This document shows positions 1-64,000 of a stretch of DNA of 64,000 bases, one piece after another. Source of the DNA: a virus; the IMG/VR virus record IMGVR_UViG_3300037420_002497. One strand, 5' to 3'. A model generated the notes under the pieces. That model had not been told where the DNA came from. It saw only the letters and a program-made list of their open reading frames with translations, and did not search any database. Positions within the stretch are counted from its first letter, which is position 1; every line of letters begins with the position of its first letter. Position numbers and translations under genes: made by a program.

Positions 1-454
1 TCCGTTCCCTCGGCGCGCCAAAGGCGCGACCCCCCTCCCGCCCCCTCTGGAGCGGCGCAGCTGGCGCGGCGCATCGCACCAGGGCGCAGGGCACAGGGGC
101 GCGGCGCAGCTGGGCCCCCTCATGCGGCGCACCAGGGGCGCAGGACACAGGCACCAGGGCGCACGCCAAGGGATGCGCCGCAGCTGGTGCGAGCTGCACC
201 GGGGCACAGGCACCAGGGACGCAGGGCGCAGGACCAGGGCACAGGGGCGCACCAGGGACAGGACCAGGGGCGCGGCGCAGCTGGGCCCAGAGCTGCACCA
301 GGGCGCGCCAGCTGTGCACCAGGGACGCAGGGCACCAGGGGCGCGGATGTCACGCACCAGGGGCCCAGAGGGGGCACCAGGGCGCGCCAGCTGGGCCCAG
401 AGCTGCACAGGCACCAGGGCACCAGAGCTGCGCGCCAGAGCTGCCCGGTTTACT

Positions 455-514
455 CCAGGGTGAACGGACCATTAACGCAGGGCGCAGCTTCCGTTAATGA
501 ATCGTTCACCCTGG
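455..514. repeat. imperfect 60-bp inverted repeat (long hairpin) inside the repeat array
   Basis: arms CCAGGGTGAACGgacCATTAACG and CGTTAATGaatCGTTCACCCTGG; the element is AT-richer than its flanks. Confidence 0.5.
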
Positions 515-1265
515 AGCAAAGCGACGGCGCAGGGGCACTAGGGCGCAGGACCAGGGCACCAGGGGCGCAGGGATGCGCCGCAGGGCACCAGGGCGCGGCG
601 CAGCTGGCCCCAGAGCTGCACAGGCACCAGGGACCAGGGACGCGCGCCAGCTGGGCCCATTCGTGCGCCGCAGGGCACCAGGGCACAGGACCAGGGCGCA
701 TGGCACCAGAGCTGCGGCGCAGGACCAGAGCAGGGCGCACCAGGGGCGCAGGGCACAGGGATGCGCCGCAGGGCACCAGGGGCCCGGGTTCACTAGGTGA
801 GCTGCACCAGGGCACCAGAGCTGCACAGCTGGGCCCGCTGCCTGGTGCAAGTAACATCCAGTAAGCGAAAGGCGCCCAGAGCAGGGCAACCCATGGCATC
901 CCCAGAGTGGAAAGCCACTGTGCACCCAGTTACATGGTCCCTTCGCGAGCAGGGCGCAGGGACTCAAAACGTGCACCTAGTGCACAGTGCGCAAGGCACC
1001 AGGGGCGCGCGTCAGCTGGGCCCAGAGCTGCGCACCAGGGACCAGGGCGCACCAGGGCGCAGGGATGCGCCGCAGGGCACCAGCTGCACCAGAGCTGCAC
1101 CAGGGCGCGCCAGCTGGGCCCAGAGCTGCGCGCAGGCACCAGGGGCCCGGGTTCACTAGGTGAGCTGCGGCGCAGGGCACCAGGGGCGCAGCTGGTGCGC
1201 CATGGGAGCGGCGCAGCTGGTGCGAGCTGCACCAGGGGCACAAAAGCAAAAAGGCCCGGTTTCCC

Positions 1266-1294
1266 GGGCCCCCTCATGCGGCGCAGCTGGTGCG
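1266..1294. repeat. direct repeat copy A (GGGCCCCTCATGCGGCGCAGCTGGTGCG)
   Basis: near-identical 27-28 bp copy at 3518-3545; partial copy at about 107-131. Confidence 0.5.
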
Positions 1295-1301
1295 GGTTGA
1301 A

Positions 1302-1607
1302 TCAATAGCGTGGCATCTTGAATTCATCGGGTGAGCAGCTGCGCACAAGCTCATGCCCACCGTAATAGTCCTGCTCCAGAGTATTGAAAACATCAACCCA
1401 GAATCCCTTTTTGCCCAGCTGCGCCGCGAGCTGCGCGCCACGCATCCAGCTAGCACGGTGGAAAATGTTCACAGGGCGCAGCTTTTCCGCACTGTCATAC
1501 ACCATGCACAAAAACGGATTTTCAAGCTCATATGCCGTGACGTGGCTGTCATGTTCGCTTGCAGCTTCAAAGGCGATAAGGGTGAGCAGGGTTTGCATTT
1601 TCAACAC
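1302..1607 (-). CDS. hypothetical protein (101 aa), lower-GC island
   Basis: ORF lies in a lower-GC segment and has a protein-like composition; last gene of a 4-gene minus-strand operon. Confidence 0.5.
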   Translation of the reverse strand: MLKMQTLLTLIAFEAASEHDSHVTAYELENPFLCMVYDSAEKLRPVNIFHRASWMRGAQLAAQLGKKGFWVDVFNTLEQDYYGGHELVRSCSPDEFKMPRY

Positions 1608-1638
1608 TCCAGAATTGCGGGTTGATTGATTCGGCGCT

Positions 1639-2028
1639 TTAGATTATCCAAACCCCTGATGTTTCCTTGCCTTCGGGCGCATGGGTTCGGGCAAGGTCAA
1701 TCAAGCTCTGCAACTGCGCCCATTCGCTAGGCAAGGCGCGCGCGGATTCGGATTGAATTTGATATTCCAGCGAATACAGCAGCGCCAGCGCATAAGCGGC
1801 AGCTTCGGGCGAATAGTCAATATCCGGGTATGCCTGCCTTTCCTGCTCATACACAGCAGCGAATCCGCGCAGGGGTTCGGGCGCGCAGTTATAGGCGTGC
1901 GCCATGGTGTGATTGTTCAAGCGGCGCAGCTGCTGTGCCAGCTTCGCAGGGTTGTTTGTATAGGTGCGGGCATGGGCCCATGCGGCAATGGCTGCGATAT
2001 GACGGACAGAGCAAAGGACGCTAGACAT
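1639..2028 (-). CDS. hypothetical protein (129 aa), lower-GC island
   Basis: ORF collinear with its neighbours; protein-like composition. Confidence 0.5.
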   Translation of the reverse strand: MSSVLCSVRHIAAIAAWAHARTYTNNPAKLAQQLRRLNNHTMAHAYNCAPEPLRGFAAVYEQERQAYPDIDYSPEAAAYALALLYSLEYQIQSESARALPSEWAQLQSLIDLARTHAPEGKETSGVWII

Positions 2029-2158
2029 GATGGAAACTCCAGAGGGTCAAAACATCAGGTGGACCAGGGCGCGCACCATATCGGCGAGCTGCGCGCCAGT
2101 CAGGGAAAGCGCTGCAGAACGGACAACGGCAAGAATCGTCGTTTTCATGCTGTGCCCC

Positions 2159-3001
2159 TCATGCTGCGATCGCGAGGGGGACAACCCGACGGGGCGCGTC
2201 CACAACGAATCCGCTCATGTCCGTTCGTGCCTTGCCTTTTGCGTAAAGCGCCACCACCACCCCCGGGGGGTCATAAGGGCGCAAATCCGAATTATCCCCA
2301 GGGACGCAGGGCAAACCCAGGAAAGTATTCGGGATGTCCTGTTCATTGCGGAAAACAACGGCAATGCGCATGCCCTGCGCAATTGCCTGTTGCACGTACT
2401 TTTGATAAGCAGGCAAGCCAGAGTATGAAAATGTCAAATCGTAGTTTTTGGGGATGCTGCGCCGGTTCGGGAGCTTGGTGTAATCGTAGAAAATCACACC
2501 AGGAAAAACCGCCATGATATTGACGTATTCACCAGGGGCGCAGCCGATTTTCTTGGCCATGTTTTGATCTACAAACACAGGGACAAGCTCCCAGCGAATG
2601 TCACTTGTCCCATTCAAGCGAACCATGAAAACGAATCCTTTGCGCTGGGCATAACGCAGTCGGCGCGCAATCTCCAGTGCCAGCGCTTGCATGAATTCCC
2701 GGCGGAATCGAATGAAAAGCTGGGTCTTGTTCATGCGGGCATCATTGATGCCGCTCATATGTTCGGCGCGCCCTGCGGTAAACAAACAGGGCTCCAGACA
2801 ACCCGCAATTGCCGCCATGGCGCACAGGTTTTGCCCGGACAGGTTACCGGGCGCAAGGTACAGAATGGCCGTTTGCACCTGCTCGGTTTCACCCTTTTTG
2901 GTTTTCGCATTCTCTGTGCCCAGCAAATCCGAAGGCACGTACAAACCAGCTGCCGCAGCCTTTTGAGCGAAAGCCTTTGCGCAATAATTGAAGTTTTCCA
3001 T
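2159..3001 (-). CDS. hypothetical protein with Cys cluster (C-x7-C-x3-C), 280 aa
   Basis: longest ORF of the low-GC island; motif LCAMAAIAGCLEPC; family not recognised. Confidence 0.55.
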   Translation of the reverse strand: MENFNYCAKAFAQKAAAAGLYVPSDLLGTENAKTKKGETEQVQTAILYLAPGNLSGQNLCAMAAIAGCLEPCLFTAGRAEHMSGINDARMNKTQLFIRFRREFMQALALEIARRLRYAQRKGFVFMVRLNGTSDIRWELVPVFVDQNMAKKIGCAPGEYVNIMAVFPGVIFYDYTKLPNRRSIPKNYDLTFSYSGLPAYQKYVQQAIAQGMRIAVVFRNEQDIPNTFLGLPCVPGDNSDLRPYDPPGVVVALYAKGKARTDMSGFVVDAPRRVVPLAIAA

Positions 3002-3014
3002 TTTCGCCCCCTGG

Positions 3015-3212
3015 TTAGATACTGCGAATGCGCTGGATGTCCGCGCGGATAATGGCGCGGATAGAAATACGCTGCGAAATATCGGCGCAATTGCGCGCGT
3101 GAATCAATATCCGAAGGGCCGATTCAATATGGATTCGGTTCATTTTCTTCCCATTCCACAGGTAAACAGCTGCGGTCCCTGTCGCATCCCGCACTGCGCG
3201 GGGCGAAGCCAC
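3015..3212 (-). CDS. small hypothetical protein (65 aa)
   Basis: lies 13 nt upstream of the 280-aa gene on the same strand; purine-rich stretch precedes the ATG. Confidence 0.35.
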   Translation of the reverse strand: MASPRAVRDATGTAAVYLWNGKKMNRIHIESALRILIHARNCADISQRISIRAIIRADIQRIRSI

Positions 3213-3278
3213 ACCCTATAGGCGCCGCGCCTGCTCTGGAATACGTCAAGCCCCCGCGTTTGAGGGGGTCACACAGAT

Positions 3279-3660
3279 TTAGGGGGGTGGACAGGGGGGG
3301 CGCGCCCAGTGCGAGCGTGCGAGCTGCGCCCGATTGCCTGCGACACAGGACCAGGGCGCACCAGGGCACCAGGGGCACAGCTGCACAGCTGGGCCCCTGG
3401 GCGCGCGCGCCACTCCACTAGTGACACAGGGCACAGGGCATGAGCTGCACCAGGGCACCAGCTGCACAGGACCAGGGGCACAGCTGCACAGCTGGGCCCC
3501 TGGGCGCGCGCCAGCTGGGCCCCTCATGCGGCGCAGCTGGTGCGACAGGGCGCGGCGCAGCTGGCGCGAGCTGCACCAGGGCACCAGAGCTGCGCCGCAG
3601 CTGGTGCACCAGGGCGCAGGACCAGGGCGCGCGGCGCACCAGGGGCGCAGCTGGGCCCAG
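3279..3660. repeat. second GC-rich degenerate repeat array (same module family as 60-1295)
   Basis: reiterated GCACCAGGG and CAGCTGGGCCC modules; six-frame ORFs. Confidence 0.6.
3518..3545. repeat. direct repeat copy B (GGGCCCCTCATGCGGCGCAGCTGGTGCG)
   Basis: matches 1266-1294. Confidence 0.5.
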
Positions 3661-3785
3661 GGCAAAAAAGCACGACCGATCGTTTCTGAAACCGATTTCA
3701 GGCGATTTTTTCGGGATCGAGCCCTGGGGGCCCGGTCGAGCCGGGCGCCTGGGCAACGGCCCGGCGCTGGAAACGGAAAACGCCG

Positions 3786-3911
3786 ACCCCTTCCGGGGGA
3801 ATCACGGGCGAAAACGGCCCCGCCAGTTTTTCCCAGGTCGAGCCCGGCCCTGCCGGCCGCACCCCTTCCGTGGGAATCACGGACGGCGCACCCCTTCCGT
3901 GGGAATGAAGG
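3786..3911. repeat. three copies of the ACCCCTTCCGKGGGAATCACGG motif
   Basis: copies at 3786-3807, 3861-3882 and 3890-3911; the same motif recurs at 17777 after a stop codon. Confidence 0.6.
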
Positions 3912-3949
3912 GCCGAAGCGCCGACCCCCATGAACGAGGGTTACTGTAC

Positions 3950-3980
3950 TTGCATCCATAGGCGCGCCGCCTATATGATC
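3950..3980 (+). promoter_or_regulatory. promoter-operator copy 1 (TTGCAT -35, palindrome ATAGGCGCGCCGCCTAT, TATGAT -10)
   Basis: 17-bp palindrome at 3958-3974 sits between the -35-like and -10-like hexamers; the element is repeated 6 times in the window. Confidence 0.6.
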
Positions 3981-4009
3981 AAGGCTCGCACCGACCACCA
4001 GACAACGCA

Positions 4010-4480
4010 ATGACCACCAAGCCCACCACCAGCCAGCAGCGCCAGCTGATCCTGGACTTCGTGCAGACGGCGCAAAGTCTGGGCGCCACCGGCATCGCCG
4101 TGCGGCTGCCCTCCAGCGACCGGCTCATCGCCTCGCGCGCGGCGCGCCAGATCCGGGGCGATCGCGCCCTGGCCGACTACCACGATGAGCTGGGCAACCG
4201 GGTGAGCCTGGACATGGACGGCGTGGTGCGCCAGTACCTGAAGGGCGAGAAGCCCAGGGCTGCCGCCCCTTCCCCGGCTGTGTCGGTCGTGCTGCGCACC
4301 TGGGACAACGAGCTGGGCGGCTGGCAGCGCCAGTCCATCACCGACTGCGTGGTGGACGGACTGGACGCCGAGCAGCTGCGCAACGCCGCCACGCTGGAGG
4401 AGATCGCCGAGGCCTACGTGCTGGCGCGTCACCCGACCCTGCGCCTGGGCGATTACGGCATCGACATCCGCCTGGGCTGA
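4010..4480 (+). CDS. hypothetical protein (156 aa)
   Basis: first ORF after promoter copy 1. Confidence 0.6.
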   Translation: MTTKPTTSQQRQLILDFVQTAQSLGATGIAVRLPSSDRLIASRAARQIRGDRALADYHDELGNRVSLDMDGVVRQYLKGEKPRAAAPSPAVSVVLRTWDNELGGWQRQSITDCVVDGLDAEQLRNAATLEEIAEAYVLARHPTLRLGDYGIDIRLG

Positions 4481-4510
4481 GCCCCTTCCCCTCCTCCCCG
4501 GAGCCACCGC

Positions 4511-4744
4511 ATGAACGTCCGCACCGCCATCCGCATCGCCCGCGAGTTGCGCCCCGCGATCGGCGCCCATACGCGCCTGATCGGCAACAGCAACGCCACG
4601 CAGGAGCAGTACGAGGCAGCCGAGCTGGCCAGCTCCGAGGCTGTGTCCCTGGCGAAGTACCTGATCTGCCACCTGGACGATCGCCACGCCGCTGTGGTGT
4701 TCGCCCGTGCCGTGGGCATGCCCGGCTACATCAACCTGCGCTGA
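4511..4744 (+). CDS. hypothetical protein (77 aa)
   Basis: GGAGCCACCGCATG start context. Confidence 0.5.
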   Translation: MNVRTAIRIARELRPAIGAHTRLIGNSNATQEQYEAAELASSEAVSLAKYLICHLDDRHAAVVFARAVGMPGYINLR

Positions 4745-4782
4745 CCGGCAGCGCCGACCACCCCCACCCTCCAGGAGCCACC

Positions 4783-5178
4783 ATGACCACCACCAAGCAC
4801 CTGACCGAGAAGCGCGCCGCCGACCGCAAGCGCATGGCAGACCAGCTGCAGCAGCTGGTGCTGAGGCTGGGCGGCACCGTCGAGCGCAGCCAGCTCACGC
4901 CGCGCTGCGAGATGCTGGACATCACCGGTGCGCAGGGTCTGCACGTCTACATCGACCTCGACGGCGAAAGCTGCCAGCCCGACGTGCATGTGATCCCCTG
5001 GCACATCACCTCCCCCTCCGAGGCCAAGCTGGCGCCCAGCTTCGGGGACGTGAACCCGCACCACTTCCGCAAGGCCACGCACGTTGTGTATGGCTTCGCC
5101 GCGCTGCACGCCGAGATCGAGCGCGGCCTGAGCGCAGCCAAGGACGGCAGCGCCTTCCAGCGCCAGCACGGCGCCTGA
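4783..5178 (+). CDS. hypothetical protein (131 aa)
   Basis: CAGGAGCCACCATG start context. Confidence 0.6.
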   Translation: MTTTKHLTEKRAADRKRMADQLQQLVLRLGGTVERSQLTPRCEMLDITGAQGLHVYIDLDGESCQPDVHVIPWHITSPSEAKLAPSFGDVNPHHFRKATHVVYGFAALHAEIERGLSAAKDGSAFQRQHGA

Positions 5179-5215
5179 CCCTTCCACCACTCGACAGATT
5201 CGACAGGAGCACACC

Positions 5216-5731
5216 ATGGGCTGGACCTTCCCCTACTGCACCAACACCCGCGCGCAACTGGTTGAGCACCTGCGCCGCCCCGAGCGCTTCGGCGATCGCA
5301 CCGAACTGCTGGCCGCCTGCACGCGCGGCAACCATCACTGGTATCTGGCGCGCAACAAGGACACCGGCGTGGTGTGGATCGGCCTGGACCTGATGCAGGG
5401 CGGCACGCGCCGCGAGCCGGGCTGGGGCTACAAGGACATGGACGAGTCCATGGGCCCGTATGCCAGCGACTGCCCGCTGAGCTACCTGGACCGGGCCACC
5501 GAGCCCTGCAACGAACACAGCCGCGACTGGCGCGACGGGGTGCGCAAGTACCACGCCCAGCGCAAGGAACGCCCCGAGCCGCGCGCCGGGCTGCGCGTGA
5601 CCTACTGCGGCCACACCTACGAACTGGTGCGCCCCGCCGGCCCGCGCCGGGGCTGGGAAGTGCGCAACACCAGCGGGACCACGTACCGCATGAACGCGCG
5701 CCAGCTGGCCAGCGCCCAGCCGGTTGCCTGA
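5216..5731 (+). CDS. hypothetical Cys/His-rich protein (171 aa)
   Basis: ACAGGAGCACACCATG start context; TGACCCTTCC motif follows the upstream stop codon. Confidence 0.6.
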   Translation: MGWTFPYCTNTRAQLVEHLRRPERFGDRTELLAACTRGNHHWYLARNKDTGVVWIGLDLMQGGTRREPGWGYKDMDESMGPYASDCPLSYLDRATEPCNEHSRDWRDGVRKYHAQRKERPEPRAGLRVTYCGHTYELVRPAGPRRGWEVRNTSGTTYRMNARQLASAQPVA

Positions 5732-5761
5732 GCCCTTCCCCATCACTACAGGAGCTGCACC

Positions 5762-6169
5762 ATGCACACCCTCTACCGGGTCCACGCCAACGGCACCACG
5801 TTCGGGGACTACCTTGCCGACGACACCCAGGGCGCGCGCAACGCTTGCGCCATGGATGCCGGCTATGCGAGCGAGGCCGACATGGAGCGCCAGCTGGAGC
5901 GCCCCAGCGGACTGGTTGCCGAGCCCATCCCCTGCGTCATCACGCTGAGCTGCGAGGTCGCCAAGGTGCAGGCCGGCGGCTTCGTGTACTACGCAGAGTT
6001 CTACGTGGAGCCCGGCGCCGGCTTCGATGCCGACCTGTACGCCCAGACCTTCGACCTGAACCGTGCCGAGATGGATGCGGACAGCGTGAAGGCGGCGCAG
6101 GACGCGGCGGCGCGGCTGGGCGCCGACGAGGTGCTGATGGTGGGCCGCGTCATCCAGCCGAAGATGTGA
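5762..6169 (+). CDS. hypothetical protein (135 aa)
   Basis: CAGGAGCTGCACCATG start context. Confidence 0.6.
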   Translation: MHTLYRVHANGTTFGDYLADDTQGARNACAMDAGYASEADMERQLERPSGLVAEPIPCVITLSCEVAKVQAGGFVYYAEFYVEPGAGFDADLYAQTFDLNRAEMDADSVKAAQDAAARLGADEVLMVGRVIQPKM

Positions 6170-6255
6170 CCACCGTTGAAGTCGCCACAAGGTTGCGAGC
6201 CACCCTCCAGCGCCAGCCGGCGCCCGATCATCTGCACCCCCACCAGGAGCACCCC

Positions 6256-6519
6256 ATGACCACCAGCACCGCGAACATCGTTGAGATCCTGATCTGGGCC
6301 CCGCAGGTCTGCGGGGAGGACCACACCGGCGCCACGGTCGCCGAAGCGGTGGCCTATGCCGCCAGCCTGGGCGGCCACGCCCAGATCCTGGGCGCCGACT
6401 GGGAGCTGTCCTGGTTCGCGGACTCCACCGACCCCTGGAACTGGATCAAGGCCCGGGGCCCGGTGCCGGCGCACCATGCCCAGGAGCTGGAGCGGGCGCT
6501 GCGCGCGCTGGCCACCTGA
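6256..6519 (+). CDS. hypothetical protein (87 aa)
   Basis: internal start chosen at CAGGAGCACCCCATG; an intrinsic terminator follows. Confidence 0.5.
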   Translation: MTTSTANIVEILIWAPQVCGEDHTGATVAEAVAYAASLGGHAQILGADWELSWFADSTDPWNWIKARGPVPAHHAQELERALRALAT

Positions 6520-6540
6520 GCACCGAGCCCTGCGGCGCCA

Positions 6541-6565
6541 GCCCGGCCCAGCCGGGCTTTTTTTC
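6541..6565 (+). terminator. rho-independent terminator
   Basis: stem GCCCGGCCCAGCCGGGC followed by TTTTTTT. Confidence 0.7.
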
Positions 6566-6597
6566 GCCTGCGGCCCCTCGTTTGCATGGGAAGATGC

Positions 6598-6628
6598 TTG
6601 CGTTGATAGGCGCGCCGCCTATATGATC
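6598..6628 (+). promoter_or_regulatory. promoter-operator copy 2
   Basis: TTGCGT, then the palindrome at 6606-6622, then TATGAT; conserved leader GGCTCGCTCAACGCACCGGAGA. Confidence 0.6.
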
Positions 6629-6657
6629 GAGGCTCGCTCAACGCACCGGAGACCGAG

Positions 6658-7029
6658 ATGCCCAACTGGATTCGCCGCCCGCAGCTGATGGTCGAGACCC
6701 ACCACGAGCTGGTGTATGCGTCCCTGACGCACGCGGGCACCGAGTACCGCTTCACCTGCAACGAGAAGGGCGAAGTGGACCCGGCTGGGCAGACCGAAGC
6801 GCGGCAGCTGGCGCTGGCGCGCTGCGTCGCGGGCCTGGGCACCGCATACGCCCAGCCGCGTCTGGTCTCGCGCGAGCACAGCTGGTTCGACTCTGGCGCC
6901 ATCCGCTGCCACTGCGGCGCGCGCCACGAGCTGGAGCGCCACGACAGCACCTGCGACAGCTGCGGCCAGGACTACAACGGCTTCGGCCAGGAGCTGCGCC
7001 CGCAGTCGCAGTGGGAGGAGGACTACTGA
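6658..7029 (+). CDS. zinc-ribbon-like protein (123 aa)
   Basis: CHCG...C..C motif near the C-terminus; first ORF after the promoter. Confidence 0.6.
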   Translation: MPNWIRRPQLMVETHHELVYASLTHAGTEYRFTCNEKGEVDPAGQTEARQLALARCVAGLGTAYAQPRLVSREHSWFDSGAIRCHCGARHELERHDSTCDSCGQDYNGFGQELRPQSQWEEDY

Positions 7030-7078
7030 GTCCGCCACCCCTTCCACGCCTACCCGCAACCATCCCAGGAGCCACACC

Positions 7079-7750
7079 ATGAAGCCCACCAAAGCCGCCA
7101 CCAGCAACGCACGCAAGGCCCGCGCACAGCGCGCCGACGAGATCATCTGCACCGTTCCCCGCGAGGGAGACGGCGGCTGGTATCTGGATCTTTACTGGCT
7201 TTATTCCAATGGCCGCTATGGCGTCAGCGACACCGATGGGAACCACACCAGCTGCTACGCCCGCGAGCTGCCCAACGCCCGCGAGGAGGCGCAGGCGTGG
7301 CTGGACTATTCCCTGCACGTCGAGAGCACCGGCACCGATCCCCTGGGCGAGTTCAACATCAAGGCGGTGGAGCGCATCAACGAGCTGTGGCACTTCAGGG
7401 TCGAGCCGGATGCGCAAGGCAAGACCCGCGTCCTGGCCGCGCGCCACCACAACGACGCCGAGACCCCGCTGGACGCGCTGCCCGAGCACGTCACCGACTA
7501 CCTGCACCTGATCCCAGGCACGAACGTGTCCGATGACGACTGGACGGCAGTGGCCGACTTCCACGGGGTCAAGCCGGGCGACTGGCTGCAGGACACGGTG
7601 GAGTCCATCACACGCCGCCCGGACGGCGTGGTGCGCGCCGAGCTGATCGAGGCCGCCCGCGCCAGCGTGGAGCGCCAGCGCACGGCGCTGGAGTGGCTGC
7701 CTGCCCGCAAGCGGCGCACGAAGGCCACCCCCGCCCCAGCGCAACCCTGA
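7079..7750 (+). CDS. hypothetical protein (223 aa)
   Basis: CAGGAGCCACACCATG start context. Confidence 0.6.
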   Translation: MKPTKAATSNARKARAQRADEIICTVPREGDGGWYLDLYWLYSNGRYGVSDTDGNHTSCYARELPNAREEAQAWLDYSLHVESTGTDPLGEFNIKAVERINELWHFRVEPDAQGKTRVLAARHHNDAETPLDALPEHVTDYLHLIPGTNVSDDDWTAVADFHGVKPGDWLQDTVESITRRPDGVVRAELIEAARASVERQRTALEWLPARKRRTKATPAPAQP

Positions 7751-7765
7751 ACAGGAGCCACCACC

Positions 7766-7999
7766 ATGACCACGACCCAAGCACCAGCAGCCGAGTTGCG
7801 CCGCGCATGGCTTGTGCCAACGCCCGCCTGGACCCATCCCGCGTGGGTTGTCTGCGCACCCAGACCCATCACCGAGGATGACGCACGGCTGTCCGTCTTT
7901 GGCCCGGTGCCCGCCGGCTTCCCAACCGCGACGCACTTCTTCCCGGCCAACAGCGAGCAGGCCGGCAAGGAGCTGGTGGCGAGCCTGTTGGAGATATAG
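7766..7999 (+). CDS. hypothetical protein (77 aa)
   Basis: CAGGAGCCACCACCATG start context. Confidence 0.5.
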   Translation: MTTTQAPAAELRRAWLVPTPAWTHPAWVVCAPRPITEDDARLSVFGPVPAGFPTATHFFPANSEQAGKELVASLLEI

Positions 8000-8010
8000 G
8001 CGCGCCGCCC
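7996..8010 (+). promoter_or_regulatory. partial (half) copy of the operator palindrome
   Basis: ATAGGCGCGCCGCCC lacks the right arm; lies 30 nt upstream of full copy 3. Confidence 0.4.
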
Positions 8011-8031
8011 CTCGTTTGAGTGGTGATTCTC

Positions 8032-8062
8032 TTGATCGCATAGGCGCGCCGCCTATATGATC
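8032..8062 (+). promoter_or_regulatory. promoter-operator copy 3
   Basis: TTGATC, then the palindrome at 8040-8056, then TATGAT; same conserved leader as copy 2. Confidence 0.6.
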
Positions 8063-8092
8063 TGGGCTCGCTCAACGCAAACGGAGATCGAC

Positions 8093-9061
8093 ATGCAAGC
8101 CACCACCACCCGCACCGGCACCGCCTTCGACGACATGGACAGCGACCTGGGCGCGCTGGCCGGCGAGACCGCCGTCTACGTCCCGGGCGAAGGCCGCAAC
8201 CGTCGCGAGCCGCGCGAGGAGCTGGTGGCGCTGCACGAGGAGAAGTGCCCGAAGTGCCAGGGCTCGGGCCGCTTCCGGGGATTCACGGGCCGCCTGCTGG
8301 GCCAATGCTTCACTTGCCAGGGCGGCGGCAAGGTGTTCTTCAAGACCAGCGCCGTGCAGCGCGCCAAGTGCCGCGAGCAGGCCAAGGCGCGCGAGGAGCG
8401 CAAGCAGCAGGAGGCGCACAGCGCCTTCGCGGCCGAGCACCCGACCGAGTGGGCGTGGATGCGGGAGCGCGCCCTGCGCTGGGACTTCGCCCGCTCCATG
8501 GTCGAGGCGGTGGCCAAGTGGGGCCGCCTGACGGACGGCCAGCTGGCCGCCGTGCGCAAGTGCATCGCCAAGGATGCCGAGCGCGCCCAGCTGCGCGCCG
8601 CCGAGCAGCAGCAGCGCGCCGAGCTGGAGCGCACCGCCCAGGCGGTGAACATCGCCGCCGTCGAGGAAGCCTTCCAGCGCGCCAAGGACCGGCAGGTGAA
8701 TCGCCCGAAGCTGCGCCTTGCCGCCGATGCGGTGGAAGGCGCCGATGCGGCCGAGTACGTGTTCAGCCCGGCCGGCGAGAACAGCCGCAACGCCGGGTCC
8801 GTGTACGTCACCACCCGCCCGGAGCGCGGCGAGGAAGGGGTCTACCTGGGCAAGATCATGGGCGGCAAGTTCCTGAAGGTGCGCGACTGCAGCGCCGCCC
8901 AGGAAGCGCAGATCGTCGCCGTCGCATCCAACCCGGGCGAGGCCGCCAAGGCCTACGGGCAGCGCATCGGCGCCTGCAGCGTGTGCGGTCGCACCCTGAC
9001 GGACGGCACCAGCATCGACCTGGGCATCGGGCCGATTTGCGCAGAGCGCTACGGGTTCTAA
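8093..9061 (+). CDS. zinc-ribbon protein (322 aa) with C-terminal CxxCGRxLTDGTSIDLGIGPICA motif
   Basis: start placed by analogy with the other cassettes; motifs CPKCQGSG, CFTCQGGG and CSVCGR are present. Confidence 0.6.
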   Translation: MQATTTRTGTAFDDMDSDLGALAGETAVYVPGEGRNRREPREELVALHEEKCPKCQGSGRFRGFTGRLLGQCFTCQGGGKVFFKTSAVQRAKCREQAKAREERKQQEAHSAFAAEHPTEWAWMRERALRWDFARSMVEAVAKWGRLTDGQLAAVRKCIAKDAERAQLRAAEQQQRAELERTAQAVNIAAVEEAFQRAKDRQVNRPKLRLAADAVEGADAAEYVFSPAGENSRNAGSVYVTTRPERGEEGVYLGKIMGGKFLKVRDCSAAQEAQIVAVASNPGEAAKAYGQRIGACSVCGRTLTDGTSIDLGIGPICAERYGF

Positions 9062-9096
9062 TCCTTCCTGGCCCGGCCACCACGCCGGGCCCCTTC

Positions 9097-9160
9097 CGGC
9101 GGCTTCGGCCGCCACCACCCCAGCCGGCGAGGAGCCGGCCAGATCGAGGAGATCGCCATG
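9097..9160 (+). repeat. 64-bp direct repeat copy 1 (5'UTR and RBS region)
   Basis: about 97% identical to 9423-9486. Confidence 0.6.
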
Positions 9161-9415
9161 CTGATCAACATCAACACCACCGCCGCGCAGGTGGCAAAGC
9201 AGTTCGGTCCTGAGCTGAACATGGGCATCCTGTCCGAGAGGGACGGCATGGCCGCCCTGCTCTGGCTGGGGAGCCACGCCTACAGCAACACGGATCACGC
9301 CGCCCCGGAGTTCAGCAAGATCAGGGATGCCATCCGCGCCGATCGCGAGTACATGAAACACCTGCGCGAACTGGACGCCGCCGAGAACGCCGCCCGCGCC
9401 GCGCGCCGCGCCTGA
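9158..9415 (+). CDS. hypothetical protein (85 aa)
   Basis: flanked by the duplicated 64-bp sequence. Confidence 0.5.
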   Translation: MLININTTAAQVAKQFGPELNMGILSERDGMAALLWLGSHAYSNTDHAAPEFSKIRDAIRADREYMKHLRELDAAENAARAARRA

Positions 9416-9422
9416 CCCGTTT

Positions 9423-9486
9423 CGGCGGCTTCGTCCGCCACCACCCCAGCCGGCGAGGAGCCGGCCAGATCGAGGAGATCACCATG
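9423..9486 (+). repeat. 64-bp direct repeat copy 2
   Basis: matches 9097-9160. Confidence 0.6.
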
Positions 9487-10077
9487 ACCCGCACCGTTTC
9501 CCTGGTGGCCACCACCGAAGCCATCCAGCGCCACTTCCCGGGCTCGCGCGAGCCGTCCGGCAACTGCCGGCCCGGCATCATGTCCGCGCGCTTTGAGGTG
9601 GACCCCGAGAAGTGCACCAGCAAGTTCGGCCGGTGGCTGGCCGAGCGCGTCACCACCACCCGCTTCGACGACGACCGCGCCACGCTGAGCGTGACCCTGC
9701 GCGCCACCGAGGAGGATCTGCATGTGCGCGAGCTGGCGCAGCGCATCAGCTCCACGAGCGTGCGCGACGCGGACGACGCAGAGCGCCTGCACCAGCTGCT
9801 GCTCAAGTGGGTCGAGAAGCGCCGGGGCGTCATCGCCTGCTTCGGCGAGCATTGCTTCACGCCGCGCACCATCGACTTCGCATGGCCCGTGTACGGGTCG
9901 GCCATGGCCGAGCACCTGGACACCGTGGAGGCTTACTTCGACCTGTGCGCCAAGCGCATCCGGGGCCTGCGCCCGGCGCGCGTGCGCCTGTGGAACGGCG
10001 AGGAGCCGCCCGAGGCGCTGCAGGTGACGCAGAACCACCCCGTGGCCGCACCCGACATCCCGGCGCTGGGCGCCTGA
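9484..10077 (+). CDS. hypothetical protein (197 aa)
   Basis: ORF with GAGGAGATCACCATG start context. Confidence 0.6.
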   Translation: MTRTVSLVATTEAIQRHFPGSREPSGNCRPGIMSARFEVDPEKCTSKFGRWLAERVTTTRFDDDRATLSVTLRATEEDLHVRELAQRISSTSVRDADDAERLHQLLLKWVEKRRGVIACFGEHCFTPRTIDFAWPVYGSAMAEHLDTVEAYFDLCAKRIRGLRPARVRLWNGEEPPEALQVTQNHPVAAPDIPALGA

Positions 10078-10090
10078 GCAGGAGCATACC

Positions 10091-10375
10091 ATGACCCATC
10101 CGTCCTATGGCGCGAGCGGCCCCGCCATCCTGGCCAAGAGCTACCGCACGCCGACCGCTGCCGAGCGCCGCAAGATCCGCAGCAAGCTGCGCGGCATCGA
10201 CGCCGACCTGCAGCTGATCGTGCGCAAGGCGCCAGCCCCAGACGAGCCGCACTGCTGGGTTGAGGCGCCGGCCCGCTTCAACTCCTTCACGCACTACAGC
10301 CGCCGAGGCAAGGCCCAGCTCGCCTTCCGCGAAGTCATGGGCTGCACCATGGGCCAGGACAAGCCCCAAAGCTGA
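10091..10375 (+). CDS. hypothetical protein (94 aa)
   Basis: AGGAGCATACCATG start context; a terminator follows. Confidence 0.5.
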   Translation: MTHPSYGASGPAILAKSYRTPTAAERRKIRSKLRGIDADLQLIVRKAPAPDEPHCWVEAPARFNSFTHYSRRGKAQLAFREVMGCTMGQDKPQS

Positions 10376-10395
10376 CCGCTGAAGCTCCCGCCCAG

Positions 10396-10419
10396 CCCGG
10401 CCGCCGCCGGGCTTTTTTT
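10396..10419 (+). terminator. rho-independent terminator
   Basis: stem CCCGGCCGCCGCCGGG followed by TTTTTTT. Confidence 0.7.
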
Positions 10420-10454
10420 CGCCTGGGTCACCCCGCGAACGCGTGGCGAAGCGC

Positions 10455-10485
10455 TTGCCTTGATAGGCGCGCCGCCTATATGATC
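10455..10485 (+). promoter_or_regulatory. promoter-operator copy 4
   Basis: TTGCCT, then the palindrome at 10463-10479, then TATGAT; conserved leader. Confidence 0.6.
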
Positions 10486-10515
10486 AAGGCTCGCAACGAC
10501 GCACCGGAGAACACG

Positions 10516-10905
10516 ATGCCCTTCGTCATCTGCCCGACCTGCCGCAACAACGCATACGCCCGCAAGGGGGTCGCCGAGGCGACCTGCTTCCTGGACCACA
10601 CCTTCCCCGTGGCCGGCAACGAGCAGCCCAAGACCACCAGCGACCTGCTGCGCGATGAGGTCGAGGCGATCGCGGCCGAGTTCCCCGACCTGGGCCTGTC
10701 GTTCGGCTACATCGGCAATTGGGAGCGCGACTTCGATGGCCGCAGCTTCCGCGTGTTCACGAACCGCCAGGACGAGCACTTCCGCAGCTACTCGATGCAC
10801 CTGGGTGGCGCCGACTCCCTGGAGCGCGCCCTGGAGAGCTTCAAGGCCGGCGCGCTGCGCGCCTTCTGCGAGCGAGCCATGCAGCAGCAGCGCCGCTACT
10901 ACTGA
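10516..10905 (+). CDS. hypothetical protein with N-terminal CPTC zinc-knuckle-like motif (129 aa)
   Basis: start placed by analogy with the other cassettes (leader ...GGAGAACACGATG). Confidence 0.55.
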   Translation: MPFVICPTCRNNAYARKGVAEATCFLDHTFPVAGNEQPKTTSDLLRDEVEAIAAEFPDLGLSFGYIGNWERDFDGRSFRVFTNRQDEHFRSYSMHLGGADSLERALESFKAGALRAFCERAMQQQRRYY

Positions 10906-10946
10906 CCCCTTCCCCGCCTACCCGCACAACCACCAGGAGCCACACC

Positions 10947-11489
10947 ATGGAAACCATCACCAACTTGCACGCCGCGATCGAAGCCCACAAGCCGGCGCTG
11001 GCCGCCAGCTTCACCAGCCGCGTCGAGTCCATGTTCGGCTACCTCGTGTCCAAGTTCGGCGTGCGGATGGACGGCATCTACAACACCACCAGCGCCAAGG
11101 TGTGGCGTGAAACGCTGAGCCCGTTGTGCTCCCACACCCGGGCCAACGACCTGCGCCGCAGCGCCGAGTACCACCTCAACCCGGAGAAGGTGGCCAAGGC
11201 CGCCGCCGAGTACGCCAACCAGACCACCGCAGCCTGGGAAGCCAAGATCCAGGCCAAGCTGGGAGAGCTGGACAGCGCCACGGTGCACTGCCTGGAAGGC
11301 GTGCGCTTCCGCATCACCGGCACGCGCGCCGGCCGCGCCGTCGAGATCCAGCAGGACATGATCCTGAACGTGTCGGCCAAGGGAACGGTGTTCAACCAGT
11401 TCCCGGCGCGCATATACATCGACCGCAAGTTCACCAGCGAGACCGCCTACAAGCGGCTGTTCGCCCCCCAGCAAGCGCAGACCATCTGA
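10947..11489 (+). CDS. hypothetical protein (180 aa)
   Basis: CAGGAGCCACACCATG start context. Confidence 0.6.
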   Translation: METITNLHAAIEAHKPALAASFTSRVESMFGYLVSKFGVRMDGIYNTTSAKVWRETLSPLCSHTRANDLRRSAEYHLNPEKVAKAAAEYANQTTAAWEAKIQAKLGELDSATVHCLEGVRFRITGTRAGRAVEIQQDMILNVSAKGTVFNQFPARIYIDRKFTSETAYKRLFAPQQAQTI

Positions 11490-11548
11490 CCCCTGACCGA
11501 CCCGCCCGGCCGCCGCGCTGGGCCCTCCAGCACCGCCAGGAGACCGCC

Positions 11549-11737
11549 ATGAACGAACTGGTTGCCGCCCTCAACGCCGCCTTCGCCGGCACCCTCTATG
11601 CCGTCGAGGAGGACTACGGTGAACTGCTGTTCTCCCACCTGGACGAGCCCATCGACTTCGGCGAGCTGCCCGAGGAGCTGCAGCACGCCGCCAACGAGCT
11701 GCTGGCAGGCCCCTTCATCCACCTGCACCACGCCTGA
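11549..11737 (+). CDS. small acidic hypothetical protein (62 aa)
   Basis: CAGGAGACCGCCATG start context. Confidence 0.45.
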   Translation: MNELVAALNAAFAGTLYAVEEDYGELLFSHLDEPIDFGELPEELQHAANELLAGPFIHLHHA

Positions 11738-11744
11738 GCTGGCC

Positions 11745-11761
11745 CGTTGGACCGTCCAACA
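11745..11761. promoter_or_regulatory. dispersed palindrome site 1 (cGTTGGACCGTCCAACa), intergenic
   Basis: member of the 7-copy TGTTGGACNGTCCAACA family. Confidence 0.5.
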
Positions 11762-11795
11762 GCCGCCCCGTCCCCACCTACCGAGGAGCAAGACC

Positions 11796-12290
11796 ATGAG
11801 CACCACCTGGACCCCCATCGGCGGCCTAACGGAGAACCCCGGCGCGTGGAGCGACAACAACGGCGGGTTCATCTTCGTCGCCCGAAACGACGATGGCGTG
11901 ATCCGCCGGCAGTTCCGTCCCCACCCCTACCAGGGCGAGCCCTACACGCTCTACACCGGCGACCCCAAGGACCAGGGCGGGCCCAATGTGCCCGATGGCG
12001 CGGTCGCATTCCGGTCGCCGGAAAAGGCCGCCGCCCACCGCCGCAAGCTGGAGGAACAGGAAGCGCTCAAGGGTGTGACTTGGACGGCATCCGGGACGGT
12101 CAGGACAAAGGCCGCGAGCGTTGACGCCGCCATTCAAGCGGCGGCCGAGCATCTGCGCTATCGGCTTGATGGCGGCAGCGCCAGCGTGCGCGTCGATGGC
12201 GTGCTGGCCGCAGACATCGAGTGCTCTTACGCCACCGGCTGGGCCTTCAGGGTCGAGCGTCACAGCCAATGGGCCAAGAAGCGCGCCTGA
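11796..12290 (+). CDS. hypothetical protein (164 aa)
   Basis: GAGGAGCAAGACCATG start context. Confidence 0.55.
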   Translation: MSTTWTPIGGLTENPGAWSDNNGGFIFVARNDDGVIRRQFRPHPYQGEPYTLYTGDPKDQGGPNVPDGAVAFRSPEKAAAHRRKLEEQEALKGVTWTASGTVRTKAASVDAAIQAAAEHLRYRLDGGSASVRVDGVLAADIECSYATGWAFRVERHSQWAKKRA

Positions 12291-12320
12291 CCCCTTCCGC
12301 CGCTGCCCAGGAGCCACGCC

Positions 12321-12704
12321 ATGAGCAAGCCACGCCACGAGCACCGGCTGCACGAGCTGGTACGAAACGTCACCCAGGCGCAGGCCGACGCCTGGGCCAA
12401 GCGCTGCGACCGCAGCTTCGCGTTCTGCATTGAGCTGCTGGGCCTGTCCGTGGAGCGCCACGGGCTGGACTTCTGCGAAGCCTGGGCCGCTCGCCTGGAG
12501 GAGCGCTTCCAGGAGCTGGACGATGCCGCGTGGCGCGAATACTGCGCCGCCGATGACGCGTTCTGGGCCCAGCAGGAGCACACCATGCCCAGCTATCAGG
12601 ACTGGCTGCGCGACCAGGAGCCCGACCGACCCATCAGGGTGGACAGCTGGGCATTCGACCGGCACATGGAGCTGCAGCGCGAGCGCCTGGACGGCTACCG
12701 CTAA
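12321..12704 (+). CDS. hypothetical protein (127 aa)
   Basis: CAGGAGCCACGCCATG start context. Confidence 0.55.
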   Translation: MSKPRHEHRLHELVRNVTQAQADAWAKRCDRSFAFCIELLGLSVERHGLDFCEAWAARLEERFQELDDAAWREYCAADDAFWAQQEHTMPSYQDWLRDQEPDRPIRVDSWAFDRHMELQRERLDGYR

Positions 12705-12750
12705 ACCCACCCCTTCCCCGCTCACCCACAACACCCACAGGAGCCACCCC

Positions 12751-13185
12751 ATGGAAACCGTCACCCGCGACACCATCACCACCCAGACCCTGAGCGCCGA
12801 CGCCCTGCGCGAGCTGGTGCTGCTGGGCCTGAAGGCCAAACGCCCCAACGACCCCGTCATCGAGCTGCTGGAGATCAAGCCGGGCGAGCGCAACACCTAC
12901 GAGCTGACCCTGCGCCGCGCCCCGCAGGACGCCGACTTCGTGCGCGCGGTGCTGCACTTCCAGCCCGAGCACGTCGCGCAGGCACTCAACCAGCTGACCC
13001 AGGCGGGCCGGCTCTGGCTGGGCTTCACCAAGGCCGACATGGCGCGCGAGTACCGGCGCGCCTGCGCCCACACGCCGGGGCTGCTGCCCACCGGGGTGGC
13101 CGAGCGGCTGCGCCGGCTGGATCTGCAGCAGCTGGCGCAGTGCGCCCAAGCCTGCGAAGACGGCACCCCCTGGACCGGCGCCTGA
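12751..13185 (+). CDS. hypothetical protein (144 aa)
   Basis: CAGGAGCCACCCCATG start context. Confidence 0.55.
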   Translation: METVTRDTITTQTLSADALRELVLLGLKAKRPNDPVIELLEIKPGERNTYELTLRRAPQDADFVRAVLHFQPEHVAQALNQLTQAGRLWLGFTKADMAREYRRACAHTPGLLPTGVAERLRRLDLQQLAQCAQACEDGTPWTGA

Positions 13186-13201
13186 GCCCGAGGAGAGCAG
13201 C

Positions 13202-13468
13202 ATGCTGATCGGTTTTCTGGGGTGGTACGCCGAGGCGTGCCACAGCGCCAACTTCGCCGACCGGGGCACCCGCTACAACGTGCTCCACATCCTGGTGCCC
13301 AGGCTGGCGCGCGAACGGCGCGAGCTGCTGCAGGGGCTGGCCCAGCAGCGCAAGCACAGCCGCCCGCTGCCGCCCGAGTACCGGCGGCTGGTGCTGGAGG
13401 ACGTGGCCGACTGCCGCCGCGCCATCCAGGCCGCCCGGCGCCGCGCCCGGGAGCACGGCCATGGGTGA
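13202..13468 (+). CDS. hypothetical protein (88 aa)
   Basis: GAGGAGAGCAGCATG start context. Confidence 0.45.
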   Translation: MLIGFLGWYAEACHSANFADRGTRYNVLHILVPRLARERRELLQGLAQQRKHSRPLPPEYRRLVLEDVADCRRAIQAARRRAREHGHG

Positions 13469-13658
13469 GCTGGACGCCGCCCGCGAGCGGCTGCGGCGCG
13501 AGGCCCGGCTGCGCTGCGCCGAAGCCCTGCTGCGCCTGGGCGACCAGGGCAACGGCCCCGTGACGGTGCTGCTGTACGAGCTGCAGCGCATCCAGCGCAT
13601 GGCGCCGCACGAGCTGCTGGCGCAGCGCGCCCCCGAGCCCGAGCCGCAGCTCCTCTGA
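13461..13658 (+). CDS. hypothetical protein (65 aa)
   Basis: overlaps the upstream gene by 8 nt; a terminator follows. Confidence 0.4.
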   Translation: MGELDAARERLRREARLRCAEALLRLGDQGNGPVTVLLYELQRIQRMAPHELLAQRAPEPEPQLL

Positions 13659-13676
13659 CCCCTCCCGCCCCGCCCG

Positions 13677-13700
13677 CCCGGCCGACGCCGGGCTTTTTTT
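13677..13700 (+). terminator. rho-independent terminator
   Basis: stem CCCGGCCGACGCCGGG followed by TTTTTTT. Confidence 0.7.
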
Positions 13701-13737
13701 CGTCCGCGCGCGACCCCCTTGAATGCGGGGACAAATA

Positions 13738-13768
13738 CTTGCGCAGATAGGCGCGCCGCCTATATGAT
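13738..13768 (+). promoter_or_regulatory. promoter-operator copy 5
   Basis: TTGCGC, then the palindrome at about 13746-13762, then TATGAT. Confidence 0.55.
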
Positions 13769-13845
13769 GTGTCCATCGCAGCAAACAAAGCAGCGACGCC
13801 GAAACAGCCTCCCGGCGCCAGGAGGCAGATCCCAGGAGCCACACC

Positions 13846-14763
13846 ATGTACGAAGCCATCACCCCCGCCGCCCGTTTTGGTCGCGACGCCACGGTGATCC
13901 GCAAGGACCGCGCCCTGACAACCGATGAGCTGCGCGCCGTGGTCCCGTCCCTGTTCGCCCCAGGCGCTCACGAAAGCCGCTCGCAGCGCTACACCTACAT
14001 CCCCACCATTGATGTCCTGAACGAGCTGCGCAAGGAGGGCTTCATGCCCTTCAAGGCGATGCAGTCCAAGTGCCGCGACGTGTCTAAGCGCGAGTACACC
14101 AAGCACGCGCTGTGGCTGCGCCACACCTCGCAGTACGACCGGGGCCAGCTCAAGCAGGTGGGCGATTCGGTGCACGAGATCGTGCTGCTCAACAGCCATG
14201 ACGGCACCAGCGCCTACCAGATGAAGGCCGGCGTGTTCCGCTTGATCTGCACCAACGGCATGGTGGTCAGCGACGGCGCGGTGCAGGACATCCGCGTGCC
14301 GCACAAGGGGGACGTGGGGCATGAGGTGATGCGCGGCGCTTTCGAGGTGCTGGACGGCTTCACCCGCGTGGTGGGCCCCAAGGTCGAAGACATGCGTCGC
14401 ATCACGCTCAGCGAGGAGGAGCAGACCATCATGGCCGACGCCGCCCTGATGCTGCGCTTCGATGACCCGAGCCGGCCGGCGCCCGTCACCGCCAACGACA
14501 TCAACGTGCCGCGCCGCTGGGAGGATCGGGGCAACAGCCTGTGGCTGACTGCCAACCGCTTTCAGGAGAACCTGACCAAAGGCGGGCTGGATGGCCGCAA
14601 CGCGCGCGGCAAGCAGATGAAGACCCGCCCGGTGCAGGGCCTGGATCGCGACGTGGGCCTGCAGTCGGCGCTGTGGCAGCTCACCGAGCGCATGCGTGCC
14701 CTCAAGAACGGCGAGCCCATCCCCGAGATGGCGCGCCCGGCTGAGGATCTGGTCGCCGCCTAA
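13846..14763 (+). CDS. DUF932-family protein (305 aa), a family typical of plasmids and ICEs
   Basis: motifs YTYIPT, WLRHTSQ and LLNSHDGTSAY...RLICTNGMV recognised from memory of the DUF932 family. Confidence 0.65.
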   Translation: MYEAITPAARFGRDATVIRKDRALTTDELRAVVPSLFAPGAHESRSQRYTYIPTIDVLNELRKEGFMPFKAMQSKCRDVSKREYTKHALWLRHTSQYDRGQLKQVGDSVHEIVLLNSHDGTSAYQMKAGVFRLICTNGMVVSDGAVQDIRVPHKGDVGHEVMRGAFEVLDGFTRVVGPKVEDMRRITLSEEEQTIMADAALMLRFDDPSRPAPVTANDINVPRRWEDRGNSLWLTANRFQENLTKGGLDGRNARGKQMKTRPVQGLDRDVGLQSALWQLTERMRALKNGEPIPEMARPAEDLVAA

Positions 14764-14818
14764 GCAGTCCGGCCCGGCCGCCGCGCCGGGCCCTTCCATC
14801 ACCACCCCGGAGAGCGCC

Positions 14819-15103
14819 GTGAGCACGATCAAATTTTTGACCCTGGAACACCTGCGCGTGATCCTTGGCACCGCCGCCGCGATCGCAAAGAGCCCGTCGC
14901 GGCGTGGCGCCGGGTGGCTGCCCGCAGCCATCACCAGCAGCGTGCCGCGCCGCACCGGCGGCGAGGTGGGGCGCTGGGACGACAACGCCGAGGCGCGCCG
15001 CCTGGACACGGACGCCCGGCGCGCCCTGGACGCTGGCGACCGCCTTGGCGCCGCCAGCATCCTGAGCAAGCTGCTTGAGCTGCAGCGCGGCGCAGGACGA
15101 TGA
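14819..15103 (+). CDS. hypothetical protein (94 aa), GTG start
   Basis: GGAGAG sits 5 nt upstream of the GTG; a GC hairpin plus the CCCTTCC motif lie upstream. Confidence 0.4.
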   Translation: MSTIKFLTLEHLRVILGTAAAIAKSPSRRGAGWLPAAITSSVPRRTGGEVGRWDDNAEARRLDTDARRALDAGDRLGAASILSKLLELQRGAGR

Positions 15104-15447
15104 GCAAGCCGCCCCGCAAGCAGCTGGTGACGTACCGAGAAGGCCGCAAGGCCCGGTGCCAGCACAAGAGCCCCTGCAGCGACTGCCCCTGGAGCCGCAA
15201 GGCGCTACCGGGATGGCTGGGCGGCGAGCGCGCCCAGGAGTGGCTGCGCATCGCGCACGGCGAGGACACGGTGGAGTGCCACACGCTGCACGGCGCGCAG
15301 TGCGCCGGCATGGCGATCTACCGGCGAAACGTGGTCAAGAACCCGCGCAACCCCGAGGCGCTGCGACTGGAGGCTGACCGCGAGACCGTGTTCGCCACAC
15401 CGATCGAGTTTCTGGACCACCACACGCTGACAAAGCAAGGAGATTGA
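15100..15447 (+). CDS. Cys-rich hypothetical protein (115 aa)
   Basis: ATGA stop-start overlap with the upstream gene; CSDCPW motif. Confidence 0.5.
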   Translation: MSKPPRKQLVTYREGRKARCQHKSPCSDCPWSRKALPGWLGGERAQEWLRIAHGEDTVECHTLHGAQCAGMAIYRRNVVKNPRNPEALRLEADRETVFATPIEFLDHHTLTKQGD

Positions 15448-15448
15448 C

Positions 15449-16036
15449 ATGGCAACTTGGCTTGGCTCTCGCGCATGGCACTGCGGCAACCCCGAGTGCC
15501 CCGAAGGCGGCTGGCACAAGGCGAGCTACGAGCACGACACCGCCACCGACACCTTCACGGTGGACGAATACTCGGACGGCAAGACCGAGGAGATAGATGA
15601 GGGTGAGGTGCCCGGCCAGCTGGCGCTGGATGCCTCGTGGATGGCGTACAGCATCGACGTGGCCCGCACCGGCGCCGACCCGCTGCACGCCTTCCCGGTG
15701 CCCCGCACCAACCCCACCGCCGAGTGGTGGGAAATCTGCGTGCAGCCGGCCCCCAACGGCATGGCCAACCTCCTGGGCGCGCGCCCGTTCGGCGCCCAGA
15801 CAGCCACGGCACCGCTGCCGCTGTGCGTTGCCGAGAGCCTGGGCGTGATCCCGGACACCGGCACGCTGCGCACGCCCTGGGCCCAGCTGCAGGTCGCCGG
15901 GCCGCCGCTGGTCGCCAACCAGTGGCACCTCGTCCAGCTGATGGTGCAGCGCGATCGCCCGGCCGAGCAGGTGGAGCACGAGCTGAAGCTGGCCGCCTGC
16001 GACTTCATCGCCCAGCGGCGCAACGCCAAAGCCTGA
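15449..16036 (+). CDS. hypothetical protein (195 aa)
   Basis: starts immediately after the previous stop codon. Confidence 0.55.
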   Translation: MATWLGSRAWHCGNPECPEGGWHKASYEHDTATDTFTVDEYSDGKTEEIDEGEVPGQLALDASWMAYSIDVARTGADPLHAFPVPRTNPTAEWWEICVQPAPNGMANLLGARPFGAQTATAPLPLCVAESLGVIPDTGTLRTPWAQLQVAGPPLVANQWHLVQLMVQRDRPAEQVEHELKLAACDFIAQRRNAKA

Positions 16037-16064
16037 CCCCTTCCGCCGCTGCCAGGAGAACAGC

Positions 16065-16283
16065 ATGCATATCGAGAACCCCACCCCCGAGCAGCAGCGC
16101 CTGCTGCAGCACGCCCAGGAATGGCGTGACTACGCCGCCACCGCCAGCCCGGAGGGCTTGGCCCGCACCTGCCTGGACGCCGCCAAGGCGCTGGAGATGC
16201 AGGCGCAGGACGGCATCGCCCGCTGCAGCTGCTGCTTCAAGCCCCGCTCGCGCGGCATGTGGGACGGCCACTTCGACCGTTGA
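16065..16283 (+). CDS. hypothetical protein (72 aa)
   Basis: CAGGAGAACAGCATG start context. Confidence 0.45.
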   Translation: MHIENPTPEQQRLLQHAQEWRDYAATASPEGLARTCLDAAKALEMQAQDGIARCSCCFKPRSRGMWDGHFDR

Positions 16284-16297
16284 CCTGGAGACCACCC

Positions 16298-16462
16298 GTG
16301 AAGATGAAATGCGCATGGTGCGGCCTGGAGCTGGAGACCACCCGCAAGAACCGCCCGAAGCAGCACCGCAACGGCACCACGACCTGCGTGGGCAGCGGGC
16401 AGGAGCGCGCGATCCACGAGCGGCTGCGCGCCGCCGCTGCAGCAGCACACAAGCAGAAGTAA
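16298..16462 (+). CDS. small zinc-ribbon protein (about 54 aa)
   Basis: CAWCG...C motif; GGAGA lies 6 nt upstream of the GTG (an alternative ATG is at 16304). Confidence 0.4.
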   Translation: MKMKCAWCGLELETTRKNRPKQHRNGTTTCVGSGQERAIHERLRAAAAAAHKQK

Positions 16463-16482
16463 GCCACCCCAGGAGATCCCCT

Positions 16483-16776
16483 ATGAACACGCAAGCCACC
16501 CAACCCAACCGCAAGCCGCTGGCTCCCACCTGGGGCGGCATCGTGCACCTGCTGGCCGAGGTGTCCGTCACGGCCGAAAGCATCGAGGCCCGCCGGCAGG
16601 CCAGGACCGAGCTGCAGCGGCTGGCGCGCATCGCCGACGCGCTGGCGCCTGCCCTGGCTGAAGCACTGCAGGGCTTCCTGGACCAGTACGAGGGCACCGA
16701 TGCCGAGTTCCCCGCCCTGACCCAAGGCCGGGCCGCCATGAAGCTGTTCAACGAGATCCGCAAGCCCAAGGACTGA
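16483..16776 (+). CDS. hypothetical protein (97 aa)
   Basis: CAGGAGATCCCCTATG start context. Confidence 0.5.
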   Translation: MNTQATQPNRKPLAPTWGGIVHLLAEVSVTAESIEARRQARTELQRLARIADALAPALAEALQGFLDQYEGTDAEFPALTQGRAAMKLFNEIRKPKD

Positions 16777-16832
16777 CCCCTTCCCCGGTTGGCGCTGCCA
16801 ACCCTTCCCCCGCCACCAACAGGAGCCACACC

Positions 16833-17447
16833 ATGAGCCAGAAATCCGTCAGCGTCGCCATCAGCAACGGCCAGATGCGCGTGCAGTGCCCGTTCAATGA
16901 GCTGTTCATCGGCAGCGCCCACAAGAGCACGGGAACCTGGGATCGCATCAGCAAGTGCTGGGTGTTTGACGCGCGCAACGAGGTGCCGGTGCGCAAGTTG
17001 CTCGCCAAATACTTCGGCACCGATGGCGACTCCATTCCCGACGTGGTTTCGCTGCGCGTGCGGTACGCAGCCGGCGAAGGCGTGACACGCGGCCCCATCA
17101 CCCTGTTCGGCCGCATCATCGCCCGCGCCGAGGACCGCGACGGCGGCGCCGAAGTGGGCTCGGGCGTGCTGGTGGAGAGTGGAGGCTTCACCAGCGGCGG
17201 CAGTCGCGCGAACTGGTGCACCGAAGCCGATCGCCAGGGCGCCGTGGTGGTGCTGCACGACTTCCCGCGCAAGCGTGCGCTGCAGCTGGTGGAGTCGGAC
17301 CCCAAGAGCTACGAGATCGTGAAGCCCGAGCAGCCCACCATCGACGTGGAAGGGCTGACCGCCGAGCGCCAGCGGCTGGCCGCACGCATCGCCGAGATCG
17401 ACGCCGCCCTGGCCACCGCCAGCATCGTCAAGAAAGCCTCAGCCTGA
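16833..17447 (+). CDS. hypothetical protein (204 aa)
   Basis: CAGGAGCCACACCATG start context. Confidence 0.6.
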   Translation: MSQKSVSVAISNGQMRVQCPFNELFIGSAHKSTGTWDRISKCWVFDARNEVPVRKLLAKYFGTDGDSIPDVVSLRVRYAAGEGVTRGPITLFGRIIARAEDRDGGAEVGSGVLVESGGFTSGGSRANWCTEADRQGAVVVLHDFPRKRALQLVESDPKSYEIVKPEQPTIDVEGLTAERQRLAARIAEIDAALATASIVKKASA

Positions 17448-17458
17448 AGGAGCCAGCC

Positions 17459-17776
17459 ATGGAATCCGACCTGCTACTGGTGGCCGACCACGCCCTGACG
17501 CCCGACGAGCGCAAGCTGTTCCTGGACCGCTTCACTGCCGTCAACCGCCACTATCGCGGCGCCCATGTGGCGGACGTGCTGGAAGTGCTGTACGACACCG
17601 ACGCCTATTGCGGCCACGTCGAGCAGTTCCTGCAGGAGCACCCGGAAGTGCCCGGCGAGGTCGGGGCCCTGGCCCTGCTGTGCGCGATCCTCCTCTACAA
17701 CGGCCCCGGCGAGCCCACCGACGCCCAGGCGCTGGCGCTGGCCGATCGCATCACCAAGGCCGCCGCCCGCGACTGA
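17459..17776 (+). CDS. hypothetical protein (105 aa)
   Basis: GAAGGAGCCAGCCATG start context. Confidence 0.5.
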   Translation: MESDLLLVADHALTPDERKLFLDRFTAVNRHYRGAHVADVLEVLYDTDAYCGHVEQFLQEHPEVPGEVGALALLCAILLYNGPGEPTDAQALALADRITKAAARD

Positions 17777-17835
17777 CCCCTTCCGGGGGAATCGGCCGCC
17801 TATCCCCCGAGGCAGGTGGGGGCACGGCGGGCTCT

Positions 17836-17856
17836 TAGGCGCGGCGCCTATACTGC
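17836..17856 (+). promoter_or_regulatory. promoter-operator copy 6 (variant: palindrome TAGGCGC-G-GCGCCTA, -10 TATACT)
   Basis: has a 1-nt spacer instead of 3, but the same half-sites. Confidence 0.5.
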
Positions 17857-17886
17857 GCCCGAAGACCACAGCACCAGGAGCACACC

Positions 17887-18165
17887 ATGGCAGGCCCCCA
17901 CCGCCATCGCGGCCCACACACCGTGGAGCTGGGCGAAGGCTGGCAGGAGTTCATGACCCCGCAGCAGGCCCCGCAGGGCTGGCAGATGCTGGGCACGATC
18001 CACCGGGTGGAGGCCGGCAAGGGCGCCCTGGTGCTGTCCCCCAAGGGCGAGTATTTCTGCGGCAAGGGCATCACCCTGGAGCCGCTGATTCATCGCAAGG
18101 TCGAGGGCGCGCTGCGCGCCGCCGGCCACATGCCACCCAGGAAGGACAGGAGCGTCACCCCATGA
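17887..18165 (+). CDS. hypothetical protein (92 aa)
   Basis: CAGGAGCACACCATG start context. Confidence 0.5.
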   Translation: MAGPHRHRGPHTVELGEGWQEFMTPQQAPQGWQMLGTIHRVEAGKGALVLSPKGEYFCGKGITLEPLIHRKVEGALRAAGHMPPRKDRSVTP

Positions 18166-18524
18166 GCACCGCCACCATCGAACAGCCGAAGGCCGCCAGC
18201 CGGCCCAAGCGCCGCCTCAACCGCATCCAGGTGCCGTACCTGCCGACGCCCGAGCCCGAGCGCGTGCGCGCGCTGCGCCTGGAGCTGGGCCTGACCCACA
18301 AGCAAATGGCCAAGCTGCTGCACCTGTACGACGCCCAGGCCGCCACCCGCTACGAGCGCACGGACGAGGCCGGCGAGTCGGGCTACTCGCTGCACCCCTG
18401 CGCCTGGGACTTGCTGAACCTGTATCACGGCACCAACCCGAAGTTCGTGCTGGTCAACCGCGAGGTGGCCGAAGCCCTTGGCCTGCCGAAGCGGCCGAAG
18501 CTCGACAGCGCGCTGGAGAGCTGA
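18162..18524 (+). CDS. putative HTH DNA-binding protein (120 aa)
   Basis: ATGA overlap with the upstream gene; segment LRLELGLTHKQMAKLL resembles an XRE-type HTH. Confidence 0.45.
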   Translation: MSTATIEQPKAASRPKRRLNRIQVPYLPTPEPERVRALRLELGLTHKQMAKLLHLYDAQAATRYERTDEAGESGYSLHPCAWDLLNLYHGTNPKFVLVNREVAEALGLPKRPKLDSALES

Positions 18525-18527
18525 GCC

Positions 18528-18872
18528 ATGGACATCAAGGATCTGAACAAGGCCACCCTGGCCGGGCCGGCGGAAGTGTTGGCGTTCAAGCGGGGCGAGA
18601 GCGAGCTGGAGGGCGTGACCGTCACGGTGCCGATGCGCGGCCCCGCCCGCCCCCAGCCGAACACCCGCGAGATTCGCGAAAAGCTCGGGTTGACGCCGCA
18701 GGAGTTCTCGACCCGCTTCGGCCTTCCCCTGGCTCAGCTGGAGCTGTGGGAGGACGGACGGGGCATCCCCGCACCCCTGGCGCTGCTGCTGCGGCTGATC
18801 GAGCGCTTCCCCGAGCAGGTCGCCGAGGAGGTGGCCAGGGTCGCCGCCGAGGATGGCAACGAGGACGACTGA
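18528..18872 (+). CDS. XRE-family HTH protein, HigA/antitoxin-like (114 aa)
   Basis: IREKLGLTPQEFSTRFGLPLAQLELWEDGRGIPAPLALLLRLI matches the HTH_XRE antitoxin pattern. Confidence 0.6.
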   Translation: MDIKDLNKATLAGPAEVLAFKRGESELEGVTVTVPMRGPARPQPNTREIREKLGLTPQEFSTRFGLPLAQLELWEDGRGIPAPLALLLRLIERFPEQVAEEVARVAAEDGNEDD

Positions 18873-18875
18873 GCC

Positions 18876-19148
18876 ATGGACCGACGCCAGCGGTTTGAAG
18901 CCTGGGCCCGCGAACAGGGCTGGAGCCTGACGCGCGTCACCGGCAGCGACGACTACGCCTGGGCGCCGGCCCGGGCCGCCTGGGCAGCGTGGCAGGAGCT
19001 GGCGCCGGACGCCGAGCGCTGGCGCTGGGCGCTCAAGCGCAACCGGCCCACGCTGCTGGCCATCGCCTACAGCTCCCGCGCCGCGTGCGCCTACGGTCTC
19101 GACGAGGTGGAGGACGCCTACGCCGCCGCGATGCGCGAGGCGCCCTGA
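18876..19148 (+). CDS. hypothetical protein (90 aa)
   Basis: ORF ending just before the bidirectional terminator. Confidence 0.5.
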   Translation: MDRRQRFEAWAREQGWSLTRVTGSDDYAWAPARAAWAAWQELAPDAERWRWALKRNRPTLLAIAYSSRAACAYGLDEVEDAYAAAMREAP

Positions 19149-19173
19149 CCCCTTCCCCGGCTGCGCGGGACAG

Positions 19174-19211
19174 AAAAAAGCCCCGGGGTTTGCCGTGCCC
19201 CGGGGCTTTTC
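19174..19211. terminator. bidirectional rho-independent terminator
   Basis: AAAAAAGCCCCGGGG...CCCCGGGGCTTTT, at a convergent junction. Confidence 0.7.
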
Positions 19212-19408
19212 CATTTCTGCAGAAACTCGGTGAGGACCAGACCAGCCGCCGCCGGTTGTGCGCCGCCTGCGAGGCCAGTTCCCTATTCGCGGCGCTGCGA
19301 TTCGGGGCCGTGTCCAGCGCGTGCTCCCTGCACGCTCGGCTGGAACCTCACCATGTGGCCGCAACTATAACCACTGATATTAACCACAGGGTAACAAAGC
19401 CCCCGGAT

Positions 19409-19612
19409 CTACCGGCCGCCGCGCCAGCGCCACACCGTCCAGGGCCACAGCACCACCAGCACGAGCGCCCAGTGCAGCGGCGCCGCGTCGATCCGGCGCC
19501 ACAGGGTCTGTTCGTAGTCGTCCACCCACGCCAGCACGGTGCAGCCCAGCGAGAACCAGCACAGGGCCAGCAGCGCCAGCACGACCAGGGTCTGCAGCGG
19601 CCCTGCCGTCAC
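19409..19612 (-). CDS. small membrane protein (67 aa), GTG start
   Basis: GTGA overlap with the upstream stop codon; hydrophobic sequence LVVLALLALCWF...LVLVVLWPW. Confidence 0.4.
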   Translation of the reverse strand: MTAGPLQTLVVLALLALCWFSLGCTVLAWVDDYEQTLWRRIDAAPLHWALVLVVLWPWTVWRWRGGR

Positions 19613-19968
19613 AGCGCCGGCACGCCAGCCATGAACGCGCGCGCGCTGGCCAGCGAGCGGTTGAAGTCGTCCGGCATCAGGAAGTGCTTGCCGCGCCCCA
19701 GGGCGAAGTCCGCCTCCTTGTGCGGGTGCGGCAGGTCCAGCGGCACCACCTCCCGGGAGACCTTCCAGGCGTCGCGCCGGCCGTCCCAGGAGTGCACATG
19801 CTTCACGCTCCACAGCTCGCCGCTGGCGTCCCAGCGCTCCGACACCACCACCGTGGCGCCGGGCGTGCCCGGGTGGTCGATCACCCGGCGGCGGAAGATG
19901 GGGAAGGCCACCTTGACCTCGGCGGTCTCGCGGCGGGTCTCCACCACGCGCAGTGTTTGCATCGTCAT
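19609..19968 (-). CDS. hypothetical protein (119 aa)
   Basis: ORF inside the minus-strand operon. Confidence 0.55.
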   Translation of the reverse strand: MTMQTLRVVETRRETAEVKVAFPIFRRRVIDHPGTPGATVVVSERWDASGELWSVKHVHSWDGRRDAWKVSREVVPLDLPHPHKEADFALGRGKHFLMPDDFNRSLASARAFMAGVPAL

Positions 19969-19975
19969 CGTGTTG

Positions 19976-20860
19976 TCACCTCTGGGCGAGGAAGCGCTTC
20001 ATCTGCTGCTTCACCTCGTTGACCTTGTTGTCGATCTCGCTGAGCAGGTGCGCCACGAAAGCGCGCTCGGCGTCCGTCTTGCCGATGGAGTAGCGGGCCT
20101 TGCCGGTGCCGTGGCAGGCGGTGCACTTGAGCTGCGGCCCGCCATGGCGGCCGATGAACGCCCGGCCGGCGCACTTGTGGCAGTCCCCGAGCAGGTACGC
20201 CTGGAGGACGCGGCCAGCGATGGCCAGCACGTCCTTGTCGGTGCCGACGTTGTTCTCCAGCGCCGCCTGGACCACCCGGCGGTGGTGGCGCTCGCACGCG
20301 GCGCGGTGCTGCTGCAGCTGCTCGGCGCTGGCCTTGGGGCCCGGGGCGCGCGGCTCGGGCGGCAGCCCGCGCAGCGGGAACTTCGACGCCTGCGCCAGCA
20401 CCCAGGCGCCGAACGCTTCCTTGGCGCCGGCCAGCGTCTTCAGGTTCTCCACCACCGTCAGGGCGTCGTGGGCACGCTGGTGCTCCAGCTGCTTCTCCAG
20501 CTTCTCGATCTTGGTGGCGATCTCCTCCTTGTCGGCATTGCGCCGCTTGGACTTGATCTTCCAGCCCGCGATCTGGTCCTGCAGCTGGCGCTGGTAGCCC
20601 TCGGCGGCCAGCACCAGCCCCCGGGCCGCGTCGTACTCGCCGCGCAGCCGGAACAGGTACAACCCCACCGCGTCCGTCACCCAGCCGGCAGCGATCAGCA
20701 GGTCCAGCGTGCACGGCGCTTCCAGGTTCAGCGCCAGCTTCTTGGAGCTGACCGCCGCGAGGTAGCGCTCCTCCATCTCGGCGGGCGTGTCGGCGCCGAC
20801 GATCTCGCCCTCGCCGACCTCGATGTGCGAGCCGTTGGCGTGGTGGATCTTCGCGCTCAA
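19976..20860 (-). CDS. protein with DnaJ-type zinc finger (two CxxCxGxG motifs), 294 aa
   Basis: CHKCAGRAFIGRHGGPQLKCTACHGTG; the TTG start overlaps the upstream stop codon (TTGA). Confidence 0.5.
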   Translation of the reverse strand: MSAKIHHANGSHIEVGEGEIVGADTPAEMEERYLAAVSSKKLALNLEAPCTLDLLIAAGWVTDAVGLYLFRLRGEYDAARGLVLAAEGYQRQLQDQIAGWKIKSKRRNADKEEIATKIEKLEKQLEHQRAHDALTVVENLKTLAGAKEAFGAWVLAQASKFPLRGLPPEPRAPGPKASAEQLQQHRAACERHHRRVVQAALENNVGTDKDVLAIAGRVLQAYLLGDCHKCAGRAFIGRHGGPQLKCTACHGTGKARYSIGKTDAERAFVAHLLSEIDNKVNEVKQQMKRFLAQR

Positions 20861-21099
20861 GTGCGCTTCTCCCCGAAGATGCCGTCGAAGATGTCGTCGA
20901 AGGCGCCACCGAACGCCCCGGGCTGGTCGCCGCCGGCCCCGGCAGGCTGGACCTGGGGCGGCTCCTGGCGCGTGCGCTGCATCCGGCGGATCAGGTCCAC
21001 CAGCAGCAGCACGTCCCTGGCCACACGCTCGCGGTTGGCCTTGGACATGCCATCGAGCACGTCCCTGGAGCGCTTCTCGATCTCGTCCAGCTGGTTCAT
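20857..21099 (-). CDS. hypothetical protein (80 aa)
   Basis: start-stop overlap with the HAD-like gene. Confidence 0.45.
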   Translation of the reverse strand: MNQLDEIEKRSRDVLDGMSKANRERVARDVLLLVDLIRRMQRTRQEPPQVQPAGAGGDQPGAFGGAFDDIFDGIFGEKRT

Positions 21100-21593
21100 C
21101 ACCGCTCCCAGGCCAGTTTCTCGCTCACCCACCCCGGGTGCCGGGACTCGCCGGCATACGGGCTCTCGCCGAACAGCTCGCACAGGTCGCTGAACTTCGC
21201 CCAGGTCAGCCCCTCGCGCGGGTCCACCTGGATGAAGCGCGAGAGCTGCCCGTCCAGCATCTCTGGCGCGTCGTCCAGGATGGCGTACTGCTCCGCCTCG
21301 GGGTGCTGCGCCAGCCAGTGCGCGATCTCCAGCCCCCGGTTCCCGAGCTGCGGCGTGGCGTCGATGATCGGCAGGCCGAACGCCTGCGCCGCGTCCTGCC
21401 AGCGATGGTCCTGGCGCCACGCCGAGGACCACACGATGGAGATGCCGGCCGACTCGCACAGCCGCCGCAGCAGCGCGATGGCCACCTGATCGAACATGCC
21501 CTGGTGGTGGAGCTTCGACGGGTAGCCGCCGAAGGCGAGGAAGGTGCGCGTGCTGTTGAGCACTCCGTCTACGTCGAGAAATAGCGCCTTCAA
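21099..21593 (-). CDS. HAD-superfamily phosphatase-like protein (164 aa)
   Basis: N-terminal FLDVDGVLN, the HAD motif I (DxD); TTG start. Confidence 0.55.
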   Translation of the reverse strand: MKALFLDVDGVLNSTRTFLAFGGYPSKLHHQGMFDQVAIALLRRLCESAGISIVWSSAWRQDHRWQDAAQAFGLPIIDATPQLGNRGLEIAHWLAQHPEAEQYAILDDAPEMLDGQLSRFIQVDPREGLTWAKFSDLCELFGESPYAGESRHPGWVSEKLAWER

Positions 21594-21832
21594 GACTTGT
21601 CCTCCCCGGTGCCGACCACAAAGGGGAGCAGATCCCCGTGGCGCTCGATTTCTTCATGACCGCCACGCATCGCCATGTGCCTGGACATGAACTCCCTGGC
21701 GTCCGCCATGGAGGCGTGCGAGTTGGTGATGCTCCCGTTCAGCCCGCACTGCCTCCAGAACGGCGCCCACCAGCGCCGCCACTGGACCTCAAAGCCGAGG
21801 TATCCGTCCCGGACGATTCGGTACTGCACCAT
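21590..21832 (-). CDS. hypothetical protein (80 aa)
   Basis: ATG overlaps the upstream stop codon; an alternative GTG lies at 21844. Confidence 0.45.
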   Translation of the reverse strand: MVQYRIVRDGYLGFEVQWRRWWAPFWRQCGLNGSITNSHASMADAREFMSRHMAMRGGHEEIERHGDLLPFVVGTGEDKS

Positions 21833-22107
21833 CACATCCCCCACGTCCTGGCCTTGATGGCCTGCGCGATGCCGCGCGCCTCACGCGATTGCGCGCGCAA
21901 CTGCTCAAACTCGGGCGTGCCGAACTTTTGGTCCTCCCACGCCTGCTGCAGCAGCACCGGACGGCGGGCCTCGGCGATCTTGGCGCACTCCTGGCGCTCA
22001 AACGCCGCCACCAGCCGCACGAGGTTGCGCAGCGTCTTGATGTTGGGACGCAGCGGCCGGGCGAAGCCGGCGAGATCCATCAGCTTGAAGAACTCCGCGT
22101 CGTTCAT
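21832..22107 (-). CDS. hypothetical protein (91 aa)
   Basis: ATGA overlap with the upstream gene. Confidence 0.5.
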   Translation of the reverse strand: MNDAEFFKLMDLAGFARPLRPNIKTLRNLVRLVAAFERQECAKIAEARRPVLLQQAWEDQKFGTPEFEQLRAQSREARGIAQAIKARTWGM

Positions 22108-22304
22108 GCCGGCTCACCCCCTTCGCTGTCGGTGATGCCATCGGGCACGGGCATCCTCGCCTCGTACTCCAGGCGCGTCACGGGCTCGGGCGTGCGCTTG
22201 CACACCGGCGCGCCGCGCACGGAGCGCGCATGGGCGTAGGTGTCGCCATAGCGCACCACCAGGACGCCGCCGCAATGCAGGCAGACCTTGTTCTGCAGGA
22301 TCAT
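22104..22304 (-). CDS. small zinc-ribbon-like protein (66 aa)
   Basis: AGGAG lies 10 nt upstream of the ATG; CLHCGG...C motif. Confidence 0.45.
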   Translation of the reverse strand: MILQNKVCLHCGGVLVVRYGDTYAHARSVRGAPVCKRTPEPVTRLEYEARMPVPDGITDSEGGEPA

Positions 22305-22311
22305 GCCGGCC

Positions 22312-22674
22312 TCACTCCTGGATGCCGTAGAAGGCAATGAGGATCAACTTACGGACAAAGGAATGGGCCGCCTTCGGATCGAATCCGGTGACCAGCAGAT
22401 CCCCGAACTCGTCCAGCTCGCCCGCGATGAAGCCCGCCTTGACCAGCGGCTTATAGACCTCGTACTCCCAGCCGCTGTTGCCGAACGGGTATCTGGCATT
22501 GAAGCTGTCGCCTTCCTTCCACAGTCGCATCAGCAGCTCGCACAGGTAGTCCCGCACCGTCAGCTGGTCGCCCGCGTCGCTGTCGAAGCGAACCTCCAGC
22601 GCAGCCTCCAGCCCCTTGTCGGTCGGCACGTCGGGCATGGGGACGTACCGTGCCCCGTCGATCAAAACTTCCAC
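22312..22674 (-). CDS. hypothetical protein (120 aa), GTG start
   Basis: AGGGAG lies 9 nt upstream of the GTG; a longer upstream extension of the ORF is an R/S/W-rich artefact. Confidence 0.5.
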   Translation of the reverse strand: MEVLIDGARYVPMPDVPTDKGLEAALEVRFDSDAGDQLTVRDYLCELLMRLWKEGDSFNARYPFGNSGWEYEVYKPLVKAGFIAGELDEFGDLLVTGFDPKAAHSFVRKLILIAFYGIQE

Positions 22675-22678
22675 GATC

Positions 22679-23389
22679 TCAGGCTCCCTGTTCGGCCGCC
22701 TCGCGGGCGACCATCCACAGTTGACGAATACGACGATCAAAACGGCCCCAGGCCTCAGGGTCGTTGTCCAGGTCGGCGCGCGAGCGGATCTCGCACACCA
22801 GACGCAGGGTTTCGGCGGCCAGGGCGGCGCCCGGGTCGCCCGTGACTTTCCTGCCGGCCAGCCGCGCGCGGGCCAGCGCGGTGGTCTTGACGAAGCGCTG
22901 CTCCAGCCAGAGCTGGAACGCATCCTCGGCACACCAGCGGGCGGCCAGCGCGCCGCGCACGCCCCCCTTCCCGCGCTCGGGCTCGGGCGGCTGGCGCTGC
23001 TGCTCGCGCTCCAGCTGGTGGTCGCTCTTGAGCGCGGCCACCACCAGTTCCTTGCCCGGCTCCTTGAACCAGCGGTCGCGCACCAGCTGCGCATCGCAGG
23101 GCTCGACGTAGCCATAGAGGCGCACGTTGCCGCTGTCCAGGGTCTCGACCGAGGCGCTGGTGGCGCGCACCGCCTCCTCGCCAGGGCTGCCCAGCGGCAG
23201 CAGCGCCATCGCGGTGCCGCGCGTCTTGAACCACAGGAAGGTGGCGTCGGCGTGCACCCCCTTCTCGATCTTCAGCACGAACTTCAGCGAGTCGTCGGCC
23301 GAGGTCCAGGAGCGCCCGGACTTGGCTTCGATCAGGCTGTCGCCGACCAGCTGCCCGTCCTGGCCCACCTCGACCCCGGCCTGCATCAC
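22679..23389 (-). CDS. hypothetical protein (236 aa)
   Basis: ORF with protein-like composition. Confidence 0.55.
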   Translation of the reverse strand: MMQAGVEVGQDGQLVGDSLIEAKSGRSWTSADDSLKFVLKIEKGVHADATFLWFKTRGTAMALLPLGSPGEEAVRATSASVETLDSGNVRLYGYVEPCDAQLVRDRWFKEPGKELVVAALKSDHQLEREQQRQPPEPERGKGGVRGALAARWCAEDAFQLWLEQRFVKTTALARARLAGRKVTGDPGAALAAETLRLVCEIRSRADLDNDPEAWGRFDRRIRQLWMVAREAAEQGA

Positions 23390-23745
23390 GCCTCCCGCTT
23401 GCCGGCGCAGCTGGCGCAGTCGCCGCCGCAGCCGTCCTTGGACGGGCTGGCTTCCACGTAGATCACGCGCTCACCCAGGTTGCGGATCGGCATGCCGCCC
23501 ACCTCGCGCACGTCGCCCGGCAGGATGGCGGTGGGCGGCGGACGCGTGGGCCTGGGCGGCGCAGGCGGGTAGTGCGACGCCGGCCGGTTGCGCAGGCGCC
23601 CCTGGTGCTCGGCCCAGGCGTCGGCATTGCGGTTGTGGGCCCACTCGCTGGCGAGATAGAACACCACCAGCGCGACCATGGCCGCCAGGAACGGAAACCA
23701 GGGCGAGGTCCGCGCCCACTCGACGATCGGGTGCAGCCAGTCCAT
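23386..23745 (-). CDS. NfeD-like membrane protein with Cys-rich C-terminal tail (119 aa)
   Basis: N-terminal transmembrane segment; start overlaps the SPFH gene stop codon; pairing with SPFH is typical. Confidence 0.45.
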   Translation of the reverse strand: MDWLHPIVEWARTSPWFPFLAAMVALVVFYLASEWAHNRNADAWAEHQGRLRNRPASHYPPAPPRPTRPPPTAILPGDVREVGGMPIRNLGERVIYVEASPSKDGCGGDCASCAGKREA

Positions 23746-24665
23746 CAGCGCCCCACAGGCACACCCATGAACGGGATCGGCGCGCCGGCATACATCGACT
23801 GCGGCAGCGCGCCATCCCAGCGCTCGGCCTTCACCTTCTCGACCTCGATCTTGCGCAGTTCCAGCACGTCCTGGCTCTGGCGCAGCGCCTCGTTCTGGAT
23901 GCGCAGGGCATCGGCCTGGGCCTTGGCTGCCGTCATCACCGCATAGGCCGCACCGTCCGCCGTCCTGCGCGCCGCCTCGGCTTCGGCCTCGGCCACGGCG
24001 ACCTTCTCCTTCTGCTCGGCCTGCACGCGCAGCACCTTGTTCTCGGCCGCCTGCCGCAGCTCCTCCTCAGTCACCTTGCGGTTGATCGCCTCCATGTACT
24101 TCTCGTTGAAGGCGAAGTCCGTCATGTCGTTGCTGATGATGTGAGCACCGAACACGGCCACCTTGGCACCCAGGCGCTGCTTCACGTCCACCGACACCTC
24201 CTCGCGCCGCGTCACCAGCTCGGGCGCGGTGAAGCCGGCCGTGGCCGCCTTGAAGGCTTCCTGCGTCGCGGTGGCGACATAGGGGTCCAGGTCGCCGTCC
24301 TTGGAGAAGCGCTCATAGACCATCACCTCCTGGCCCGGCGTGATGGCGTAGCGAGGGACCATGCTGACCGTCACCGGCTGGCGGTCAGCAGTCGCACCCT
24401 GCGCGCCCTTCACCTCCACCGAGTTGGCGCGCATGTTCATCAGGTGCATCTGCTCCCAGGGGAACAGCAGCATGAAGCCCTCGTGATGAACGGCGGTGGT
24501 CTTGCCGCCGATGGTGATGATGGCGCGATGCCCGCTGGGCACCGAGCGCAACGGCCAGTAGGCCATGACGACGATCAGCGCCAGAAAGACGGCGAAGGCG
24601 CAAACCGATGCCTGGACAACCTTCAGCTGGCCGCGCTCGGTGAAGAAGACGTTCTTGATGTTCAT
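23745..24665 (-). CDS. SPFH/band-7 (prohibitin/HflKC-like) membrane protein (306 aa)
   Basis: N-terminal transmembrane segment, then a PHB-like domain, then an A/E/K-rich coiled-coil tail. Confidence 0.7.
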   Translation of the reverse strand: MNIKNVFFTERGQLKVVQASVCAFAVFLALIVVMAYWPLRSVPSGHRAIITIGGKTTAVHHEGFMLLFPWEQMHLMNMRANSVEVKGAQGATADRQPVTVSMVPRYAITPGQEVMVYERFSKDGDLDPYVATATQEAFKAATAGFTAPELVTRREEVSVDVKQRLGAKVAVFGAHIISNDMTDFAFNEKYMEAINRKVTEEELRQAAENKVLRVQAEQKEKVAVAEAEAEAARRTADGAAYAVMTAAKAQADALRIQNEALRQSQDVLELRKIEVEKVKAERWDGALPQSMYAGAPIPFMGVPVGR

Positions 24666-24688
24666 GGGGAGGACGGTTCTCCTGGAGA

Positions 24689-25091
24689 TCAGGCGCCCTG
24701 TTCGGGCGCGGGGGCATCCGGCAGCTCGGCCGCCGGCTGTTCGTTGGCGGCCTGGGCCTGGGCCTGGGCCGCAGCCTGCTGCTCCAGCACGTACTGCACG
24801 CCGTCGCGGAAGCCCGCGAGGTGCGCCTCGGTGAAGACCCAGGCGCCCCAGAGCGGCGCCACCTCGGTCTTGCCGTCCGGGAGGTGGCTCACGTAGTCGC
24901 CGCCGCGCGCCGTCTGAGCAGCGGAGTAGCCGATGGCAGCCTGCAAGTCGGGCGGCATCTTGGGCGTCTTGCTCTGGTCGCCGCCGGCCGCGATCAGCTG
25001 CTGCTTGTAGGCCGCCATCGCGTGCGAATAAAACGGGCGCGGGTCGCCGTTCTGGTGGACCTCGGTCCAGGGACGGGGGGTGATGTTCATG
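24689..25091 (-). CDS. hypothetical protein (134 aa)
   Basis: internal ATG chosen; upstream part of the ORF is a compositional artefact. Confidence 0.45.
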
Positions 25092-25140
25092 CTCAAAAAT
25101 CCAAACGCTCGGTTGTTAGCTCGTTCCCGCGCTGCGGGAT

Positions 25141-25740
25141 TCAGGTCAGCTCGCTGAAGGCGTAATCGGCGATCAGCAGGGCGTCCGCTTGGTTGTGCGC
25201 CTTCACCGGTTGCAGCTGATGAGCCAAACCGGGGAAGCGCTCGGCGGCCTTGTCGCGGCTGGCGTTCTTGTCCGCCTTGCCGCCGTTGGCCGCCTTCTGC
25301 TCTTTGGTCTCGGTGAGCTTGAAGTGCTCCTTCCACGCCTGCGGGCGGATGGCCCGGGTCTCGTGGCCGAACACATCCAGGACGCCCTCGACCACGCCGC
25401 GCGAGTGCATCAGGCTGCCCTGCGACTGGATCGAGTTGCCGTGCGCGCCGCCGTTGCCCTGCGGGCGCGCCTGCACGTCCTCGTAGACGATCAGCGCCGC
25501 CTCGCCCGGGGGCACCAGCTGGCGCAGCAGGGCCAGCAGCTGGTCGCCGCAGATGCGCACGGCCTGCTTGACGCGGGTCTTGGCCTTCTTGCCGGGTACG
25601 GGCGCCTTCTTGCTTCTGACCTTGACCACCTTGGCCTCACCCACCTTGCGCAGCGGCAGGTCGTGCACCTCGGCGCCGCCGTTGTGGTCAACCTTGGCCA
25701 CGGCGCCCGTTTTCCCGATGTCAATGCCGATGACAACCAT
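25141..25740 (-). CDS. RuvC-like Holliday junction resolvase (199 aa)
   Basis: N-terminal VIGIDIGKTGAVA, and then LIVYED and ADALLIADY motifs, as in RuvC/YqgF-fold nucleases. Confidence 0.6.
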   Translation of the reverse strand: MVVIGIDIGKTGAVAKVDHNGGAEVHDLPLRKVGEAKVVKVRSKKAPVPGKKAKTRVKQAVRICGDQLLALLRQLVPPGEAALIVYEDVQARPQGNGGAHGNSIQSQGSLMHSRGVVEGVLDVFGHETRAIRPQAWKEHFKLTETKEQKAANGGKADKNASRDKAAERFPGLAHQLQPVKAHNQADALLIADYAFSELT

Positions 25741-25988
25741 TACCACTTGCTCTTTTGGAATTGACGAAACCACGGCTTGTTCTTCGGCGCCTGCAGCGGC
25801 TTGGGCCGGTCGCACAGCTCGGTCTGGGGCCACAGCCGGCCATCGGTACGCAGCACCATCCCGCTCGGGCCCACGCTGACCACCACCAGCCGCTGGCTGC
25901 CGTTCACGATCACGTCGCCGACCTCATAGGCCACGGCAGCGAAGCGCGTCACGTTGGACGCTTGCGCGAACGCCACACCGAACTTCAC
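25740..25988 (-). CDS. hypothetical protein (82 aa), GTG start
   Basis: GTGA overlap with the upstream gene and TAATG overlap with the downstream gene. Confidence 0.4.
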   Translation of the reverse strand: MKFGVAFAQASNVTRFAAVAYEVGDVIVNGSQRLVVVSVGPSGMVLRTDGRLWPQTELCDRPKPLQAPKNKPWFRQFQKSKW

Positions 25989-26221
25989 GCCGCGCCCCTG
26001 AACCACGTTGCCCAGACGGCCCAGGCCGCCAGCGAGGGCAGCGCCCAGCCGATGGCGAAGAAGAAGGCGATGAACAGCGGGCTCGTGTCGCAGCCAAAGG
26101 CGCCGCCAGCGCCATCGAACAGGCCGCCCAACCAGCACAGCAACGTCATGCCGACGAACAGCACGATGGTGAGCGCGATCAGCGCCATCGCGCCGATCGA
26201 CAGGGAGAAGGTGAAGATCAC
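25985..26221 (-). CDS. small membrane protein, two transmembrane segments (78 aa)
   Basis: GGGAGG lies 9 nt upstream of the GTG; hydrophobic sequence IALTIVLFVGMTLLCWL...FIAFFFAIGWAL. Confidence 0.4.
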   Translation of the reverse strand: MIFTFSLSIGAMALIALTIVLFVGMTLLCWLGGLFDGAGGAFGCDTSPLFIAFFFAIGWALPSLAAWAVWATWFRGAA

Positions 26222-26544
26222 GATGCCGCGCCTCCCTCGGCTTGCCGCGCCCTGGCCAGCTCCTCGCGCACGATCTGGCGCACGTCCTCCTTCGTCAGCA
26301 TCTGCAGCGGCTCGCACTTCGGCAGCGACGGATCGGGGTTGGCGATGGGGATCGGCAGGCCGCGCGCAGGCACCGAAGGCAGCCAGTTCGGGCGCGGCCG
26401 GGAGCGGAACTCCTCGGCGCGCTGGCGCTGCTGGGCGCAGCCGTTGACCATGCACTCGGGGCTGGAGCACAAGCAGGCGATGCCGACGCTCACGCCAGCC
26501 CCCTGGCCTGCCAGCGCAGCGCGCTGCCCCACAGATCCACCCAA
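26218..26544 (-). CDS. hypothetical protein (start uncertain: TTG 26544, GTG 26532 or ATG 26451)
   Basis: its stop codon overlaps the downstream GTG start (GTGA). Confidence 0.3.
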   Translation of the reverse strand: MGGSVGQRAALAGQGAGVSVGIACLCSSPECMVNGCAQQRQRAEEFRSRPRPNWLPSVPARGLPIPIANPDPSLPKCEPLQMLTKEDVRQIVREELARARQAEGGAAS

Positions 26545-26590
26545 GTGCGCTCAAAGGCGCCCATCAGCCAGTTGACGATCAGCTTCCAGA

Positions 26591-26971
26591 TCACGCGGTC
26601 TCCATCTCGGGTTGGGCTTGTTCGGCCGGTTGCTCACCCTGCTGCTCGGCCATGGCGATGGACAGCAGGTACTTGATCTCGATGTCGCGGGCCGCGCCGC
26701 GCACGATCGCGGGGCCCGCGCGTTCGCCGGCCAGGATCAGGCACTCCAGCAGCGACTCGACGTTGACCAGCTCGTTCTCGACCTCCTCGGTCAACGGGCC
26801 GGCGCGCCGCACGGCGGCATGGATGACGCGCAGCGCCTTGGCCGCGCCGAGCTTGGCCACCCGCATGTCGGCGAGCTGCGGCTCGGGCTTCACGCCGGAC
26901 AGCGGCGCCAGCAGCTTCTGCATCGTCGGCGACGGTTGCGCGCGCGACGGAATGTTGGCCTTGCGCTTCAT
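26591..26971 (-). CDS. hypothetical protein (126 aa)
   Basis: GGAGG lies 4 nt upstream of the ATG. Confidence 0.5.
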   Translation of the reverse strand: MKRKANIPSRAQPSPTMQKLLAPLSGVKPEPQLADMRVAKLGAAKALRVIHAAVRRAGPLTEEVENELVNVESLLECLILAGERAGPAIVRGAARDIEIKYLLSIAMAEQQGEQPAEQAQPEMETA

Positions 26972-27534
26972 TGCGCCTCCAGCACGTTGCCCTGGTCGCG
27001 GCGCCAGCTGAATTCCTGCAGCGCCCACAGCAGCAGGGCTTGGTTGAAGTCCTCATGGTCCAGTTGCTGCTCGTGCAGCTCCACCACGTCGGTGAGCACC
27101 ACCAGCTCCGGGCCGCTGCCGACCCAGGGGATCGGCCGCTCATCGACGGCCTCGCCGCGCGCTCGCCGCTCCTCGCGCTCGCGCTCCCGGCGCGTCACGC
27201 GCGCCTTGATGCTCAGCAGCGCCTCCTGGGCCTGCCGGGTCAGCGGCTTGTATTCCGCCCCCAGCCCGCGCTCGCAGAACAGCATCGACAGGTTGGCCAC
27301 CTCGGTGAGCACGCCCGCGTGGTCCTCGCAGCCCTCGCCCAGGCGCAGCGCGTCGATCGCCGTGCGCGCCCACATGCACAGGTCCAGCAGCTGCTCGCGC
27401 CCCAGGCCCCGGCCGAGGTTGCTCAGGTCGTCGGGCAGGTACACCGCGCAGGGGTTGGGCACCGGGCCCACCACCGCCTGGACGGCGGCAGCGACCGCGC
27501 GCAGCGGGACGTGCGCCGGGGGCTGGATGAACAT
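26968..27534 (-). CDS. hypothetical protein (188 aa)
   Basis: internal ATG chosen; the upstream extension of the ORF is not credible. Confidence 0.5.
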   Translation of the reverse strand: MFIQPPAHVPLRAVAAAVQAVVGPVPNPCAVYLPDDLSNLGRGLGREQLLDLCMWARTAIDALRLGEGCEDHAGVLTEVANLSMLFCERGLGAEYKPLTRQAQEALLSIKARVTRREREREERRARGEAVDERPIPWVGSGPELVVLTDVVELHEQQLDHEDFNQALLLWALQEFSWRRDQGNVLEAQ

Positions 27535-27539
27535 GCCGA

Positions 27540-28463
27540 TCACGCTGCAGCTCCCGCCAGCCGGAAGATGGAGGACTGCGGCACCGGCATGCGCGGCGGC
27601 GGCTCCCGCCAGCGCCGGCCGCTGACGATGTCGCGCACCGTGACCGGCCCCAGCCCCGTGCGGGCCACGATCTCGGGGGCGGCCACGCCTTGCGCCTTGA
27701 GCAGGCGCACCTCGCGCGCCAGCTCCATGGTGCAGAAGCTGCGTTGGCGGCGCATCGTGTCGGCCCGCTTGGCGTTGGTCTCGGGGCGGCCCATGACGCC
27801 CTGCTGGTGCAGCCAGCTCATGTGCTCCGAGCGCGTCATCGCCTTGAGGTGGCGCAGGCACAGGCGGTTGCCGCAGGCCGGCGCGATCGTGAAGCCATCG
27901 GGGCTGCGCCCGTACATCTCGCGGTACACGCGGTTGCGCACGTCGATGTGCCCCTGCACCGGGCGGCCCCACTTGTTGGTCTCGCGCGTCCACAGCAGGC
28001 AGCGCCCGACGTGCCGGGCCAGCGTGGTGGGCGAGCTGTCGGAGCGCTCCACGCGCTCCCGCAGCCACACCTCCAGCCACTCGCGGCGCGCCTGGACGTG
28101 CGCGTCCTGCAGCGGCTCAAGCAGCGAATCCAGCCACTTCTGGCGCTTGGCGCGCTGCCCCGGGGTCTGCAGATCCAGCGCGGTGATGAGGCGCGGCTTG
28201 GCCTTGCTCTCGACCCGGGCCTGCTCGATCACCTCGGCCGCCTCGATGGCGGCGCTGAGGGCGGTCTTGGGCGTGGCCGGCTTGGCGGCGGCCGGGGCGG
28301 CGCAGCCCGGGCAGTGCCACCACGTCTTGTCCACGCGCTTCCAGCCGGGCCCTTCCAGGCGGGGCTGGTGGCACTTGTCGCACAGCCGGGTGAACAGCTG
28401 CGCGGGCGCGGAAAACGCGATCCGGCGCTCCGGGGCGCCTGTGGCGGATTCGTAGTTTCTCAT
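27540..28463 (-). CDS. HNH endonuclease-domain protein with N-terminal zinc finger and C-terminal HTH (307 aa)
   Basis: CGNRLCLRHL is an HNH_3-like motif; CDKCH...WHCPGC is a zinc finger. Confidence 0.55.
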   Translation of the reverse strand: MRNYESATGAPERRIAFSAPAQLFTRLCDKCHQPRLEGPGWKRVDKTWWHCPGCAAPAAAKPATPKTALSAAIEAAEVIEQARVESKAKPRLITALDLQTPGQRAKRQKWLDSLLEPLQDAHVQARREWLEVWLRERVERSDSSPTTLARHVGRCLLWTRETNKWGRPVQGHIDVRNRVYREMYGRSPDGFTIAPACGNRLCLRHLKAMTRSEHMSWLHQQGVMGRPETNAKRADTMRRQRSFCTMELAREVRLLKAQGVAAPEIVARTGLGPVTVRDIVSGRRWREPPPRMPVPQSSIFRLAGAAA

Positions 28464-29251
28464 CGGGTCTGGGGAGTCTTGGACCGGGCCTCGCGCAGCT
28501 CGCGCGCCTTGGCCGCCGCCTCGGCGCGCTGCTGGGGCGTCATCTCGTCGGCACGCAGGTACTGCTGGGTCCGGTCGGCATCACGGGAGGGGACGGTGGG
28601 GGCCGGGCCGGCGGGCAGCGAGCCCTGGTGCAGACCCTTGGCTTGCAGGGCGGCTTCTTCGCGCCGCTTGGTCACGATGGCCAGGGCGTAGGCAAAGCCC
28701 CGGCGGCGCTCGGCCGCCTCGCGGGCGGCGCCGACGAACTCCTCTTGCGTGGCGCCGGACTGCAGCAGCATCAGCAGCCCGGCATGCCCGGGGTTCACGT
28801 CCTGGCAGCCCACCTGCCGCATGGCCCGGCACACCAGACCGGCCTGGGTCGGCACCACGCGCTGGTCGCCCGTGACGGGGCTGTTGGACGGTCCAACAGG
28901 CGCGTCCGCCTCGGGCAGGCGGTGCTCGTCGAAGCGCGGGATGACGACGCCGCCACCGTCCGCGCGCAGCCAGTCAATGGCCACCAGCGCCTCGGCAAAC
29001 CCGGGGATGCCCGTCTTGCGGTCGATCTGGCGTGCCGGCAGATTCGGCAGCTGGCCCTGGCGCCCGTGCCGGCTCACCGCCGCCCAGAGCCAGTAGAGCC
29101 CGCCGATGACGTGCGCCTCGGCACAACCCGTGACCTCGCACAGGGCGGCCACGCGGGGGTCATCCCACAGGTTCGCGCGCATGAAGATCCCCGGGCCGCT
29201 CACGCCGACCCCCGCGCACGAAAGACCCGCTGCATGGAAAATTTCCCGCAA
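28460..29251 (-). CDS. hypothetical protein, possibly replication-associated (263 aa)
   Basis: second gene of the early operon after the Cro-like gene; basic C-terminal tail; contains one copy of the 17-bp palindrome. Confidence 0.4.
   Translation of the reverse strand: MREIFHAAGLSCAGVGVSGPGIFMRANLWDDPRVAALCEVTGCAEAHVIGGLYWLWAAVSRHGRQGQLPNLPARQIDRKTGIPGFAEALVAIDWLRADGGGVVIPRFDEHRLPEADAPVGPSNSPVTGDQRVVPTQAGLVCRAMRQVGCQDVNPGHAGLLMLLQSGATQEEFVGAAREAAERRRGFAYALAIVTKRREEAALQAKGLHQGSLPAGPAPTVPSRDADRTQQYLRADEMTPQQRAEAAAKARELREARSKTPQTR
28882..28898. promoter_or_regulatory. dispersed palindrome site 2 (TGTTGGACGGTCCAACA), inside a CDS
   Basis: perfect 8-1-8 palindrome. Confidence 0.5.
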
Positions 29252-29333
29252 GAACGTGTGACAAATTCACGACAAATGCGGCTTGCCCCTATTGCAGGGA
29301 GGGGTCGCCCAACGGGGCGATTGCGCGAAGCGA

Positions 29334-29347
29334 ACCAATGGCTAAAC
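29334..29347. promoter_or_regulatory. operator-like site O1 (ACCAATGGCTAAAC)
   Basis: related to O2, O3 and O4. Confidence 0.4.
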
Positions 29348-29383
29348 ATCAGGCTCATGGATGCAGGCACGCCGTTCGCTCCG

Positions 29384-29674
29384 TCACGCCGTTTGCGCGG
29401 TCTCCGCAGGGAGGCCGGGCGCCCCAGGACTGCCGATCAGCTCAGGCCAATGGATCGGCCAGTCGAGCGGGCGCAGCTTCCAGCGCGGCACCTGCCCGTT
29501 GGTTGCGCGCTCCACCTCGGCGCAGCGATACAGGGGAACGGCCTTCCACCCCTTTTCGTCGCGCTGCTTCTTCCACCGACTCACGACCACCGGGCTCACC
29601 CCCAGCTCGCGCGCAAGACGGGCTGCAAGGCCGCGCTCGGGCTGCATGAGGTACTGCCGGATGTCCATTTCCAT
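29384..29674 (-). CDS. YdaS/Cro-like HTH regulator (about 96 aa; a GTG at 29716 would give 110 aa)
   Basis: LARELGVSPVVVSRWKK...VPLYRCAEVERATNGQV...LRPLDW resembles YdaS/Cro-family proteins. Confidence 0.55.
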   Translation of the reverse strand: MEMDIRQYLMQPERGLAARLARELGVSPVVVSRWKKQRDEKGWKAVPLYRCAEVERATNGQVPRWKLRPLDWPIHWPELIGSPGAPGLPAETAQTA

Positions 29675-29685
29675 GGGCCAAAAGT

Positions 29686-29701
29686 TTAGCCGTTGGCTTA
29701 A
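29686..29701. promoter_or_regulatory. operator-like site O2 (TTAGCCGTTGGCTTAA)
   Basis: imperfect palindrome 12 nt upstream of the cro-like ATG. Confidence 0.45.
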
Positions 29702-29774
29702 CTTCCCCGAAGCCACGGGATTCGCTTCCCCGGCCCGTCAGCGATCCACTGGATACAAGTCCACTTGAATCAAG

Positions 29775-29787
29775 TAGCCAATGGCTA
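29775..29787. promoter_or_regulatory. operator-like site O3 (TAGCCAATGGCTA, perfect 13-bp palindrome)
   Basis: in the divergent intergenic region, 14 nt upstream of the repressor-like gene. Confidence 0.5.
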
Positions 29788-29800
29788 TCAAAATCGCGCC

Positions 29801-30316
29801 ATGAAAACTAGCGAAGAAATAAGGGTTGTTCGGCTCAAGCAGCTGATAGAGGAGTGCGGAGGTTCCGTGCAGGCGGTAGCCCACGCCATGGGACGGCCGA
29901 CCTCCCAAATCTGCAGCCTGCGCGACATGACCGTGCGGAAGGTGGGCTCCAAGGCCAAGGGAACCGAGAAGGAGCTGCCGCGTGTCATAGGGCCGGATCT
30001 GGCCCGCGAGTTTGAGGTACGGTTCGGCAAGCCCCGAGGCTGGATGGACAACGATCCCAGGCTCGTAGCGGGCGTCAACGACGAGCACACGGAAATCTGG
30101 CGCCAGATCGCGATGAAGCTGGCCAAGAAGTGCCGCGCCGAAGGCATCCTGGTGGATGCATCCAACTTCCTCGGGCTCGTGGACGACCTGACCGCCAAGC
30201 TGGAGGTCAGCGACGACGCCGCCGAGAAGGCCGCCGCCCTGTACGAGGAGTTCATGGGCATCTTCGCCCGGCGGCTGCTGCAGCCGAGCAACGGAGACGC
30301 TTCCGTTCTGCGGTAA
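29801..30316 (+). CDS. HTH repressor-like protein (171 aa)
   Basis: N-terminal HTH (SVQAVAHAMGRPTSQICSL); divergent from the cro-like gene; ATG chosen over an upstream TTG. Confidence 0.5.
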   Translation: MKTSEEIRVVRLKQLIEECGGSVQAVAHAMGRPTSQICSLRDMTVRKVGSKAKGTEKELPRVIGPDLAREFEVRFGKPRGWMDNDPRLVAGVNDEHTEIWRQIAMKLAKKCRAEGILVDASNFLGLVDDLTAKLEVSDDAAEKAAALYEEFMGIFARRLLQPSNGDASVLR

Positions 30317-30351
30317 AAGCTACCGGATTCTGTATTATCCGAAGGTAACCG

Positions 30352-30657
30352 GTGCTTAACGTTCGGCGCCGGACATCGGCCGATGGCCGTCACCGAAGGA
30401 TCACCGTGGGCGAGACGAAGAAGCAGCTGCGAGCCGAGGACATCGGCTCCAAGGTCGATCAACTCCTGGAGGGCATCGACCTCCGAGAGCTGCAAGGCGG
30501 GGGCGGCGACCCGGGCGGCGACTACCGCAGGGCGCCCGTCTTCGTCATCGTCGGGGACAACAACACGATCAATGTGCCCAGCGCCTGCGCCGGCTGCGCC
30601 AAGGCGCCCCGGGTCGTCGAGGTTCCGACCATCCAAGGGGTTGGACTGTCCAGCTAG
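30352..30657 (+). CDS. hypothetical protein (GTG 30352, or GTG 30409 with a GAAGGA RBS)
   Basis: TATTAT -10-like hexamer upstream; a terminator lies downstream. Confidence 0.3.
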   Translation: MLNVRRRTSADGRHRRITVGETKKQLRAEDIGSKVDQLLEGIDLRELQGGGGDPGGDYRRAPVFVIVGDNNTINVPSACAGCAKAPRVVEVPTIQGVGLSS

Positions 30658-30702
30658 GCAACCCCGCAACTGCGGGTCGCGGCCCTCCAGCCCCCCCCCA
30701 AA

Positions 30703-30727
30703 GGCCCGCTTCGGCGGGCTTTTTTGC
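30703..30727 (+). terminator. rho-independent terminator
   Basis: stem GCCCGCTTCGGCGGGC followed by TTTTTT. Confidence 0.65.
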
Positions 30728-30771
30728 GCCCCCCATGAATCCAAGGGATCGACATAAACCCCTGGATATGA

Positions 30772-30811
30772 ACCGTTGGCTATTGACACGGTTAATCCCA
30801 CAGCTACCATG
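30772..30811 (+). promoter_or_regulatory. operator-like site O4 (ACCGTTGGCTAT) overlapping a TTGACA -35 box
   Basis: TTGACA at 30783-30788, then about 17 nt, then TACCAT. Confidence 0.4.
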
Positions 30812-30840
30812 CGATCCCACAGCGTCAGCCATGACGCAGC

Positions 30841-31395
30841 ATGGAGGCACTGGTGGCAGACAGGGCGGAATTCCTCATCCAACGCGCCGAGGCGGCCGGG
30901 CAAGCTGCCCACGCGGCCGAGACCCGGCGCAGCGGAGGCAACAGCGCCCTGGCCGCACTGGCTCGCGCCTGGGCCGTCATCAACGCGCTGAAGGCCGCGC
31001 TGCGGCAGGTGTTCCTCGACCACGGCAGCCCGCACACGGCCTTCGCGCCCACGCAACCCGCCGAGCCGGCGCCCACCAGCCACGTCATCGACTCGACCAT
31101 GGGCGTCGGCGGCACGCCGGTGCGCATCGAGTACGACATCGACCGCGAGGGCGTCCCGTGCATCCTGGCGATCTGGTTCAACGACCAGCCGCCGTACCTC
31201 GGCGACCTGGAGGAAGCCTTCTCGGGCTGGCAGGTGCGCACCTGGAACGCCCAGGTCGAGATCGACGCGATGTGCCAGCTCCAGGCCCACGCCCAGGACG
31301 AGACGGCGCGCCCGGCCAAGAACCGCACGCACGTCACCCACAACCGGTTCCTGGATCGTCCCTACAGCAACGATCGGATCAAAGGGGGCGCGTGA
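30841..31395 (+). CDS. hypothetical protein (184 aa)
   Basis: ORF coupled (TGATG) to the next gene. Confidence 0.5.
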   Translation: MEALVADRAEFLIQRAEAAGQAAHAAETRRSGGNSALAALARAWAVINALKAALRQVFLDHGSPHTAFAPTQPAEPAPTSHVIDSTMGVGGTPVRIEYDIDREGVPCILAIWFNDQPPYLGDLEEAFSGWQVRTWNAQVEIDAMCQLQAHAQDETARPAKNRTHVTHNRFLDRPYSNDRIKGGA

Positions 31396-31724
31396 TGGCG
31401 GCCAATGCCTACCTGAGCTGCGTGGAGCTGCAGTCGGCGCTGCGGATCGTGCACCGCCGCCGTGACCCGTCGAACGAGCGGCTGCTCGACGCCATGGAGC
31501 GCACTTGCTTCGCGCTGGCGCAGCCGGGCGAGGGCTGCGACCGGGCCGAGGACTGCAAGCGCAGCGCCGAGTGCGCCGCGCTGCGCACCCCGCCCGAGGC
31601 GCCCGAGATCGCCCGCGTCGTGCTCACGCACATGCTGCCGCTGCGCTCCCGCCCGTCCATGCGCGACGGCATCCACCGCAACATCGCCGTGATCCGCCGC
31701 GAGAGCCAAGGGAACCCCCAATGA
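31395..31724 (+). CDS. hypothetical protein (109 aa)
   Basis: AAAGGGGG RBS; GTGATG start overlaps the upstream stop codon. Confidence 0.5.
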   Translation: MAANAYLSCVELQSALRIVHRRRDPSNERLLDAMERTCFALAQPGEGCDRAEDCKRSAECAALRTPPEAPEIARVVLTHMLPLRSRPSMRDGIHRNIAVIRRESQGNPQ

Positions 31725-31921
31725 GCGCCCTGCTGCGCTTCCTGCGCACCGCCCCCAGCGAGTTCCCCAACCCCGACCTGATGAACCACGAGGTCGAGCA
31801 CGAGCTGGCGCCGCGCCTGGACGACGCGGCCGGCAAGGGCGGCAGCTGGCTGGTGGCGCTGGTCGTCGCGCTGTCCACCGTGGCCGTCATCGCGCTGTCC
31901 GCCGCGACCCTGCCCGCCTGA
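31721..31921 (+). CDS. small membrane protein (66 aa)
   Basis: ATGA overlap with the upstream gene; C-terminal transmembrane segment WLVALVVALSTVAVIAL. Confidence 0.4.
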   Translation: MSALLRFLRTAPSEFPNPDLMNHEVEHELAPRLDDAAGKGGSWLVALVVALSTVAVIALSAATLPA

Positions 31922-31976
31922 ACCCATTCGCGGGGGAGCCGGCAGCCCGCCTTTTCTGCCGGCAGTTGAAAGACAA

Positions 31977-32618
31977 ATGATGACCGCAATCACCGCCGCC
32001 CAGCTGGGTGAGTTCGACTACAAGTTCCTGATCGACGCCTCCTTCTCCCAGGGAACGAAGGACTGTGCCGGCGGCAAGAAATCGCGCTGGGACTTCATGC
32101 AGGAAACCCTGCTGTCCACCTTCGCCGACATCGAGAAGTTCGACAGCGATGGCGTGGAAGTGCTCATCTACCAAGGCTCCCATGTGCATGAGCACAAGGG
32201 CGTGACCAGCGCGACCCTGCCGGGCATCCTGGCCAAGTACGAGCCTCGCAACAGCACGCCCACCGCCGAGGCACTGCGCAAGGTGCTGCCCGTGACCGCC
32301 GGCAGCAACGGCAAGAAGCTGTTCATCCAGTGCTGGACGGATGGCGTGCCCAACAGCAAGGAAGGCGTCGAGGACATCCTGATCGCCCAGGCCAGCGCCC
32401 AGAAGAACGACGAAGACTGCACGGTGCAGTTTGTCCAGGTGGGCTTCGATGAGGAGGCCGGCGACTGGCTGCTCAACGAGCTGGACAACGGCCTCAAGGC
32501 CAAGGCCAAGGCGCTGGGCTACGGGGAAATCTTCGACATCGTGGACGTGCGCACGATGAAGGATCTGGAAGCCTTCGCCAACCCGGTGGACATGATCGTC
32601 GCCGGCATCAACGACTGA
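31977..32618 (+). CDS. von Willebrand factor A (vWA) domain protein (213 aa)
   Basis: MIDAS-like DASFS and TDG motifs in a Rossmann-like arrangement. Confidence 0.65.
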   Translation: MMTAITAAQLGEFDYKFLIDASFSQGTKDCAGGKKSRWDFMQETLLSTFADIEKFDSDGVEVLIYQGSHVHEHKGVTSATLPGILAKYEPRNSTPTAEALRKVLPVTAGSNGKKLFIQCWTDGVPNSKEGVEDILIAQASAQKNDEDCTVQFVQVGFDEEAGDWLLNELDNGLKAKAKALGYGEIFDIVDVRTMKDLEAFANPVDMIVAGIND

Positions 32619-32673
32619 TCCCGAGCCTGCACTGAAACCGGGCGGCTTGCCGCCGCCCTTTCCCGAGACACCC

Positions 32674-32799
32674 ATGATCGGCGACTTCCTCCTCCTCGTC
32701 CTGGCCTTTGCCGGCGGCGCGCACCTGGGCCACAAGTACGGCGGCCCGCTGGCGCTGTGGGCCAAGGCAAAGGCCTTGCTGCAGAGCCTCAAGGGCTGA
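32674..32799 (+). CDS. tiny membrane protein (41 aa)
   Basis: hydrophobic sequence IGDFLLLVLAFAGGAHL; weak RBS. Confidence 0.25.
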   Translation: MIGDFLLLVLAFAGGAHLGHKYGGPLALWAKAKALLQSLKG

Positions 32800-32832
32800 C
32801 GCCCTTTTTCTGTCCCACAGCCAGGAGTTCCC

Positions 32833-34032
32833 ATGAGCAGCTTCCCCCTCGGTCCCGTCGTCGGCAACCCCCTCGCCGCGTCGCGGCAGCACCAGCACAA
32901 GCCCCGCCTGCTGGCCGCGCTGCAGCCGCCGGCCGCGCGCGTCACGGCGCTGGGCACCGTAAGCCAGGACGCCAGCGGGAAGCTGCAGTTCGTGCCGAAC
33001 TACGCCAAGCAGGAAAGCAAGCCAGCCCCGGCCAAGCCCGCCCCCGCCACCCGCTTCAAGGCCGGCGAGCGCGTGCGCATCCAAGCCAGCGCAGCCCAGC
33101 TCCACGGGTACGGCATCACCTACGAATCCGCCGTCTGGATGTCGGCGCAACCCTCGCTGCTGGTGGACGGCGCCCACGAGCAGAGCGACGACGCCGCCTA
33201 CTCGCTCAAGGACCAGCACGGGTACAGCTGGGCGGTGCCTGGGCGGTTTGTTGCCGCCCCCACACCCGAGCCGCAGACGCCGGCTGCGCACCAGACCGCC
33301 CTCCAGGCCGGCGCCGACCACTATGCGTGGCTGCAAGGCATGGCCCGCAGCCTGGAGCCGGTGCAGGTGCATGCACCCAACTGGGCCGAGCACGGCCTGC
33401 TCGGTTACATCTCGCGGGTGGACGTGGCCGTCACCTCGGGCCACCACAACGAGGTGCGAGTCGCTGTCCACCTGCAGAACAACAGCACGCTGGAGCTGTC
33501 CGGCGACGAGGCCGTGCAGGTGCTGCGCAAGGCCGCCAAGCAACCCCGGCAGGAGCCGGCCGAGCTGCCGCGCTTCAATTGCTTCCACGACATGGCCACC
33601 TACACCGGCGACGTGCAGGTCCACCTCCCCGGGCACCCCAAGCACGGCCTGCGCGGGCGCATCGACCGCATGAACACGCTTTTTGATGGCGACGCGCTCA
33701 GGGTGACCGCCTATGCCCTGCTGGAGGACGGCACGGCGCTGGCGCTGGTCGGGGACAAGGCACTGGACGGATTCCGCCGCGCCTTCGATCCGCTCAAGGA
33801 GCCGCTGGCGATGGGCGACCAAGCCGAGGTTGACTGCCCTGGGATGGATGCCCACGGCAAGCGCGGCGTCATCAGCCAGATCACCCGGGACAGCCGCTGC
33901 CCGGAAGACGCCACCTACGAGCTGACCCTGGAGGGTGTCCCGGCCAGGATGATCCAGTTCCACAGCCGCCGCCTGCTCAAGCTGCTGCGCAAGGCCGGCA
34001 GCGTCACGCTGGCGCTGGAGGGGCAGCGCTGA
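32833..34032 (+). CDS. hypothetical protein (399 aa)
   Basis: CAGGAGTTCCCATG start context. Confidence 0.6.
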   Translation: MSSFPLGPVVGNPLAASRQHQHKPRLLAALQPPAARVTALGTVSQDASGKLQFVPNYAKQESKPAPAKPAPATRFKAGERVRIQASAAQLHGYGITYESAVWMSAQPSLLVDGAHEQSDDAAYSLKDQHGYSWAVPGRFVAAPTPEPQTPAAHQTALQAGADHYAWLQGMARSLEPVQVHAPNWAEHGLLGYISRVDVAVTSGHHNEVRVAVHLQNNSTLELSGDEAVQVLRKAAKQPRQEPAELPRFNCFHDMATYTGDVQVHLPGHPKHGLRGRIDRMNTLFDGDALRVTAYALLEDGTALALVGDKALDGFRRAFDPLKEPLAMGDQAEVDCPGMDAHGKRGVISQITRDSRCPEDATYELTLEGVPARMIQFHSRRLLKLLRKAGSVTLALEGQR

Positions 34033-34163
34033 TGTTCAACGTCCAGCAACTGCTGGCCAAGGGCTCGATCGAGGGCCCTTGCCGGCCCCGTCGCCCCTCG
34101 CTGCGCGTGCTGCTGACGCTGGCCGCGCGCGCGCTGCTGCAGCGCCTGGAGGGCCGCCGGTGA
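34031..34163 (+). CDS. tiny basic protein (43 aa) bridging two genes
   Basis: TGATG overlap upstream and GTGA overlap downstream. Confidence 0.25.
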
Positions 34164-35260
34164 GCCTGTTCCAGCGGGCCGAGAACGCCCAGGCCTACGC
34201 CAAGATCGGCATCCTGGGCTTCACCGGCGACGGCAAGACGCACACCGCCTGCGTGATCGCGATCGGTCTGGTGCAGCTGCTGCGCGAGCGCAACATCGCC
34301 GCCGGCAGCCGCCCGGTGCTGTTCATCGACACCGAGCGCGGCAGCGACTGGATGAAGCCGCTGTTCGATGACGCCGGCATCGAGCTGTGGGTGTCGCGCA
34401 CGCGCAGCTTCGTTGACCTGCTCACCGCGATCGAGGAAGCCGTCAAGGCCGGCGCGGTGCTCATCATCGACAGCATCACGCACTTCTGGCGCGTGCTGTG
34501 CGACGAGTACATGCTGCGGCGCAACCGCCGCAACGGACTGGAGATCAGCGACTGGTCCTGGCTCAAGGCCAAGTGGGGCGAGTTCACCCGCGCGTTCCTC
34601 AATGCCGAGTGCCACATCATCATCTGCGGGCGCGCGGGCTACATCTACGACCGCTCGGAAGATGCCGATGGCCGCCAGCAGGTGCGCAAGACCGGCGTGC
34701 AGCTCAAAGCCGAGGGCGAGACCGGGCACGAGCCCAGCCTGCTGGTCCTGATGGAGCGCCAGGAGGGCCCGCCCGAGGAGTGGGGCGGCAAGCCGCGCAT
34801 CTGGCGCACCGCGACCATCCTGAAGGACCGCAGCCGCCAGATCGACGGCAAGACCTTCGACGACCCGGGCTTCGACGCCTTCCGCGCGCACATCGAGTGC
34901 CTGAACCTGGGCGGCACGGACGAGGGCATCGACTTCAGCCGCAACAACAGCGCCCTGTTCTCCGAGGACGGCACGCCGACGTGGCAGCGCGAGCGCCAGT
35001 GGAAAGACGTGGCCCTGGACGAGATCGACGCGTGCCTCGCCAAGCACTTCCCCGGCCAGGGCGCCGAGGCCAAGGCCAAGCGCATGGAGTTCCTGGAGAA
35101 GGCGCTGGACACCCGCAGCTGGGAGCGCGCCAAGACCCTGCCCTGGCTCGACATCGAGCGCGGGCGCAACTTTTTGTGGATCACGCTGGAGGGCAAGCCC
35201 TACAGCGTGGCTCCGGTGGTGCACCAGACGAATGAGGAGTTCGGCGACGTGCCCATGTGA
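34160..35260 (+). CDS. P-loop ATPase, AAA_24/Sak4-like core plus C-terminal extension (366 aa)
   Basis: Walker A GFTGDGKTHT; FIDTERG; Walker B VLIIDSITHF. Confidence 0.6.
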   Translation: MSLFQRAENAQAYAKIGILGFTGDGKTHTACVIAIGLVQLLRERNIAAGSRPVLFIDTERGSDWMKPLFDDAGIELWVSRTRSFVDLLTAIEEAVKAGAVLIIDSITHFWRVLCDEYMLRRNRRNGLEISDWSWLKAKWGEFTRAFLNAECHIIICGRAGYIYDRSEDADGRQQVRKTGVQLKAEGETGHEPSLLVLMERQEGPPEEWGGKPRIWRTATILKDRSRQIDGKTFDDPGFDAFRAHIECLNLGGTDEGIDFSRNNSALFSEDGTPTWQRERQWKDVALDEIDACLAKHFPGQGAEAKAKRMEFLEKALDTRSWERAKTLPWLDIERGRNFLWITLEGKPYSVAPVVHQTNEEFGDVPM

Positions 35261-35340
35261 CGTTTTCAAGGGCGACCAGCGGTGTGGGGTTCGCCATCCC
35301 TCCTGATCGAGGTTGTCACTGGCCTCGGTCCTTCCCACAC

Positions 35341-35371
35341 CGCGCCCCTCGGGGCCGCCCTTTCTTTTTTC
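35341..35371 (+). terminator. putative rho-independent terminator
   Basis: stem GCCCCTCGGGGC followed by CGCCCTTTCTTTTTTC. Confidence 0.5.
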
Positions 35372-35529
35372 GGGTGCCGCGCGTGCCGGGGGTCTTTTCC
35401 TCATCCCTCCCTCGTTGCCCGGCGCGCCTCATGCAAATGAGCACCCTTTTTTCATACGTGGCAACTGCGTAGTCCAGGGGTGGCGAGCCCGGCCGATAGA
35501 GCCGGGCCGCTACCCCACCCCACAACACC

Positions 35530-35886
35530 ATGAACACGCTCAAGATCGTTGACGACCTCCACGTTGCCCAGGCGTGGATCTACCTCGGCGCCAAGAACGC
35601 CGCCGAGTACGCCCGCAGCAAGGCCGACGAGCACGGGGTCGTGGGCATGAACGTGCTGGCCGACCTGCTGGAGGCGGATCTTCGTGCGCAGGGCGCCGAG
35701 CTGAGCCTGCGCAACATCGGGGTGGCCACCGAGCACGGTTTCAAGGCGTCCGCCGACAGGCTCAAGATCCGCACCGGCAAGGATGGCGTGTGGCTGGAAT
35801 GGGAGCCGCTGGACGACGCCGCGACGCCGGCCCAGCAGCTGGGCGCGGGCGCCGATGGCGATGCGGGCGTGGTGGGGGTGGCGTGA
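35530..35886 (+). CDS. hypothetical protein (118 aa)
   Basis: first ORF after the terminator. Confidence 0.5.
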   Translation: MNTLKIVDDLHVAQAWIYLGAKNAAEYARSKADEHGVVGMNVLADLLEADLRAQGAELSLRNIGVATEHGFKASADRLKIRTGKDGVWLEWEPLDDAATPAQQLGAGADGDAGVVGVA

Positions 35887-36071
35887 TGGTCCCTTTCACC
35901 AGCATCGAAGTCATCAAGACCACCGTGCGCAAGCTGCTGAGCGTCGAGCCCGGACAGACCACGCGCGAGGCGACCGCCGCTGCCGTCGAGCGGGCCGCCG
36001 AGGAGCTGAGCCTCACGCCCGAGATCGTGCGTCGCGCCTTTGAAGGCCGGCGCGACGAGACCCCCGCCTGA
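35886..36071 (+). CDS. hypothetical protein (61 aa)
   Basis: GTGATG start overlaps the upstream stop codon. Confidence 0.4.
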   Translation: MVPFTSIEVIKTTVRKLLSVEPGQTTREATAAAVERAAEELSLTPEIVRRAFEGRRDETPA

Positions 36072-36747
36072 ACCCGCCCTGATCGAGCCCGCCGTGCTGT
36101 CCTCCAGCCCGTTCGCGCAGCTGCTGCGCATCGCCGAGAACCCCAAGAAGCTCAGGAAGCTCAGCGGGCCGAAGCAGCGCCCGCTGCAGGCGGGGCGCCA
36201 GCGCAATCCGCTGCTGCCGCCGAAGGAGCTGCCGGCGATCGAGCCCGTCCGCGTGCAGGACCACGGCTCGCACGTCGCGGCGCTGCTGCACCTGCTGGAG
36301 ACGCGGGGGCCGCTGTGGGCCACCCAGCTGCGTGACGCGACGGGGCTGGACCTGCAGCAGATCCGCTGGGCGCTGGCGCAGCCCTACCACCAGGGCCGCA
36401 TCGCCTCGGCGGGGGTGCGCGGCAACCCGCAGCGGATCTGGATCGTCGAGGGCCCGATCAGGCCGCGACGACACCACCGAACCTGCCTGGATGGCCTGCA
36501 GCCGCTGGACCTGCCGCGTATCGAGCCGGTGCGCCTGGAGGACTTCCCGTCCCGAGCCGAGGCCCTGGTGCAGCTGCTGGCCACGCACGGCCCGCTGTGG
36601 GCGCCGCAGCTGGCCGAGGCCACCGGGCTGACCGTGCGCGACGTGCGCAACGCGCTGATCCACCGCATCGAGAAGGGCGAGGTCAAGACCAAGCGCCGCG
36701 CGCCGTGCCCGCTGCTCTACAGCCTCAACCGCAAGGCCGCCGCATGA
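36040..36747 (+). CDS. protein with two tandem winged-helix-like repeats (235 aa; TTG start, start uncertain)
   Basis: internal repeat LL.LLETRGPLWATQLRDATGL and LVQLLATHGPLWAPQLAEATGL. Confidence 0.45.
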   Translation: MKAGATRPPPEPALIEPAVLSSSPFAQLLRIAENPKKLRKLSGPKQRPLQAGRQRNPLLPPKELPAIEPVRVQDHGSHVAALLHLLETRGPLWATQLRDATGLDLQQIRWALAQPYHQGRIASAGVRGNPQRIWIVEGPIRPRRHHRTCLDGLQPLDLPRIEPVRLEDFPSRAEALVQLLATHGPLWAPQLAEATGLTVRDVRNALIHRIEKGEVKTKRRAPCPLLYSLNRKAAA

Positions 36748-37094
36748 CCGCCGACAACCCCTTCGCGCAACTGGTCCGGGTGTGCCTGCGCGGTCACGCC
36801 GGGCGCGCCCCGGAGGCCCGGGTGGAGCGGGACAACACGCCGATTCCGCCGCTCGATCCCAAGCCCCGCAAGGGAACGATCGGCCCGGCCATGGTGCGGC
36901 TGCTGGAGCAGTACCACCACCGCGAGCTGAGCACCGAGCAGCTGGCCGCCGCCGTGGGACTGGCCAGCCTCGCCGATGTCTGGGGGCTGCTCAAGCAGGC
37001 CCGCAAGACCGGCCGCGTCGTGGTCGCGCGCGGCCTGTGGCGCATCAACCCCGACTGGACCAACAACACGAAAGCCCGCCATGACGACGAATGA
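36744..37094 (+). CDS. winged-helix-like protein, paralog of the upstream gene (116 aa)
   Basis: shares the N-terminal NPFAQL(V/L)R motif and an HTH-like segment; ATGA overlap with the upstream gene. Confidence 0.5.
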   Translation: MTADNPFAQLVRVCLRGHAGRAPEARVERDNTPIPPLDPKPRKGTIGPAMVRLLEQYHHRELSTEQLAAAVGLASLADVWGLLKQARKTGRVVVARGLWRINPDWTNNTKARHDDE

Positions 37095-37548
37095 CCCCCA
37101 GGCCCAGGCCATCACCGAGGAGTGCTGGTCGCACGACGGCGAGACCTTCGACTGCCAGTCGCTGGGCGAGCTGCTGGACAACCATGGCGACGAGCTGGCG
37201 CCCGGCGACACGGTGTATGTGGGCACCGCCCACCGCCCGCCGCTGGAGAAGCTGATCTACGTGGACGACGTGCTGGAGCCCATGGGCGAGCGCGCCTACG
37301 AGATCGTGGGCGAGCACGCCGAGGACTATCCCGAGGTGTCGCAGGAGGCCAAGGGCGAGCTGCTGGCGCTGCTGCTGGGCTGGGCCCGCAAGCACGCCAT
37401 GCCGAATTTCTGGACCGTGCGCGGTGTGCGCGAGTACGTGCTCAGCGAGGAGGATCTGGCTGTTGGACCGTCCAACAGCGAGCTGCCGCCCGAGCTGTAC
37501 GCCCAGTCCCCGCTGGATGCGGTGGACGCCGCGCTGGGGGCCGAGTGA
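37081..37548 (+). CDS. hypothetical acidic protein (155 aa)
   Basis: 14-nt overlap with the upstream gene; contains one palindrome site. Confidence 0.5.
   Translation: MTTNDPQAQAITEECWSHDGETFDCQSLGELLDNHGDELAPGDTVYVGTAHRPPLEKLIYVDDVLEPMGERAYEIVGEHAEDYPEVSQEAKGELLALLLGWARKHAMPNFWTVRGVREYVLSEEDLAVGPSNSELPPELYAQSPLDAVDAALGAE
37461..37477. promoter_or_regulatory. dispersed palindrome site 3 (TGTTGGACCGTCCAACA), inside a CDS
   Basis: perfect palindrome. Confidence 0.5.
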
Positions 37549-37549
37549 C

Positions 37550-38161
37550 ATGAGCCGTCCGATCCTCCAAGAAGGCCCGAACGGCGAGTGCCTGTATTGC
37601 GGCATCGTGCGCGACGAGCCGTGCAGCCGCTTCTGCTCGCAGGAGAAGGCCGCCATGAGCTGCAGCACCTGGAAGCAGAAGGCCGCCTCGCCGGGGCTGG
37701 ACGACAACGCTTGGGTGCACGAGCCGGGCCCGCGCCGCGCCTACGTGCCGCGCGAGTGGCTGGCGTTCGCGCACGAGGTCATCGGCTGCTGCGAGGCGGT
37801 GGCGGGGCCCATCGGCGAGCTGGCCAAGAAGGCACGGGAACTGGTGGCCACCACGCAGCCCACCCCGCGCCGGATGCAGGCCATCAAGGACATCCCGAAC
37901 CTGATGGCCAAGGGCAGCTTCTGGGTCGAGATCCGGCCCAACGTGTTCCGTCCGGCAATACACCCCGAGGGCGACGCCGGGCTGGACTTCAACTACCTGG
38001 GAGCATGCGGCTACCCGGTGGAGAAATACCTCGCGCCGGTGACGCCGCGCGCACCTGCCGGCAAGAGCGCCTGCGGGGAATGCGGGCGCGTGTGCGAGCC
38101 GTGCTCGGACTACTGCGGCAACACGCAAGTGCCTGTCGCGCGGCGAGAAATCCGGGGCTGA
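37550..38161 (+). CDS. Cys-rich hypothetical protein (203 aa)
   Basis: several CxxC-like pairs; start lies 2 nt after the upstream stop codon. Confidence 0.5.
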   Translation: MSRPILQEGPNGECLYCGIVRDEPCSRFCSQEKAAMSCSTWKQKAASPGLDDNAWVHEPGPRRAYVPREWLAFAHEVIGCCEAVAGPIGELAKKARELVATTQPTPRRMQAIKDIPNLMAKGSFWVEIRPNVFRPAIHPEGDAGLDFNYLGACGYPVEKYLAPVTPRAPAGKSACGECGRVCEPCSDYCGNTQVPVARREIRG

Positions 38162-38239
38162 GCTGGCACAGGCCGAGAAGCCACTGATTTTTGATGCCCA
38201 AGATTATCGGACGTAATCTGAACTAGAAGTTAACGAAGC

Positions 38240-38533
38240 ATGGACCGCAAGACCCTCAACCGCCTCGCCCTGGAGGCTGGCTTCCCGCCCGGCGTGCTGG
38301 CGCCGCATGGCGTGAGCGCGAGCTACGACTTGCCGCTGCTGGATCGCCTGGAGCTGTTTGCCAAGCTGGTGCTGCAGGAGCGTGACGGCTCGCGCGAGCA
38401 CTGGCGCCGCACCTTTGCCGCCGCCGCGCTGCCCGCCTACTTGGGCAAGAACGGCTACGGCGCCGCCGAGGCCCTGGACATCGCCATCGAGACGGCCAAT
38501 GTGATGACGCAGCGCCTTTTCCCCAACGAGTAA
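38240..38533 (+). CDS. hypothetical protein (97 aa)
   Basis: lower-GC promoter-like region upstream. Confidence 0.5.
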   Translation: MDRKTLNRLALEAGFPPGVLAPHGVSASYDLPLLDRLELFAKLVLQERDGSREHWRRTFAAAALPAYLGKNGYGAAEALDIAIETANVMTQRLFPNE

Positions 38534-38934
38534 TGGAAGCAATGGACGCAAATATCCCGACGACCGAAGCCATCCGCGAGGCCGGCAACGTGCTGGTGCT
38601 CGCCTGCCACGGCGCTTCCAGACGCGGCGGCTGGTGGCATGACCTGCACACCGGCGAGCCGCTGAAGCGCAACGTTGGCGAGCTGCTGTGCCTTGTCCAC
38701 AGCGAAGTCAGCGAGGCCATGGAAGGCCATCGCAAGAACCTCATGGACGACAAGCTGCCCCATCGACCGATGATCGAAGTCGAGCTGGCCGACGCCGTGA
38801 TCCGCATCAGCGACATGGCCGGCGGCCTGGGCTTGGACCTGGGCGGCGCCATCGCGGAAAAGATGGCGTTCAACGCCTCCCGTGCGGATCACAAGCCCGA
38901 GGCCCGCAAAGCCCCCGGCGGCAAGGCGTACTGA
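38533..38934 (+). CDS. mazG: MazG-like nucleotide pyrophosphohydrolase (133 aa)
   Basis: LLCLVHSEVSEAMEG and ELADAVIRISDMA match the MazG EExxE and helix pattern. Confidence 0.65.
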   Translation: MEAMDANIPTTEAIREAGNVLVLACHGASRRGGWWHDLHTGEPLKRNVGELLCLVHSEVSEAMEGHRKNLMDDKLPHRPMIEVELADAVIRISDMAGGLGLDLGGAIAEKMAFNASRADHKPEARKAPGGKAY

Positions 38935-39251
38935 TGAAAGCCCTCTACCAGTTCTATTGGGACTGCAAGCGCAGTGGCGATGTCACAGGCCTGTTCGTCG
39001 CCCACAAGACCGAGGTCGAGGCCGCCATTGGTCGCAATGTCAACTTCGGCGAGATCCTGGGCAAGCACTCCGAAATCTGCGGCGTGCTGGAAACCGACGA
39101 CTTGACCATCAAGAGCGAGGACCAGGAGTTCATCGCCAAGCTGGTGGACGTGATCGGCCGCAACACGATCAGCGGCTACAACCCGCTGGAGTACCTGGGC
39201 GAGGACGAGCCGGACGACGAGGACGAGGACGAGGACGGTGAAGATGACTGA
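38934..39251 (+). CDS. hypothetical protein with poly-acidic C-terminus (105 aa)
   Basis: ATGA overlap with the upstream gene; EDEPDDEDEDEDGEDD tail. Confidence 0.5.
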   Translation: MKALYQFYWDCKRSGDVTGLFVAHKTEVEAAIGRNVNFGEILGKHSEICGVLETDDLTIKSEDQEFIAKLVDVIGRNTISGYNPLEYLGEDEPDDEDEDEDGEDD

Positions 39252-40002
39252 CTTCACCTACCACCGCAAGCCCGCCACGATCGAGGCCGTGCAATGGAAT
39301 GGCACGAAGCTGGACGCCGTGCCGCAGTGGCTCAACGATGCCATCAAGCGCGGCCCCATGCGCCGCAACGGCGTTGCCCGGGTCTTCAATGACATCGACG
39401 TGTGGAGCGCCATCGGCAGTGTCAGCACCGCCAAGCCCGGCGACTGGCTGACCTGGGAAAACGGCAGCCTGGGTACGTGCAAGGACGCCATCTTCACCAC
39501 GCTGTACGACGCGCAGCCGGATCTGCGCGCGCCCGTCGTGCGGATGGCGCATGACCAGCTGGCGCTGGAGATCGAGCGCCTGCGCCGCGACTGCGGCGAG
39601 GCCTACCAAGTCATCGGCGCCGGCATGTTCCTCGACCCCGTGGCCTACACGCAGGACGACGTGGAGCGCGCGATGGACAACCTGAATGCGGCAGCCAACG
39701 GCGCGCCCCGTCCGCACGACGACCTGCTGCCCTGGCCCAAGCCGGCCCAGGCGCTGCAGCTGTCCGCCGAGGGCTGCACGAAACCCGGCTGCTGCCCGAA
39801 CCCGGGCGCCTGCGAGGCCGAGGCCGGCGAGCAGGGCGTTGCGCAGGAGCTGGTGGAGCACTGCCGCCAGTTCATCCGCGACCAGGGCATCCATGGCCCC
39901 GAGACCATCTACCAGTGCGATGGCGTGGTCCTGAACGCCCTGGAGTTCGTCCAGGGCGTGTGCGACATCGTGGGCTACGAGCCCATCCCCAACGAAACCT
40001 GA
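39238..40002 (+). CDS. hypothetical protein (about 252 aa)
   Basis: overlaps the upstream gene; Cys pairs near the C-terminus. Confidence 0.5.
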   Translation: MKMTDFTYHRKPATIEAVQWNGTKLDAVPQWLNDAIKRGPMRRNGVARVFNDIDVWSAIGSVSTAKPGDWLTWENGSLGTCKDAIFTTLYDAQPDLRAPVVRMAHDQLALEIERLRRDCGEAYQVIGAGMFLDPVAYTQDDVERAMDNLNAAANGAPRPHDDLLPWPKPAQALQLSAEGCTKPGCCPNPGACEAEAGEQGVAQELVEHCRQFIRDQGIHGPETIYQCDGVVLNALEFVQGVCDIVGYEPIPNET

Positions 40003-40021
40003 CCCAACAAGGAACGACGAA

Positions 40022-40441
40022 ATGATGCACATCGGAAGCGGTATCCGCGACAAGTGGACCTTCGCCTACACGGCCGCCGAGGTGGCCGCTGGCGCCAAGC
40101 GCCAACAGGAATACCGCCAGTCCCGCGTGAACTGGTGGGCCGAGAAGAAGGCACAGGTGCTCAACGACATCAAGGCGCGCGGTCTGGAGGTGATCGAGAG
40201 CATCGCCGACGCCAACTACGTGCAGACGGTCTCGGCCATGAGCGGCGCGCGCGGCAATGCGCCCCGCATCGCCATCCCCTCGGACCTGCAAGAGAAGCTG
40301 CAGGAGTGCACCCAGCGCATCAGCCACCACACCAACGCCGTGCACGAGTACGCCGCCTGGGTGCAGTTCCTGGAGGCCAAGCCCGAGGAACAGCTGCAGC
40401 TCACGCAGTCCGACTGGCTGTTTTTCTTCCGCACCGCCTGA
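40022..40441 (+). CDS. hypothetical protein (139 aa)
   Basis: ORF inside the gene run. Confidence 0.5.
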   Translation: MMHIGSGIRDKWTFAYTAAEVAAGAKRQQEYRQSRVNWWAEKKAQVLNDIKARGLEVIESIADANYVQTVSAMSGARGNAPRIAIPSDLQEKLQECTQRISHHTNAVHEYAAWVQFLEAKPEEQLQLTQSDWLFFFRTA

Positions 40442-40444
40442 GCC

Positions 40445-40756
40445 ATGTTCGCGATCTTCGGCCCCGTGAAGCCCACGCCGCTGCCTCAGTGGCAAGCCCC
40501 GGCGGCGCGCCGGCCCGGCCGCCCGCCCGTGAAAACCGACTGGTTCAGCTGGCGCACCGAGCCGGCCAAGCTGGGCGTGTTTGAGCACGACGTTGCGGAC
40601 GGCAAACCCTTCTCGTGGTGGAGCGGCGTGGGCTGGTGCCTGCGCGCGAGTACGCCCGAGGAGGCCGAGCAGAACAAGTGGCTCCCGTACACCCGCCCGC
40701 AGCGCACGAGCTGGCGCGGCCTGAAGAACAAGCCCAAGGCTCGCGCCAGGAGCTGA
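40445..40756 (+). CDS. hypothetical protein (103 aa)
   Basis: ORF inside the gene run. Confidence 0.45.
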   Translation: MFAIFGPVKPTPLPQWQAPAARRPGRPPVKTDWFSWRTEPAKLGVFEHDVADGKPFSWWSGVGWCLRASTPEEAEQNKWLPYTRPQRTSWRGLKNKPKARARS

Positions 40757-40760
40757 CGCC

Positions 40761-41003
40761 GTGGCACGCAAGCTGGTTGCGCCGCACATCAAGGCCAAGG
40801 TCAGGACCGAGGCAGGGGGCTTTGAGATCGCCGGCCCCTTCCCCGGCACCCTGGTCTACCTGCTGTCCGGCGTGGCCAAGCGCTCCGAGCGCGAGCGCGT
40901 GCTGCGCGAGATGCGGGAGACCCACCAGCGCCTGTGCGAGGCCGAGGACCAGCGGCTGCGCGAGCAGATGCCCATCAACGACCTGTTTCCCGAGACCAAA
41001 TGA
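40761..41003 (+). CDS. hypothetical protein (80 aa), GTG start
   Basis: ORF inside the gene run. Confidence 0.4.
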   Translation: MARKLVAPHIKAKVRTEAGGFEIAGPFPGTLVYLLSGVAKRSERERVLREMRETHQRLCEAEDQRLREQMPINDLFPETK

Positions 41004-41500
41004 CCATTGCCCTTTCCCTTGACCGCGACGCCCTGGAGGCGCTGTTCCCCGAAGGCTCCGAGGTGCGGCTGCAGCTGCGCGGCGCCGTGCTCGATCAGGC
41101 GGTCAAGCGCTACGCCGCCAAGGACTGGCCCGAGATCCAGCAGCAGGTGAAGCGCATCACCGACAGCGCCTTCCGCGAGGCGCTGGCCACGCAGGGGCTG
41201 CGCGTGACCTACGGCAACACGGTGCAGCTGTCCGAGGAGATCAAGACCGCCATGCGGCAGCAGGCCAAGGAGCTGATCCAGCAGCACATGGCCGAGGAGC
41301 TGGACCTGTCGCCCGAGCGGCTGCGCCTTCTGCGCGACGACCTGATGCAGGTCTTGGGCCTGCGCATCACGCAGGAGCTGAGTGGCCCCTTGTTCCAGCA
41401 GATCACCCAGCTGGTCGTGGACACCATGAAGAAGTTCCTGACGGTGCAGTTCAACCCCGCGTGGCTCCAGGCGGCGGATCAACAGGGGACGCAAGGGTGA
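41000..41500 (+). CDS. hypothetical protein (166 aa)
   Basis: ATGA overlap with the upstream gene. Confidence 0.5.
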   Translation: MTIALSLDRDALEALFPEGSEVRLQLRGAVLDQAVKRYAAKDWPEIQQQVKRITDSAFREALATQGLRVTYGNTVQLSEEIKTAMRQQAKELIQQHMAEELDLSPERLRLLRDDLMQVLGLRITQELSGPLFQQITQLVVDTMKKFLTVQFNPAWLQAADQQGTQG

Positions 41501-41679
41501 AGTCCAGCAACTTTGAAGCCCTGGCCTTCCTGGGCGCCGCCCTGATCGGCTTCCTGCTTGGCGGCGTGTGCGGCCTCGCGTTCCAGGACCACTTCTTCCC
41601 CGGCGCCTGGGTCGGGCTGGCCATCGCCCTGGGCGTGTGCGTCTGTGGGCACTGGCTGGACAACTGCGACTTGAGCTGA
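41497..41679 (+). CDS. small membrane protein (60 aa), GTG start
   Basis: GTGA overlap with the upstream gene; two hydrophobic segments. Confidence 0.4.
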   Translation: MKSSNFEALAFLGAALIGFLLGGVCGLAFQDHFFPGAWVGLAIALGVCVCGHWLDNCDLS

Positions 41680-41684
41680 GCGCC

Positions 41685-42167
41685 ATGAGCGACGAAAAGA
41701 TCCCGTACAACCCGGTGGCCATCTGGTACATGCGCAACGACCGCACCTCGCTGCAGCTGCCGCTCAATGTCGAGCGGGCGTTGGAGCTGCTGCGCATCGA
41801 GCGCGAGAAGGGTCACTCGCATGGAATGCTGTGCTCGCAACACCCCGAGCTGCGCGGCAGCATCATCCAGGCCCGAGGCGTGGAGTGCTGGCAGGAATTT
41901 GAAGCGCTGGCAGACGAATGGCTGGCGCGCGCCGTGATGCTGGGCGCGCAGGCCGAGGCGCAGCTCAACAGCACGGCGCACCTGGAGCTGCTGGACCAGC
42001 TGGCCATGCATTCCGGCATCGACGCCGACTTCGCCCTGCGCATCTGGGGCGGCGACCAGCGCGCGCTCGCCACCGACGCCGAGGCACTGGACGGCTTCCT
42101 GGCGACCTGGGCCATGCTGGAGTACCGCAAGGCCCGCGTGCGGCTCCAGGTGAGGTCCGCGCAATGA
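41685..42167 (+). CDS. hypothetical protein (160 aa)
   Basis: ORF inside the gene run. Confidence 0.5.
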   Translation: MSDEKIPYNPVAIWYMRNDRTSLQLPLNVERALELLRIEREKGHSHGMLCSQHPELRGSIIQARGVECWQEFEALADEWLARAVMLGAQAEAQLNSTAHLELLDQLAMHSGIDADFALRIWGGDQRALATDAEALDGFLATWAMLEYRKARVRLQVRSAQ

Positions 42168-42427
42168 GCCCCGCCCTGGACCACGCCGCGAAGGCGCTGG
42201 ACATCGTGCGCCGCGCCATCGGCGAGATCCTGGGCATGCCGCCCGAGGACGTGAAGCCCGAGCAGCGGCTGCGCGCCGACCTGGACTGCGACGAGGTGGA
42301 CCTGATCGAGACGGTCTACCTGATCGAGCTGGAGGCCGACATCGAGCTGGCCGACATGGACCTGATGGAAATCCAGACCGTGGGCCGACTCATCGAGCTG
42401 ACGGTGCTGGCGCTGGAGACTGTGTGA
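42164..42427 (+). CDS. acyl-carrier-protein-like small acidic protein with Glu at the phosphopantetheinyl-Ser position (87 aa)
   Basis: LRADLDCDEVDLIETVYLIELEADIEL aligns with the ACP motif [23 protein letters not shown]. Confidence 0.4.
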   Translation: MSPALDHAAKALDIVRRAIGEILGMPPEDVKPEQRLRADLDCDEVDLIETVYLIELEADIELADMDLMEIQTVGRLIELTVLALETV

Positions 42428-42822
42428 TGGTGATCTACCCCCGCCTCGCGATCGACAAGGTGCGCGAGCTGTTCCTGGCCAACGGCTTCACGGTCAAGCC
42501 CGGCAACGAAGACCTGAAGGGCTACGTGTACGACGCCGCGCGCAGCCTGGAGCGCGAGGTGCACAAGGTGGCGCAGGAGACCGACGCCGCGCTGCTGCAG
42601 CAGGCGCTGGAGGCGCTGCTCGATGGCCCGGACCCGAACACCGGCGCTTTCACGCCCGAGTACGCCGCCGCGATCGCGGCACTGGAGGAGCGGCTGGCGC
42701 CTGCGGTGCAGGTGATGTGCTGGTGCGGCGACATCTTCAGCGGCGCCGATGTCATCGACCCGGCCGGCAAGTGCCGGGTGTGCGGCGAGGGCGAGTTCCG
42801 GCAGGAGGCGGCCACGGCATGA
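42424..42822 (+). CDS. hypothetical protein with C-terminal Cys motif (132 aa)
   Basis: GTGATG start overlaps the upstream stop codon; CWCG...CRVCG motif. Confidence 0.5.
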   Translation: MMVIYPRLAIDKVRELFLANGFTVKPGNEDLKGYVYDAARSLEREVHKVAQETDAALLQQALEALLDGPDPNTGAFTPEYAAAIAALEERLAPAVQVMCWCGDIFSGADVIDPAGKCRVCGEGEFRQEAATA

Positions 42823-43151
42823 AGATCGAGCCGATCGAGTTGCAGGGCTTCGTCATCAAGGACGCGCCCAGCCTGGACCCCATTACCGTGATCACGCGCG
42901 ACTTCGCCCCTGGCAAGGGACAGCTGCTGGTCGAGTGCTATGGCGAGGCTTGGAGCGCGTGGTGGGGCTCCATGGGCCCGGAGAACGACGTGCGCCGCTT
43001 TGTGCTGCAGGCGGACGCCGACTACGTCGCCACCAAGCTGGTGAGTAGCCAGCGCAAATTCGCCTACGTGAAGCGCATCGTGCAGGCCATCCAGGGCGCG
43101 CTGCGCCAGCTGGCCGAGCCCGTCACCTCCACCGCCGAGGCCACCGCATGA
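42819..43151 (+). CDS. hypothetical protein (110 aa)
   Basis: ATGA overlap with the upstream gene. Confidence 0.5.
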   Translation: MKIEPIELQGFVIKDAPSLDPITVITRDFAPGKGQLLVECYGEAWSAWWGSMGPENDVRRFVLQADADYVATKLVSSQRKFAYVKRIVQAIQGALRQLAEPVTSTAEATA

Positions 43152-43609
43152 GCACCGAGTCCCCCATGTACGACTGCATCCCCTTTTGGGCCGATGCGCC
43201 ACCCTGGGCCACGCACCTGATGCGCCGCACCCCGACGCCCAGCTCTGTCCAATACTGCTTCGCGCGCAAAGAGGGCAGCCGCTTCCTCACGACACCCGAA
43301 GGCGCCTGCACCGAGGTCTCAGTCATTACCGAGGCGAGCGCCCTCGGGCTGGCGCCCTGGGAGGTGCTGGAGGAGCGGCTGGCAGCGCCCGCCAAGCCGG
43401 TCCTGGGCCCCGGCGCGCAGCTGGACCAGCGCGTCAAGGATCTGGCGACGTTGCTGACCCGGATGGTCTACGCCAACGAAAAGCGCAATCGCCTCTACTT
43501 GGCGGCCGACGCCTTGGATGTGATCGGGGGCATGGCCAGGGAGTATCTGGCCAGGAACCAGCTGCTGCTGCCGGAAAAACTGCTCGACGACGCGAGGGAG
43601 GCCGCATGA
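43148..43609 (+). CDS. hypothetical protein (153 aa)
   Basis: ATGA overlap with the upstream gene. Confidence 0.5.
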   Translation: MSTESPMYDCIPFWADAPPWATHLMRRTPTPSSVQYCFARKEGSRFLTTPEGACTEVSVITEASALGLAPWEVLEERLAAPAKPVLGPGAQLDQRVKDLATLLTRMVYANEKRNRLYLAADALDVIGGMAREYLARNQLLLPEKLLDDAREAA

Positions 43610-43848
43610 GCGACAACCCGCTGGTGATCGAGTTCACGTTTGAGCAGCAGTTGCACATGCAGTCGATCTTCTCCTCCATGCCGACCGGCTCCACGGTGAT
43701 CGCCCAGGTGTACGGCAACGGCATCCGCATGAAGGTGCTCACGCCTGAGCAGAGCGTGGCCGTGTCCGATGTCCTTGGCGGCGACCACACCCGCGCCCAC
43801 AACTGCGTGCACGAGGCTGCCGCGCAACCCAAGAGGCTGCTGTCTTGA
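43606..43848 (+). CDS. hypothetical protein (80 aa)
   Basis: ATGA overlap with the upstream gene. Confidence 0.45.
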   Translation: MSDNPLVIEFTFEQQLHMQSIFSSMPTGSTVIAQVYGNGIRMKVLTPEQSVAVSDVLGGDHTRAHNCVHEAAAQPKRLLS

Positions 43849-44225
43849 GAGACGAAAACCACAAGCCGCTGCCCAACGCCGTCGAGGCCATCAAGAACGC
43901 CGTGGCGGCCCTGCGCGCCGCACCCAAGCACCTGACGTTGGCACAGAGCCGCGCCCTGCTGGAGCTGGAGCATGTGCTGGCGCAGCGCGCCCTGCCTGAG
44001 TTCCACTGGCTCGGCGACTCGCTGGACCAGCTCAGCGGCACCGCCCGTTGGACCACCAAGGACGGCTACGGCGTGGCCGTGCGCTTCCCCACGTTCCAGG
44101 CCGCCTGGGACGTGAGCAACGCGGTCACCACGGCCTATCAGCTGGGCGAGCGCGCCGGCATGGCACGGCTGATGGCCGAGATCCAGCCCGCGCTGGACAA
44201 GTGGAAAGGCCTGCACCGCCTATGA
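43845..44225 (+). CDS. hypothetical protein (126 aa), TTG start
   Basis: TTGA overlap with the upstream gene. Confidence 0.4.
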   Translation: MRDENHKPLPNAVEAIKNAVAALRAAPKHLTLAQSRALLELEHVLAQRALPEFHWLGDSLDQLSGTARWTTKDGYGVAVRFPTFQAAWDVSNAVTTAYQLGERAGMARLMAEIQPALDKWKGLHRL

Positions 44226-44734
44226 AGATCGTCATCGTCGCCGCCGTGGCCAGCAACGGCGTGATCGGCCGCCAGGGGAAGCTGCCCTGGCACCTACCGG
44301 AAGACCTGCGCCACTTCCGCAAGCTCACCGAGGGCGCTGCCGTACTCATGGGCCGCGCCACCTGGGACAGCCTGCCGGCGGCCTACAAGCCGCTGCCGGG
44401 GCGGCGCAACGTGGTGCTGTCGCGAGCCGGCGAGTGGGCCGAGGGAGCCGAGGTGGCCAACAGCCTGGAGCTGGCGCTGACGCTGCTGGCGCGCGAGCCC
44501 GTGGTCTACGTCATCGGCGGCGCGCAGCTCTTTGCCCAGCTGCTGCGGCAGGCCGACGAGGTGGTGCTCACGCAGATCGACCGCGCCTTCGACGGCGACA
44601 CGCACTTTCCGATGGTGCAGCTGGAGGCCGAGCTGAAGCACCGCTTCGACGGCCTGCGGATGCAGACCTTCATGGCCGAGAAGCCCAACGACTTCACCTT
44701 CTCCATCACCACGTACCGCCTCAAGCCGGCATGA
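44222..44734 (+). CDS. folA: dihydrofolate reductase (170 aa)
   Basis: MKIVIVAAVASNGVIGRQGKLPWHLPEDLRHFRKLT, VLMGRATWDSLP and VIGGAQLF are canonical DHFR motifs. Confidence 0.8.
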   Translation: MKIVIVAAVASNGVIGRQGKLPWHLPEDLRHFRKLTEGAAVLMGRATWDSLPAAYKPLPGRRNVVLSRAGEWAEGAEVANSLELALTLLAREPVVYVIGGAQLFAQLLRQADEVVLTQIDRAFDGDTHFPMVQLEAELKHRFDGLRMQTFMAEKPNDFTFSITTYRLKPA

Positions 44735-45333
44735 AGAACCTCAAGGACGATCGCAAGATGGCGGTGGACAAGAGCCACCCGAGCATGCAGCTCATGTGCG
44801 CTACCTGCCGGCACGAGAAGCTGGCCGGCGACGTGTACCCGTGCAACTGCTGCTGGAACCCGTCCGGCGACATGTACCAAGCCAAGCCGCCGGCACCCCC
44901 GCCGCCCGTGGCGCCGCCGCCGGGCTACGTGACGCTGCAGGAGCACATGACCAAGGTGCGCCAAGACCCGGCCAAGGCCGCCGCGATCGACCGTGCGCGC
45001 GTCCGGCTGGCCGCCGCCTGGGCCCGCAGCGACGACGAGCTGATCGCGGCAGCCGAGCAGCACGCGGACCTGTTCAGCGACCAGCCCGAGCCGCTGCAGC
45101 GCGCCGACCTGATGAACGCGGTGTTCGTCGGTGCGCGCTGGCAGCGCAAGAAGATGATGCCGCGCGCCGGTGACGTGCGGCTGCTGTTCGACATGATCGG
45201 CGACTACTTCGACATCGGCGTGACCGAAGGCAAGGAAGGCCGCAGCCACGACACGGTGGACGGCGCCGCGCAGCGCAAGTGGCGCGAGATCCAGGAGGTG
45301 GTGTTCCGGCTGGCAGCGGGGCGTGCCGCATGA
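44731..45333 (+). CDS. hypothetical protein with N-terminal Cys cluster and proline-rich stretch (200 aa)
   Basis: ATGA overlap with the upstream gene; CATCRHEKLAGDVYPCNCCW motif. Confidence 0.5.
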   Translation: MKNLKDDRKMAVDKSHPSMQLMCATCRHEKLAGDVYPCNCCWNPSGDMYQAKPPAPPPPVAPPPGYVTLQEHMTKVRQDPAKAAAIDRARVRLAAAWARSDDELIAAAEQHADLFSDQPEPLQRADLMNAVFVGARWQRKKMMPRAGDVRLLFDMIGDYFDIGVTEGKEGRSHDTVDGAAQRKWREIQEVVFRLAAGRAA

Positions 45334-45551
45334 AGTGCACGCCAGTCTTTGGGCTCAACGCCACCGAGATCATCGGCATCGACCCGGCCGAGGGCAAGGA
45401 CCAGTGCTTCATGCTGCTGGTGCACATCGAGGCCGGGAAGCTGCGCCATGGCGACGTGATCGACCTGAGCAAGCCGCCCGAGCCGATGCGCCAGTCCCTC
45501 AAGGACACGGACTGCGTCGGCGTGCTGCACGAGCTGAAGGAGCCGCATTGA
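45330..45551 (+). CDS. hypothetical protein (73 aa)
   Basis: ATGA overlap with the upstream gene. Confidence 0.45.
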   Translation: MKCTPVFGLNATEIIGIDPAEGKDQCFMLLVHIEAGKLRHGDVIDLSKPPEPMRQSLKDTDCVGVLHELKEPH

Positions 45552-45811
45552 ACCGCACCAAGACGCCCTGCTACTGCCGCGCGTGCGACATCCAGGCCGC
45601 CCGCGAGGAGGTGGCCACGCTGGAGGCTGCCGGCGTGGAGGTGACGGAGACCACGCGGCTTTTCATGCGCGTGTCGTGGCTGCGCATCAACCAGTGCGGC
45701 CTGTGCGGGCACAAGCGCTGCGCCAAGGCGACGTACCACGGCAACGAGTGCCACCACAGCAACCTGCCCGGCCAACCAGGGAGCGACTACGCATGCAGCG
45801 CGACGCCCTGA
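45548..45811 (+). CDS. Cys-rich small protein (87 aa; TTG start, start uncertain)
   Basis: CYCRAC...CGLCGHKRC...ECHH motifs. Confidence 0.35.
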   Translation: MNRTKTPCYCRACDIQAAREEVATLEAAGVEVTETTRLFMRVSWLRINQCGLCGHKRCAKATYHGNECHHSNLPGQPGSDYACSATP

Positions 45812-46098
45812 CCGGCGCCATGCGCGACACCCTGGTGGCACTGGTGGAACACGGCCCCCTGATGGATGGCGACGTGCCCAGCAAGCAAGCGCGCGACATG
45901 CTCATCAGCGGCGGACTGGCCGTGCGCGTGGTCGTGCTGGGCATGGACGGATTCACGGCGGCCACCTACCAGGGCCGCGATGTCTACAAGCTGGTGTTCG
46001 GCACGAGCCTGGGCGGCAGGGCCGACACCATCACCGAGGCGTGGGCCAACCGCCTCGCCGAGCAGGCGGTGAAGGCCGCCCAGAAGAAAGAAGCCTGA
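45793..46098 (+). CDS. hypothetical protein (101 aa)
   Basis: ORF overlaps the upstream gene by 19 nt. Confidence 0.45.
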   Translation: MQRDALTGAMRDTLVALVEHGPLMDGDVPSKQARDMLISGGLAVRVVVLGMDGFTAATYQGRDVYKLVFGTSLGGRADTITEAWANRLAEQAVKAAQKKEA

Positions 46099-46508
46099 TG
46101 ACCGAGAAGTTCGATCTCGTGCGCGAGCTGCGCGAGGGGCTGGAAGACGCCGACCACTTCAACGACACCTGGATCGACGGCGTGATGCATGAGGTGGAGA
46201 AGCTGCAAGCCGACGCCGAGCGCTTCCGCGCGCTGCGCGACATGCCGTGCGTTGCGCTGCACCTCAGCCGCAACGACCACGCCACCAGCTACCAGAGCGC
46301 CGAGGAACGCATCAAGGACGGCGAGAACGACCTCGCCGACTACTTCCGAGGCACCGACCCGGCCGAGCTGCAGCGCATGAAGGACACCAACACCATCTGG
46401 ACGCTGCACTGGTATCCCGACACGCCCATCGGCTTCTGCACGAGCCATGGCGCGACGCTGGAGGCCGCCATCGACGCCGTGAAGGGGAGCACCGAATGCT
46501 CGGTCTGA
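46098..46508 (+). CDS. hypothetical protein (136 aa)
   Basis: ATGA overlap with the upstream gene. Confidence 0.5.
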   Translation: MTEKFDLVRELREGLEDADHFNDTWIDGVMHEVEKLQADAERFRALRDMPCVALHLSRNDHATSYQSAEERIKDGENDLADYFRGTDPAELQRMKDTNTIWTLHWYPDTPIGFCTSHGATLEAAIDAVKGSTECSV

Positions 46509-46762
46509 TCCCCGGCACCACGCTCTTTGGCATGCGCGTGTTCGTGAGCCGTGACCACCCGCGCATGCAGCTGCCGACCGACCTGCCCCTGCCCGACGCC
46601 TTCCGCGCCGAATTCAACGCGTGGATGGCGGACTTCTTCGGCTGGGACAACGTGGTGCCGGACGGCAAGGCCTACCAGATCGGCGACACCGTGCACATGA
46701 ACCCTCGCACCTTCGTCGAGCTGCGCAAGGCGGCCGACATCCACACCTGCCCCGTCCGATGA
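46496..46762 (+). CDS. hypothetical protein (88 aa)
   Basis: ORF inside the gene run. Confidence 0.45.
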   Translation: MLGLIPGTTLFGMRVFVSRDHPRMQLPTDLPLPDAFRAEFNAWMADFFGWDNVVPDGKAYQIGDTVHMNPRTFVELRKAADIHTCPVR

Positions 46763-47034
46763 TCCACGTCACTACCGAAGACGCCCAGGCCCAGGTGGAC
46801 CTGTGCCGCATCGGCAACTTCACCGCCGAGGGCGCGCACCGGCAGCTGGTGGAGTGCGCCGCCATGATCCAGGCCCTCGCCAGCGAGCGAAACGCCCTCA
46901 TGAGTGCGATGCGCAACCTGTGCGAGAGCCCCTGCAACGACCCGAACCGGGGCCGCAGCAACGAAGGGCGCTGGCTGGCGCTGACGGTGCGCGCGCACCA
47001 CGCGCACGAAGCCGTGGCGCTGCTCAAGCCATGA
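46759..47034 (+). CDS. hypothetical protein (91 aa)
   Basis: ATGA overlap with the upstream gene. Confidence 0.45.
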   Translation: MIHVTTEDAQAQVDLCRIGNFTAEGAHRQLVECAAMIQALASERNALMSAMRNLCESPCNDPNRGRSNEGRWLALTVRAHHAHEAVALLKP

Positions 47035-47579
47035 CGCCCGAGCGCTTCAAGAGCCTGCTGGCCGGCATGACCGCCGTGGCCGCCAAGGTGCTCGGCGCCG
47101 TGCCGATCGCCGAGAGCTGGACCTCGGCCGAGATCATCGCGGAGCTGGTCCGCCAGGGGCAGACGATCCGGGACCGCGTGGTGGTCGAGGGCTGCCTGGG
47201 CAAGCTGCGCGAAGCCGGCCTCGTGCGCGAAGCCGAGCCACAGAAATTTCGCCGCGTGAAGGTGCGCGAGCGCGCGACCGTGAAGAAGGAGGCGCCCGAG
47301 GTGGCGCCGAAGGAGCAAGAGCAGATGATTCCCGCGACCATCGTCCCCGGGTCGGCCGAGACGCTGTCCCACGCCCTGAGCCCCAGGAAGCCCGGCCACC
47401 TGGAGCGCCTGGGCGCGATTTCCGCCGACCTGCGCCAGCGGGCCCAGAGCCTGATCCAGCTGGCCGACAGCATCGACGCCGCCGCGCTCGCCACCGAGGA
47501 CGAGATCGCCGCGCTGGGCGCCGACAGCCGCAAGCTGCGCCAGCTGCAGGCCCTGCTCACCGGCGCCGCCACCGTCTGA
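47031..47579 (+). CDS. hypothetical protein (182 aa)
   Basis: ATGA overlap with the upstream gene. Confidence 0.5.
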   Translation: MTPERFKSLLAGMTAVAAKVLGAVPIAESWTSAEIIAELVRQGQTIRDRVVVEGCLGKLREAGLVREAEPQKFRRVKVRERATVKKEAPEVAPKEQEQMIPATIVPGSAETLSHALSPRKPGHLERLGAISADLRQRAQSLIQLADSIDAAALATEDEIAALGADSRKLRQLQALLTGAATV

Positions 47580-47598
47580 CCACACCAAGGAGCCACCC

Positions 47599-48828
<1,230 letters not shown>

Positions 48829-48830
48829 CG

Positions 48831-49295
48831 ATGGACCTGTTCGGCATCGGCAACGCCGTGAGCTGCATGCTCAACATCTACCGCACCTCGGCGCGGCGCA
48901 CCGGCCGCACGACCATGATGCTGGAGAGCCTGAAGGACGGCGACCGGATCATCTGCGCCAGGATCGAGCACAAGCGCGACCTGGAGCACAAGCTGCGCGA
49001 GCGCGGGCTGAAGGTCGAGGTGCGGGTGATTCCGCCGCAAAGCACCCATGAGCTGCGCGAGCTGGGCACCCCCCAGGGCCGGACGGTGTTTGAGCACGCC
49101 TGGGTCGAGGAGTCGTATGAGGACGCCCTGAAGTGCCACGCGGACTACATCGACCATTACCAGCAGCGCCTGAGCGGGTTCGGCGACGCCCACCGGCAGA
49201 CCCAGCGCGCCGCGATGATGGCTCGCGCCTTCGATCCCAGAACCCCGATCGCCGAGGTCGCGCGGCTGACGCGCGAGCTGGGCTTGGACAAGTAA
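48831..49295 (+). CDS. hypothetical protein (154 aa)
   Basis: starts 2 nt after the rtcB stop codon. Confidence 0.5.
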   Translation: MDLFGIGNAVSCMLNIYRTSARRTGRTTMMLESLKDGDRIICARIEHKRDLEHKLRERGLKVEVRVIPPQSTHELRELGTPQGRTVFEHAWVEESYEDALKCHADYIDHYQQRLSGFGDAHRQTQRAAMMARAFDPRTPIAEVARLTRELGLDK

Positions 49296-49304
49296 GGCGA
49301 GACC

Positions 49305-49523
49305 ATGGCACGCCAACGCCTCGGACTCAAGAAAACGCTGCGCCTGCGCCAGCAGACCGGGCTCCCGGTTGTGCGGGTGCTGGTGCGCGGCGGCACCAAC
49401 CACAGCCGCGACCTGCTCCTGAGCACGGGTCACATCGTCATGCTGTCCCGCGACGGCAGCATGGAGCTGGACCGGGTGTGCACCTGGAATGTGCCGCCCC
49501 TGCTGACCTACACGCCGAGCTGA
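49305..49523 (+). CDS. hypothetical basic protein (72 aa)
   Basis: short ORF with weak RBS. Confidence 0.35.
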   Translation: MARQRLGLKKTLRLRQQTGLPVVRVLVRGGTNHSRDLLLSTGHIVMLSRDGSMELDRVCTWNVPPLLTYTPS

Positions 49524-49525
49524 CT

Positions 49526-49804
49526 ATGGCCACGACCTACCCCGACACCGACGCCGAGCGCGTGCAGTGGCTGCTGGCGCTGCAGGCCAGCCGCACCGGC
49601 CCGCACATGCACCTGCAGCCCGGCGACCGCTGCTGCACCGGCTACTCCAAGCGGTTGACGACGCACACGGTTGTCGAGCGCCTGGAGAACCAGCAGTCCC
49701 AGACGCGCGTGATGTACGTGGTCAAGCCGCCGGTGCCCGGCAGCAGCGGCGGCCCGATCGACGCCAGCTGGTTTAGCGTGGCGAGCCAGGGGTGGCGCGG
49801 GTGA
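49526..49804 (+). CDS. hypothetical protein (92 aa)
   Basis: ORF inside the gene run. Confidence 0.45.
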   Translation: MATTYPDTDAERVQWLLALQASRTGPHMHLQPGDRCCTGYSKRLTTHTVVERLENQQSQTRVMYVVKPPVPGSSGGPIDASWFSVASQGWRG

Positions 49805-50061
49805 ACGGCGCGCAACCACTCAAGATCGGCGATCAGGTGATCGGCTGGATTCAGGACGAACACGCCGCCGCCCTGGCGCGGTTCGCCCGCGATCAGGAAC
49901 CGGGCTGGCCGGTGCCAATCCACTTCAGGGTGGACGGCCCGCCGGTGTGCGTGACCATGGACCGGCGAGGCATCCAGACACTCCAGAGGGAGCTGACCAC
50001 GCACGAGCTGACGTTCACCATCGTGCTCACCGAGGGCCGCACCGTGAGGACCGAGCCGTGA
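49792..50061 (+). CDS. hypothetical protein (89 aa; an alternative GTG at 49801 overlaps the upstream stop codon)
   Basis: ORF inside the gene run. Confidence 0.4.
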   Translation: MARVNGAQPLKIGDQVIGWIQDEHAAALARFARDQEPGWPVPIHFRVDGPPVCVTMDRRGIQTLQRELTTHELTFTIVLTEGRTVRTEP

Positions 50062-50435
50062 ACATCGTGCTCTACACCGACGACTTTGAGCCCATCACCA
50101 TCCTGGACCTGCCGCTGCGCACGATCGAGATCGGCCGCAAGAGCCGGATGGTGCATGTGCCCGTGCGGCGGCGCCTCGTGGTGGGCGACCTGCACCCCGA
50201 TGCGCCGATCCGCTCCCGCCAGAACATCTGCACGATCGAGTTCCAGCCGCTGATCTGGCGACGCGGCGAGGAGCCGAAGTGGGTGATGACGACGCGCGAT
50301 GAGGAGCTGGCGCTGCTGCTGCGCCCGGGTTGGCTCCCGGGCCAGCAAGGCGCGATCAACCAGCTGGAGGAGCGTGCCAAGCTCAACGCGGACTTCGTGG
50401 CGGCGCTGGTGCGCACGCTGGGAGGCGATCGGTGA
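50058..50435 (+). CDS. hypothetical protein (125 aa), GTG start
   Basis: GTGA overlap with the upstream gene. Confidence 0.45.
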   Translation: MNIVLYTDDFEPITILDLPLRTIEIGRKSRMVHVPVRRRLVVGDLHPDAPIRSRQNICTIEFQPLIWRRGEEPKWVMTTRDEELALLLRPGWLPGQQGAINQLEERAKLNADFVAALVRTLGGDR

Positions 50436-51019
50436 AGCTGCGCCAGCTCAAGCGCCGGCACATCAGCCGCCTACGGCTGCGCCTGGAGTTCCGCCGCATC
50501 CGCGCCTCGATCAATGCGGACTGCGATCGCCTGGGGCTGCCCAGGCTGGATGCGCGCCCGCTGGACGAGGTGCTGCCCGAGCTGCTGCGGTCGGTCGATC
50601 CCGAGGAGCTGGCCAAGGGCCGCGCCTGGGTCCAGGAGTGGGCCGCCGAGGGCTACCCGGGCATGGAGGTGGTGGACATCACGGACTGGATCGCGCCGGG
50701 CGCGACGACCGAGCAGCTGAACGCCGTCGCCGCTTGTCCCGGGGCGGAAATGCCCCCGTGCAGGGGTAGGATTACGGGGTACGAGATCACCGGCACCCTG
50801 GCCACGGTCTCGATGGATGCCCCTGGCGGGCCCGTGGAGGGCCCGTCCACGCTTTGGGACAGCTGTCGGGACCGAGGGGCCCGTGGCCTCGGCAAGAGGG
50901 CTCTGGACCATCACCGCGAGCGGGCTTATAGCCAACAGGCGAAGCCCACGGATAAACTTGCGACCCCTGGCTTCGACGACAGCCAGGACGAGGGCTCAGA
51001 GCGGAAGCTGGCGGACTAG
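50432..51019 (+). CDS. hypothetical protein (195 aa), GTG start
   Basis: GTGA overlap with the upstream gene; last gene before an approximately 200-bp gap. Confidence 0.45.
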   Translation: MKLRQLKRRHISRLRLRLEFRRIRASINADCDRLGLPRLDARPLDEVLPELLRSVDPEELAKGRAWVQEWAAEGYPGMEVVDITDWIAPGATTEQLNAVAACPGAEMPPCRGRITGYEITGTLATVSMDAPGGPVEGPSTLWDSCRDRGARGLGKRALDHHRERAYSQQAKPTDKLATPGFDDSQDEGSERKLAD

Positions 51020-51222
51020 CCATCCGCCCGAAACAACCCCAACCTCGAAAGGAATGGGACCACCCAGCAAAAGCTGAGCGACAAAGAAAAAAGCCCTTGG
51101 GGGCCAACCCAAGAGCTTCTTCCGTATTGCTGACTTCCCCAGCGGAGCCACCCACATCGGAAATCCAGGAACCACCAAACAGCCTGGATTGTAGGGGTCT
51201 CGGGGAAGTGTGCAAGACGTAG

Positions 51223-52107
51223 TTGCGCACGTCCCTACGATCCATGAAGCTGCGCCCCCCCGCAGACCCGGGCCGCGACGAGTTTTCGCCGCTGCCGCCC
51301 CCCATCCAGGACGCCATACAGATCGGCCTGTTCGACAGCGCCACCACCCTGGACGCCCTGACCCACAACGAGACGCTGGCCCTGGCCGCCGTGCTGCGCG
51401 CGGTGGACTCCGACAAGCCCGGCGAGCCCTTCCGGGTGCTGGTGACCACGCTGATGGAGCGGCTTCACCGCAGCCGCCCGACCGTCACCCGCTACCTCAA
51501 AGCCCTTGTGGACAAAGGGTGGGTGACGCGCTGGCAGGTGAAAGCCAACAGCCGGCGCTGGGGCTTTCGCTGCGCCTGGATGCAGCTCACCGACGACGCC
51601 TTGGCCCACCTGTTCCAGCGTGCATCACTTTCGATCAACAGTTCTAAGCCTTCTCCTTCGGACAAGGGCAAGCGCTGGGTGCGGGTCCAAAAGAGGATTC
51701 CCAAAGACCTCAAGGCCCTGGAGAGCGTGATGACGCCGGCCAGGATCGTGTGGCTGATGGCCGAGGCCAAGGCCGCCGGGGTGCGGCTGCAGACCATCCT
51801 GGCGACGCACCTGGAGGACGTTCTCACCGCGCGCAAGCCCGCCGCGCGCCTCGCGCACCTCGTGTGGACCTGGAACAAGCCCAGCAACCGCCCGGCGTAC
51901 CAGCGGCGCCAGCAGGCCCAGGCCCGCAGCGGCTACACGGTGGAGGGCTCGATCACGAGCGCCAGCACCGTCGCCGAGCACCGCCAGAGCGAGGAGCTGC
52001 AGCAAAAGCTCAAGACCGACCAGCAGACCAAGAAGGCTCCCCCGGCGAACCTGCGCGAGCGCATGCGTCAGGCGGTGGCCGAGAACATGCTCCGCAAGGC
52101 CGCTTGA
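51223..52107 (+). CDS. winged-helix protein, putative plasmid-type replication initiator (Rep)-like (294 aa; an alternative ATG lies at 51241)
   Basis: TVTRYLKALVDKGWVTRW resembles a winged-helix motif; immediately followed by four phased GTTC repeats; parAB lies downstream. Confidence 0.45.
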   Translation: MRTSLRSMKLRPPADPGRDEFSPLPPPIQDAIQIGLFDSATTLDALTHNETLALAAVLRAVDSDKPGEPFRVLVTTLMERLHRSRPTVTRYLKALVDKGWVTRWQVKANSRRWGFRCAWMQLTDDALAHLFQRASLSINSSKPSPSDKGKRWVRVQKRIPKDLKALESVMTPARIVWLMAEAKAAGVRLQTILATHLEDVLTARKPAARLAHLVWTWNKPSNRPAYQRRQQAQARSGYTVEGSITSASTVAEHRQSEELQQKLKTDQQTKKAPPANLRERMRQAVAENMLRKAA

Positions 52108-52115
52108 TTACACAT

Positions 52116-52155
52116 TGTTCACACTATGTTCATGCGATGTTCTATACTTGGTTCC
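52116..52155 (+). repeat. iteron-like cluster A: four GTTC repeats at exact 11-bp spacing ending in TGTTCTATACT
   Basis: GTTCAC at 52117, GTTCAT at 52128, GTTCTA at 52139 and GTTCCG at 52150. Confidence 0.65.
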
Positions 52156-52189
52156 GCGTTGGTGATGCCACCGACAACTGGAGCGACAC

Positions 52190-52603
52190 ATGACGGACGA
52201 GCAGTGGACCGAGATTGAGCAGCGCAAGGCCGAGGTGTTGAAGGCGCTGGCGCCGCTGGGCTTTTCGGACCTGGACGATGGCGAGTTGCCCGGCGGGATC
52301 TACATCAGCGGCCACGCCCTGCTCCGCAAGCCCGGGATGCCCAGTCTCACCATCGACGTTGCGCGCTATGGATCGGTGGAGGCGCTGCTGAAGGAGGTGC
52401 TGGCCCTGGTGGCCAATCACGCCTTCCAGCTCGGCCACTCGGATATGCAATTCAGATTCCGCCAACTCATGAACGTGGCCGCGCCCGCGCCACGGGTGAC
52501 GCACTGGCAGATTGAGCAAGCCGAGGAGCAGGAGCGGCGCGCTCAGCAGCGGCTGGAGGAGCGCATGCGCCAGATCGCTCGTGAAGAAGTTCGCAGGAGC
52601 TGA
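52190..52603 (+). CDS. hypothetical protein (137 aa)
   Basis: GGAGCGACACATG start context, immediately downstream of iteron cluster A. Confidence 0.5.
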   Translation: MTDEQWTEIEQRKAEVLKALAPLGFSDLDDGELPGGIYISGHALLRKPGMPSLTIDVARYGSVEALLKEVLALVANHAFQLGHSDMQFRFRQLMNVAAPAPRVTHWQIEQAEEQERRAQQRLEERMRQIAREEVRRS

Positions 52604-52606
52604 GCC

Positions 52607-52801
52607 ATGGTGGCCCTACTTCGCGCGCCGGAACCCGGCACCACCCCCGCCGATCAACTGACGCCGCTGGATGCGCTGGCGCAGCTGGTCAAGGCCTTGA
52701 ACCACCCGGCGGACATGCCGGTGTGGCAGGTCAAGGAAAACCTCGCCAAGGCCGAGCGCGACGCGCAGCAGGTACTGGCCCAACACAAGCGAGACCACTG
52801 A
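52607..52801 (+). CDS. hypothetical protein (64 aa)
   Basis: GGAGCTGAGCCATG start context. Confidence 0.4.
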   Translation: MVALLRAPEPGTTPADQLTPLDALAQLVKALNHPADMPVWQVKENLAKAERDAQQVLAQHKRDH

Positions 52802-53226
52802 TGGAATTCAATCTGACCACGGGAGAATGGCACCAGGGCGTGGAGTTCGTGGTGCTGCCGCCGGGCACTTACGTCTGCGTGCTGAACCCCGAAAACGGAG
52901 CAGCCAACGTGATGGCGATCTGCGGCGCGGTGGTGGACGACGATGCCGAGCAGACCATCGCCAACGCCCGCGCCATGGCCGCCGCCAAGGACATGCTGGG
53001 CCTGCTGCCCAGCGCGCGACAGTTGCTGCTGCAATCCTTTGTTGGCGAGGCCAGCAAGCTGGAGCAGGCCGAGCTGCGGCGCGTGATCGACGCGATCGAC
53101 AGCGCTATCGCCAAGGGCACCGGCAAGCCGGTGGAATTGGTGCAGGCCGAGCTGGACATTGCCTACACCGAGATGGCCGCCGAGATCGCCGAGCGCGCGC
53201 GCATCGAAGCGGAGAGCAGGCCATGA
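52801..53226 (+). CDS. hypothetical protein (141 aa)
   Basis: TGATG overlap with the upstream gene. Confidence 0.5.
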   Translation: MEFNLTTGEWHQGVEFVVLPPGTYVCVLNPENGAANVMAICGAVVDDDAEQTIANARAMAAAKDMLGLLPSARQLLLQSFVGEASKLEQAELRRVIDAIDSAIAKGTGKPVELVQAELDIAYTEMAAEIAERARIEAESRP

Positions 53227-53516
53227 GCGACATCAAACCCTACAGCGCACGCCCCTGGCGGCTGGACGGCGACAAGGTGCTCGCCGCCGATGGCGAGATT
53301 GTCGTAGACCTCGTGGGGGTGCGCCCAGGCGATGCCCAGGTGCTTGCGCTGGCGCTGGACCTGCTCGATGCGGTGGAGCCGTTCGCCCAGCTGGCCAAAC
53401 ATCAGGGCAAGGTGGTGCAGATGAGCGGCGCCCTGCCGGCGACGCACCGCCCATTGTTCCTGGACGCCTTCCAGAAGGCCCTGGAAGCCCATCAAGCCGC
53501 AACCAAGGAGATGTGA
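53223..53516 (+). CDS. hypothetical protein (97 aa)
   Basis: ATGA overlap with the upstream gene. Confidence 0.45.
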   Translation: MSDIKPYSARPWRLDGDKVLAADGEIVVDLVGVRPGDAQVLALALDLLDAVEPFAQLAKHQGKVVQMSGALPATHRPLFLDAFQKALEAHQAATKEM

Positions 53517-53962
53517 TGCTCACCACGAATGTCGAAACCTTGACCCCCGAGATGCTGGCCGCGCTGCTGGACGGCAACCAGTACCGCAACGAGATGACCC
53601 CCATGGAGGAAGCCAACGCCAAGGCTTCCGGTTTGGTGGTGGTGTTCGGCGGCTCCGACGACCTGATCGAGTTCCGTGGCGCCATCGACGACGAGCAGGG
53701 CGCAGGCCAGGGCACCGAGATCCTGGTGGACGCCCGGGGCCTGCTACCAGACCGGGACAACATCGAGGACGACGACGAGCTGCAGGACTACTTCGCGCGC
53801 AAGCCCTGGGCCCGAACCATCACGACCGTGTGGGCCCAAGGCGACCATGCATGGCAGTACAGAACCGACATCCCGCACGCGACCTTTGAGGTCATGGACG
53901 ACGGCGAGAAGTATTGCAAGGGCATCGTGTTCCGCCTCGCCGACGCCGCCACGAGGCCGTGA
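53516..53962 (+). CDS. hypothetical acidic protein (148 aa)
   Basis: TGATG overlap with the upstream gene. Confidence 0.5.
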   Translation: MLTTNVETLTPEMLAALLDGNQYRNEMTPMEEANAKASGLVVVFGGSDDLIEFRGAIDDEQGAGQGTEILVDARGLLPDRDNIEDDDELQDYFARKPWARTITTVWAQGDHAWQYRTDIPHATFEVMDDGEKYCKGIVFRLADAATRP

Positions 53963-54216
53963 TGCAGTTGCTGGGCTACGCCGTTGTGTTCATCTGGCTT
54001 GCGCTGACGTTTTTCGTCCTGGCCATGTCCTTCATCCGCCTGTTCGGCTTTTTCCATGTCCAGCGCGGCCTGCAATTGGGTGCTGCATCCGTGACGAACC
54101 TCCTGGTGGCCCAGCATGCGCGCGAGCTGCCCTGGCTGATGTACGGCGTGTGCTTCCTCCTCCTTTACCTCGCATGGGAAGAAGCCATGCACCTTCTCTT
54201 GAGATCGAAACCATGA
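53962..54216 (+). CDS. small membrane protein (84 aa)
   Basis: two hydrophobic segments: VVFIWLALTFFVLAMSFI and WLMYGVCFLLLYLAW. Confidence 0.4.
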   Translation: MQLLGYAVVFIWLALTFFVLAMSFIRLFGFFHVQRGLQLGAASVTNLLVAQHARELPWLMYGVCFLLLYLAWEEAMHLLLRSKP

Positions 54217-55193
54217 CCGAACGGCGAGTGTTCTGGACCCCGGCACAGTGGTCCGAGGTGACCCATCGCGCTGCCGAGCTGATCGTGCACAGCGGGTACA
54301 AAGAGCTGCAGGCGCTGCGCCAAGCAGCCGATGAAATGCCGGAAGGGCTGCAGCGCCACTTCCATCAGCTCAGCAAGGCGCCCGAGTTCCTGAAGCGCCT
54401 GCCGGCCGAGCTGGCGTCGCAACGGCACCTCCTGGAGCACAACCTGCAGCACGCGGTCCAGGCACCGCCACCGCCGGCCGAGGCGCCGCCGCCGGCACCG
54501 GCGCCGACCCCAGGGCCCGAACCCACTCCGGCGGCCGAGCTGGCACCAGAACCCGAGCCCGCACCAGCCCCCGCACCTGAGCAGGAGCCGGAACCCGAGC
54601 CCGCACCTGCGCCGGTGAAGCGCGCCCGCAAACGGCGAGCGCCAGCACCCTTCCATGGGCTGATGCCAGAACCCGAGCCCGCACCGGCCCCAGCTGTGCC
54701 AGCCATCGACCCGCTGGCCGACTCGCTGTTTGGAGGGCTGAAGGCGCTGATGCTGCAGGTGCTGCAGTCGCCAGAGGGGCAGGCTGCGATCGCCACAGCC
54801 ATCGCCTCCCAGCGTCAGGCCCAAGCGGCTGCGCCCGCCCAGGCGACAGTCACCGTGAGCTATGCGGCCGAGAAGAAGCCTCGCGTGCTGATCGTTGGCG
54901 CCTTGCCCGTGCAGGCCGCCTCCATCCATCAGCAGTTCTCGGACAAGGCGCGGCTGGAGTTCCTGCGCTCCAGCGAGGCCAGCGAGCGCATGAAGGCCCA
55001 CGCCAAAAGCGCCGACTACACCTTCAGCCTGCGCAGCTACATCAGCGCCACCGCCGACAAGCTGCTGCTCAAGTACAGCAAGCGCTACGAGCGCATCAGC
55101 GGGGCCGGCGACATGCTGAGCACTGCCTTGACCCGGATGCTCAATCTGCGCGAGGTCGATCGCGCCAAACCGGAGAACTACCGTGACCAGTGA
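54213..55193 (+). CDS. protein with a P/E/A low-complexity linker (PEPEPAPAPA repeats), 326 aa
   Basis: DNA-level tandem repeats GAACCCGAGCCCGCACC lie within the ORF. Confidence 0.5.
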   Translation: MTERRVFWTPAQWSEVTHRAAELIVHSGYKELQALRQAADEMPEGLQRHFHQLSKAPEFLKRLPAELASQRHLLEHNLQHAVQAPPPPAEAPPPAPAPTPGPEPTPAAELAPEPEPAPAPAPEQEPEPEPAPAPVKRARKRRAPAPFHGLMPEPEPAPAPAVPAIDPLADSLFGGLKALMLQVLQSPEGQAAIATAIASQRQAQAAAPAQATVTVSYAAEKKPRVLIVGALPVQAASIHQQFSDKARLEFLRSSEASERMKAHAKSADYTFSLRSYISATADKLLLKYSKRYERISGAGDMLSTALTRMLNLREVDRAKPENYRDQ

Positions 55194-55371
55194 ACTGAAG
55201 AAGTGCATTGCACGGAACGAGCCGTGCATCAACCCGGGCCGCTGCGTAATGCTCCGGGCCTGCCTGCAGCGGCAAGTGAGCCCGGCCATCGTGCCGCAGC
55301 CAAAGGCTGACCGCGAGCCGTTCAAGTCCGCCCGCCATTGCCCACTGGACCACGACAGCGAGGAGATGTGA
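55183..55371 (+). CDS. small Cys-rich protein (62 aa), GTG start
   Basis: CxxxxxCxNPGRC motif. Confidence 0.35.
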   Translation: MTSELKKCIARNEPCINPGRCVMLRACLQRQVSPAIVPQPKADREPFKSARHCPLDHDSEEM

Positions 55372-55372
55372 G

Positions 55373-55882
55373 GTGGACATCCATGCCATCCTGACTCGTG
55401 CGCCGATCAACAAGCTGGCGGCCAGCGTGATAGCCCGGCGCCGCGAATCCGGGCCCGAGGCGCCGCTGACCAGAGAGGAGCTGAGCTACCTGATGCAGCA
55501 TGCGGCGCGCAAGCAGCAACTGCTGAAGCGGGTGCTTGGCATCCACAACGACCGGCAGCACAAGAACGTCACCTACCGTGCGGCCAAGGGCATGAAGCAG
55601 TTCCGCGCCCAATCCCCCGCCCTGGCCGAGTACCTAGCGCTGGGTCAGACGATCCACAGGTTCACGCTTGAGCTGAGCGAGCTGCGCAAGCAGCGGCGCC
55701 AAGAGGCGCAACTCACTCCAGAGGAGCAGGCGCTGGCGAAACAGCGCCGCCGCGAGCGGATATTCAGGCGCGGGCAGGCGTTTATTGATGTCGCCAAGGA
55801 ACGACTACCCGAGGAGCAGTTCAGGAGCTTCATGGAAGAAGCCATGAGGCGAGCAGACCCCGAAGAAGGACCGGCAGCATGA
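55373..55882 (+). CDS. hypothetical basic protein (169 aa), GTG start
   Basis: ORF inside the gene run. Confidence 0.45.
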   Translation: MDIHAILTRAPINKLAASVIARRRESGPEAPLTREELSYLMQHAARKQQLLKRVLGIHNDRQHKNVTYRAAKGMKQFRAQSPALAEYLALGQTIHRFTLELSELRKQRRQEAQLTPEEQALAKQRRRERIFRRGQAFIDVAKERLPEEQFRSFMEEAMRRADPEEGPAA

Positions 55883-56277
55883 CCAAAGCCAAGACCGAGC
55901 CCAAGCGCAAGAGCTTTGAGATGCGCAAGCTCAAGTACGCCGACTGGATCGCCGAGGGCGAGCAGCGCTTCGGCGCCGACAGGATGCAGTGGCGCTTCGT
56001 GTGCCCGATCTGTCGCCATGTCGCCACCGTTAAGGATTGGAAGGATGCCGGCGCCCCGGAAGGGTCTGTTGCATTCGCCTGCGTGGGTCGCTGGACTGGC
56101 ACTCGTGAAGCCCCCGCCAGGGACGCCTTTGGCGGCAAGGGCAAGGGCCCCTGCAACTACACCGGCGGCGGCTTGTTTGCGCTCAACCCGGTGCAGGTCG
56201 AGCTGGAGGACGGCAAGACGGCCGGGGCCTTTGAGTTCGACGGCGCCCAGCCGGAAGCCCAGGCCGCCCAGGAGTGA
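55879..56277 (+). CDS. Cys-containing hypothetical protein (132 aa)
   Basis: ATGA overlap with the upstream gene; CPICRH...C motif. Confidence 0.5.
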   Translation: MTKAKTEPKRKSFEMRKLKYADWIAEGEQRFGADRMQWRFVCPICRHVATVKDWKDAGAPEGSVAFACVGRWTGTREAPARDAFGGKGKGPCNYTGGGLFALNPVQVELEDGKTAGAFEFDGAQPEAQAAQE

Positions 56278-56280
56278 ACG

Positions 56281-56430
56281 ATGAAGACAAGCAACCAGCA
56301 GCCGGTCACGCGCAAGGACAATAGGCCCTGCCCGAATCGGCCCAAGGGCGAGCGCTGCCCGGTGTGCGGCGGCAGCTACGTCTGCCTCCACTCCTGGCGG
56401 CCAAAGAAACTCACCGGGAAGAAGGCCTGA
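56281..56430 (+). CDS. tiny zinc-ribbon protein (49 aa)
   Basis: AGGAG lies 7 nt upstream of the ATG; CPNRPKGERCPVCGGSYVC motif. Confidence 0.35.
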   Translation: MKTSNQQPVTRKDNRPCPNRPKGERCPVCGGSYVCLHSWRPKKLTGKKA

Positions 56431-56433
56431 GCC

Positions 56434-56655
56434 ATGGAAAGGTACGCCGGCAACCAGATTCTGGGGGCCCCCGAGGGCTACTACTGGCACCCGTGGGACG
56501 GCGAGGTCGAGCTGGTGGAGTTGAAGCACCGCGAGAGATTTCGCGACACCAATGTGCGCCGATTCGGTGAAACCCATGGCCGCTGGGCCTACGGTTTCTC
56601 GCAAGAGTTCGTGCTGGTCGGCCCAATCCTTCCCCCTGACGAAGCGAGGTCGTGA
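56434..56655 (+). CDS. hypothetical protein (73 aa)
   Basis: ORF inside the gene run. Confidence 0.45.
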   Translation: MERYAGNQILGAPEGYYWHPWDGEVELVELKHRERFRDTNVRRFGETHGRWAYGFSQEFVLVGPILPPDEARS

Positions 56656-56906
56656 TGGCAGAGAAGATCCGTCCGTGCATGGGTGGCATCGTTCGCCACT
56701 CCTGGTACTTCATCCGCAACGTCGAGCAAGTTGAGCTGGGCCCCAGCAGCGGCAGCTTCAAGCTCAGGGGGCGCTACGGCTGCCGCAACCCCGGCTGCGC
56801 CGCCCGCAAGTATGGCCCGCCACAGACGACGAAAGAGCCCGGCGACACCTCTCCACTGCTCGATGTGATTGAGCGGCTGAGCGGCCAATCTGGCGGCAAA
56901 GAGTAG
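56652..56906 (+). CDS. hypothetical protein (84 aa)
   Basis: overlaps the upstream gene. Confidence 0.4.
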   Translation: MMAEKIRPCMGGIVRHSWYFIRNVEQVELGPSSGSFKLRGRYGCRNPGCAARKYGPPQTTKEPGDTSPLLDVIERLSGQSGGKE

Positions 56907-56928
56907 GCAACATTATCTGGAGTACCAC

Positions 56929-57561
56929 ATGACTGATGCTCAGCTTGAGCAGTACCTGCCCGTGGCTAGGTCCACCGGCAAACCCCAGGTGTGGCTGTCC
57001 AAGGCCGACGCCATCCAGGCGATCCGCGCAGCCCTGGCTGCTGCAGAGGACGAATTCGTGACGTTCAACCTGGGAGGCGGCGCCGGCTGCATCAAGGTCG
57101 CTGATGTGGACGTGCCCACCTTGGCGAATTGCCTGCGAGCCCTGGCCGGCGCCCCGCAGGCGCAGCCGGATGCAGTGACCATCCCTCGCGCCACTGCGGA
57201 GAGCTTGTTGGGTTTCGCGGATTCGATGCTGACGCTCACCCGGCAGCCGGCGTCCGTGCAAATCCTGCGCGATGCCCTGGCCGCCCCGCAGGCGCAGCCG
57301 CAAGTGACGGAAGCCATGGTTGATGCGGCTGAAGGATTCTTCACGGCCTACAACGCCCGCGACTTGGCGCGCCGGACGCTGGAAGCCGCCCTGGCCGCCA
57401 CCCCGCAGGCGCAGCCGCAGAAACGGCACAAGCGCCCCCTCACGCGCTGCGCAGCCAACAGGGATGGAGACTGCTGCCACCCGGACTGCCCCCAGGTGCG
57501 CGATGGCGAGCCAAAAAAGTCGGGGCGGGACTGCCCGCTGGACTACCCCCGCGAATATTGA
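56929..57561 (+). CDS. protein with three A(P/T)PQAQPQ repeats and a C-terminal Cys cluster (210 aa)
   Basis: GGAGTACCACATG start context. Confidence 0.5.
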   Translation: MTDAQLEQYLPVARSTGKPQVWLSKADAIQAIRAALAAAEDEFVTFNLGGGAGCIKVADVDVPTLANCLRALAGAPQAQPDAVTIPRATAESLLGFADSMLTLTRQPASVQILRDALAAPQAQPQVTEAMVDAAEGFFTAYNARDLARRTLEAALAATPQAQPQKRHKRPLTRCAANRDGDCCHPDCPQVRDGEPKKSGRDCPLDYPREY

Positions 57562-57577
57562 CCTTGGATTAGCCCAC
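57562..57577 (+). promoter_or_regulatory. upstream motif CCTTGGATTAGCCCAC (copy 1) overlapping a TTGACC -35-like box
   Basis: near-identical motif at 58206-58222. Confidence 0.4.
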
Positions 57578-57596
57578 CTGTTATTTAGGGGTGAAT

Positions 57597-58199
57597 ATGA
57601 AGATGAGACAGCGAAAGGCGCGGTACTGGCGCCGCCTGTTTGCCCGTCTGGACAACTGCGAGGTCTGCAAAGGCTGGCGCGGCGGCGTGCGCGGCAATGA
57701 GAACCGGGTCGATGGCGTCGTGATGTGTGACGCCTGCACCTCGGACCACCAGCGGCCGGGCTTGGTCGCCACGGCAGGCGAGTTCCTGGGGTGCGAGGCC
57801 CCCCTGCCCGACTGCATGAACCCGGACCTGTGCGCCACGCTGGGCGCGTGCATCGGCATGTCGCGCAGCGCGATTGCGGAGCGGGAACTGGCCGCGAGCT
57901 TGGCGAAGGGTCTGCGTGAGGTTGGAGAGCACGCCGAGGGCAAGCTGGCCCTGAAAGAAACGATGGTGCAGGGGCCGCACGTCGAGGGCGACAAGAGCAT
58001 TGCCGTCTGCCATGAATGCCGCGAGGTCGTGGATACCACGCTCAAGCGCCGCGACGTGCCTTTCAGTGACGGGAGCGGCGTGGTGCGCGACATCCTGGCC
58101 GCCGTGTGCGACGTGTGCGGCAGCGTGGTTGCGATCCCGGCGTGCTCGGCACCCACCATCAAGGCGGCCCGGGAGGCCCAGGCAAAGCCCGCCTCGTGA
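57597..58199 (+). CDS. zinc-ribbon protein (two CxxC pairs at each end), about 200 aa
   Basis: AGGGGTG RBS; CEVCKG...CDAC and CHEC...CDVCG motifs. Confidence 0.5.
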   Translation: MKMRQRKARYWRRLFARLDNCEVCKGWRGGVRGNENRVDGVVMCDACTSDHQRPGLVATAGEFLGCEAPLPDCMNPDLCATLGACIGMSRSAIAERELAASLAKGLREVGEHAEGKLALKETMVQGPHVEGDKSIAVCHECREVVDTTLKRRDVPFSDGSGVVRDILAAVCDVCGSVVAIPACSAPTIKAAREAQAKPAS

Positions 58200-58205
58200 A
58201 TCCAG

Positions 58206-58222
58206 CCTTGGAATTAGCCCAC
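58206..58222 (+). promoter_or_regulatory. upstream motif CCTTGGAATTAGCCCAC (copy 2)
   Basis: matches 57562-57577. Confidence 0.4.
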
Positions 58223-58242
58223 ATATCAAAGAGGAAACCGAC

Positions 58243-58488
58243 ATGGAACATGAGTTCAGCCTGCTGTTCAGGCTTCCCCCCGGGGCCGACGACATGCGCA
58301 AGATCATGGACGCACTGCTGAAGGCCGAGTGCACGGACGCCCTGGTTGGCTTTGGCAACATCGACAAAGCCGAGCTGTCGCTTGACTTCATCCGCGAGGG
58401 CGAGTCACCCGAGGCAGCCCGCAAAAGCGCCATCAATGACGTGCTGCGAGCACTGCCTGGGGCGCAGCTACTGGAGGAGCACCGTTGA
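58243..58488 (+). CDS. hypothetical protein (81 aa)
   Basis: AGAGGA RBS. Confidence 0.45.
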   Translation: MEHEFSLLFRLPPGADDMRKIMDALLKAECTDALVGFGNIDKAELSLDFIREGESPEAARKSAINDVLRALPGAQLLEEHR

Positions 58489-58982
58489 GCAAGCTCACCG
58501 AACTGGAGAAAGAGATCGTCCGCATCGCCGAGGAGATCAACAGGGTTGGCGACCTGTGCCACCTCGTTGACTACGACCCGGACATTGGCCAAGTACCTGA
58601 GCACTTCAGGCCCAATGCCGAAGTGCTGGCGCTGGTCAAGCAGTTGCTGGCCGACACCAAGACCAACGCCGCGACCGTCATCAAGGCGGTCGCCGAGTAC
58701 GGCAAGCGCTTCGACAACCCGAACGGCCTGCCCACCCCGTTCAGCGCCGGCTTCTCGCTGGCGTGCGAGGAGATCGAGGTCCGGCTGCTTGGCGAGCGCA
58801 CCGACCTGCCGCCTTTCCCGCGCATGACGCCTGAGCAGGTGCAGCAGTGCATCCAGGAGGCGGACAAGACCAGTGGCGCCTATCAGCGCACGCCCTGGGC
58901 CACCTTGCTGGTCTACATCGTTGAGGACGCACTCGCCAAGGCATGGGGCATCACGCTACCGACCACGGAGACCAAAGCATGA
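58485..58982 (+). CDS. hypothetical protein (165 aa), TTG start
   Basis: GGAGGAG lies 5 nt upstream of the TTG. Confidence 0.5.
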   Translation: MSKLTELEKEIVRIAEEINRVGDLCHLVDYDPDIGQVPEHFRPNAEVLALVKQLLADTKTNAATVIKAVAEYGKRFDNPNGLPTPFSAGFSLACEEIEVRLLGERTDLPPFPRMTPEQVQQCIQEADKTSGAYQRTPWATLLVYIVEDALAKAWGITLPTTETKA

Positions 58983-59233
58983 GAGCCAAGCTGATCGGTG
59001 GCCCACTACACGGACAGAGCGTGTTCGTTCATGCCTTGAAGCAGGGGCAGCTGCAGAGCCAGCATGCGTTCTATCGGTACGACGGCACGTTGTACGTACA
59101 CCGAATGTGGATCGACCCCGAAGGGCGCTACGTCCTGGTGCTGGTGGACGCCAGCCTGGATCTGGGCGAAGCCTCCGAAAAGATCCGGCAGGCGATGGAG
59201 CCGAACGCCACGCAGCTTCGGCGGGTGGCTTGA
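58979..59233 (+). CDS. hypothetical protein (84 aa)
   Basis: ATGA overlap with the upstream gene. Confidence 0.45.
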   Translation: MRAKLIGGPLHGQSVFVHALKQGQLQSQHAFYRYDGTLYVHRMWIDPEGRYVLVLVDASLDLGEASEKIRQAMEPNATQLRRVA

Positions 59234-59246
59234 CCCGGGGGCCATG

Positions 59247-59290
59247 GTTCACATTTAGTTCACTCTCGGTTCATTCTGTGTTCTATACTA
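59247..59290 (+). repeat. iteron-like cluster B: four GTTC repeats at 11-bp spacing ending in TGTTCTATACT
   Basis: GTTCAC at 59247, GTTCAC at 59258, GTTCAT at 59269 and GTTCTA at 59280; last 20 nt nearly identical to cluster A. Confidence 0.65.
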
Positions 59291-59333
59291 GGTGCGACGG
59301 CAGCACGGGGCTGCCTCCACCGGAGAACCGCAG

Positions 59334-59588
59334 ATGGATACGGAACTGGAGCAGCTGCGCCGCACACTGGATGCCATCCGGCACCGCGCGCAGTGCACCG
59401 ACACCGGCATGGGCGCGGACATCCTCAAGATCCTCGCCGACGCGCCTGTTGGATCGTCCAACAAGGCGCTGACGCCCGAGGAGCAGGCGGCGCTCAAGTG
59501 GGCGCTGGAGCAGCAGTTCCAGTCGGTCTCGGCGCGCTATGCCCGAACGCTGGCGAAGCTCGTGCAGCACCTCTACCCGCAGCCATGA
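59334..59588 (+). CDS. hypothetical protein (84 aa)
   Basis: GGAGAA RBS; contains a palindrome site. Confidence 0.45.
   Translation: MDTELEQLRRTLDAIRHRAQCTDTGMGADILKILADAPVGSSNKALTPEEQAALKWALEQQFQSVSARYARTLAKLVQHLYPQP
59447..59463. promoter_or_regulatory. dispersed palindrome site 4 (TGTTGGATCGTCCAACA), inside a CDS
   Basis: one mismatched arm position. Confidence 0.45.
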
Positions 59589-59620
59589 ACTACCAACAAA
59601 GGGAGATCCCCATGCCCCGG

Positions 59621-60019
59621 AGCAAAGCGCTCCTCACCCAAGAGCAGTTCGATGCCGCCATCCGCCAGGGTGGCGTCATGAAGGACCACAACATCGAGCT
59701 GGCGCGCCAGATCCTGGTGCTGGGCGTGCCGAACAACGCTGCGGCCAAGGCGGCCGACGTGCTGCCATCCCAGGCCAGCACGATCGTCAAGCGGGTGCTG
59801 CAGTACCACCAGACCGCCCTGACCCTGAAGAAGACCGCCGCGCAGTTCATGGCCGAGAAGCCGCCGCGTGAGCAGGTGATCGAGGCGCTGCGCCCCGAGC
59901 TGCTGAAGCTGCACAAGGCCAAGTACACGGTCGAGCAGCTGATCGAGTTCCTGGCGGCCAATGACGTGCACGCGAACCGCAAGGAAGTCCTCGCGATCAT
60001 CGAAGGGAGCAACCCGTGA
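59621..60019 (+). CDS. hypothetical protein upstream of parA (132 aa; an alternative ATG lies at 59585)
   Basis: AAGGGAG RBS lies 6 nt upstream. Confidence 0.45.
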   Translation, partial: SKALLTQEQFDAAIRQGGVMKDHNIELARQILVLGVPNNAAAKAADVLPSQASTIVKRVLQYHQTALTLKKTAAQFMAEKPPREQVIEALRPELLKLHKAKYTVEQLIEFLAANDVHANRKEVLAIIEGSNP

Positions 60020-60846
60020 GCAAGACCCTCAAGAGCCTGATGCTGGTCGCCCAGAAGGGTGGCGTGGGCAAGACCGCGATCGCCACGCTGCTGGCGCACT
60101 ACCTCGCCCTGCTGCGCGGCAAGCGCGTGCTGGTGATCAACCTGGACCACCAGAAGAACCTCGTGCGCCCGCTGTCGCAATCCGGCAAGGTCACGATGTC
60201 GGCCATCACCAGCGACAAGCTGCTGACCGACCCGGCCGCCGATGTCGAGGCCGCGCCCTACGTGCTGGTGCCCGGCGACAAGGACGCACTGGAGAGCCTG
60301 GAGCGCCAGCCCGACCGGCACAACGCCTTCGCCGGCAACTTCCGTGCGTTCCTCAAGCGCATGGAAGGCCGCTTCGACGTGGTGATCGTGGACACCAACC
60401 CGAACCCGGACATCCGCGTCCTGGCCGCGATGGTCAGCATCGACTACGTGCTGGCGCCGATCCAGCTCAACCAGGAGAGCATCGACGGCATCGCCGACCT
60501 GTTCAACGGCAAGCGCGTGGGGATCGGCCGCATCCGCGCCACGCTCAACAAGCAGCTCAAGTTCCTGGGCATGCTGCCCAACCTCGTGAAGCCGGTGCCG
60601 TTCCAGCGCACGAACCTGGAGAAGCTGCTGGCCGTGCCCGAGTACCGGGCGCAACTGATGTCGATGGTCGATGACCCGACCGAGATCAGCCAGCTGGCCC
60701 GCATCCCCGACCGCACCGTGATCGCCGAGATCCAGGCCAGCGGCAAGGTGCTGTGGGAGGTGAAGGACAAGACCGCCGCGCGCGACGCCTGGGCCGAGAT
60801 CAAGCCGGTCATGGACCGCATCGCGCATCTCATGGGCGTGCAGTGA
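60016..60846 (+). CDS. parA: ParA/MinD-family partition ATPase (276 aa)
   Basis: deviant Walker A AQKGGVGKTAIA; GTGA overlap with the upstream gene. Confidence 0.75.
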   Translation: MSKTLKSLMLVAQKGGVGKTAIATLLAHYLALLRGKRVLVINLDHQKNLVRPLSQSGKVTMSAITSDKLLTDPAADVEAAPYVLVPGDKDALESLERQPDRHNAFAGNFRAFLKRMEGRFDVVIVDTNPNPDIRVLAAMVSIDYVLAPIQLNQESIDGIADLFNGKRVGIGRIRATLNKQLKFLGMLPNLVKPVPFQRTNLEKLLAVPEYRAQLMSMVDDPTEISQLARIPDRTVIAEIQASGKVLWEVKDKTAARDAWAEIKPVMDRIAHLMGVQ

Positions 60847-60884
60847 TTCGCCACCACTGACGCCCCCACCGACAGGAGCCACAC

Positions 60885-61916
60885 ATGAGCATCGACCTTT
60901 CGCAATCCCTGGACCTGGGCGACCTGAGCGCCACCGCCGCCACCGGCGAGCCGCTGAAGCTGTGGGCCGCCACCATCCGGCCCAGCCGCTGGGCCAACCG
61001 CCACGAGCTGAGCTTCCTGAGCCCGGAGTTCAACGCCCTGAAGGAGGAGATCAAGAACGCGGGCGGCAACGTCCAGCCGATCAAGGTGCGCCCGCTGGCG
61101 CAGCCCGAGGACGGCGTGGAGTACGAGGTGGTGTTCGGCCACCGCCGCCACCGCGCCTGCCTGGAGCTGGGCATCGAGGTGGCCGCCGTGGTCGAGGCCG
61201 TGGACGACCAGCATCTGTGGGCGCAGATGGAGCGCGAGAACCGCGCCCGCGAGCCGCTGTCGGCCTACGAGCAGGGGACGATGTACCAGCGCGCGATGGA
61301 CGAAGGGCTGTTCCCGTCCATCCAGGCGCTGGCCAAGGCGATCGGCCGCAGCGCGGGCGACATCAGCAAGGCCATCTCCATCGCCCGGCTCCCGCCCGAG
61401 GTGGTGCAGGCCTTCGGCTCACCCCAGGACATCGGGTTCCGCGACGCCAAGCCGCTGAAGGACGCGGTGGAGGCGGCGCCCGAGGCGGTGGCCCAGGCCG
61501 CCCGCGCGCTGGCCGCCGTGCCCCAGGCGCTGCCGCCGAAGGTGGTGGTGCAGCGGCTCGCCGCCGCCGCCGGCATGGCCGATGACGACCAGAACGAAGC
61601 CGAGGAGGAGCCGGCCGAGGCGGCTGTTGGACGGTCCAACAAGGCCAAGGCAGCGCCCGCGCCGAGCCCGGCAGCGCCAGCTGTTGGGCCGTCCAACAAG
61701 CCCGCGCCGGCCCCGAAGGCGGCCCCGGTTGCGCACCTGCGGGTGGTGGTCGAGGTCGGCGAGGAGCTGATGGAGCTGGTCACCGACTGCCGCCCGAAGC
61801 GGGGCCTGATCCCGGTGCGGCCAGTGGCCAGCGATGAGGCGCCGCAGTACCTGCCGGCGGGCAAGGTGCGCATCGTCCGTGCCGAGGCCCAGGCGCCCCG
61901 CACGTTTACGGGTTAA
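60885..61916 (+). CDS. parB: ParB-like partition protein (343 aa)
   Basis: N-terminal ParB/Srx-like motif VVFGHRRHRACLELG; follows parA; CAGGAGCCACACATG start context. Confidence 0.65.
   Translation: MSIDLSQSLDLGDLSATAATGEPLKLWAATIRPSRWANRHELSFLSPEFNALKEEIKNAGGNVQPIKVRPLAQPEDGVEYEVVFGHRRHRACLELGIEVAAVVEAVDDQHLWAQMERENRAREPLSAYEQGTMYQRAMDEGLFPSIQALAKAIGRSAGDISKAISIARLPPEVVQAFGSPQDIGFRDAKPLKDAVEAAPEAVAQAARALAAVPQALPPKVVVQRLAAAAGMADDDQNEAEEEPAEAAVGRSNKAKAAPAPSPAAPAVGPSNKPAPAPKAAPVAHLRVVVEVGEELMELVTDCRPKRGLIPVRPVASDEAPQYLPAGKVRIVRAEAQAPRTFTG
61625..61641. promoter_or_regulatory. dispersed palindrome site 5 (TGTTGGACGGTCCAACA), inside the parB 3' region
   Basis: perfect palindrome. Confidence 0.5.
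61682..61698. promoter_or_regulatory. dispersed palindrome site 6 (TGTTGGGCCGTCCAACA), inside the parB 3' region
   Basis: one mismatch. Confidence 0.45.
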
Positions 61917-62049
61917 CCCGGGAAGTGAGCGCACGCCCCGGGAAAACTCCGGGTAACTCCTACCGTTCAAGGGCGGCATCCTTGCTCGCGATGATTCCGT
62001 TGCCGTTTAGCGGCAACAATGCCCACCGCGAAAGAAGAAAGGATGTCGC

Positions 62050-62382
62050 GTGAGACTGAAGCCAGAAGAAATCTTGAAGTGCCTGGGGCTGGTCGTGCCG
62101 GCCGAGGGGTTGGAGATCGACGCCAAGGAGGCGCCTATCCACATTGCGGCGTTGACGCTGCTGGGGCGCACGCTGCGCATGCGGGCGATTCCCGACCGTG
62201 AGCTGATGGGGCTGTCGGTTGGGATCGCCGTGCTGTACGACAAGTGGTGTGGCCGCCCGGTCGAGGAGCTGACCCGGGACGTGGACCTGTTGCGGACCAG
62301 CATCGAAAAACTACTGATCGACAACTACTTCCTGGGGCCCGAAGCCATCCGGCGACCGATCCAGGAGCAGCCGCAGGGGTAG
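62050..62382 (+). CDS. hypothetical protein (110 aa), GTG start
   Basis: AAAGAAAGGA RBS; a terminator follows. Confidence 0.45.
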   Translation: MRLKPEEILKCLGLVVPAEGLEIDAKEAPIHIAALTLLGRTLRMRAIPDRELMGLSVGIAVLYDKWCGRPVEELTRDVDLLRTSIEKLLIDNYFLGPEAIRRPIQEQPQG

Positions 62383-62412
62383 GGCCCTGACGCGGCATCT
62401 TCCGCAAACCAG

Positions 62413-62433
62413 CCGCCCCGAAGGCGGCTTTTT
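62413..62433 (+). terminator. rho-independent terminator
   Basis: stem GCCGCCCCGAAGGCGGC followed by TTTTT. Confidence 0.65.
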
Positions 62434-62450
62434 CACGCCTGCCGGGCGGC

Positions 62451-62467
62451 TGTTGGACGGTCCAACA
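62451..62467. promoter_or_regulatory. dispersed palindrome site 7 (TGTTGGACGGTCCAACA), intergenic after the terminator
   Basis: identical, including flanks, to site 5. Confidence 0.5.
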
Positions 62468-62612
62468 AGCCCGCACCCCGTCCTTCTGATCGCGGTATTC
62501 CCGCCGTGCAGACACGCGTGCGAGAAGGAATGGACGTTAGCCAATGGTTAAGGCAGGATAGGCTTCCCGCCGGTTGATGTATTTCAGCTGGCGCGAACCC
62601 CAGGAGCCACAC

Positions 62613-62939
62613 ATGCAAGTCACCATCAACATCCCCGATGCCGTCCTGCGGGAAGCCATCGAAGCCCAAGTCGGCGCTGCCGTCGCCAAGATCACCAGCG
62701 AGGTGATCCACGCCAAGGCCAACGAGATCATCGACAAGAAGATGGAGCGCTTCGACCCGGAGGCGATCGCCAGGGCCTTCGTCACTTCCCAGATGACCGA
62801 AACGGTGCGAGCCCAGATGTCCACCGAGCTGCTGGCCCTGCTCGGCCCGCAGGGCTACCAGCGCCGCCAAAAGGTGGAGGAGCTGGTGATGCAGGTCGCG
62901 AAGCAGCTCCTGCGCGGCGAGGTCGGAGGCAAGGCATGA
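62613..62939 (+). CDS. hypothetical protein (108 aa)
   Basis: CAGGAGCCACACATG start context. Confidence 0.5.
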   Translation: MQVTINIPDAVLREAIEAQVGAAVAKITSEVIHAKANEIIDKKMERFDPEAIARAFVTSQMTETVRAQMSTELLALLGPQGYQRRQKVEELVMQVAKQLLRGEVGGKA

Positions 62940-63364
62940 GCACCACCCCCTTCCAGCCCCCGGCCCCGCTTCCCGCACCGGTGGCCAAGTACGTCCTGTC
63001 CATCCATGCCGACAGCGGCTACCGATCCACCACCGATGGCCGGTGCACGGTGGGCCAGTACAGCGCCGCCATGGCCGCGCTGCATGGCAACCCGACCCCG
63101 ACTGAGCGGCAGCTGCTTTCCGTGCTGCGAGAAGCCCGTGAGGCGCTGGCCACAGCAGTCCGCACGAATGTGGATGTGGAGGGCTTCGACGTGTCGCAGC
63201 ACTTCATGATCCAGAAGATGGACGCGGCCCTGGCCGGCACCAGCCATGAGCCGAGCCTGAGCGACGAGGAGAAGCGAGCGCTGGAATGGGCGAAGGCGCA
63301 GTCGTTCCCGGAGGCCATCACGCTGGTGACACTGGCGCAGCGTCTGGGGGCCACGAATGGTTGA
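62936..63364 (+). CDS. hypothetical protein (142 aa)
   Basis: ATGA overlap with the upstream gene. Confidence 0.5.
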   Translation: MSTTPFQPPAPLPAPVAKYVLSIHADSGYRSTTDGRCTVGQYSAAMAALHGNPTPTERQLLSVLREAREALATAVRTNVDVEGFDVSQHFMIQKMDAALAGTSHEPSLSDEEKRALEWAKAQSFPEAITLVTLAQRLGATNG

Positions 63365-63629
63365 GATCCTTGCCACCGAGCGCCGCATCAAGTCCACCGG
63401 GCGCGGCGCCGAACACTTCGGCAGCTGCGAGCGGTGCGGAAGGCACTGCAGCGAGCACTACGTCCAGCAGTGGCGCCGGCAGTACCGCATCACGAGCGGG
63501 ACGCGCGTCGGCCATGTCGGCTGGACCTTCTGGGATTCTGCCGGCTACGGACATGTGGAGTGCCTGCGCGGCGGCGCCTATGCCGATGTTCCCGTGGTCG
63601 AGTACGGAGCCGCCGAGGAGGCCGCATGA
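63357..63629 (+). CDS. Cys/His-rich small protein (90 aa)
   Basis: CERCGRHC...HVEC motif. Confidence 0.4.
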   Translation: MVEILATERRIKSTGRGAEHFGSCERCGRHCSEHYVQQWRRQYRITSGTRVGHVGWTFWDSAGYGHVECLRGGAYADVPVVEYGAAEEAA

Positions 63630-63880
63630 GCTTCCACTCCACTCCGACGAAGCACACCGCGCGCAAGTGCCACCGCTGCGACTGGTGTGGCGAACTGGTC
63701 CAGGCTGGAGAGCGTTACAGCCGCTACTTCTGGGCCAATGGCGACGACGCGGGCGCCGTGAAGCTGCACCCGGAATGCTTGGTGGCGATGCTGGCAGAGG
63801 CGTCCGCCTGGGGCGCCGGCTACGAGTTCACCCCCTACAGCAACGAGCGGCCCTCGGCCGCAGAAATGGAAGCAGCATGA
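63626..63880 (+). CDS. zinc-ribbon-like protein (84 aa)
   Basis: ATGA overlap with the upstream gene; CHRCDWCG...HPEC motif. Confidence 0.45.
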   Translation: MSFHSTPTKHTARKCHRCDWCGELVQAGERYSRYFWANGDDAGAVKLHPECLVAMLAEASAWGAGYEFTPYSNERPSAAEMEAA

Positions 63881-64000
63881 ACACCGTGAAGCCCGGCAAA
63901 CCCAATTTGGATGATCTGTGGCGCGCCCACGTCGAGGCCCTGGGCACTGGCGTCGGGTCCGGCAAATGGATCAAGTGCGCCCAATTCCTCATGGAGAGCT
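63877..64000 (+). CDS. hypothetical protein, 5' fragment (continues beyond the window)
   Basis: ATGA overlap with the upstream gene. Confidence 0.3.
   Translation, partial: MNTVKPGKPNLDDLWRAHVEALGTGVGSGKWIKCAQFLMES

Follow-up and report, generated by a model that had tools for sequence, protein, structure and literature searches.

In phage lambda, the switch region is laid out as the cro operon, the operators OR1-3, the CI gene, cargo genes, a terminator, OL/PL and the recombination genes, and the CI mRNA is leaderless. Master repressors of extrachromosomal and conjugative elements, such as P1 C1, N15 CB and SetR/CroS of SXT/R391, use operators placed at dispersed operons, and SetR/CroS sets a lambda-like switch over conjugative transfer. 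The characterised system closest to the locus studied here is PaaR2/YdaS of CP-933P, a cryptic prophage of E. coli O157:H7, in which PaaR2 and YdaS footprint the same repeats over the back-to-back promoters PRM and PR, the repeats occur again at PL further downstream, cargo genes come after that of the repressor, and the whole behaves as a bistable switch (PMC8630535). A further point of comparison is Rep of the Salmonella phage SPC32H, which binds DNA in tetrameric form, lacks a cleavage domain and is inactivated through an antirepressor (PMC9638917, PMC7380047).

In this study, we have explored a divergent gene pair, with its flanking operons, in a 64,000-nucleotide stretch of viral DNA (IMG/VR record IMGVR_UViG_3300037420_002497, hereafter the window). 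Our comparisons indicate that the locus is quite likely the immunity region of a temperate-phage-type genome, built in the manner of lambda OR/OL. As a lambda-style switch it is real but ordinary, and the unusual part is the element that carries it. The genes of the region, and the terminator between the two halves of the switch, are as follows.

27540-28463, minus strand: HNH endonuclease gene, in the leftward operon after the replication-initiator-like gene
28460-29182, minus strand: replication-initiator-like gene, next in the leftward operon after the cro-like gene
29384..29674, minus strand: Cro/YdaS-like gene, 96 aa (JGI gene call), first in the leftward operon
29801..30316, plus strand: repressor gene, 171 aa, divergent from the cro-like gene
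30406..30657, plus strand: small ORF, 83 aa, GTG start (JGI gene call), between the repressor gene and the terminator
30700..30725, plus strand: intrinsic terminator predicted from sequence and RNA fold, hairpin GGCCCGC-TTCG-GCGGGC followed by T6
30841..31395, plus strand: first gene of the rightward operon
31977-32618, plus strand: vWA-like ORF of the rightward operon
34079-35260, plus strand: Sak4-like AAA_24 gene of the rightward operon

The first-pass annotation had read this region as an immunity-like switch made of a YdaS/Cro-like gene and a divergent helix-turn-helix repressor, and both identities hold. The Cro-like protein matches PF15943 (YdaS) above the gathering threshold (45.1 bits against a cut-off of 30, E 8.9e-12) as well as phrog_35, and in the PDB it finds the solved Cro proteins 8co2 (2.3e-8) and 8c7k (4.3e-8), both labelled 'antirepressor protein Cro', which we take to be Cro structures of the CP-933P/Rac-type system. 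The repressor had no Pfam match at E 0.01 or below, and a PDB search with its single sequence returned only noise, so that family profiles were required. Residues 1-87 match phrog_12107, a phage repressor family (1.8e-13), and the family profile matches SPC32H Rep over residues 1-90 (5d50_A, E 1.5e-5), which makes its N-terminal DNA-binding domain homologous to both. An AlphaFold model from a 5-member alignment is all-helical with modest confidence (pLDDT 66), and the top three Foldseek hits of this model are all 5d50 (probability 0.95-1.0, E about 0.1). The modelled repressor is thus an N-terminal helix-turn-helix domain of about 90 aa joined to a predicted C-terminal domain of three helices. 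SPC32H Rep (5D50, the Rep-Ant complex) is its best solved-structure match for the N-terminal domain only, since the C-terminal domains of the two proteins are not demonstrably related, and the homologs of the repressor have only the N-terminal half in common. To 'Phage repressor protein CI' (7nkv) the relationship is remote (profile match at E 0.004). No S24 peptidase domain, the C-terminal domain with Ser-Lys dyad and Ala-Gly cleavage site that marks lambda CI and LexA-like repressors, was found in the repressor or in any of the 81 ORFs of the window.

Four related sites, O1 to O4, had been proposed around these genes, and all four were found where they had been placed. The sites of the region, together with two more discussed below and one distant copy, are these.

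29332-29344: O1, GAACCAATGGCTA, in the gap of about 200 bp from the cro-like stop (29384) to the next leftward gene
29687-29699: O2, TAGCCGTTGGCTT, 12 nt upstream of the cro-like ATG, OR1 equivalent
29710-29722: middle site at the OR2 position, AAGCCACGGGATT, degenerate, 23 bp from O2
29775-29787: O3, TAGCCAATGGCTA, perfect palindrome 13 nt upstream of the repressor ATG, OR3 equivalent
30770..30810, plus strand: predicted rightward early promoter, made of O4/OL1, TTGACA (30783-30788), OL2 and TACCAT (30805-30810)
30770-30782: O4/OL1, GAACCGTTGGCTA, adjoining the TTGACA box
30794-30806: OL2, AATCCCACAGCTA, second site at the rightward promoter, degenerate
62538-62550: distal operator-like site, TAGCCAATGGTTA, one mismatch to O3

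O3 is, as claimed, a perfect 13-bp palindrome between the divergent genes, and O1 does lie between the cro-like gene and its leftward neighbour. O2 is just upstream of the cro-like ATG as described, with the start codon itself at 29674 rather than at 29677. By contrast, O4 does not overlap the TTGACA -35 box but abuts it, and it is OL2 that overlaps the -10 box. O1 has the same half-sites as O4, and together with the O2/cro-start region it forms a 27-nt inverted repeat (I1); the middle site is part of a direct repeat (D3).

Could such a motif recur simply by chance in AT-richer non-coding DNA, with no regulatory role? A loose cluster test (at most 2 mismatches, 4 matches in 1.5 kb) is non-significant on its own, being reached by 46 of 300 simulated sequences (15%). 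The statistics of the exact core oppose this reading: CCRWTGGCT has 9 matches against 3.25 expected, CCNNNGGCTA has 11 in the window against 4.77, and within the 1.45 kb from 29335 to 30782 the latter has 5 matches, which are 4 sites, against about 0.1 expected; with at most one mismatch to both half-sites there are 3 matches against 0.77. The real weight for candidate operators comes from the position of the sites, with O1-O4 all non-coding, and from their conservation in relatives, where about 20 loci place them alike with respect to promoters and start codons, with a co-variation specific to each locus. Chance is effectively refuted as an explanation.

The relatives are about 20 loci, mostly Burkholderiales prophages, with phage phiE125 included. 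Between the Cro/YdaS-like gene and a homologous repressor gene, 20 related loci have three 13-bp sites of the form TAGCx-N3-xGCTA, located near -74, -50 and -26 relative to the repressor ATG, the site at the OR2 position being spaced by 23-25 bp. Downstream of the repressor gene, 15 relatives have the succession OL1, TTGACA, OL2 and TAAnnT, with the two OL-like sites 22-34 bp apart (mostly 24-25 bp), a pair for which we estimate a chance expectation of about 0.003 per locus. Since the window follows the same layout, the two degenerate sites at 29710-29722 and 30794-30806, with 3 mismatches each, had been overlooked, and the earlier count of four was too low: at least six sites are present in the region. 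The half-site varies from locus to locus (TAGCC, TAGCG, TAGCT, TAGCA, TCCCC or CTACA), while within one locus the OR-like and OL-like sites have the same half-site. Moreover, it varies in step with the putative recognition helix of each protein: S-Q-I/L goes with TAGCx, T-R-I/V-L with TCCCC and Y-Q-I-L with CTACA. This co-variation, together with a layout common to about 20 relatives, supports the reading as an immunity-like switch; it is also consistent with the Cro-like protein probably binding the same sites as the repressor. That a single repressor controls both the leftward operon and the operon starting at 30841 is strongly backed by these comparisons of sequence.

The family extends to gp52 of Burkholderia phage phiE125, annotated as 'transcriptional repressor' by similarity only, which shares 39% identity with a relative of the window protein across 95 aa, and to related phages of Burkholderia, Pseudomonas and Ralstonia. 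In phiE125, an ordinary integrating siphovirus, the DNA upstream of the repressor gene has three TAGCG-type sites and a divergent cro-like ORF that lacks annotation, and the half-site differs from that of the window. To our knowledge, no operator mapping exists for gp52. Megablast of the 27-37 kb segment against phage and plasmid collections gave no match; neither did the window repressor, used in tblastn on phages and plasmids, nor a Bordetella-type relative, and among the queries only one relative (L019) reached isolated phages. Three JGI contigs (L001-L003) carry an identical repressor; with about 99% identity throughout the region, they have no footprinting power. Two scans of metagenome collections to extend along the contig gave no match. 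A counterpart of O1 was sought in the relatives and none was found; we regard it as a likely auxiliary operator-like site downstream of the cro-like gene.

The positions of the sites relative to the predicted promoters suggest how they could work. On the minus strand, a -10-like box TAAACT (29683-29688) is overlapped by O2, and the cro-like ATG lies 8 nt past it; the -35 box, TTCGGG, is poor. The equivalent promoter in about ten relatives consists of TTGACA or TTGACT, a spacer of about 17 nt and a TAATCT-type -10 box overlapping the cro-proximal operator. On the other strand, the repressor promoter is predicted to have the -35 box TTGAAT (29765-29770) and the -10-like box CAAAAT (29789-29794), with O3 adjoining the latter and sitting in the spacer. 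As the repressor ATG (29801) is only 6 nt past the -10 box, its mRNA is predicted to be leaderless. The same arrangement recurs in 19 of the 20 loci, where an nnnAAT box stands 6-7 nt before the repressor ATG without a Shine-Dalgarno sequence; nearly all the cro-like genes of the relatives also lack one, and most have a -10-like box about 6-9 nt from the ATG. Both divergent genes of the window look leaderless on these grounds, with starts 6-8 nt past the -10 boxes and no Shine-Dalgarno sequence. An Rfam scan of 28.8-31.2 kb gave nothing above gathering score. Two candidates were set aside in this interval. A GTG at 29716 was rejected as the cro-like start, the alignment of relatives beginning at the ATG. 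An antisense ORF (29357-29689) opposite the cro-like gene, between O1 and O2, was likewise not accepted as a gene: its third codon position coincides with position 1 of cro, the usual shadow frame in high-GC DNA, and its product is rich in Arg, Pro and Ala.

The middle site and O3 are 65 bp apart in the window against about 24 bp in the relatives, and the difference corresponds to additional DNA with its own palindromes.

29723..29774: interval that contains about 41 bp of extra DNA, absent from relatives
29748-29760: imperfect palindrome, ACTGGATACAAGT, inside the extra DNA
29763-29775: perfect palindrome, ACTTGAATCAAGT, carrying the TTGAAT -35 box of the repressor promoter

The second perfect palindrome, ACTTGAATCAAGT, directly abuts O3 and is unrelated to the TAGCC-type sites, hence another regulator may act at the repressor promoter. 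The sites could even be split between the two proteins, with TAGCC-N3-GGCTA serving one of them (for example Cro) and ACTTGA-N-TCAAGT serving the 171-aa repressor, or the reverse; a perfect 13-bp palindrome with an imperfect copy (29748-29775), abutting O3 and overlapping the repressor -35 box, speaks for such a division. Yet the window has no further copy of this second motif at up to 2 mismatches, and the shorter intergenic regions of the relatives lack it, TAGCx sites being their only repeated element. In both proteins the recognition-helix region changes along with the TAGCx half-site, and in CP-933P both proteins footprint the same repeats (PMC8630535). We consider a division of this kind quite improbable.

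Downstream of the repressor gene, the small ORF, which has no Pfam or PHROG match, is probably co-transcribed with it, in the position of lambda rex, and the terminator that follows is predicted to stop the repressor transcript upstream of the rightward promoter. The latter, TTGACA-16-TACCAT, has 10 of 12 consensus matches and was the only promoter-like match in a scan of 29200-30900. A GGAGG motif lies 3' of the ATG at 30841, which makes the GTG at 30853 an alternative start for the first gene. The operon had been named for a vWA gene; neither Pfam nor a PDB sequence search supports this label for 31977-32618, and only a DxSxS-like motif was seen by eye.

Taken together, the locus has the features of a lambda-type CI/Cro switch: divergent repressor and Cro-type helix-turn-helix genes, at least three related operators over back-to-back predicted promoters, and a second operator set of the same specificity at a distal early promoter (OL/PL). 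Like lambda, it has this gene order, three OR sites, operators over PR, PRM and PL and a predicted leaderless repressor mRNA. Its operators are 13 bp long against 17 bp in lambda, OL has two sites where lambda has three, the cro-like gene seems leaderless as well, unlike that of lambda, and unlike lambda CI the repressor has no RecA-cleavable S24 domain. With the OR2-like site 65 bp from the OR3 equivalent, and with a TTGAAT -35 box of its own at the repressor promoter, lambda-style activation from OR2 is doubtful. CP-933P (PaaR2/YdaS/YdaT) and the related Rac system (RacR/YdaS/YdaT) resemble the window more closely, with a divergent repressor and a YdaS-type Cro, and in CP-933P the repressor likewise lacks an S24 domain, the intergenic palindromes lie over PRM/PR and again at PL, and cargo stands behind the repressor gene. 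The operators differ (18-bp repeats with consensus GTTTAGTAA in CP-933P, 13-bp TAGCC-N3-GGCTA in the window), as does the cargo (a toxin-antitoxin pair in CP-933P, the small ORF here), and in the window the cro-like gene is followed by a replication-initiator-like gene, with no YdaT/CII-like gene there, unlike CP-933P.

Based on these comparisons, we propose that the 171-aa repressor, and probably the Cro-like protein too, would bind TAGCC-N3-GGCTA as a symmetric oligomer. Repressor on O2, over the leftward -10 box, would keep the leftward lytic/replication operon off, and at O4 and OL2, around the -35 box and over the -10 box, it would silence the rightward early operon, which appears to consist of recombination-type genes behind a strong promoter. 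O3, once filled by excess repressor or by Cro, could shut off repressor synthesis, and the spacing suggests that both divergent transcripts would be leaderless. As the repressor has no LexA-type cleavage domain, induction through an antirepressor or another protein partner seems likelier than RecA-stimulated self-cleavage. No LexA box (CTGT-N8-ACAG) and no family match for an antirepressor gene were found in the window, which is about half of the element, so this route of induction is a guess.

The carrier is a circle of about 122.7 kb and is not a simple prophage. Its phage genes encode TerL, portal, protease, an HK97-type capsid, a head-tail adaptor and a tape measure of 1823 aa, and its plasmid genes encode KorA/ParA/ParB, a relaxase and a complete VirB1-B11/VirD4 type IV secretion system. 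Its VirB4 has 84% identity to that of A. australica, and Azohydromonas and related Burkholderiales are candidate hosts. Pfam searches of the ORFs at the junction of tail and conjugation genes gave nothing; an integrase was not seen there, and small or divergent recombinases are possible. Operator-like sites of the repressor type occur in the par region, where the site at 62538-62550 lies in a 230-bp gap after the parB-region terminator and before a gene starting at 62613, and also upstream of the HNH-terminase operon (L036, about 8986-8998). Palindromes of 17 bp of the ParB/KorB type are located inside phage-type genes, and regulatory sites of both kinds thus occur across the two halves of the circle. 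The sites could belong to plasmid-type global regulators (KorA-like, ParB/KorB-like, 59.6-61.9 kb) and not to the local pair. A KorA-like protein is indeed encoded beside the ParA and ParB genes (PF16509, 26.5 bits, just below the cut-off of 26.7), the 62538 site falls within that region, and the half-site GGCTAAAC presumably bears a loose resemblance to the IncP KorA operator. However, the sites accompany the repressor/Cro pair in about 20 prophage and phage loci, where their specificity shifts with those two proteins; this is not the pattern of an IncP-type KorA regulon, whose sites would go with a KorA gene, and the ParB/KorB-like protein has a candidate site of its own, a different 17-bp palindrome in 7 copies. 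We find control by these plasmid regulators highly improbable. We take O1, the 62538 site and those upstream of the terminase operon to be likely auxiliary operators, which could have a part in looping or in controlling operons at scattered positions, as the phage-plasmids P1 and N15 do. The likeness to P1 C1, N15 CB and SetR/CroS is one of function, without a demonstrated sequence relationship, and the dispersed sites are here predicted ones.

The same carrier invites another reading, in which the module is a domesticated remnant, like RacR/YdaS in E. coli Rac, that has ceased to decide between lysis and lysogeny and would regulate replication or transfer genes of a conjugative plasmid that captured phage DNA. 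The complete conjugation system with KorA and ParAB would fit, the window shows no recognisable gene for an integrase, for lysis or for an antirepressor, and degeneracy affects the leftward -35 box, the middle site and OL2. Against such decay, the long ORFs for head, adaptor and tape-measure proteins are intact, the switch is complete in its architecture and does not differ between strain variants, and operator-like sites stand upstream of the terminase operon. A remnant is, in our judgement, unlikely. A further reading, which we offer tentatively and regard as rather doubtful, gives the switch master control over an element that would be at once a tailed temperate phage and a self-transmissible conjugative plasmid.

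In conclusion, the switch itself adds little to what is known, being an immunity region of the lambda/CP-933P type with a repressor from an uncharacterised Burkholderiales family. What the comparison yields is an operator code for about 20 prophages (13-bp TAGCx-N3-xGCTA in three plus two sites), which includes the co-variation of half-site and recognition helix and the leaderless starts of both divergent genes. As this repressor has no Pfam model, the code could seed studies of specificity and the annotation of prophages. The carrier is of greater interest than the switch, and its combination of phage and conjugation genes is noteworthy: if the circle functions as a single replicon, it unites virion genes with a full conjugation system. 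Should the switch be its master control, a single decision of the CI/Cro type would settle whether the element is maintained as a plasmid and conjugates or enters lytic development, and for a single replicon the operator map would offer a way to ask which transfer route the repressor restrains.

All four operator-like sites that the first-pass annotation had recognised (O1 to O4) are present as described, O3 being a perfect palindrome, and all four lie in non-coding DNA. To these we add a degenerate middle site between O2 and O3 and a second site at the rightward promoter (OL2, with O4 as OL1), which matches the AATCC-type OL2 of two related loci, L012 and L023. The placing of O4 at a promoter holds, but it was said to overlap the TTGACA box, and this box follows it directly.

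Features of the window core
29332-29344: O1, GAACCAATGGCTA
29384-29674, leftward: Cro/YdaS-type gene, 96 aa (PF15943, phrog_35, Cro structures)
29687-29699: O2, TAGCCGTTGGCTT
29710-29722: middle site, degenerate, AAGCCACGGGATT, 23 bp from O2, seen as a direct repeat
within 29723-29775: extra DNA that relatives lack, adjoining O3
29748-29760: imperfect copy of the following palindrome, inside the extra DNA
29763-29775: perfect palindrome ACTTGAATCAAGT, inside the extra DNA
29775-29787: O3, TAGCCAATGGCTA, perfect palindrome
29801-30316, rightward: repressor gene, 171 aa (phrog_12107)
30406-30657: 83-aa ORF between repressor gene and terminator, in the position of lambda rex
30700-30725: terminator, clear hairpin-T6, upstream of the O4 promoter
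30770-30782: O4 (OL1), GAACCGTTGGCTA, TTGACA directly after
30794-30806: OL2, AATCCCACAGCTA, overlapping the -10 box

Motif statistics favour a real motif. In the window, CCRWTGGCT occurs 9 times against 3.25 expected and CCNNNGGCTA 11 times against 4.77; five hits of the latter, in four sites, fall inside 1.45 kb, a length for which about 0.1 would be expected. If one mismatch or none is allowed, both half-sites are found at just three places in the 64 kb (O2, O3 and 62538; 0.77 expected). A looser two-mismatch cluster test of the window was not significant on its own.

The principal result comes from comparison with relatives. Scans with repressor-alignment patterns yielded 27 loci, drawn from Burkholderiales genomes and IMG/VR. 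At about 20 distinct ones, a repressor gene and a Cro/YdaS-like gene diverge across an intergenic region of about 85-90 bp, which holds three 13-bp sites (TAGCx-N3-xGCTA) at roughly -74, -50 and -26 relative to the repressor ATG. Fifteen loci have an additional pair of sites, 22-34 bp apart (mostly 24-25 bp) and 0.4-3.4 kb downstream of the repressor start, always in the order OL1, TTGACA, OL2, TAAnnT; by our estimate, chance would give about 0.003 such pairs per locus. The half-site varies between loci (TAGCC, TAGCG, TAGCT, TAGCA, TCCCC, CTACA), is identical at both regions within one locus, and tracks the putative recognition helix of both the repressor and the Cro-like protein, S-Q-I/L going with TAGCx, T-R-I/V-L with TCCCC and Y-Q-I-L with CTACA. 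In the closest relative, L005, whose DNA-binding domain is 57% identical to that of the window, the sites TAGCCCATGGCTT, CAGCCCTGGGCCA and TAGCCGCAGGCTA are positioned relative to both start codons as in the window, with half-sites kept and central triplets not. The isolated phage phiE125 has the same design upstream of gp52. Taken together, the three-site plus two-site layout, the co-variation, L005 and phiE125 are strong evidence, of a comparative kind, that the local repressor/Cro-like pair would bind these sites and that one specificity would act at the divergent region and the downstream promoter alike.

TTGACA-16-TACCAT after O4 (10/12 positions) is the sole promoter-like match of a consensus scan of 29200-30900. 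O2, the cro-proximal site, overlaps a -10-like TAAACT on the minus strand (29683-29688), whose end is 8 nt upstream of the Cro-like ATG, and O3, itself in the spacer, abuts a -10-like CAAAAT (29789-29794) lying 6 nt upstream of the repressor ATG. The leftward promoter has a poor match at -35 (TTCGGG), a trait shared with L005, L007 and L008, its nearest relatives; in about ten others TTGACA or TTGACT occupies this position. Among relatives, 19 of 20 repressor genes have an nnnAAT box 6-7 nt before the ATG and no Shine-Dalgarno sequence; nearly all Cro-like genes also do without one, and in most of them a -10-like box stands just upstream of the ATG. Given these features, both divergent genes are predicted to be leaderless; the first rightward gene, in contrast, has a GGAGG motif. 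Back-to-back leaderless promoters seem to be a conserved design across the relatives. An unannotated Cro-like ORF of this kind is also present in phiE125.

Besides the poor -35 match, a second feature distinguishes the window. The middle site and O3 are 65 bp apart here versus about 24 bp in relatives, which leaves about 41 bp of extra DNA. Two 15-bp repeats, CCACTGGATACAAGT and CCACTTGAATCAAGT, stand in tandem within it; the latter holds the perfect 13-bp palindrome and abuts O3. The extra DNA also supplies the TTGAAT -35 box of the repressor promoter. The ACTTGAATCAAGT motif has no further copy elsewhere in the window.

The Cro-like protein matches PF15943 (45 bits, cut-off 30), phrog_35 and the solved Cro proteins 8co2 and 8c7k (about 1e-8); after its gene come one for a replication-initiator-like protein (phrog_2509) and one for an HNH endonuclease. 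Residues 1-87 of the 171-aa protein match phrog_12107, "transcriptional repressor" (1.8e-13). A Pfam search of this protein found no domain, an S24 peptidase domain is absent from it, and its few database homologs have the N-terminal half alone in common. With the family profile, the N-terminal domain of SPC32H Rep, a repressor, is hit (5d50_A, 1.5e-5), as is, weakly, a phage CI fragment (7nkv, 0.004); an AlphaFold model (pLDDT 66) has four N-terminal and three C-terminal helices, and Foldseek again ranks 5d50 best. The 83-aa ORF matched no family and is a candidate lysogen-expressed cargo gene. In relatives, the slot between repressor gene and terminator ranges from 0 to 3 kb. The rightward operon encodes a Sak4-like AAA_24 protein.

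The repressor-switch interpretation proposed earlier is both supported and extended by the site positions and the relatives. A lambda-type switch is the best-supported mechanism, and we consider it quite likely. Repressor bound to O2, and perhaps to the middle site as well, would block the leftward operon (Cro-like and replication genes), and at O4 and OL2 it would block the rightward early operon; O3 would be filled by excess repressor or by the Cro-like protein, turning repressor synthesis off. What the sequence shows is where the sites lie; binding, the order in which they fill and bistability are inferred. An experimental precedent for this exact layout is PaaR2/YdaS/YdaT of prophage CP-933P, where the repressor and the Cro-like protein give footprints on one and the same set of repeats across PRM and PR. 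These repeats are found again at PL, cargo genes lie behind the repressor gene, and the locus behaves as a bistable switch (PMC8630535). SPC32H Rep, whose N-terminal domain the window repressor's resembles, is disassembled by an antirepressor (PMC9638917; PMC7380047). Because the window repressor has no cleavage domain and a Rep-like N-terminal domain, a protein partner would be a likelier route to induction than cleavage driven by RecA. A LexA box and an antirepressor were sought in the window, and neither was found.

O1 has exactly the half-sites of O4 (GAACC...GGCTA), and relatives have no site at its position. A 27-nt inverted repeat (81%; 29335-29361 and 29670-29696; CCAAYGGCTAAAC..GGC.CATGGA), which O1 forms with the O2/cro-start region, flanks the Cro-like gene: O1 with the TAAACA and ATGGA that come after it mirrors O2, the -10 box and the cro start. 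O1 may be an auxiliary operator for looping or a repressor-controlled antisense promoter pointing into the Cro-like gene, or it may, with the repeat, be a recombination scar. Other operator-like sites lie further away.

62538-62550: TAGCCAATGGTTA, one mismatch to O3
about 8986-8998 of contig piece L036, just left of window position 1: GAACCACCGGCTC, upstream of the HNH-terminase operon

On one side of the first are the parB-region terminator and a ParB-type palindrome, on the other the gene that begins at 62613. The second is conserved in both strains, and the sister strain has three more operator-like sites upstream of this operon (L039:6960-7005) and a TCAAGA box; at the HNH gene end (L036:10020), TAGCCAACGGCTC has the same half-sites in both strains but a different centre. 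The predicted sites at O1, at 62538 and upstream of the terminase are candidates for a dispersed regulon, for which P1 and N15 are precedents.

On JGI contig Ga0395902_0000093 (122,796 bp) the window aligns at two distinct offsets, which imply a terminal overlap of 127 bp and so a circle of about 122.7 kb. Left of the window are genes for HNH, TerL, portal, ClpP-type protease, HK97-type capsid, head-tail adaptor and an 1823-aa tape measure; right of it are genes for a NikA-like protein and a PF03432 relaxase and the whole VirB1-B11/VirD4 set. These flanking genes were read on L124 (contig 57-74 kb), L125, L036, L039, L118 and L123. Towards the right end of the window is an IncP-like central control block (59606-61916).

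within 59606-61916: KorA-like gene, just below the Pfam cut-off
60016-60846: ParA
60885-61916: ParB/KorB-like gene, SopB-type HTH domain
11745, 28882, 37461, 59447, 61625, 61682, 62451, also L039:14111: copies of TGTTGGACGGTCCAACA, each 17 bp

In the promoter region upstream of the block (59240-59295), TATACT is preceded by four direct repeats of GTTCA at intervals of about 10 bp. The 17-bp palindrome TGTTGGACGGTCCAACA has seven window copies (0.12 expected); copies spread over phage-type genes (the replication-initiator-like gene and, outside the window, the head protease gene) and the par region, and they are probably ParB/KorB-type sites.

Elsewhere, a lower-GC island (1302-3103; GC about 58-61% in first and third codon positions) holds three leftward genes, including one for a GP88-family protein, between degenerate 17-37-bp tandem repeats (202-739 and 3434-3564). 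An RNA-repair/accessory set (47455-48828 and other window ORFs) comprises RtcB ligase (6e-131), a HAD_SAK_2 domain protein, DHFR, DUF932, a Band_7 protein (23745-25115) and a MarR-type regulator.

In a second sample the contig, 123,000 bp long, has its break elsewhere, and an independent SRA assembly also joins the conjugation genes to the window's right end. No integrase appears in any Pfam result (window ORFs, tail-conjugation junction ORFs, JGI tables). The carrier may be a hybrid of phage and conjugative plasmid, a conjugative plasmid with a prophage aboard or, less likely, a recurrent mis-assembly. Beyond the switch itself, what stands out is this unusual carrier, together with the operator-like sites dispersed over it.

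Follow-up and report, generated by a model that had tools for sequence, protein, structure and literature searches.

The window analyzed here is a 64,000-nucleotide stretch of the IMG/VR virus record IMGVR_UViG_3300037420_002497. The element has a GC content of 68%, and its host is probably Azohydromonas or a relative, a high-GC betaproteobacterium. Genes and control sites follow the order cro and cI, ORF101, terminator, operator and promoter, and then a series of early genes. The Cro/YdaS-like helix-turn-helix gene lies on the minus strand (29384..29716; Pfam YdaS_toxin, 1.2e-11, and P22_Cro, 1.5e-5; phrog_35), with a likely start at ATG 29674 and a 96-aa call in the near-identical L002. It heads the early operon of the opposite arm, which includes an O-like replication initiator (28460-29251) and an HNH gene (27540-28463). 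On the plus strand, the gene for a CI-like repressor (29765..30316; phrog_12107 transcriptional repressor, 2.2e-13) likely starts at ATG 29801 because the profile match begins at residue 13. ORF101 (30352..30657, plus strand; third-position GC of 0.83) is without any family match and is located between cI and the terminator, which is the rexAB position of lambda. The cI-ORF101 unit ends at a terminator-shaped hairpin on the plus strand, AAAGGCCCGC-TTCG-GCGGGCTTT plus a T run (30700..30725), whose fold of -16.7 kcal/mol corresponds to a z score of only -1.1.

An operator-like palindrome recurs throughout this control region. Its best copy is TAGCCAATGGCTA (TAGCCA-A-TGGCTA; 29775..29787), and related copies are present at 29335-29344, 29690-29699, and 30773-30782. 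The underlying pattern, CCRWTGGCTW, matches seven times in the window versus an expectation of 0.58, a count not attained in any of 100 shuffles. Five of the seven matches fall between 29335 and 30782, in the cro/cI region and at the operon promoter. This sigma-70-type promoter (TTGACA-16-TACCAT; 30783..30810, plus strand; 10 of 12 matches) is the sole sigma-70-like site within 29200-36200, and the operator copy at 30773-30782 abuts or overlaps its -35 box. Both the promoter overlapping an operator-like site that had been claimed at 30772-30811 and the placement of the operon under one repressor-controlled promoter/operator are thus borne out by a single promoter site with an adjoining copy of the motif. 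The CI-like repressor would bind operators of the TAGCCA-N-TGGCTA type both in the cro-cI interval and at this promoter's -35 box. Infection or prophage induction would activate the promoter, and transcription would cover the genes as a single unit that continues beyond 35260.

The first gene of the operon, g184 (184 aa; 30841..31395, plus strand; third-position GC of 0.91), occupies the position of lambda N. It has no match in Pfam, PHROG, NCBIfam, or PADLOC and no tblastn match among GenBank phages, and its relatives are confined to the near-identical L002 and L003. The next two genes on the plus strand are g110 (109 aa; 31395..31724), which overlaps g184 at a TGATG (31393-31397), and g66 (66 aa; 31721..31921), which overlaps g110 at an ATGA (31721-31724) and carries a C-terminal hydrophobic helix that is a predicted transmembrane segment. 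Both are ORFans, and the three genes together are lineage-specific ORFans. The g184/g110 junction has the form expected for translational coupling. A second TGATG (34030-34034) and a GTGA (34160-34163) join two larger genes farther downstream, g399 and an ATPase gene, through g43, an uncertain 43-aa ORF (34032..34163, plus strand) that is not present between the two corresponding genes of L170. The overlapping junctions that had been proposed to couple the genes are therefore present, but the chain is interrupted by gaps of 55 nt 5' of a gene for a vWA-domain protein and of 28-55 nt and 33 nt around a small peptide gene.

Third-position GC of 0.90-0.94 in the operon ORFs reflects a strong codon bias and indicates that the genes are real. 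The operon extends past 35260 for more than 15 kb into genes for nucleotide metabolism and RNA repair (MazG-like, DHFR, and RtcB), and the element also carries ParA/ParB-like genes. No integrase-sized or annotated integrase candidate is present among the window ORFs scanned, which represent part of all ORFs. More broadly, no SSB, Gam, exonuclease, or integrase was found within the window, and thus the recombination module discussed below is minimal.

Behind the three ORFans lies a stand-alone, cytoplasmic vWA-domain protein of 213 aa (31977..32618, plus strand) with a complete MIDAS, encoded by the first gene of a two-gene cassette. By itself, this protein has no Pfam match at E <= 0.1. The family is nevertheless recognizable: PF00092/PF13519 was found in 104 homologues, and among 22 aligned family members VWA_2 matches 21 (best 1.3e-13), VWA matches 20, and vWA-TerF-like also matches 16. 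A profile of the family matches solved vWA structures at 6e-7 to 1e-4, and BatB-type proteins are among the best relatives of known structure. The MIDAS residues D20-x-S22-x-S24, T94, and D122 are invariant across the 22 members (alignment A1). With these metal-site residues intact and the family matching vWA profiles, the original prediction of a MIDAS-motif vWA protein was correct. The family is absent from 50,697 deposited phage genomes.

The second gene of the cassette encodes a 41-aa single-pass membrane peptide (MIGDFLLLVLAFAGGAHLGHKYGG...; 32674..32799, plus strand), within an ORF that opens at 32647. In 54 of 83 loci, a homologous peptide starts between -20 and +250 nt past the vWA gene (median 37 nt); just two matches lie elsewhere. 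An HMM made without the window's own peptide recovers that peptide at a modest E value of 0.004 as its sole match in the window. The conserved partner of the vWA gene is therefore a membrane peptide of ~40 aa encoded directly downstream. A weak terminator-like hairpin with a T run (32791..32806, plus strand; fold z = -0.02) marks the end of the cassette, and the hairpins flanking the cassette fold no better than shuffled sequence. The two genes recur together in a range of genomic settings, with host GC contents of 29-67%. They may constitute a self-contained, horizontally mobile system, present in no fewer than 54 uncultivated phage genomes whose GC contents differ widely. The peptide, with a predicted N-out/C-in orientation, might place or control the vWA protein at the inner membrane, where the MIDAS metal site could clamp an acidic residue on a target protein from the host or a phage.

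The last gene of the region encodes a P-loop ATPase with a RecA fold (AAA_24, phrog_1366; 34160..35260, plus strand). Its family comprises 1,838 homologues, with conservation along the entire protein, and the family alignment identifies GTG 34160 as the start codon, which yields a protein of 366 aa. Pfam AAA_24 matches at 2.4e-10, and the Walker A and B motifs read GDGKT and IIDS. The match to phrog_1366, annotated as "unknown function," covers the full length (4.8e-54), and Sak4 (phrog_124) matches weakly (2.2e-9) over residues 76-209 only. A helical domain at residues ~235-345 is modeled with high pLDDT and is present throughout the family, and the best matches in a structure search with the ATPase model are all recombinases. 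The Sak4/AAA_24-like core with an extension that had been proposed is thus upheld by the AAA_24 match, the RecA fold, and a C-terminal extension of ~130-150 aa. A MoxR-type AAA+ identity for the protein was considered and is ruled out by the same fold.

Gene order places this family in a recombination context. Its closest phage relative, gp07 of Cronobacter phage phiES15 (54.6% identity), is encoded in the order Kil-Gam-ATPase-...-xis-int, and the corresponding order in an E. coli prophage is RecE'-Gam-ATPase-DUF1187-xis-int. Gam is directly 5' of the ATPase gene in 42 of 80 viral loci. Among 31 high-GC ATPase loci, an SSB gene is directly downstream in six and a NinB-like gene in two. Moreover, the 64-aa tail of P0110, the ATPase family member of A. 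australica, is 69% identical to the tail of an unrelated protein encoded after YqaJ in sister prophages, and therefore both proteins fill the same slot. The sequence matches, the structural model, and the gene order indicate that the ATPase is a probable Sak4-like phage recombinase in the bet/exo slot. Its RecA/Rad51/Sak4-type core with an added helical domain would most likely bind single-stranded DNA with ATP and anneal or pair strands, and this activity would serve genome circularization, repair, and recombination-dependent replication.

Between the cassette and the ATPase gene is g399 (399 aa; 32833..34032, plus strand), whose product has a conserved N-terminal module of ~55 aa followed by beta-rich, SH3-like modules. 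The family is rare (18 representatives). One C-terminal beta-rich module of ~68 aa is clear and is repeated in relatives. The earlier description of SH3/KOW-like segments is weakly supported: the C-terminal module agrees with it, and Pfam SH3-like matches were sub-threshold and limited to single relatives. An AF2 model (pLDDT 37) was too poor for a fold comparison with Gam or Abc. Members of the family precede an AAA_24 ATPase in the window, L170, and L189; RecT plus YqaJ in L168 and L173/L174; and YqaJ plus either phrog_3657 or RecT in L176-L184, L186-L188, and L190. With the exception of the intact relative L171, where no recognizable recombinase lies near the gene, the family is always found directly upstream of a recombinase module of one of three types, a position we call the "Gam slot," and this synteny may partly reflect common descent because the loci are drawn largely from related Azohydromonas prophages. 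By its position, g399 would hold the slot that Gam, Abc, or like accessory proteins fill in other phages. The family may represent a new occupant of this slot, without homology to those known, that inhibits host nucleases or assists recombination alongside three unrelated recombinase types.

We consider the segment from 30783 to 35260 to be the promoter-proximal stretch of a repressor-controlled early-left operon of the lambda PL type in a temperate phage-like element, and we assign this reading a probability of roughly 0.6. Three modules, each inherited separately from the others, make up this mosaic operon: g184-g110-g66, the mobile cassette of vWA and membrane-peptide genes, and a RecA-like recombination module with g399 in front. 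The original prediction instead favored a single repressor-controlled defense or exclusion system in which the vWA protein, ATPase, membrane peptides, and 399-aa protein work together, as in vWA-MoxR or Ter pairs. A common promoter, partly overlapping junctions, and the preservation of the whole arrangement in near-identical L002 and L003 are consistent with such a system, but it is highly improbable. In searches with an HMM and tblastn, the ATPase family was found in none of 81 vWA loci; conversely, a vWA gene was found in none of 80 ATPase loci and near none of 24 loci of the 399-aa family. Outside this lineage, the vWA gene thus shares none of these loci with the ATPase family or the 399-aa family, and the proposed functional pairing and the defense operon built on it are not supported by this gene-neighborhood comparison. 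The ATPase has a RecA fold rather than that of an AAA+ MoxR protein and occupies the bet/exo slot in other phages, and neither Pfam nor NCBIfam yields a MoxR or TerD-family match in the operon. No PADLOC model was matched (PADLOC-DB 2.0, E <= 0.1, seven proteins of the region), and gaps plus a terminator-like hairpin separate the vWA cassette from the g399-ATPase pair. The alternative suggestion of a recombination module fits the last two or three genes. It had been anticipated that the idea would fail if the ATPase were an ordinary Sak4 recombinase and the vWA protein belonged to a known module for replication or recombination, with no phenotype against phages. About half of this was found, as the ATPase is probably a Sak4-like recombinase and the vWA protein lies outside known modules of these kinds.

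The vWA and peptide genes might, rather than being an early lytic function, be a moron that is expressed from the prophage and guards the lysogen by abortive infection or superinfection exclusion; the peptide would then serve as the membrane effector and the vWA protein as sensor or regulator. Its conservation as a mobile two-gene unit across varied contexts and host GC contents is compatible with this proposal, as are the hairpin on one side and the terminator-shaped hairpin on the other, and membrane effectors are often small peptides. We regard it as unlikely, given that the cassette has no promoter-like site of its own in 29200-36200, lies on the same strand within a repressed early operon, lacks a PADLOC match, and is flanked by hairpins that are not significant. 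A role for the ATPase in replication, as a helicase, helicase loader, or origin-remodeling ATPase, is less probable again. In deposited phages, the annotation "putative replicative DNA helicase" has been given to several distant AAA_24 relatives, and no helicase or loader was identified beside the O-like initiator in the window. Against this stand the uniformly recombinase-type structural matches and the placement of the family between Gam and xis/int, or by SSB, NinB, or RdgC, and away from O/P. Furthermore, phiES15 has separate O- and P-like genes, the family takes the place of RecT/YqaJ-type modules downstream of g399-family genes, and the tail of one member recurs in an SSAP-slot protein. 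The strongest competitor, whose chances fall somewhat short of even, concerns g399, which might have no recombination role and simply be the last gene of the upstream accessory block, with recombinase modules swapped at the boundary behind it. The protein is not homologous to Gam, Abc, or other known recombination proteins, one genus supplies most of the loci, the L171 relative has no recombinase behind it, and a g399 relative is present in none of the 80 ATPase loci of IMG/VR. However, in every other intact locus at most two small ORFs separate the gene from a recombinase of one of three mutually non-homologous types, the gene is tightly packed at its start or stop against recombinase genes, and in enterobacterial phages Gam holds the same slot ahead of this ATPase family.

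Returning to the three-module operon, we tentatively propose, while considering it rather doubtful at present, that it includes two undescribed phage functions: the mobile two-gene system of vWA protein and peptide and the 399-aa family as a new Gam-slot occupant. If this is true, the former could act on a protein of the host or of a rival phage at the inner membrane and thereby serve exclusion, anti-defense, or host takeover.

The early-left region of lambda is ordered cI-rex-tImm-OL/PL-N...gam-bet-exo...xis-int. The operon examined here resembles it in the divergent cro and cI genes, the repeated palindromic operators, the small gene and terminator after cI, the operator-overlapped promoter that follows, and the string of small accessory genes ahead of a recombination function; in addition, relatives of the ATPase lie between Gam and xis/int. 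In contrast to the PL operon, the window yielded no homologue of N, Gam, Bet, Exo, Xis, or Int, the operon does not end in excision and integration genes among the ORFs scanned, ParA/ParB-like genes are present, and the run-on of more than 15 kb enters the MazG-like, DHFR, and RtcB genes. Lambda Gam and P22 Abc are host-nuclease inhibitors whose genes are just 5' of the phage recombinase. The g399 family has the same position relative to recombinase genes, including before the ATPase family that follows Gam, but it lacks a Pfam or PHROG match, has no tblastn similarity to Gam of related loci, and is much larger, beta-rich, and modular rather than a small helical DNA mimic.

Sak4 is a core-only RecA-like single-strand annealing protein, exemplified by HK620 HkaL (PMC5928155; structure 8rc5). 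In contrast, the ATPase, at 366 aa, is not core-only, as a helical domain of ~130 aa is conserved at its C terminus (core-only proteins are ~200-250 aa), its PHROG match to Sak4 is weak and partial (2.2e-9 versus 4.8e-54 to phrog_1366), and no SSB was found in the window by tblastn. The two share the AAA_24/RecA-core fold with Walker A and B motifs and a place in the recombination slot of temperate phages, with an SSB gene adjacent in some relatives. The vWA protein has the fold signature and full MIDAS of TerY/TerF-type, Bat aerotolerance, and vWA-MoxR proteins. Unlike those systems, it has no MoxR AAA+, DUF58, TerD, kinase, or phosphatase partner; it is phage-borne, and its only conserved partner is the downstream membrane peptide of ~40 aa.

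The operon runs along the plus strand and comprises g184 (30841-31395), g110 (31395-31724), g66 (31721-31921, with a hydrophobic helix at its C-terminus), a 213-aa vWA protein (31977-32618), a 41-aa membrane peptide (32674-32799), g399 (32833-34032), g43 (34032-34163), and a 366-aa ATPase (34160-35260). Names such as g184 give rough lengths in amino acids, and the GTG start of the ATPase at 34160 is fixed by the alignment of its family. These genes and the overlapping junctions TGATG, ATGA, TGATG, and GTGA are present as the original prediction described them. Coupling is broken where a 55-nt gap precedes the vWA gene and where short gaps flank the peptide gene. The strong third-position GC bias of the window (64 kb, about 68% GC) separates the real genes from many spurious ORFs.

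Upstream of the operon are a Cro/YdaS-like gene (29384-29716, minus strand), then an O-like replication initiator and an HNH gene, and a CI-like repressor gene (29765-30316, plus strand). A 101-aa ORF without a family match (30352-30657) lies between the repressor gene and a hairpin (30700-30725) that is shaped like a terminator and has a T run. In lambda, the position between cI and the terminator is occupied by rexAB, and this ORF could be a lysogen-expressed gene. The hairpin is followed by the sole sigma-70-like promoter in 29200-36200 (TTGACA-16-TACCAT, 30783-30810). Because the order of cI, rex position, terminator, and OL/PL in the lambda immunity region is matched here, we read this region as the segment of a PL-type early operon nearest to its promoter. 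A palindromic motif, with its best copy TAGCCAATGGCTA at 29775-29787, occurs seven times in the window versus 0.58 expected. Five copies cluster at 29335, 29690, 29775/29778, and 30773, and the copy at 30773 abuts the -35 box of the promoter. There is also an exact direct repeat, ATCCCACAGC, at 30795-30804 and 30814-30823 (19 nt apart), which covers the -10 hexamer (30805-30810) and the beginning of the leader that precedes the start codon of g184.

The early operon continues past 35260 as a rightward unit (36040-48828) that encodes a Ren-like HTH protein, a MazG-like pyrophosphatase (38533-38934), DHFR (44048-44734), and an RtcB RNA ligase (47599-48828). A RuvC-like Holliday junction resolvase (phrog_1770; 25141-25833, minus strand) is encoded on the opposite early arm, and therefore at least one further recombination function is located away from the ATPase. 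The window also carries, at 60016-61916 and 13846-14763, ParA-like (AAA_31/CbiA) and ParB_N/SopB_HTH genes and a DUF932 gene. Among the ORFs scanned in the 64 kb, no structural genes (terminase, portal) or integrase were found, and Rfam and tRNA scans of the window gave no matches. Given these results and the ParA and ParB/SopB-like genes, we may be dealing with a phage-plasmid or with a temperate element of very large size. A copy with 99.5% identity is present on a 123-kb metagenomic contig. A DNA similarity search with 29300-35400 and a tblastn search with g184 found no match among deposited phages, and running PADLOC (defense-system models) and NCBIfam on the operon proteins gave nothing useful.

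The vWA protein alone has no Pfam match. Its 104 homologues, of about 200 aa, carry VWA or VWA_2 domains, and some also match vWA-TerF-like. The family profile matches solved vWA domains such as that of BatB, and MIDAS residues D20, S22, S24, T94, and D122 are invariant. Since it lacks a signal peptide, the protein is probably cytoplasmic. A tblastn search of 50,697 deposited phage genomes with this protein returned no match, and we found nothing relevant in the literature on vWA functions in phages.

The original prediction had paired the vWA gene with the ATPase gene and likened the pair to MoxR-like and Ter-like systems. We fetched 80 loci of vWA relatives from IMG/VR, with GC contents from 29 to 67%, and neither tblastn nor a family HMM detected relatives of g184, g399, or the ATPase in any of them. 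Likewise, vWA is found in none of 80 ATPase loci and in none of 24 g399-family loci. The juxtaposition of vWA and ATPase genes is thus peculiar to a single lineage. The larger neighbors of vWA genes vary and include Cro/CI, RecT, YqaJ, RdgC, and exonucleases. For the features tested, membership in a vWA-MoxR or Ter-like system fails, since the ATPase falls outside the MoxR-type AAA+ proteins, Ter proteins are absent, and the vWA and ATPase genes are unlinked.

The conserved companion of the vWA gene is instead a small membrane protein. In 51 of 82 vWA loci, a hydrophobic ORF of 25-90 aa begins no more than 150 nt past the vWA gene, and a clear pattern, M-[IV]-D-[LF]-I-L-L...G-F-W-[CA]-G-K-K-[FY], is common to the majority of these ORFs. 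An HMM built from 20 of these peptides finds a homologue that starts -20 to +250 nt from the vWA end (median 37 nt) in 54 of 83 loci. Only two matches lie elsewhere, both farther downstream on the same strand, and some of the other loci carry another kind of small membrane ORF at the peptide position. When the window's own peptide was left out of the HMM, 32674-32799 was still the sole match in the window (E = 0.004, with 31,198 six-frame segments searched). Because the HMM recovers the peptide after vWA in these loci and in the window, vWA and this single-pass peptide of about 40 aa form a conserved, mobile two-gene cassette. The acidic N-terminus and basic C-terminal tail of the peptide suggest that its topology is probably N-out/C-in. 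Most economically, the peptide would anchor the vWA protein at the inner membrane or control it there, and an acidic residue of a target protein could then be bound by the MIDAS site at that location. The cassette has no PADLOC match. Significant terminators bracketing it were considered and rejected, as the folds are no better than those of shuffled sequences. On L005 (10001-12785), a 42-kb phage-like contig, 1.9 kb separates the cassette from a gene that weakly matches the Acb2/Tad1 hairpin (anti-defense) in Pfam.

The ATPase belongs to a large family. It matches Pfam AAA_24 (2.4e-10), phrog_1366 over its full length (4.8e-54; annotated as unknown function), and, weakly and partially, the Sak4 family among PHROG phage protein families (2.2e-9). 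There are 1,838 homologues (E ≤ 0.001), in hosts that include E. coli, Shigella, Cronobacter, Pseudomonas, and Achromobacter, with hundreds of copies in E. coli and Shigella. The original prediction had singled out a "150-aa extension" of the ATPase. This is a standard feature of the family, since 103 of the best 120 homologues listed are 340-400 aa long and a 20-member alignment is conserved from end to end. Directly upstream of the ATPase in 42 of 80 IMG/VR loci is Gam. The gene order is Kil-Gam-ATPase-hyp-methylase-xis-int in Cronobacter phage phiES15, whose relative is 54.6% identical, and RecE'-Gam-ATPase-DUF1187-xis-int in an E. coli prophage. Among high-GC ATPase loci, SSB is directly downstream in 6 of 31 and a NinB-like gene in 2 of 31. 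SSB, Gam, and NinB were not detectable in the window.

Structural comparison of the ATPase gave scores of 15.0 with RecA, 14.7 with RAD51D, 14.0 with XRCC3, 13.5 with both UvsX and DMC1, and 13.0 with Sak4 (8rc5, 20% identity), versus about 11 with DnaB-type helicases. Its BFVD neighbors are phage AAA_24 or "RecA-like recombinase" proteins, and a PDB sequence search with the ATPase profile found no real match. The ATPase is probably a Sak4-like recombinase with an added domain. We also compared the C-termini of the window ATPase and relatives P0106-P0225. An acidic tail of the [DE]..[IVLM]P. type ends 29 of the 103 family members of 340-400 aa, including that of the window (...EFGDVPM, 35240-35260), and many relatives without it finish in ...EAA. 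The tail resembles the SSB tip, DDDIPF. An SSB-like acidic "D-V/I-P" tail was rejected as a family hallmark because so few members carry it.

The g399 family is rare. A word-indexed search found a near-identical prophage copy alone, and an exhaustive HMMER scan gave 18 representatives. Scanning of viral contigs yielded no confirmed locus, and scanning of metagenomes yielded just two. Members share an N-terminal module of about 55 aa (LGPVxGN...KPHL..RL...LGT...DGR..F.PNY), a variable number of beta-rich modules of about 68 aa, and a final module (FDPxTEPLxxGDYVEV...GKRG...SLKLIRKA). The modules are similar to small phage proteins that stand alone and have no assigned function. The "SH3/KOW-like" segments originally proposed for g399 are plausible but unproven, with modules of single relatives giving sub-threshold SH3-like Pfam matches. 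A single-sequence AF2 model of g399 was unusable (pLDDT 37).

The genome scan, which relied on a narrower alignment, found 18 g399-family loci: 13 belong to Burkholderiales (named Azohydromonas genomes or MAGs), and five come from a single MAG labeled only Proteobacteria. In 11 of these 18, the next genes are a YqaJ exonuclease and a phrog_3657 protein or RecT, with the contig of one (L186) ending right after YqaJ. In L189, another of the 18, the next gene encodes AAA_24 ATPase P0110. Elsewhere, the g399 relative precedes YqaJ and RecT (L168 and L173/L174) or, for a 26%-identical relative, a 55%-identical ATPase copy and then RdgC (L170). From these gene contexts, the family sits just upstream of a recombinase, whichever the recombinase type. 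Intact copies in L185 and L171 have no recognizable recombinase behind them. Five truncated copies (L191-L195) have non-phage genes, insertion sequences, or a contig end as neighbors and resemble prophage remnants. These copies, from Azohydromonas genomes and the one Proteobacteria MAG, are about 150-190 aa long and lack the C-terminal module; their readable flanks hold PAS sensor kinase genes or an insertion-sequence transposase.

A 64-aa C-terminal tail is common to P0110 from A. australica and to an unrelated phrog_3657 protein that follows YqaJ in L176 (7725-8939), with 69% identity. Because this tail is shared, the comparison supports the idea that P0110 and the phrog_3657 protein may be interchangeable occupants of one functional slot, and it suggests that the tail could mark a shared interaction partner. 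Judging by gene position only, g399 may act in recombination or end protection, and this argument is weakened because the Azohydromonas prophages share descent.

The window and the metagenomic copy L002 are 99.5% identical over 15 kb, with 84 differences. Of these, 52 are located in two g399 patches and in a loop of the vWA protein that is specific to the lineage (32500-33750), and there are none from 33750 to 42000. With 14 synonymous and 14 non-synonymous codons in g399, the clustered changes are too few to indicate selection.

The best account of the region is a lambdoid early-left operon made up of three modules, each inherited independently: lineage-specific ORFans, the vWA and membrane-peptide cassette, and a Gam-slot protein (encoded directly upstream of the phage recombinase, where Gam/Abc-type proteins are found elsewhere) with an extended, putative Sak4-like recombinase. 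It is not the proposed vWA and ATPase defense system. From the original interpretation, repressor control and the recombination option are retained, and the defense reading and the vWA-ATPase pairing are not. Recognizing this spares an experimental chase. The cassette and the Gam-slot family are real, and together with the ATPase they provide three modest leads, none of them established and none overturning current views. Members of this prophage RecA-fold family have so far been called nothing more than "AAA family ATPase", and distant relatives have been mislabeled as helicases; reading the family members as probable Sak4-like recombinases helps annotation and possibly recombineering tools in high-GC hosts. 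The vWA gene and its mini-protein partner make a testable two-gene cassette that is widespread in uncultivated phages. Finally, the rare g399 family is a marker of the Gam slot in Azohydromonas phages and may represent a new means of coping with host nucleases.

The Sak4 protein of HK620, a core-only homologue of RecA, anneals single-stranded DNA with ATP, and the SSB encoded by a neighboring gene stimulates it (PMC5928155), whereas the window ATPase is an extended variant. In enterobacterial phages, Gam occupies the same slot before the same ATPase family, and it is this position that the g399 family matches.

Follow-up and report, generated by a model that had tools for sequence, protein, structure and literature searches.

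Organization of the locus

The analysed window is a 64-kb (64,000-nucleotide) stretch of DNA from a circular conjugative replicon of approximately 122.7 kb, whose host belongs to the Burkholderiales. Genes for conjugation and for phage packaging are both present on the replicon. The window contains two clusters of GTTC repeats, A and B, which lie among the following features.

51084–51243, plus strand: structured leader of g106, with a conserved hairpin, then GGATTGT, then a GC-rich hairpin enclosing the start codon
51244–52107, plus strand: g106, encoding a protein of 287 aa with a winged helix (approximately residues 19–124), a second helical domain (154–210) and a long C-terminal helix
52117–52148, plus strand: cluster A cassette, with the units GTTCACACTAT at 52117 and GTTCATGCGAT at 52128 and GTTC at 52139, fused to TATACT at 52143–52148
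52151–52154, plus strand: extra GTTC of cluster A, at about −4, out of register and without a counterpart in cluster B
52190–59233, plus strand: predicted operon A, with 18 genes, namely g107–g123 and an ORF of 49 aa from the JGI calls
59247–59289, plus strand: cluster B cassette, with the units GTTCACATTTA at 59247, GTTCACTCTCG at 59258 and GTTCATTCTGT at 59269 and GTTC at 59280, fused to TATACT at 59284–59289
59334–59588, plus strand: g124, the gene that directly follows cluster B, encoding an orphan protein of 84 aa and holding a palindrome copy at 59447–59463
59612–60019, plus strand: g125, encoding a KorA/TrfB-type HTH protein (borderline match to PF16509: 26.6 bits, cut-off 26.7)
60016–60846, plus strand: gene of a ParA/IncC-type ATPase, sharing its first 4 nt with the 3′ end of g125
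60885–61916, plus strand: gene of a ParB/KorB-type protein with ParB_N and SopB_HTH domains
61625–61698, unstranded: two copies of the palindrome TGTTGGAC(C/G)GTCCAACA within the 3′ portion of parB

The gene g106 is located directly upstream of cluster A. The first-pass annotation had placed this ORF at 51223–52107 and called it Rep-like. Its end was correct, as was the gap of 9 nt between the stop codon and the first GTTC of cluster A, but the ATG at 51244, which is also the JGI call, is a more likely start than the TTG at 51223. The hairpin and the GGATT core of the leader are kept in three other loci, and the hairpin can also be read as a minus-strand terminator (51092–51105). A mini-ORF of seven codons (MGPPSKS and stop) starts near 51055, just 5′ of the leader interval; outside the window it was found in the replicon L021 alone. 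The product of g106 matches generic wHTH models only. No Rep family was found above threshold in Pfam, NCBIfam, PDB or fold searches, and the PHROG matches to O-like and DnaD-like replication proteins are weak (E = 2e-4 to 4e-3). The g106 family, which is uncharacterised, adjoins partition genes in three other replicons (L021, L026 and L027), and no GTTC-type array follows the gene in any of them. Relatives of g106 adjoin type-Ib par loci, the promoters of which have short direct repeats of their own.

The genes of operon A are small, tightly packed and without assigned function. No convincing plus-strand terminator was found within this string (52190–59233), which ends at cluster B. The genes behind cluster B are arranged in the order g124, the KorA-like g125, parA and parB. 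Orthologs of g125 with 52–54% identity occupy the same position, as the first gene of the par operon, in four related loci (L019, L028, L029 and L032), and the position of cluster B corresponds to that of the promoter/operator in related KorA-like/ParA/ParB operons. A Pfam/PHROG scan of the par-operon genes and about 15 operon A genes (those other than g112, g114 and the 49-aa ORF) detected no RHH, StbA or PadR domain. The only DNA-binding proteins recognised in the scanned genes of both operons are g125 and ParB, and no recognisable StbA, ParR or RHH fold was found in or beside the two operons.

The 17-bp palindrome in parB occurs seven times in total, with the other copies at 59447, 62451, 11745, 28882 and 37461. 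Only 0.09 copies are expected, and the observed ones are clustered in and around parB. The copy closest to the predicted cluster B promoter lies 163 bp downstream, within g124. The palindrome is likely to be a ParB/KorB-type site, distinct from the GTTC arrays.

The GTTC repeat clusters

The GTTC motifs of cluster B start at 59247, 59258, 59269 and 59280, and all steps are exactly 11 bp, as had been described. Four motifs with the same period had also been assigned to cluster A. This holds for the first three, at 52117, 52128 and 52139. The fourth starts at 52151, 12 bp after the third and 3′ of the −10 hexamer; because the earlier position of 52150 was off by one, cluster A consists of three units at exactly 11 bp. 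The common end of the two clusters is longer than the 20-mer noted before and reads GTTCAC-N5-GTTCAT-N4-TGTTCTATACT-N-GG.

Clusters A and B are the sole runs of at least three GTTC/GAAC motifs at 10–12 bp spacing on both strands of the window, in which 0.003 such runs are expected per mononucleotide shuffle. A four-unit run was obtained in none of 300 mononucleotide shuffles. Within 79.9 kb of the replicon, the two clusters are again the only GTTC runs of this kind. Both arrays are identical in the independent JGI and Logan assemblies and are therefore not assembly artefacts. The repeats are real and non-random. When the two modules are aligned on TATACT, 24 of the 33 positions between −45 and −13 (73%) agree. 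These matches are concentrated in the GTTCA(C/T) cores of the periodic units, and some lie outside the GTTC cores. Scans of genome, viral and metagenome sequences revealed the motif with TATACT in a related context nowhere else, and none of the par promoters of 80 related Burkholderiales loci has a GTTC array. With just two arrays known and none present in a relative, the cassette reading proposed below lacks comparative support.

Geometry of the cassettes and the predicted promoters

We infer that TATACT represents a −10 hexamer. With this anchor, and counted from the predicted start site, GTTCA(C/T) units are found at −38 and −27 and a GTTC at −16 in both clusters, and cluster B has an additional unit at −49. 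Both cassettes have a leader of 35–38 nt, with GGAG 8–10 nt before the ATG. The distance from the −10 hexamer to the next ATG is 41 nt (A) and 44 nt (B). In the 64 kb, TATACT is present three times on the plus strand and is absent from the minus strand. All three copies are intergenic, 38–50 nt 5′ of a start codon; the third is a member of an independent six-copy promoter family. Recurring promoter cassettes are known from elsewhere on the replicon, where family 1 comprises six copies with a palindromic operator.

The sequence TCTATACTT fits a sigma-S-type extended −10 element. Compared with the published sigma-S extended −10 consensus TCTATACTTAA (PMC3367168), TCTATACTTGG of cluster A matches at 9 of 11 positions and TCTATACTAGG of cluster B at 8 of 11. 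A generic sigma-70 scan detected no promoter at either cluster, because no −35 element is present within 16–18 bp of the −10 hexamer; the sequences most similar to a −35 hexamer, TTCACA and TTCACT, are 19 bp away from it. No other 40-bp stretches of the window are as AT-rich as the two arrays, which is what would be expected of promoter cores in DNA with 68% GC.

Proposed function of the clusters

We propose that one promoter-operator cassette is present in two copies, clusters A and B, which head two consecutive rightward operons. We regard this as probable, with both the promoter and its binder predicted from the DNA sequence. The cassette would be built on the −10 element TCTATACT, of the sigma-S/sigma-70-type extended −10 class, and would have no canonical −35. 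The −35 position and the spacer would instead be taken up by GTTCA(C/T) units, located at −38 and −27 in both cassettes and additionally at −49 in B, and these units are expected to lie on one face of the helix since they are repeated every 11 bp. The last GTTC, at −16, would also supply the T(−14)C(−13) of the promoter. We predict that one DNA-binding protein acts in trans and binds the units head-to-tail and cooperatively. Cassette A would drive g107–g123, and cassette B would drive g124, the KorA-like gene, parA and parB, so that the shared binder would co-regulate the partition/control operon and the upstream block of small genes. Repression through occlusion of the −35 and −14 regions is slightly favoured over class-II-type activation. 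Protein binding to the units, the identity of the binder and the sign of the regulation are likewise predictions. Candidates for the binder are g106, g125 (the KorA-type HTH protein behind cluster B), g124 and a host regulator of the OmpR/PhoB type. Part of the similarity between the cassettes may stem from promoter duplication and not from selection on protein-binding units.

The first-pass annotation had mentioned two operators of one regulator as an alternative to a replication origin. This fits the anatomy of the clusters well, since they share the same register to the −10 hexamer and a fixed distance to the first gene of the operon. The best reading is that the clusters are two such operators, which may work like R388 StbA/stbDR or R1 ParR/parC. 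In R388, StbA represses five promoters via arrays of 2–10 units, each of 9 bp with a 2-bp spacer, which results in an 11-bp period; StbA is winged-HTH-like and reads the repeats cooperatively, and sets of 2–5 units are present at other maintenance and leading-region promoters (PMC3098194; bioRxiv 10.1101/2022.04.29.490116). The stbDR of this IncW plasmid resembles the clusters in having direct repeats of 11-bp period at the promoter of the stability operon and smaller sets at other promoters. It differs in its unit, TTGCATCAT against GTTCA(C/T) here, and in its 2 × 5 units at the main site against 3–4 here. Furthermore, no StbA homolog is recognised in our case, and the par genes form a classical ParA/ParB pair that has palindromic sites of its own. 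The 11-bp repeats of R1 parC, a type II partition system, serve as an operator for autoregulation and as a centromere (PMC2241845). They are also direct repeats located at a par promoter, but there are ten of them, flanking the promoter, and their RHH binder is encoded in the operon. Here, 3–4 repeats overlap the promoter core, and neither an RHH protein nor ParM is found. The features that the clusters have in common with promoter-embedded arrays of these types are the spacing of about one turn, the overlap with the predicted par-operon promoter and the recurrence at a second promoter. A cognate small DNA-binding protein in the regulated operon, either a StbA-type HTH or an RHH protein like ParR, ParG or omega, was not found by Pfam/PHROG among the scanned genes.

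The operon behind cluster B is similar to korA-incC-korB of the IncP-1 plasmid RK2. In both cases a KorA/TrfB-family gene is located immediately 5′ of the ParA/IncC and ParB/KorB genes, and one palindrome is dispersed over the replicon in many copies, like the OB sites. In RK2, korAp has the palindromic operators OA and OB, and korA is nested in incC. By contrast, the orphan g124 precedes the KorA-like gene here, korA is not nested in incC, and palindromic KorA/KorB operators are absent from the promoter of the korA-like operon itself, where direct repeats are found instead. The relatives L019, L028 and L029 have the palindrome ACAATTnATTGT at their par-operon promoter.

Alternative explanations

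The promoters might be controlled by the host, either through boxes for a chromosomal OmpR/PhoB-family regulator (class II activation) or as sigma-S-type promoters that need no −35, so that the operons would follow host physiology. We consider this unlikely. Pho boxes are tandem direct repeats of about one helical turn at the −35 region, and the class II geometry of PhoB-type activators is close to the positions −38 and −27. As in tandem boxes of the OmpR/PhoB type, core repeats of 6–7 bp with a period of 10–11 bp lie over a −35 region lacking a consensus, and like tor and pho boxes the clusters combine a tGTTCa-type core and phasing of about one turn with replacement or overlap of the −35 in a promoter with a good −10. 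TorR binds direct repeats containing tGTTCa (PMC9239176), the core that is contained in the units (T/G)GTTCA(C/T). The match of the −10 to the sigma-S extended consensus and the fact that no plasmid-encoded binder was recognised also speak for host control. However, tor and pho boxes belong to chromosomal promoters activated by host response regulators, and the 64-kb window was not seen to encode such a regulator. In addition, one unit here overlaps −14/−13. The scans, in which the motif with TATACT turned up nowhere else in a related context, and the absence of GTTC arrays from the 80 related par promoters argue against a host box. Moreover, plasmid backbone promoters are usually under the control of plasmid-encoded regulators.

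It is improbable that the clusters are at the same time operators and centromere-like or pairing sites in the style of R1 ParR/parC and R388 StbA/stbS, which would regulate transcription and nucleate a segregation or pairing complex between loci 7.1 kb apart. The same-face 11-bp direct repeats at a partition-operon promoter do correspond to the parC/stbS architecture, the second set at another promoter recalls the stbDRs, and the type-Ib par loci next to g106 relatives have short direct repeats in their promoters. Nevertheless, the ParB of this par system is a large HTH protein, and the overrepresented 17-bp palindrome is the obvious centromere/operator set. The arrays contain 3–4 units compared to ten in parC and stbS, and no RHH or StbA-like protein was found.

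There is likewise little probability that g106 is both initiator and regulator. In that case it would bind the GTTCA arrays head-to-tail, with two 11-bp units per two-domain monomer, and the arrays would be operators as well as handcuffing and copy-control sites. If true, replication control, partition and expression would be coupled in a replicon with conjugation and phage packaging genes. The adjacency of g106 upstream of cluster A makes it a candidate for the array binder, but nothing ties it to the repeats.

It is quite unlikely that there is no dedicated binder and that the clusters are paralogous promoter copies, with the phased GTTC motifs resulting from common descent, intrinsic curvature or weak DnaA-box-like 9-mers. 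The 73% identity, which includes matches outside the GTTC cores, and the presence of only two copies would agree with this, as would the matches of TTGTTCACA (8 of 9) and TGGTTCACA (7 of 9) to the relaxed DnaA box TTWTNCACA. However, most units are poor DnaA matches with 4–6 of 9 positions. The identity is concentrated in the GTTCA(C/T) cores, the extra upstream unit of cluster B holds the exact 11-bp register, and the shuffles never produced a four-unit run.

The first-pass annotation had read the clusters as an iteron origin beside a Rep gene and a copy-control locus. In such a scheme, g106 would be the initiator, cluster A oriV or an incA-like set after rep and cluster B a handcuffing set. 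As in the iteron origins and incA loci of P1, F and RK2, direct repeats lie beside a winged-helix gene and a second related set is found elsewhere. In P1, the iterons directly follow repA. The winged helix and second helical domain of g106, its weak PHROG matches, the partition genes beside its homologs and its strongly structured, conserved leader, as is common for tightly controlled initiators, would also suit this reading. Typical iterons have about 17–22 bp, each bound by a Rep monomer, while the units here recur every 11 bp, half the usual period, and share a 6-bp conserved core, GTTCA(C/T). Iteron origins consist of DnaA boxes, iterons and an AT-rich DUE with repeated 13-mers (PMC4980987). 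Array, −10, leader and RBS occupy the whole of the spacers, which measure only 82 bp (A) and 100 bp (B) and leave no room for an unwinding element; none was found beyond the arrays, the AT-richness being limited to 40 bp per array. No match to the DnaA box TTATCCACA within one mismatch is present in either spacer, the nearest being inside g106 (51507–51515). The cumulative GC skew is flat from 35 to 64 kb, with no turn at 51–52 kb. Both arrays are fused to a −10 that keeps a constant distance to a start codon, the homologs of g106 are free of such arrays, and g106 itself has no match above threshold in the Rep families searched. The origin reading is not supported and is the least probable of all.

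Implications

The clusters look like promoter-plus-regulator-binding cassettes rather than a replication origin. General concepts remain unchanged by this, and a false lead on the origin site is removed. The element is of an ordinary kind, and its sequence is new. Two compact predicted promoter fragments and a short list of candidate binders are now available for an uncharacterised family of Burkholderiales conjugative elements. If our reading is right, one shared repeat operator would co-regulate the partition/central-control operon together with 18 small genes of unassigned function that form a 7-kb block. The logic would be that of the IncW StbA and IncP KorA/KorB regulons, implemented here with unrelated sequences.

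Mapping of the GTTC arrays

The two GTTC arrays, cluster A just downstream of the winged-helix gene g106 and cluster B upstream of the par genes, were located by indexing every GTTC in the window.

GTTC start positions in the two arrays
52117, 52128, 52139, 52151; plus strand; cluster A
59247, 59258, 59269, 59280; plus strand; cluster B

The repeats of cluster B lie where the first-pass annotation, which had described two sets of four repeats phased at exactly 11 bp, had placed them. The repeats of cluster A are present as well, but the fourth GTTC starts one base later than claimed, 12 bp from the third, and is located downstream of the putative -10 hexamer; the observation as a whole is partly confirmed. 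Across both strands of the 64-kb window, runs of at least three GTTC or GAAC at 10-12 bp spacing occur only at A and B. Shuffled sequences contained a mean of 0.003 runs of at least three, and a run of four appeared in 0 of 300 shuffles. The sequences of A and B are the same in an independent Logan assembly. This shows that the repeats are real and beyond chance. No further GTTC run was detected in the 79.9 kb of the replicon scanned, and Tandem Repeats Finder reported neither the arrays nor a nearby iteron-like array.

Promoter-like organization of clusters A and B

Each cluster contains a TATACT hexamer.

TATACT hexamers within the clusters
52143-52148; plus strand; cluster A
59284-59289; plus strand; cluster B

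Several lines of sequence evidence support the reading of TATACT as a -10 element. The hexamer occurs three times on the plus strand of the 64-kb window and not at all on the minus strand; all three copies are intergenic, with a start codon 38-50 nt downstream, and the third belongs to a separate six-copy promoter family. With TATACT set at -12 to -7, GTTC starts at -38, -27 and -16 in both clusters and additionally at -49 in B. Hexamer and ATG are separated by 41 nt in cluster A and 44 nt in cluster B; a GGAG stands 8-10 nt ahead of the ATG in both. The clusters share the register GTTCAC-N5-GTTCAT-N4-TGTTCTATACT-N-GG and are identical at 24 of 33 aligned positions from -45 to -13. Compared with TCTATACTTAA, the sigma-S-type extended -10 consensus, TCTATACTTGG in A agrees at 9 of 11 positions and TCTATACTAGG in B at 8 of 11; the last GTTC may therefore be in part the promoter's own T(-14)C(-13). 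No -35 element is found 16-18 bp from the hexamer in A or B, which explains why a generic promoter scan was silent at both; at 19 bp upstream of TATACT the hexamer is TTCACA in A and TTCACT in B. The two arrays are also the top two AT-rich 40-bp stretches in the window.

The genes behind the clusters form two strings.

Genes downstream of the clusters
Cluster A: g107-g123 and one 49-aa ORF, 18 small genes of unknown function, up to cluster B
Cluster B: g124 (84 aa, orphan), g125, ParA/IncC ATPase gene, gene of a ParB/KorB-type protein

These gene strings imply that A and B stand at the heads of two consecutive transcription units; no convincing plus-strand terminator was found between them. 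The product of g125 is a KorA/TrfB-type helix-turn-helix protein with a match right at the Pfam cut-off, and its gene overlaps the ParA ATPase gene by 4 nt. It shares 52-54% identity with the product of the first par-operon gene of four comparison loci (L019, L028, L029 and L032), and by this orthology B occupies the promoter place of related par operons. A word-indexed protein search with g125 returned the self-match only, and the KorA-like protein had no match in the viral or metagenome contig scans. The first genes behind the clusters, g107 and g124, have no homologs or paralogs across the fetched loci and no domain at E <= 0.1.

We propose that A and B are two copies of one promoter-operator cassette. 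One regulator would bind head-to-tail to GTTCA(C/T) units on the same face of the helix and would thereby control both the small-gene operon and the operon of g124, the KorA-like gene, parA and parB. The first-pass annotation had mentioned two operators of one regulator as its alternative, and the shared register and the two operon heads make this the best-supported reading. Among the small proteins scanned in both operons and their vicinity, only g106, g125 and ParB have a recognisable DNA-binding fold. Repression is slightly favoured as the sign of control, since the -14 region as well as the -35 position is covered by units; a serious alternative is class-II activation of a promoter lacking a -35 element.

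Iteron origin and the role of g106

The usual length of an iteron is about twice the 11-bp period of these arrays. The first-pass annotation had preferred an iteron origin plus a copy-control locus at the clusters and had named GC skew and DnaA boxes as checks. Between 35 and 64 kb, the cumulative GC-skew curve stays flat. Neither spacer contains a DnaA box at up to one mismatch, the nearest one being within g106; with a relaxed consensus the best unit, TTGTTCACA, matches at 8 of 9 positions and most units at 4-6 of 9. The spacers (82 and 100 bp) are entirely taken up by array, -10 element, leader and ribosome-binding site, and AT-richness does not extend past either array. Besides its iterons, an iteron origin contains DnaA boxes and a DNA unwinding element with 13-mers (PMC4980987). 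No such companions were found at A or B, and with DnaA boxes and an AT-rich element absent and the skew flat, the origin reading is not supported.

The g106 gene (51244-52107, plus strand) had been regarded as Rep-like. A word-indexed protein search with its product gave the self-match only and tblastn gave no match in the phage and plasmid collections; an exhaustive search yielded 74 remote homologs. The family matches generic winged-helix models only (MarR, HTH_36, HVO_A0261_N, IclR). A single-sequence structure model was discarded (pLDDT 45). In the alignment-based model (pLDDT 80.6), a winged helix at residues 19-124 and a helical domain at residues 154-210 are joined by a long helix at the C terminus, and fold searches with it returned MarR, CodY, TubR, DnaD and RepA_N-type winged helices with no discrimination among them. 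The genomic context is more informative. Homologs with 48% and 45% identity (loci L026 and L027) adjoin small type-Ib ParA genes, L027 also carrying holin and endolysin, and a 29%-identical homolog is located upstream of ParA and ParB in a conjugative element of Azohydromonas aeria. Either an initiator or a maintenance regulator would fit this picture. No GTTC array was found 3′ of these three g106 homologs, so nothing links this family to the repeats.

A structured leader is common to all four genes compared (window ~51050-51243; L021 7440-7640; L026 85-260; L027 65-240). Its hairpin shows compensatory stem changes and can also be read as a minus-strand terminator (51092-51105); it is followed by GGATT(C/G)TG and a GC-rich hairpin around a start codon without Shine-Dalgarno sequence. 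The fold has a z-score of -3.25, and in the window and L021 a 7-codon mini-ORF (MGP...) lies directly 5′ of the hairpin. Rfam gave no match in the window, this leader included. The leader suggests antisense or translational control.

Other repeat families of the replicon

Three further families of sites were found in the window.

Palindrome and promoter families
59447 (in g124), 61625 and 61682 (in parB), 62451, 11745, 28882, 37461: 17-bp palindrome TGTTGGAC(C/G)GTCCAACA
3959, 6607, 8041, 10464, 13748, 17836; plus strand: six-copy promoter cassette
~29330, 29685, 29775, 30775, 62545: third palindrome family, TAGCCAATGGCTA / TTAGCCGTTGGCTTAA

The 17-bp palindrome occurs seven times against 0.09 expected, and its copies cluster in and around parB. 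They are likely to be ParB/KorB-type centromere or operator sites. This palindrome shows the pattern expected of such sites, which makes it unlikely that the GTTC arrays serve as the ParB centromere. An inverted repeat directly downstream of parB, GTTGCCG-TTTAG-CGGCAAC (62005-62023), is similar to the TTTAGC half-site found in the OA/OB operators of IncP plasmids such as RK2.

The six-copy cassette consists of CTTGC(G/A), a palindromic operator TAGGCGCG(C/G)CGCCTA between -35 and -10, TATGAT (TACT in the last copy) and the conserved leader GGCTCGC; most copies are preceded by a terminator, GCCCGGC...GGGCTTTTTTT. The family points to a second regulon on this replicon. The third palindrome family is located mostly in the divergent region around a Cro/YdaS-like helix-turn-helix gene (29384-29674, minus strand), and this region resembles a genetic switch of the phage type.

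Positions 1-1300 and 3300-3560 hold tandem repeats rich in GC (units such as GCACCAGGG, periods 7-8, 18 and 37 nt), whose translation on the minus strand would give collagen-like Gly-X-Y repeats; the JGI calls contain no gene in 1-1300. Positions 1300-3900 have a lower GC content (~58-61%) and minus-strand phage-like genes missed by a GC3-based gene caller.

At 68% GC, the window contains some 133 small, densely packed genes. Its source is the JGI metagenome contig Ga0395902_0000093 (122,796 bp). Window 1-8988 corresponds to record 113809-122796 and window 8862-64000 to record 1-55139. The two placements imply a 127-bp terminal overlap (window 8862-8988) and therefore a circular contig of ~122.7 kb with the window across the junction. 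A NikA-like protein, a MOBP-type relaxase and a VirB-type type IV secretion system are encoded to the right of the window, and phage portal, large terminase, HNH protein and GP88 to the left. The replicon is either a conjugative plasmid with a prophage-like module or a conjugative phage-plasmid. The ParB relatives (46-70% identity) belong to conjugative elements of Azohydromonas, Ideonella, Variovorax and other Burkholderiales. Megablast with the 50-60 kb region gave no match in the phage and plasmid collections.

Related arrays and known regulatory systems

The pattern GTTC-N7-GTTC-N7-GTTCTATACT gave 16 matches in viral contigs, which fall into two unrelated families at about chance level by a rough estimate, and 19 in metagenome contigs, mostly low-GC tandem arrays matching by construction. 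The single match at 68% GC (L115) lies beside the 3′ end of a chromosomal RNase P RNA and was rejected as a chance match. In four metagenome contigs of 23-43% GC (L110, L112, L113 and L123), GTTCTATACT(A/C) is the 11-bp unit of long perfect tandem arrays; these contigs are unrelated and owe their detection solely to a search pattern that selects such arrays.

GTTC arrays are absent from the par promoters of all 80 ParB loci taken from genomes. The promoters of L019, L028 and L029 contain a palindrome in place of the array, and a lead of phased GTT in L019 was discarded, as the middle unit differs in the near-identical promoters of L028 and L029 in a way that keeps the palindrome rather than GTT. 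Direct repeats of other sequence were found in L032 (4700-4735; GGAATTAC twice, 11 bp apart, ahead of the KorA-like gene), in the parA promoter of L027 (980-1115; ATATCA three times, at 10 and 30 bp) and in L026 (2340-2400; CATTCGTTC twice at 12-bp spacing). The L026 pair adjoins the closest g106 homolog; it lies within a type-Ib parA promoter that has an RHH gene next to it, and so does not speak for or against g106. From these comparative scans, direct-repeat operators appear common in related replicons and the GTTCA-type arrays appear unique to this replicon among those compared.

Similar arrangements are known from characterized systems. The winged-HTH-like StbA of R388 uses arrays of 2-10 units, 11 bp in period, to repress five promoters; ParR of R1 binds the 11-bp repeats of parC, which serve as operator and centromere; and TorR recognises direct repeats that have tGTTCa as their core. 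On the proposed reading, clusters A and B would represent a known regulatory design in a new sequence.
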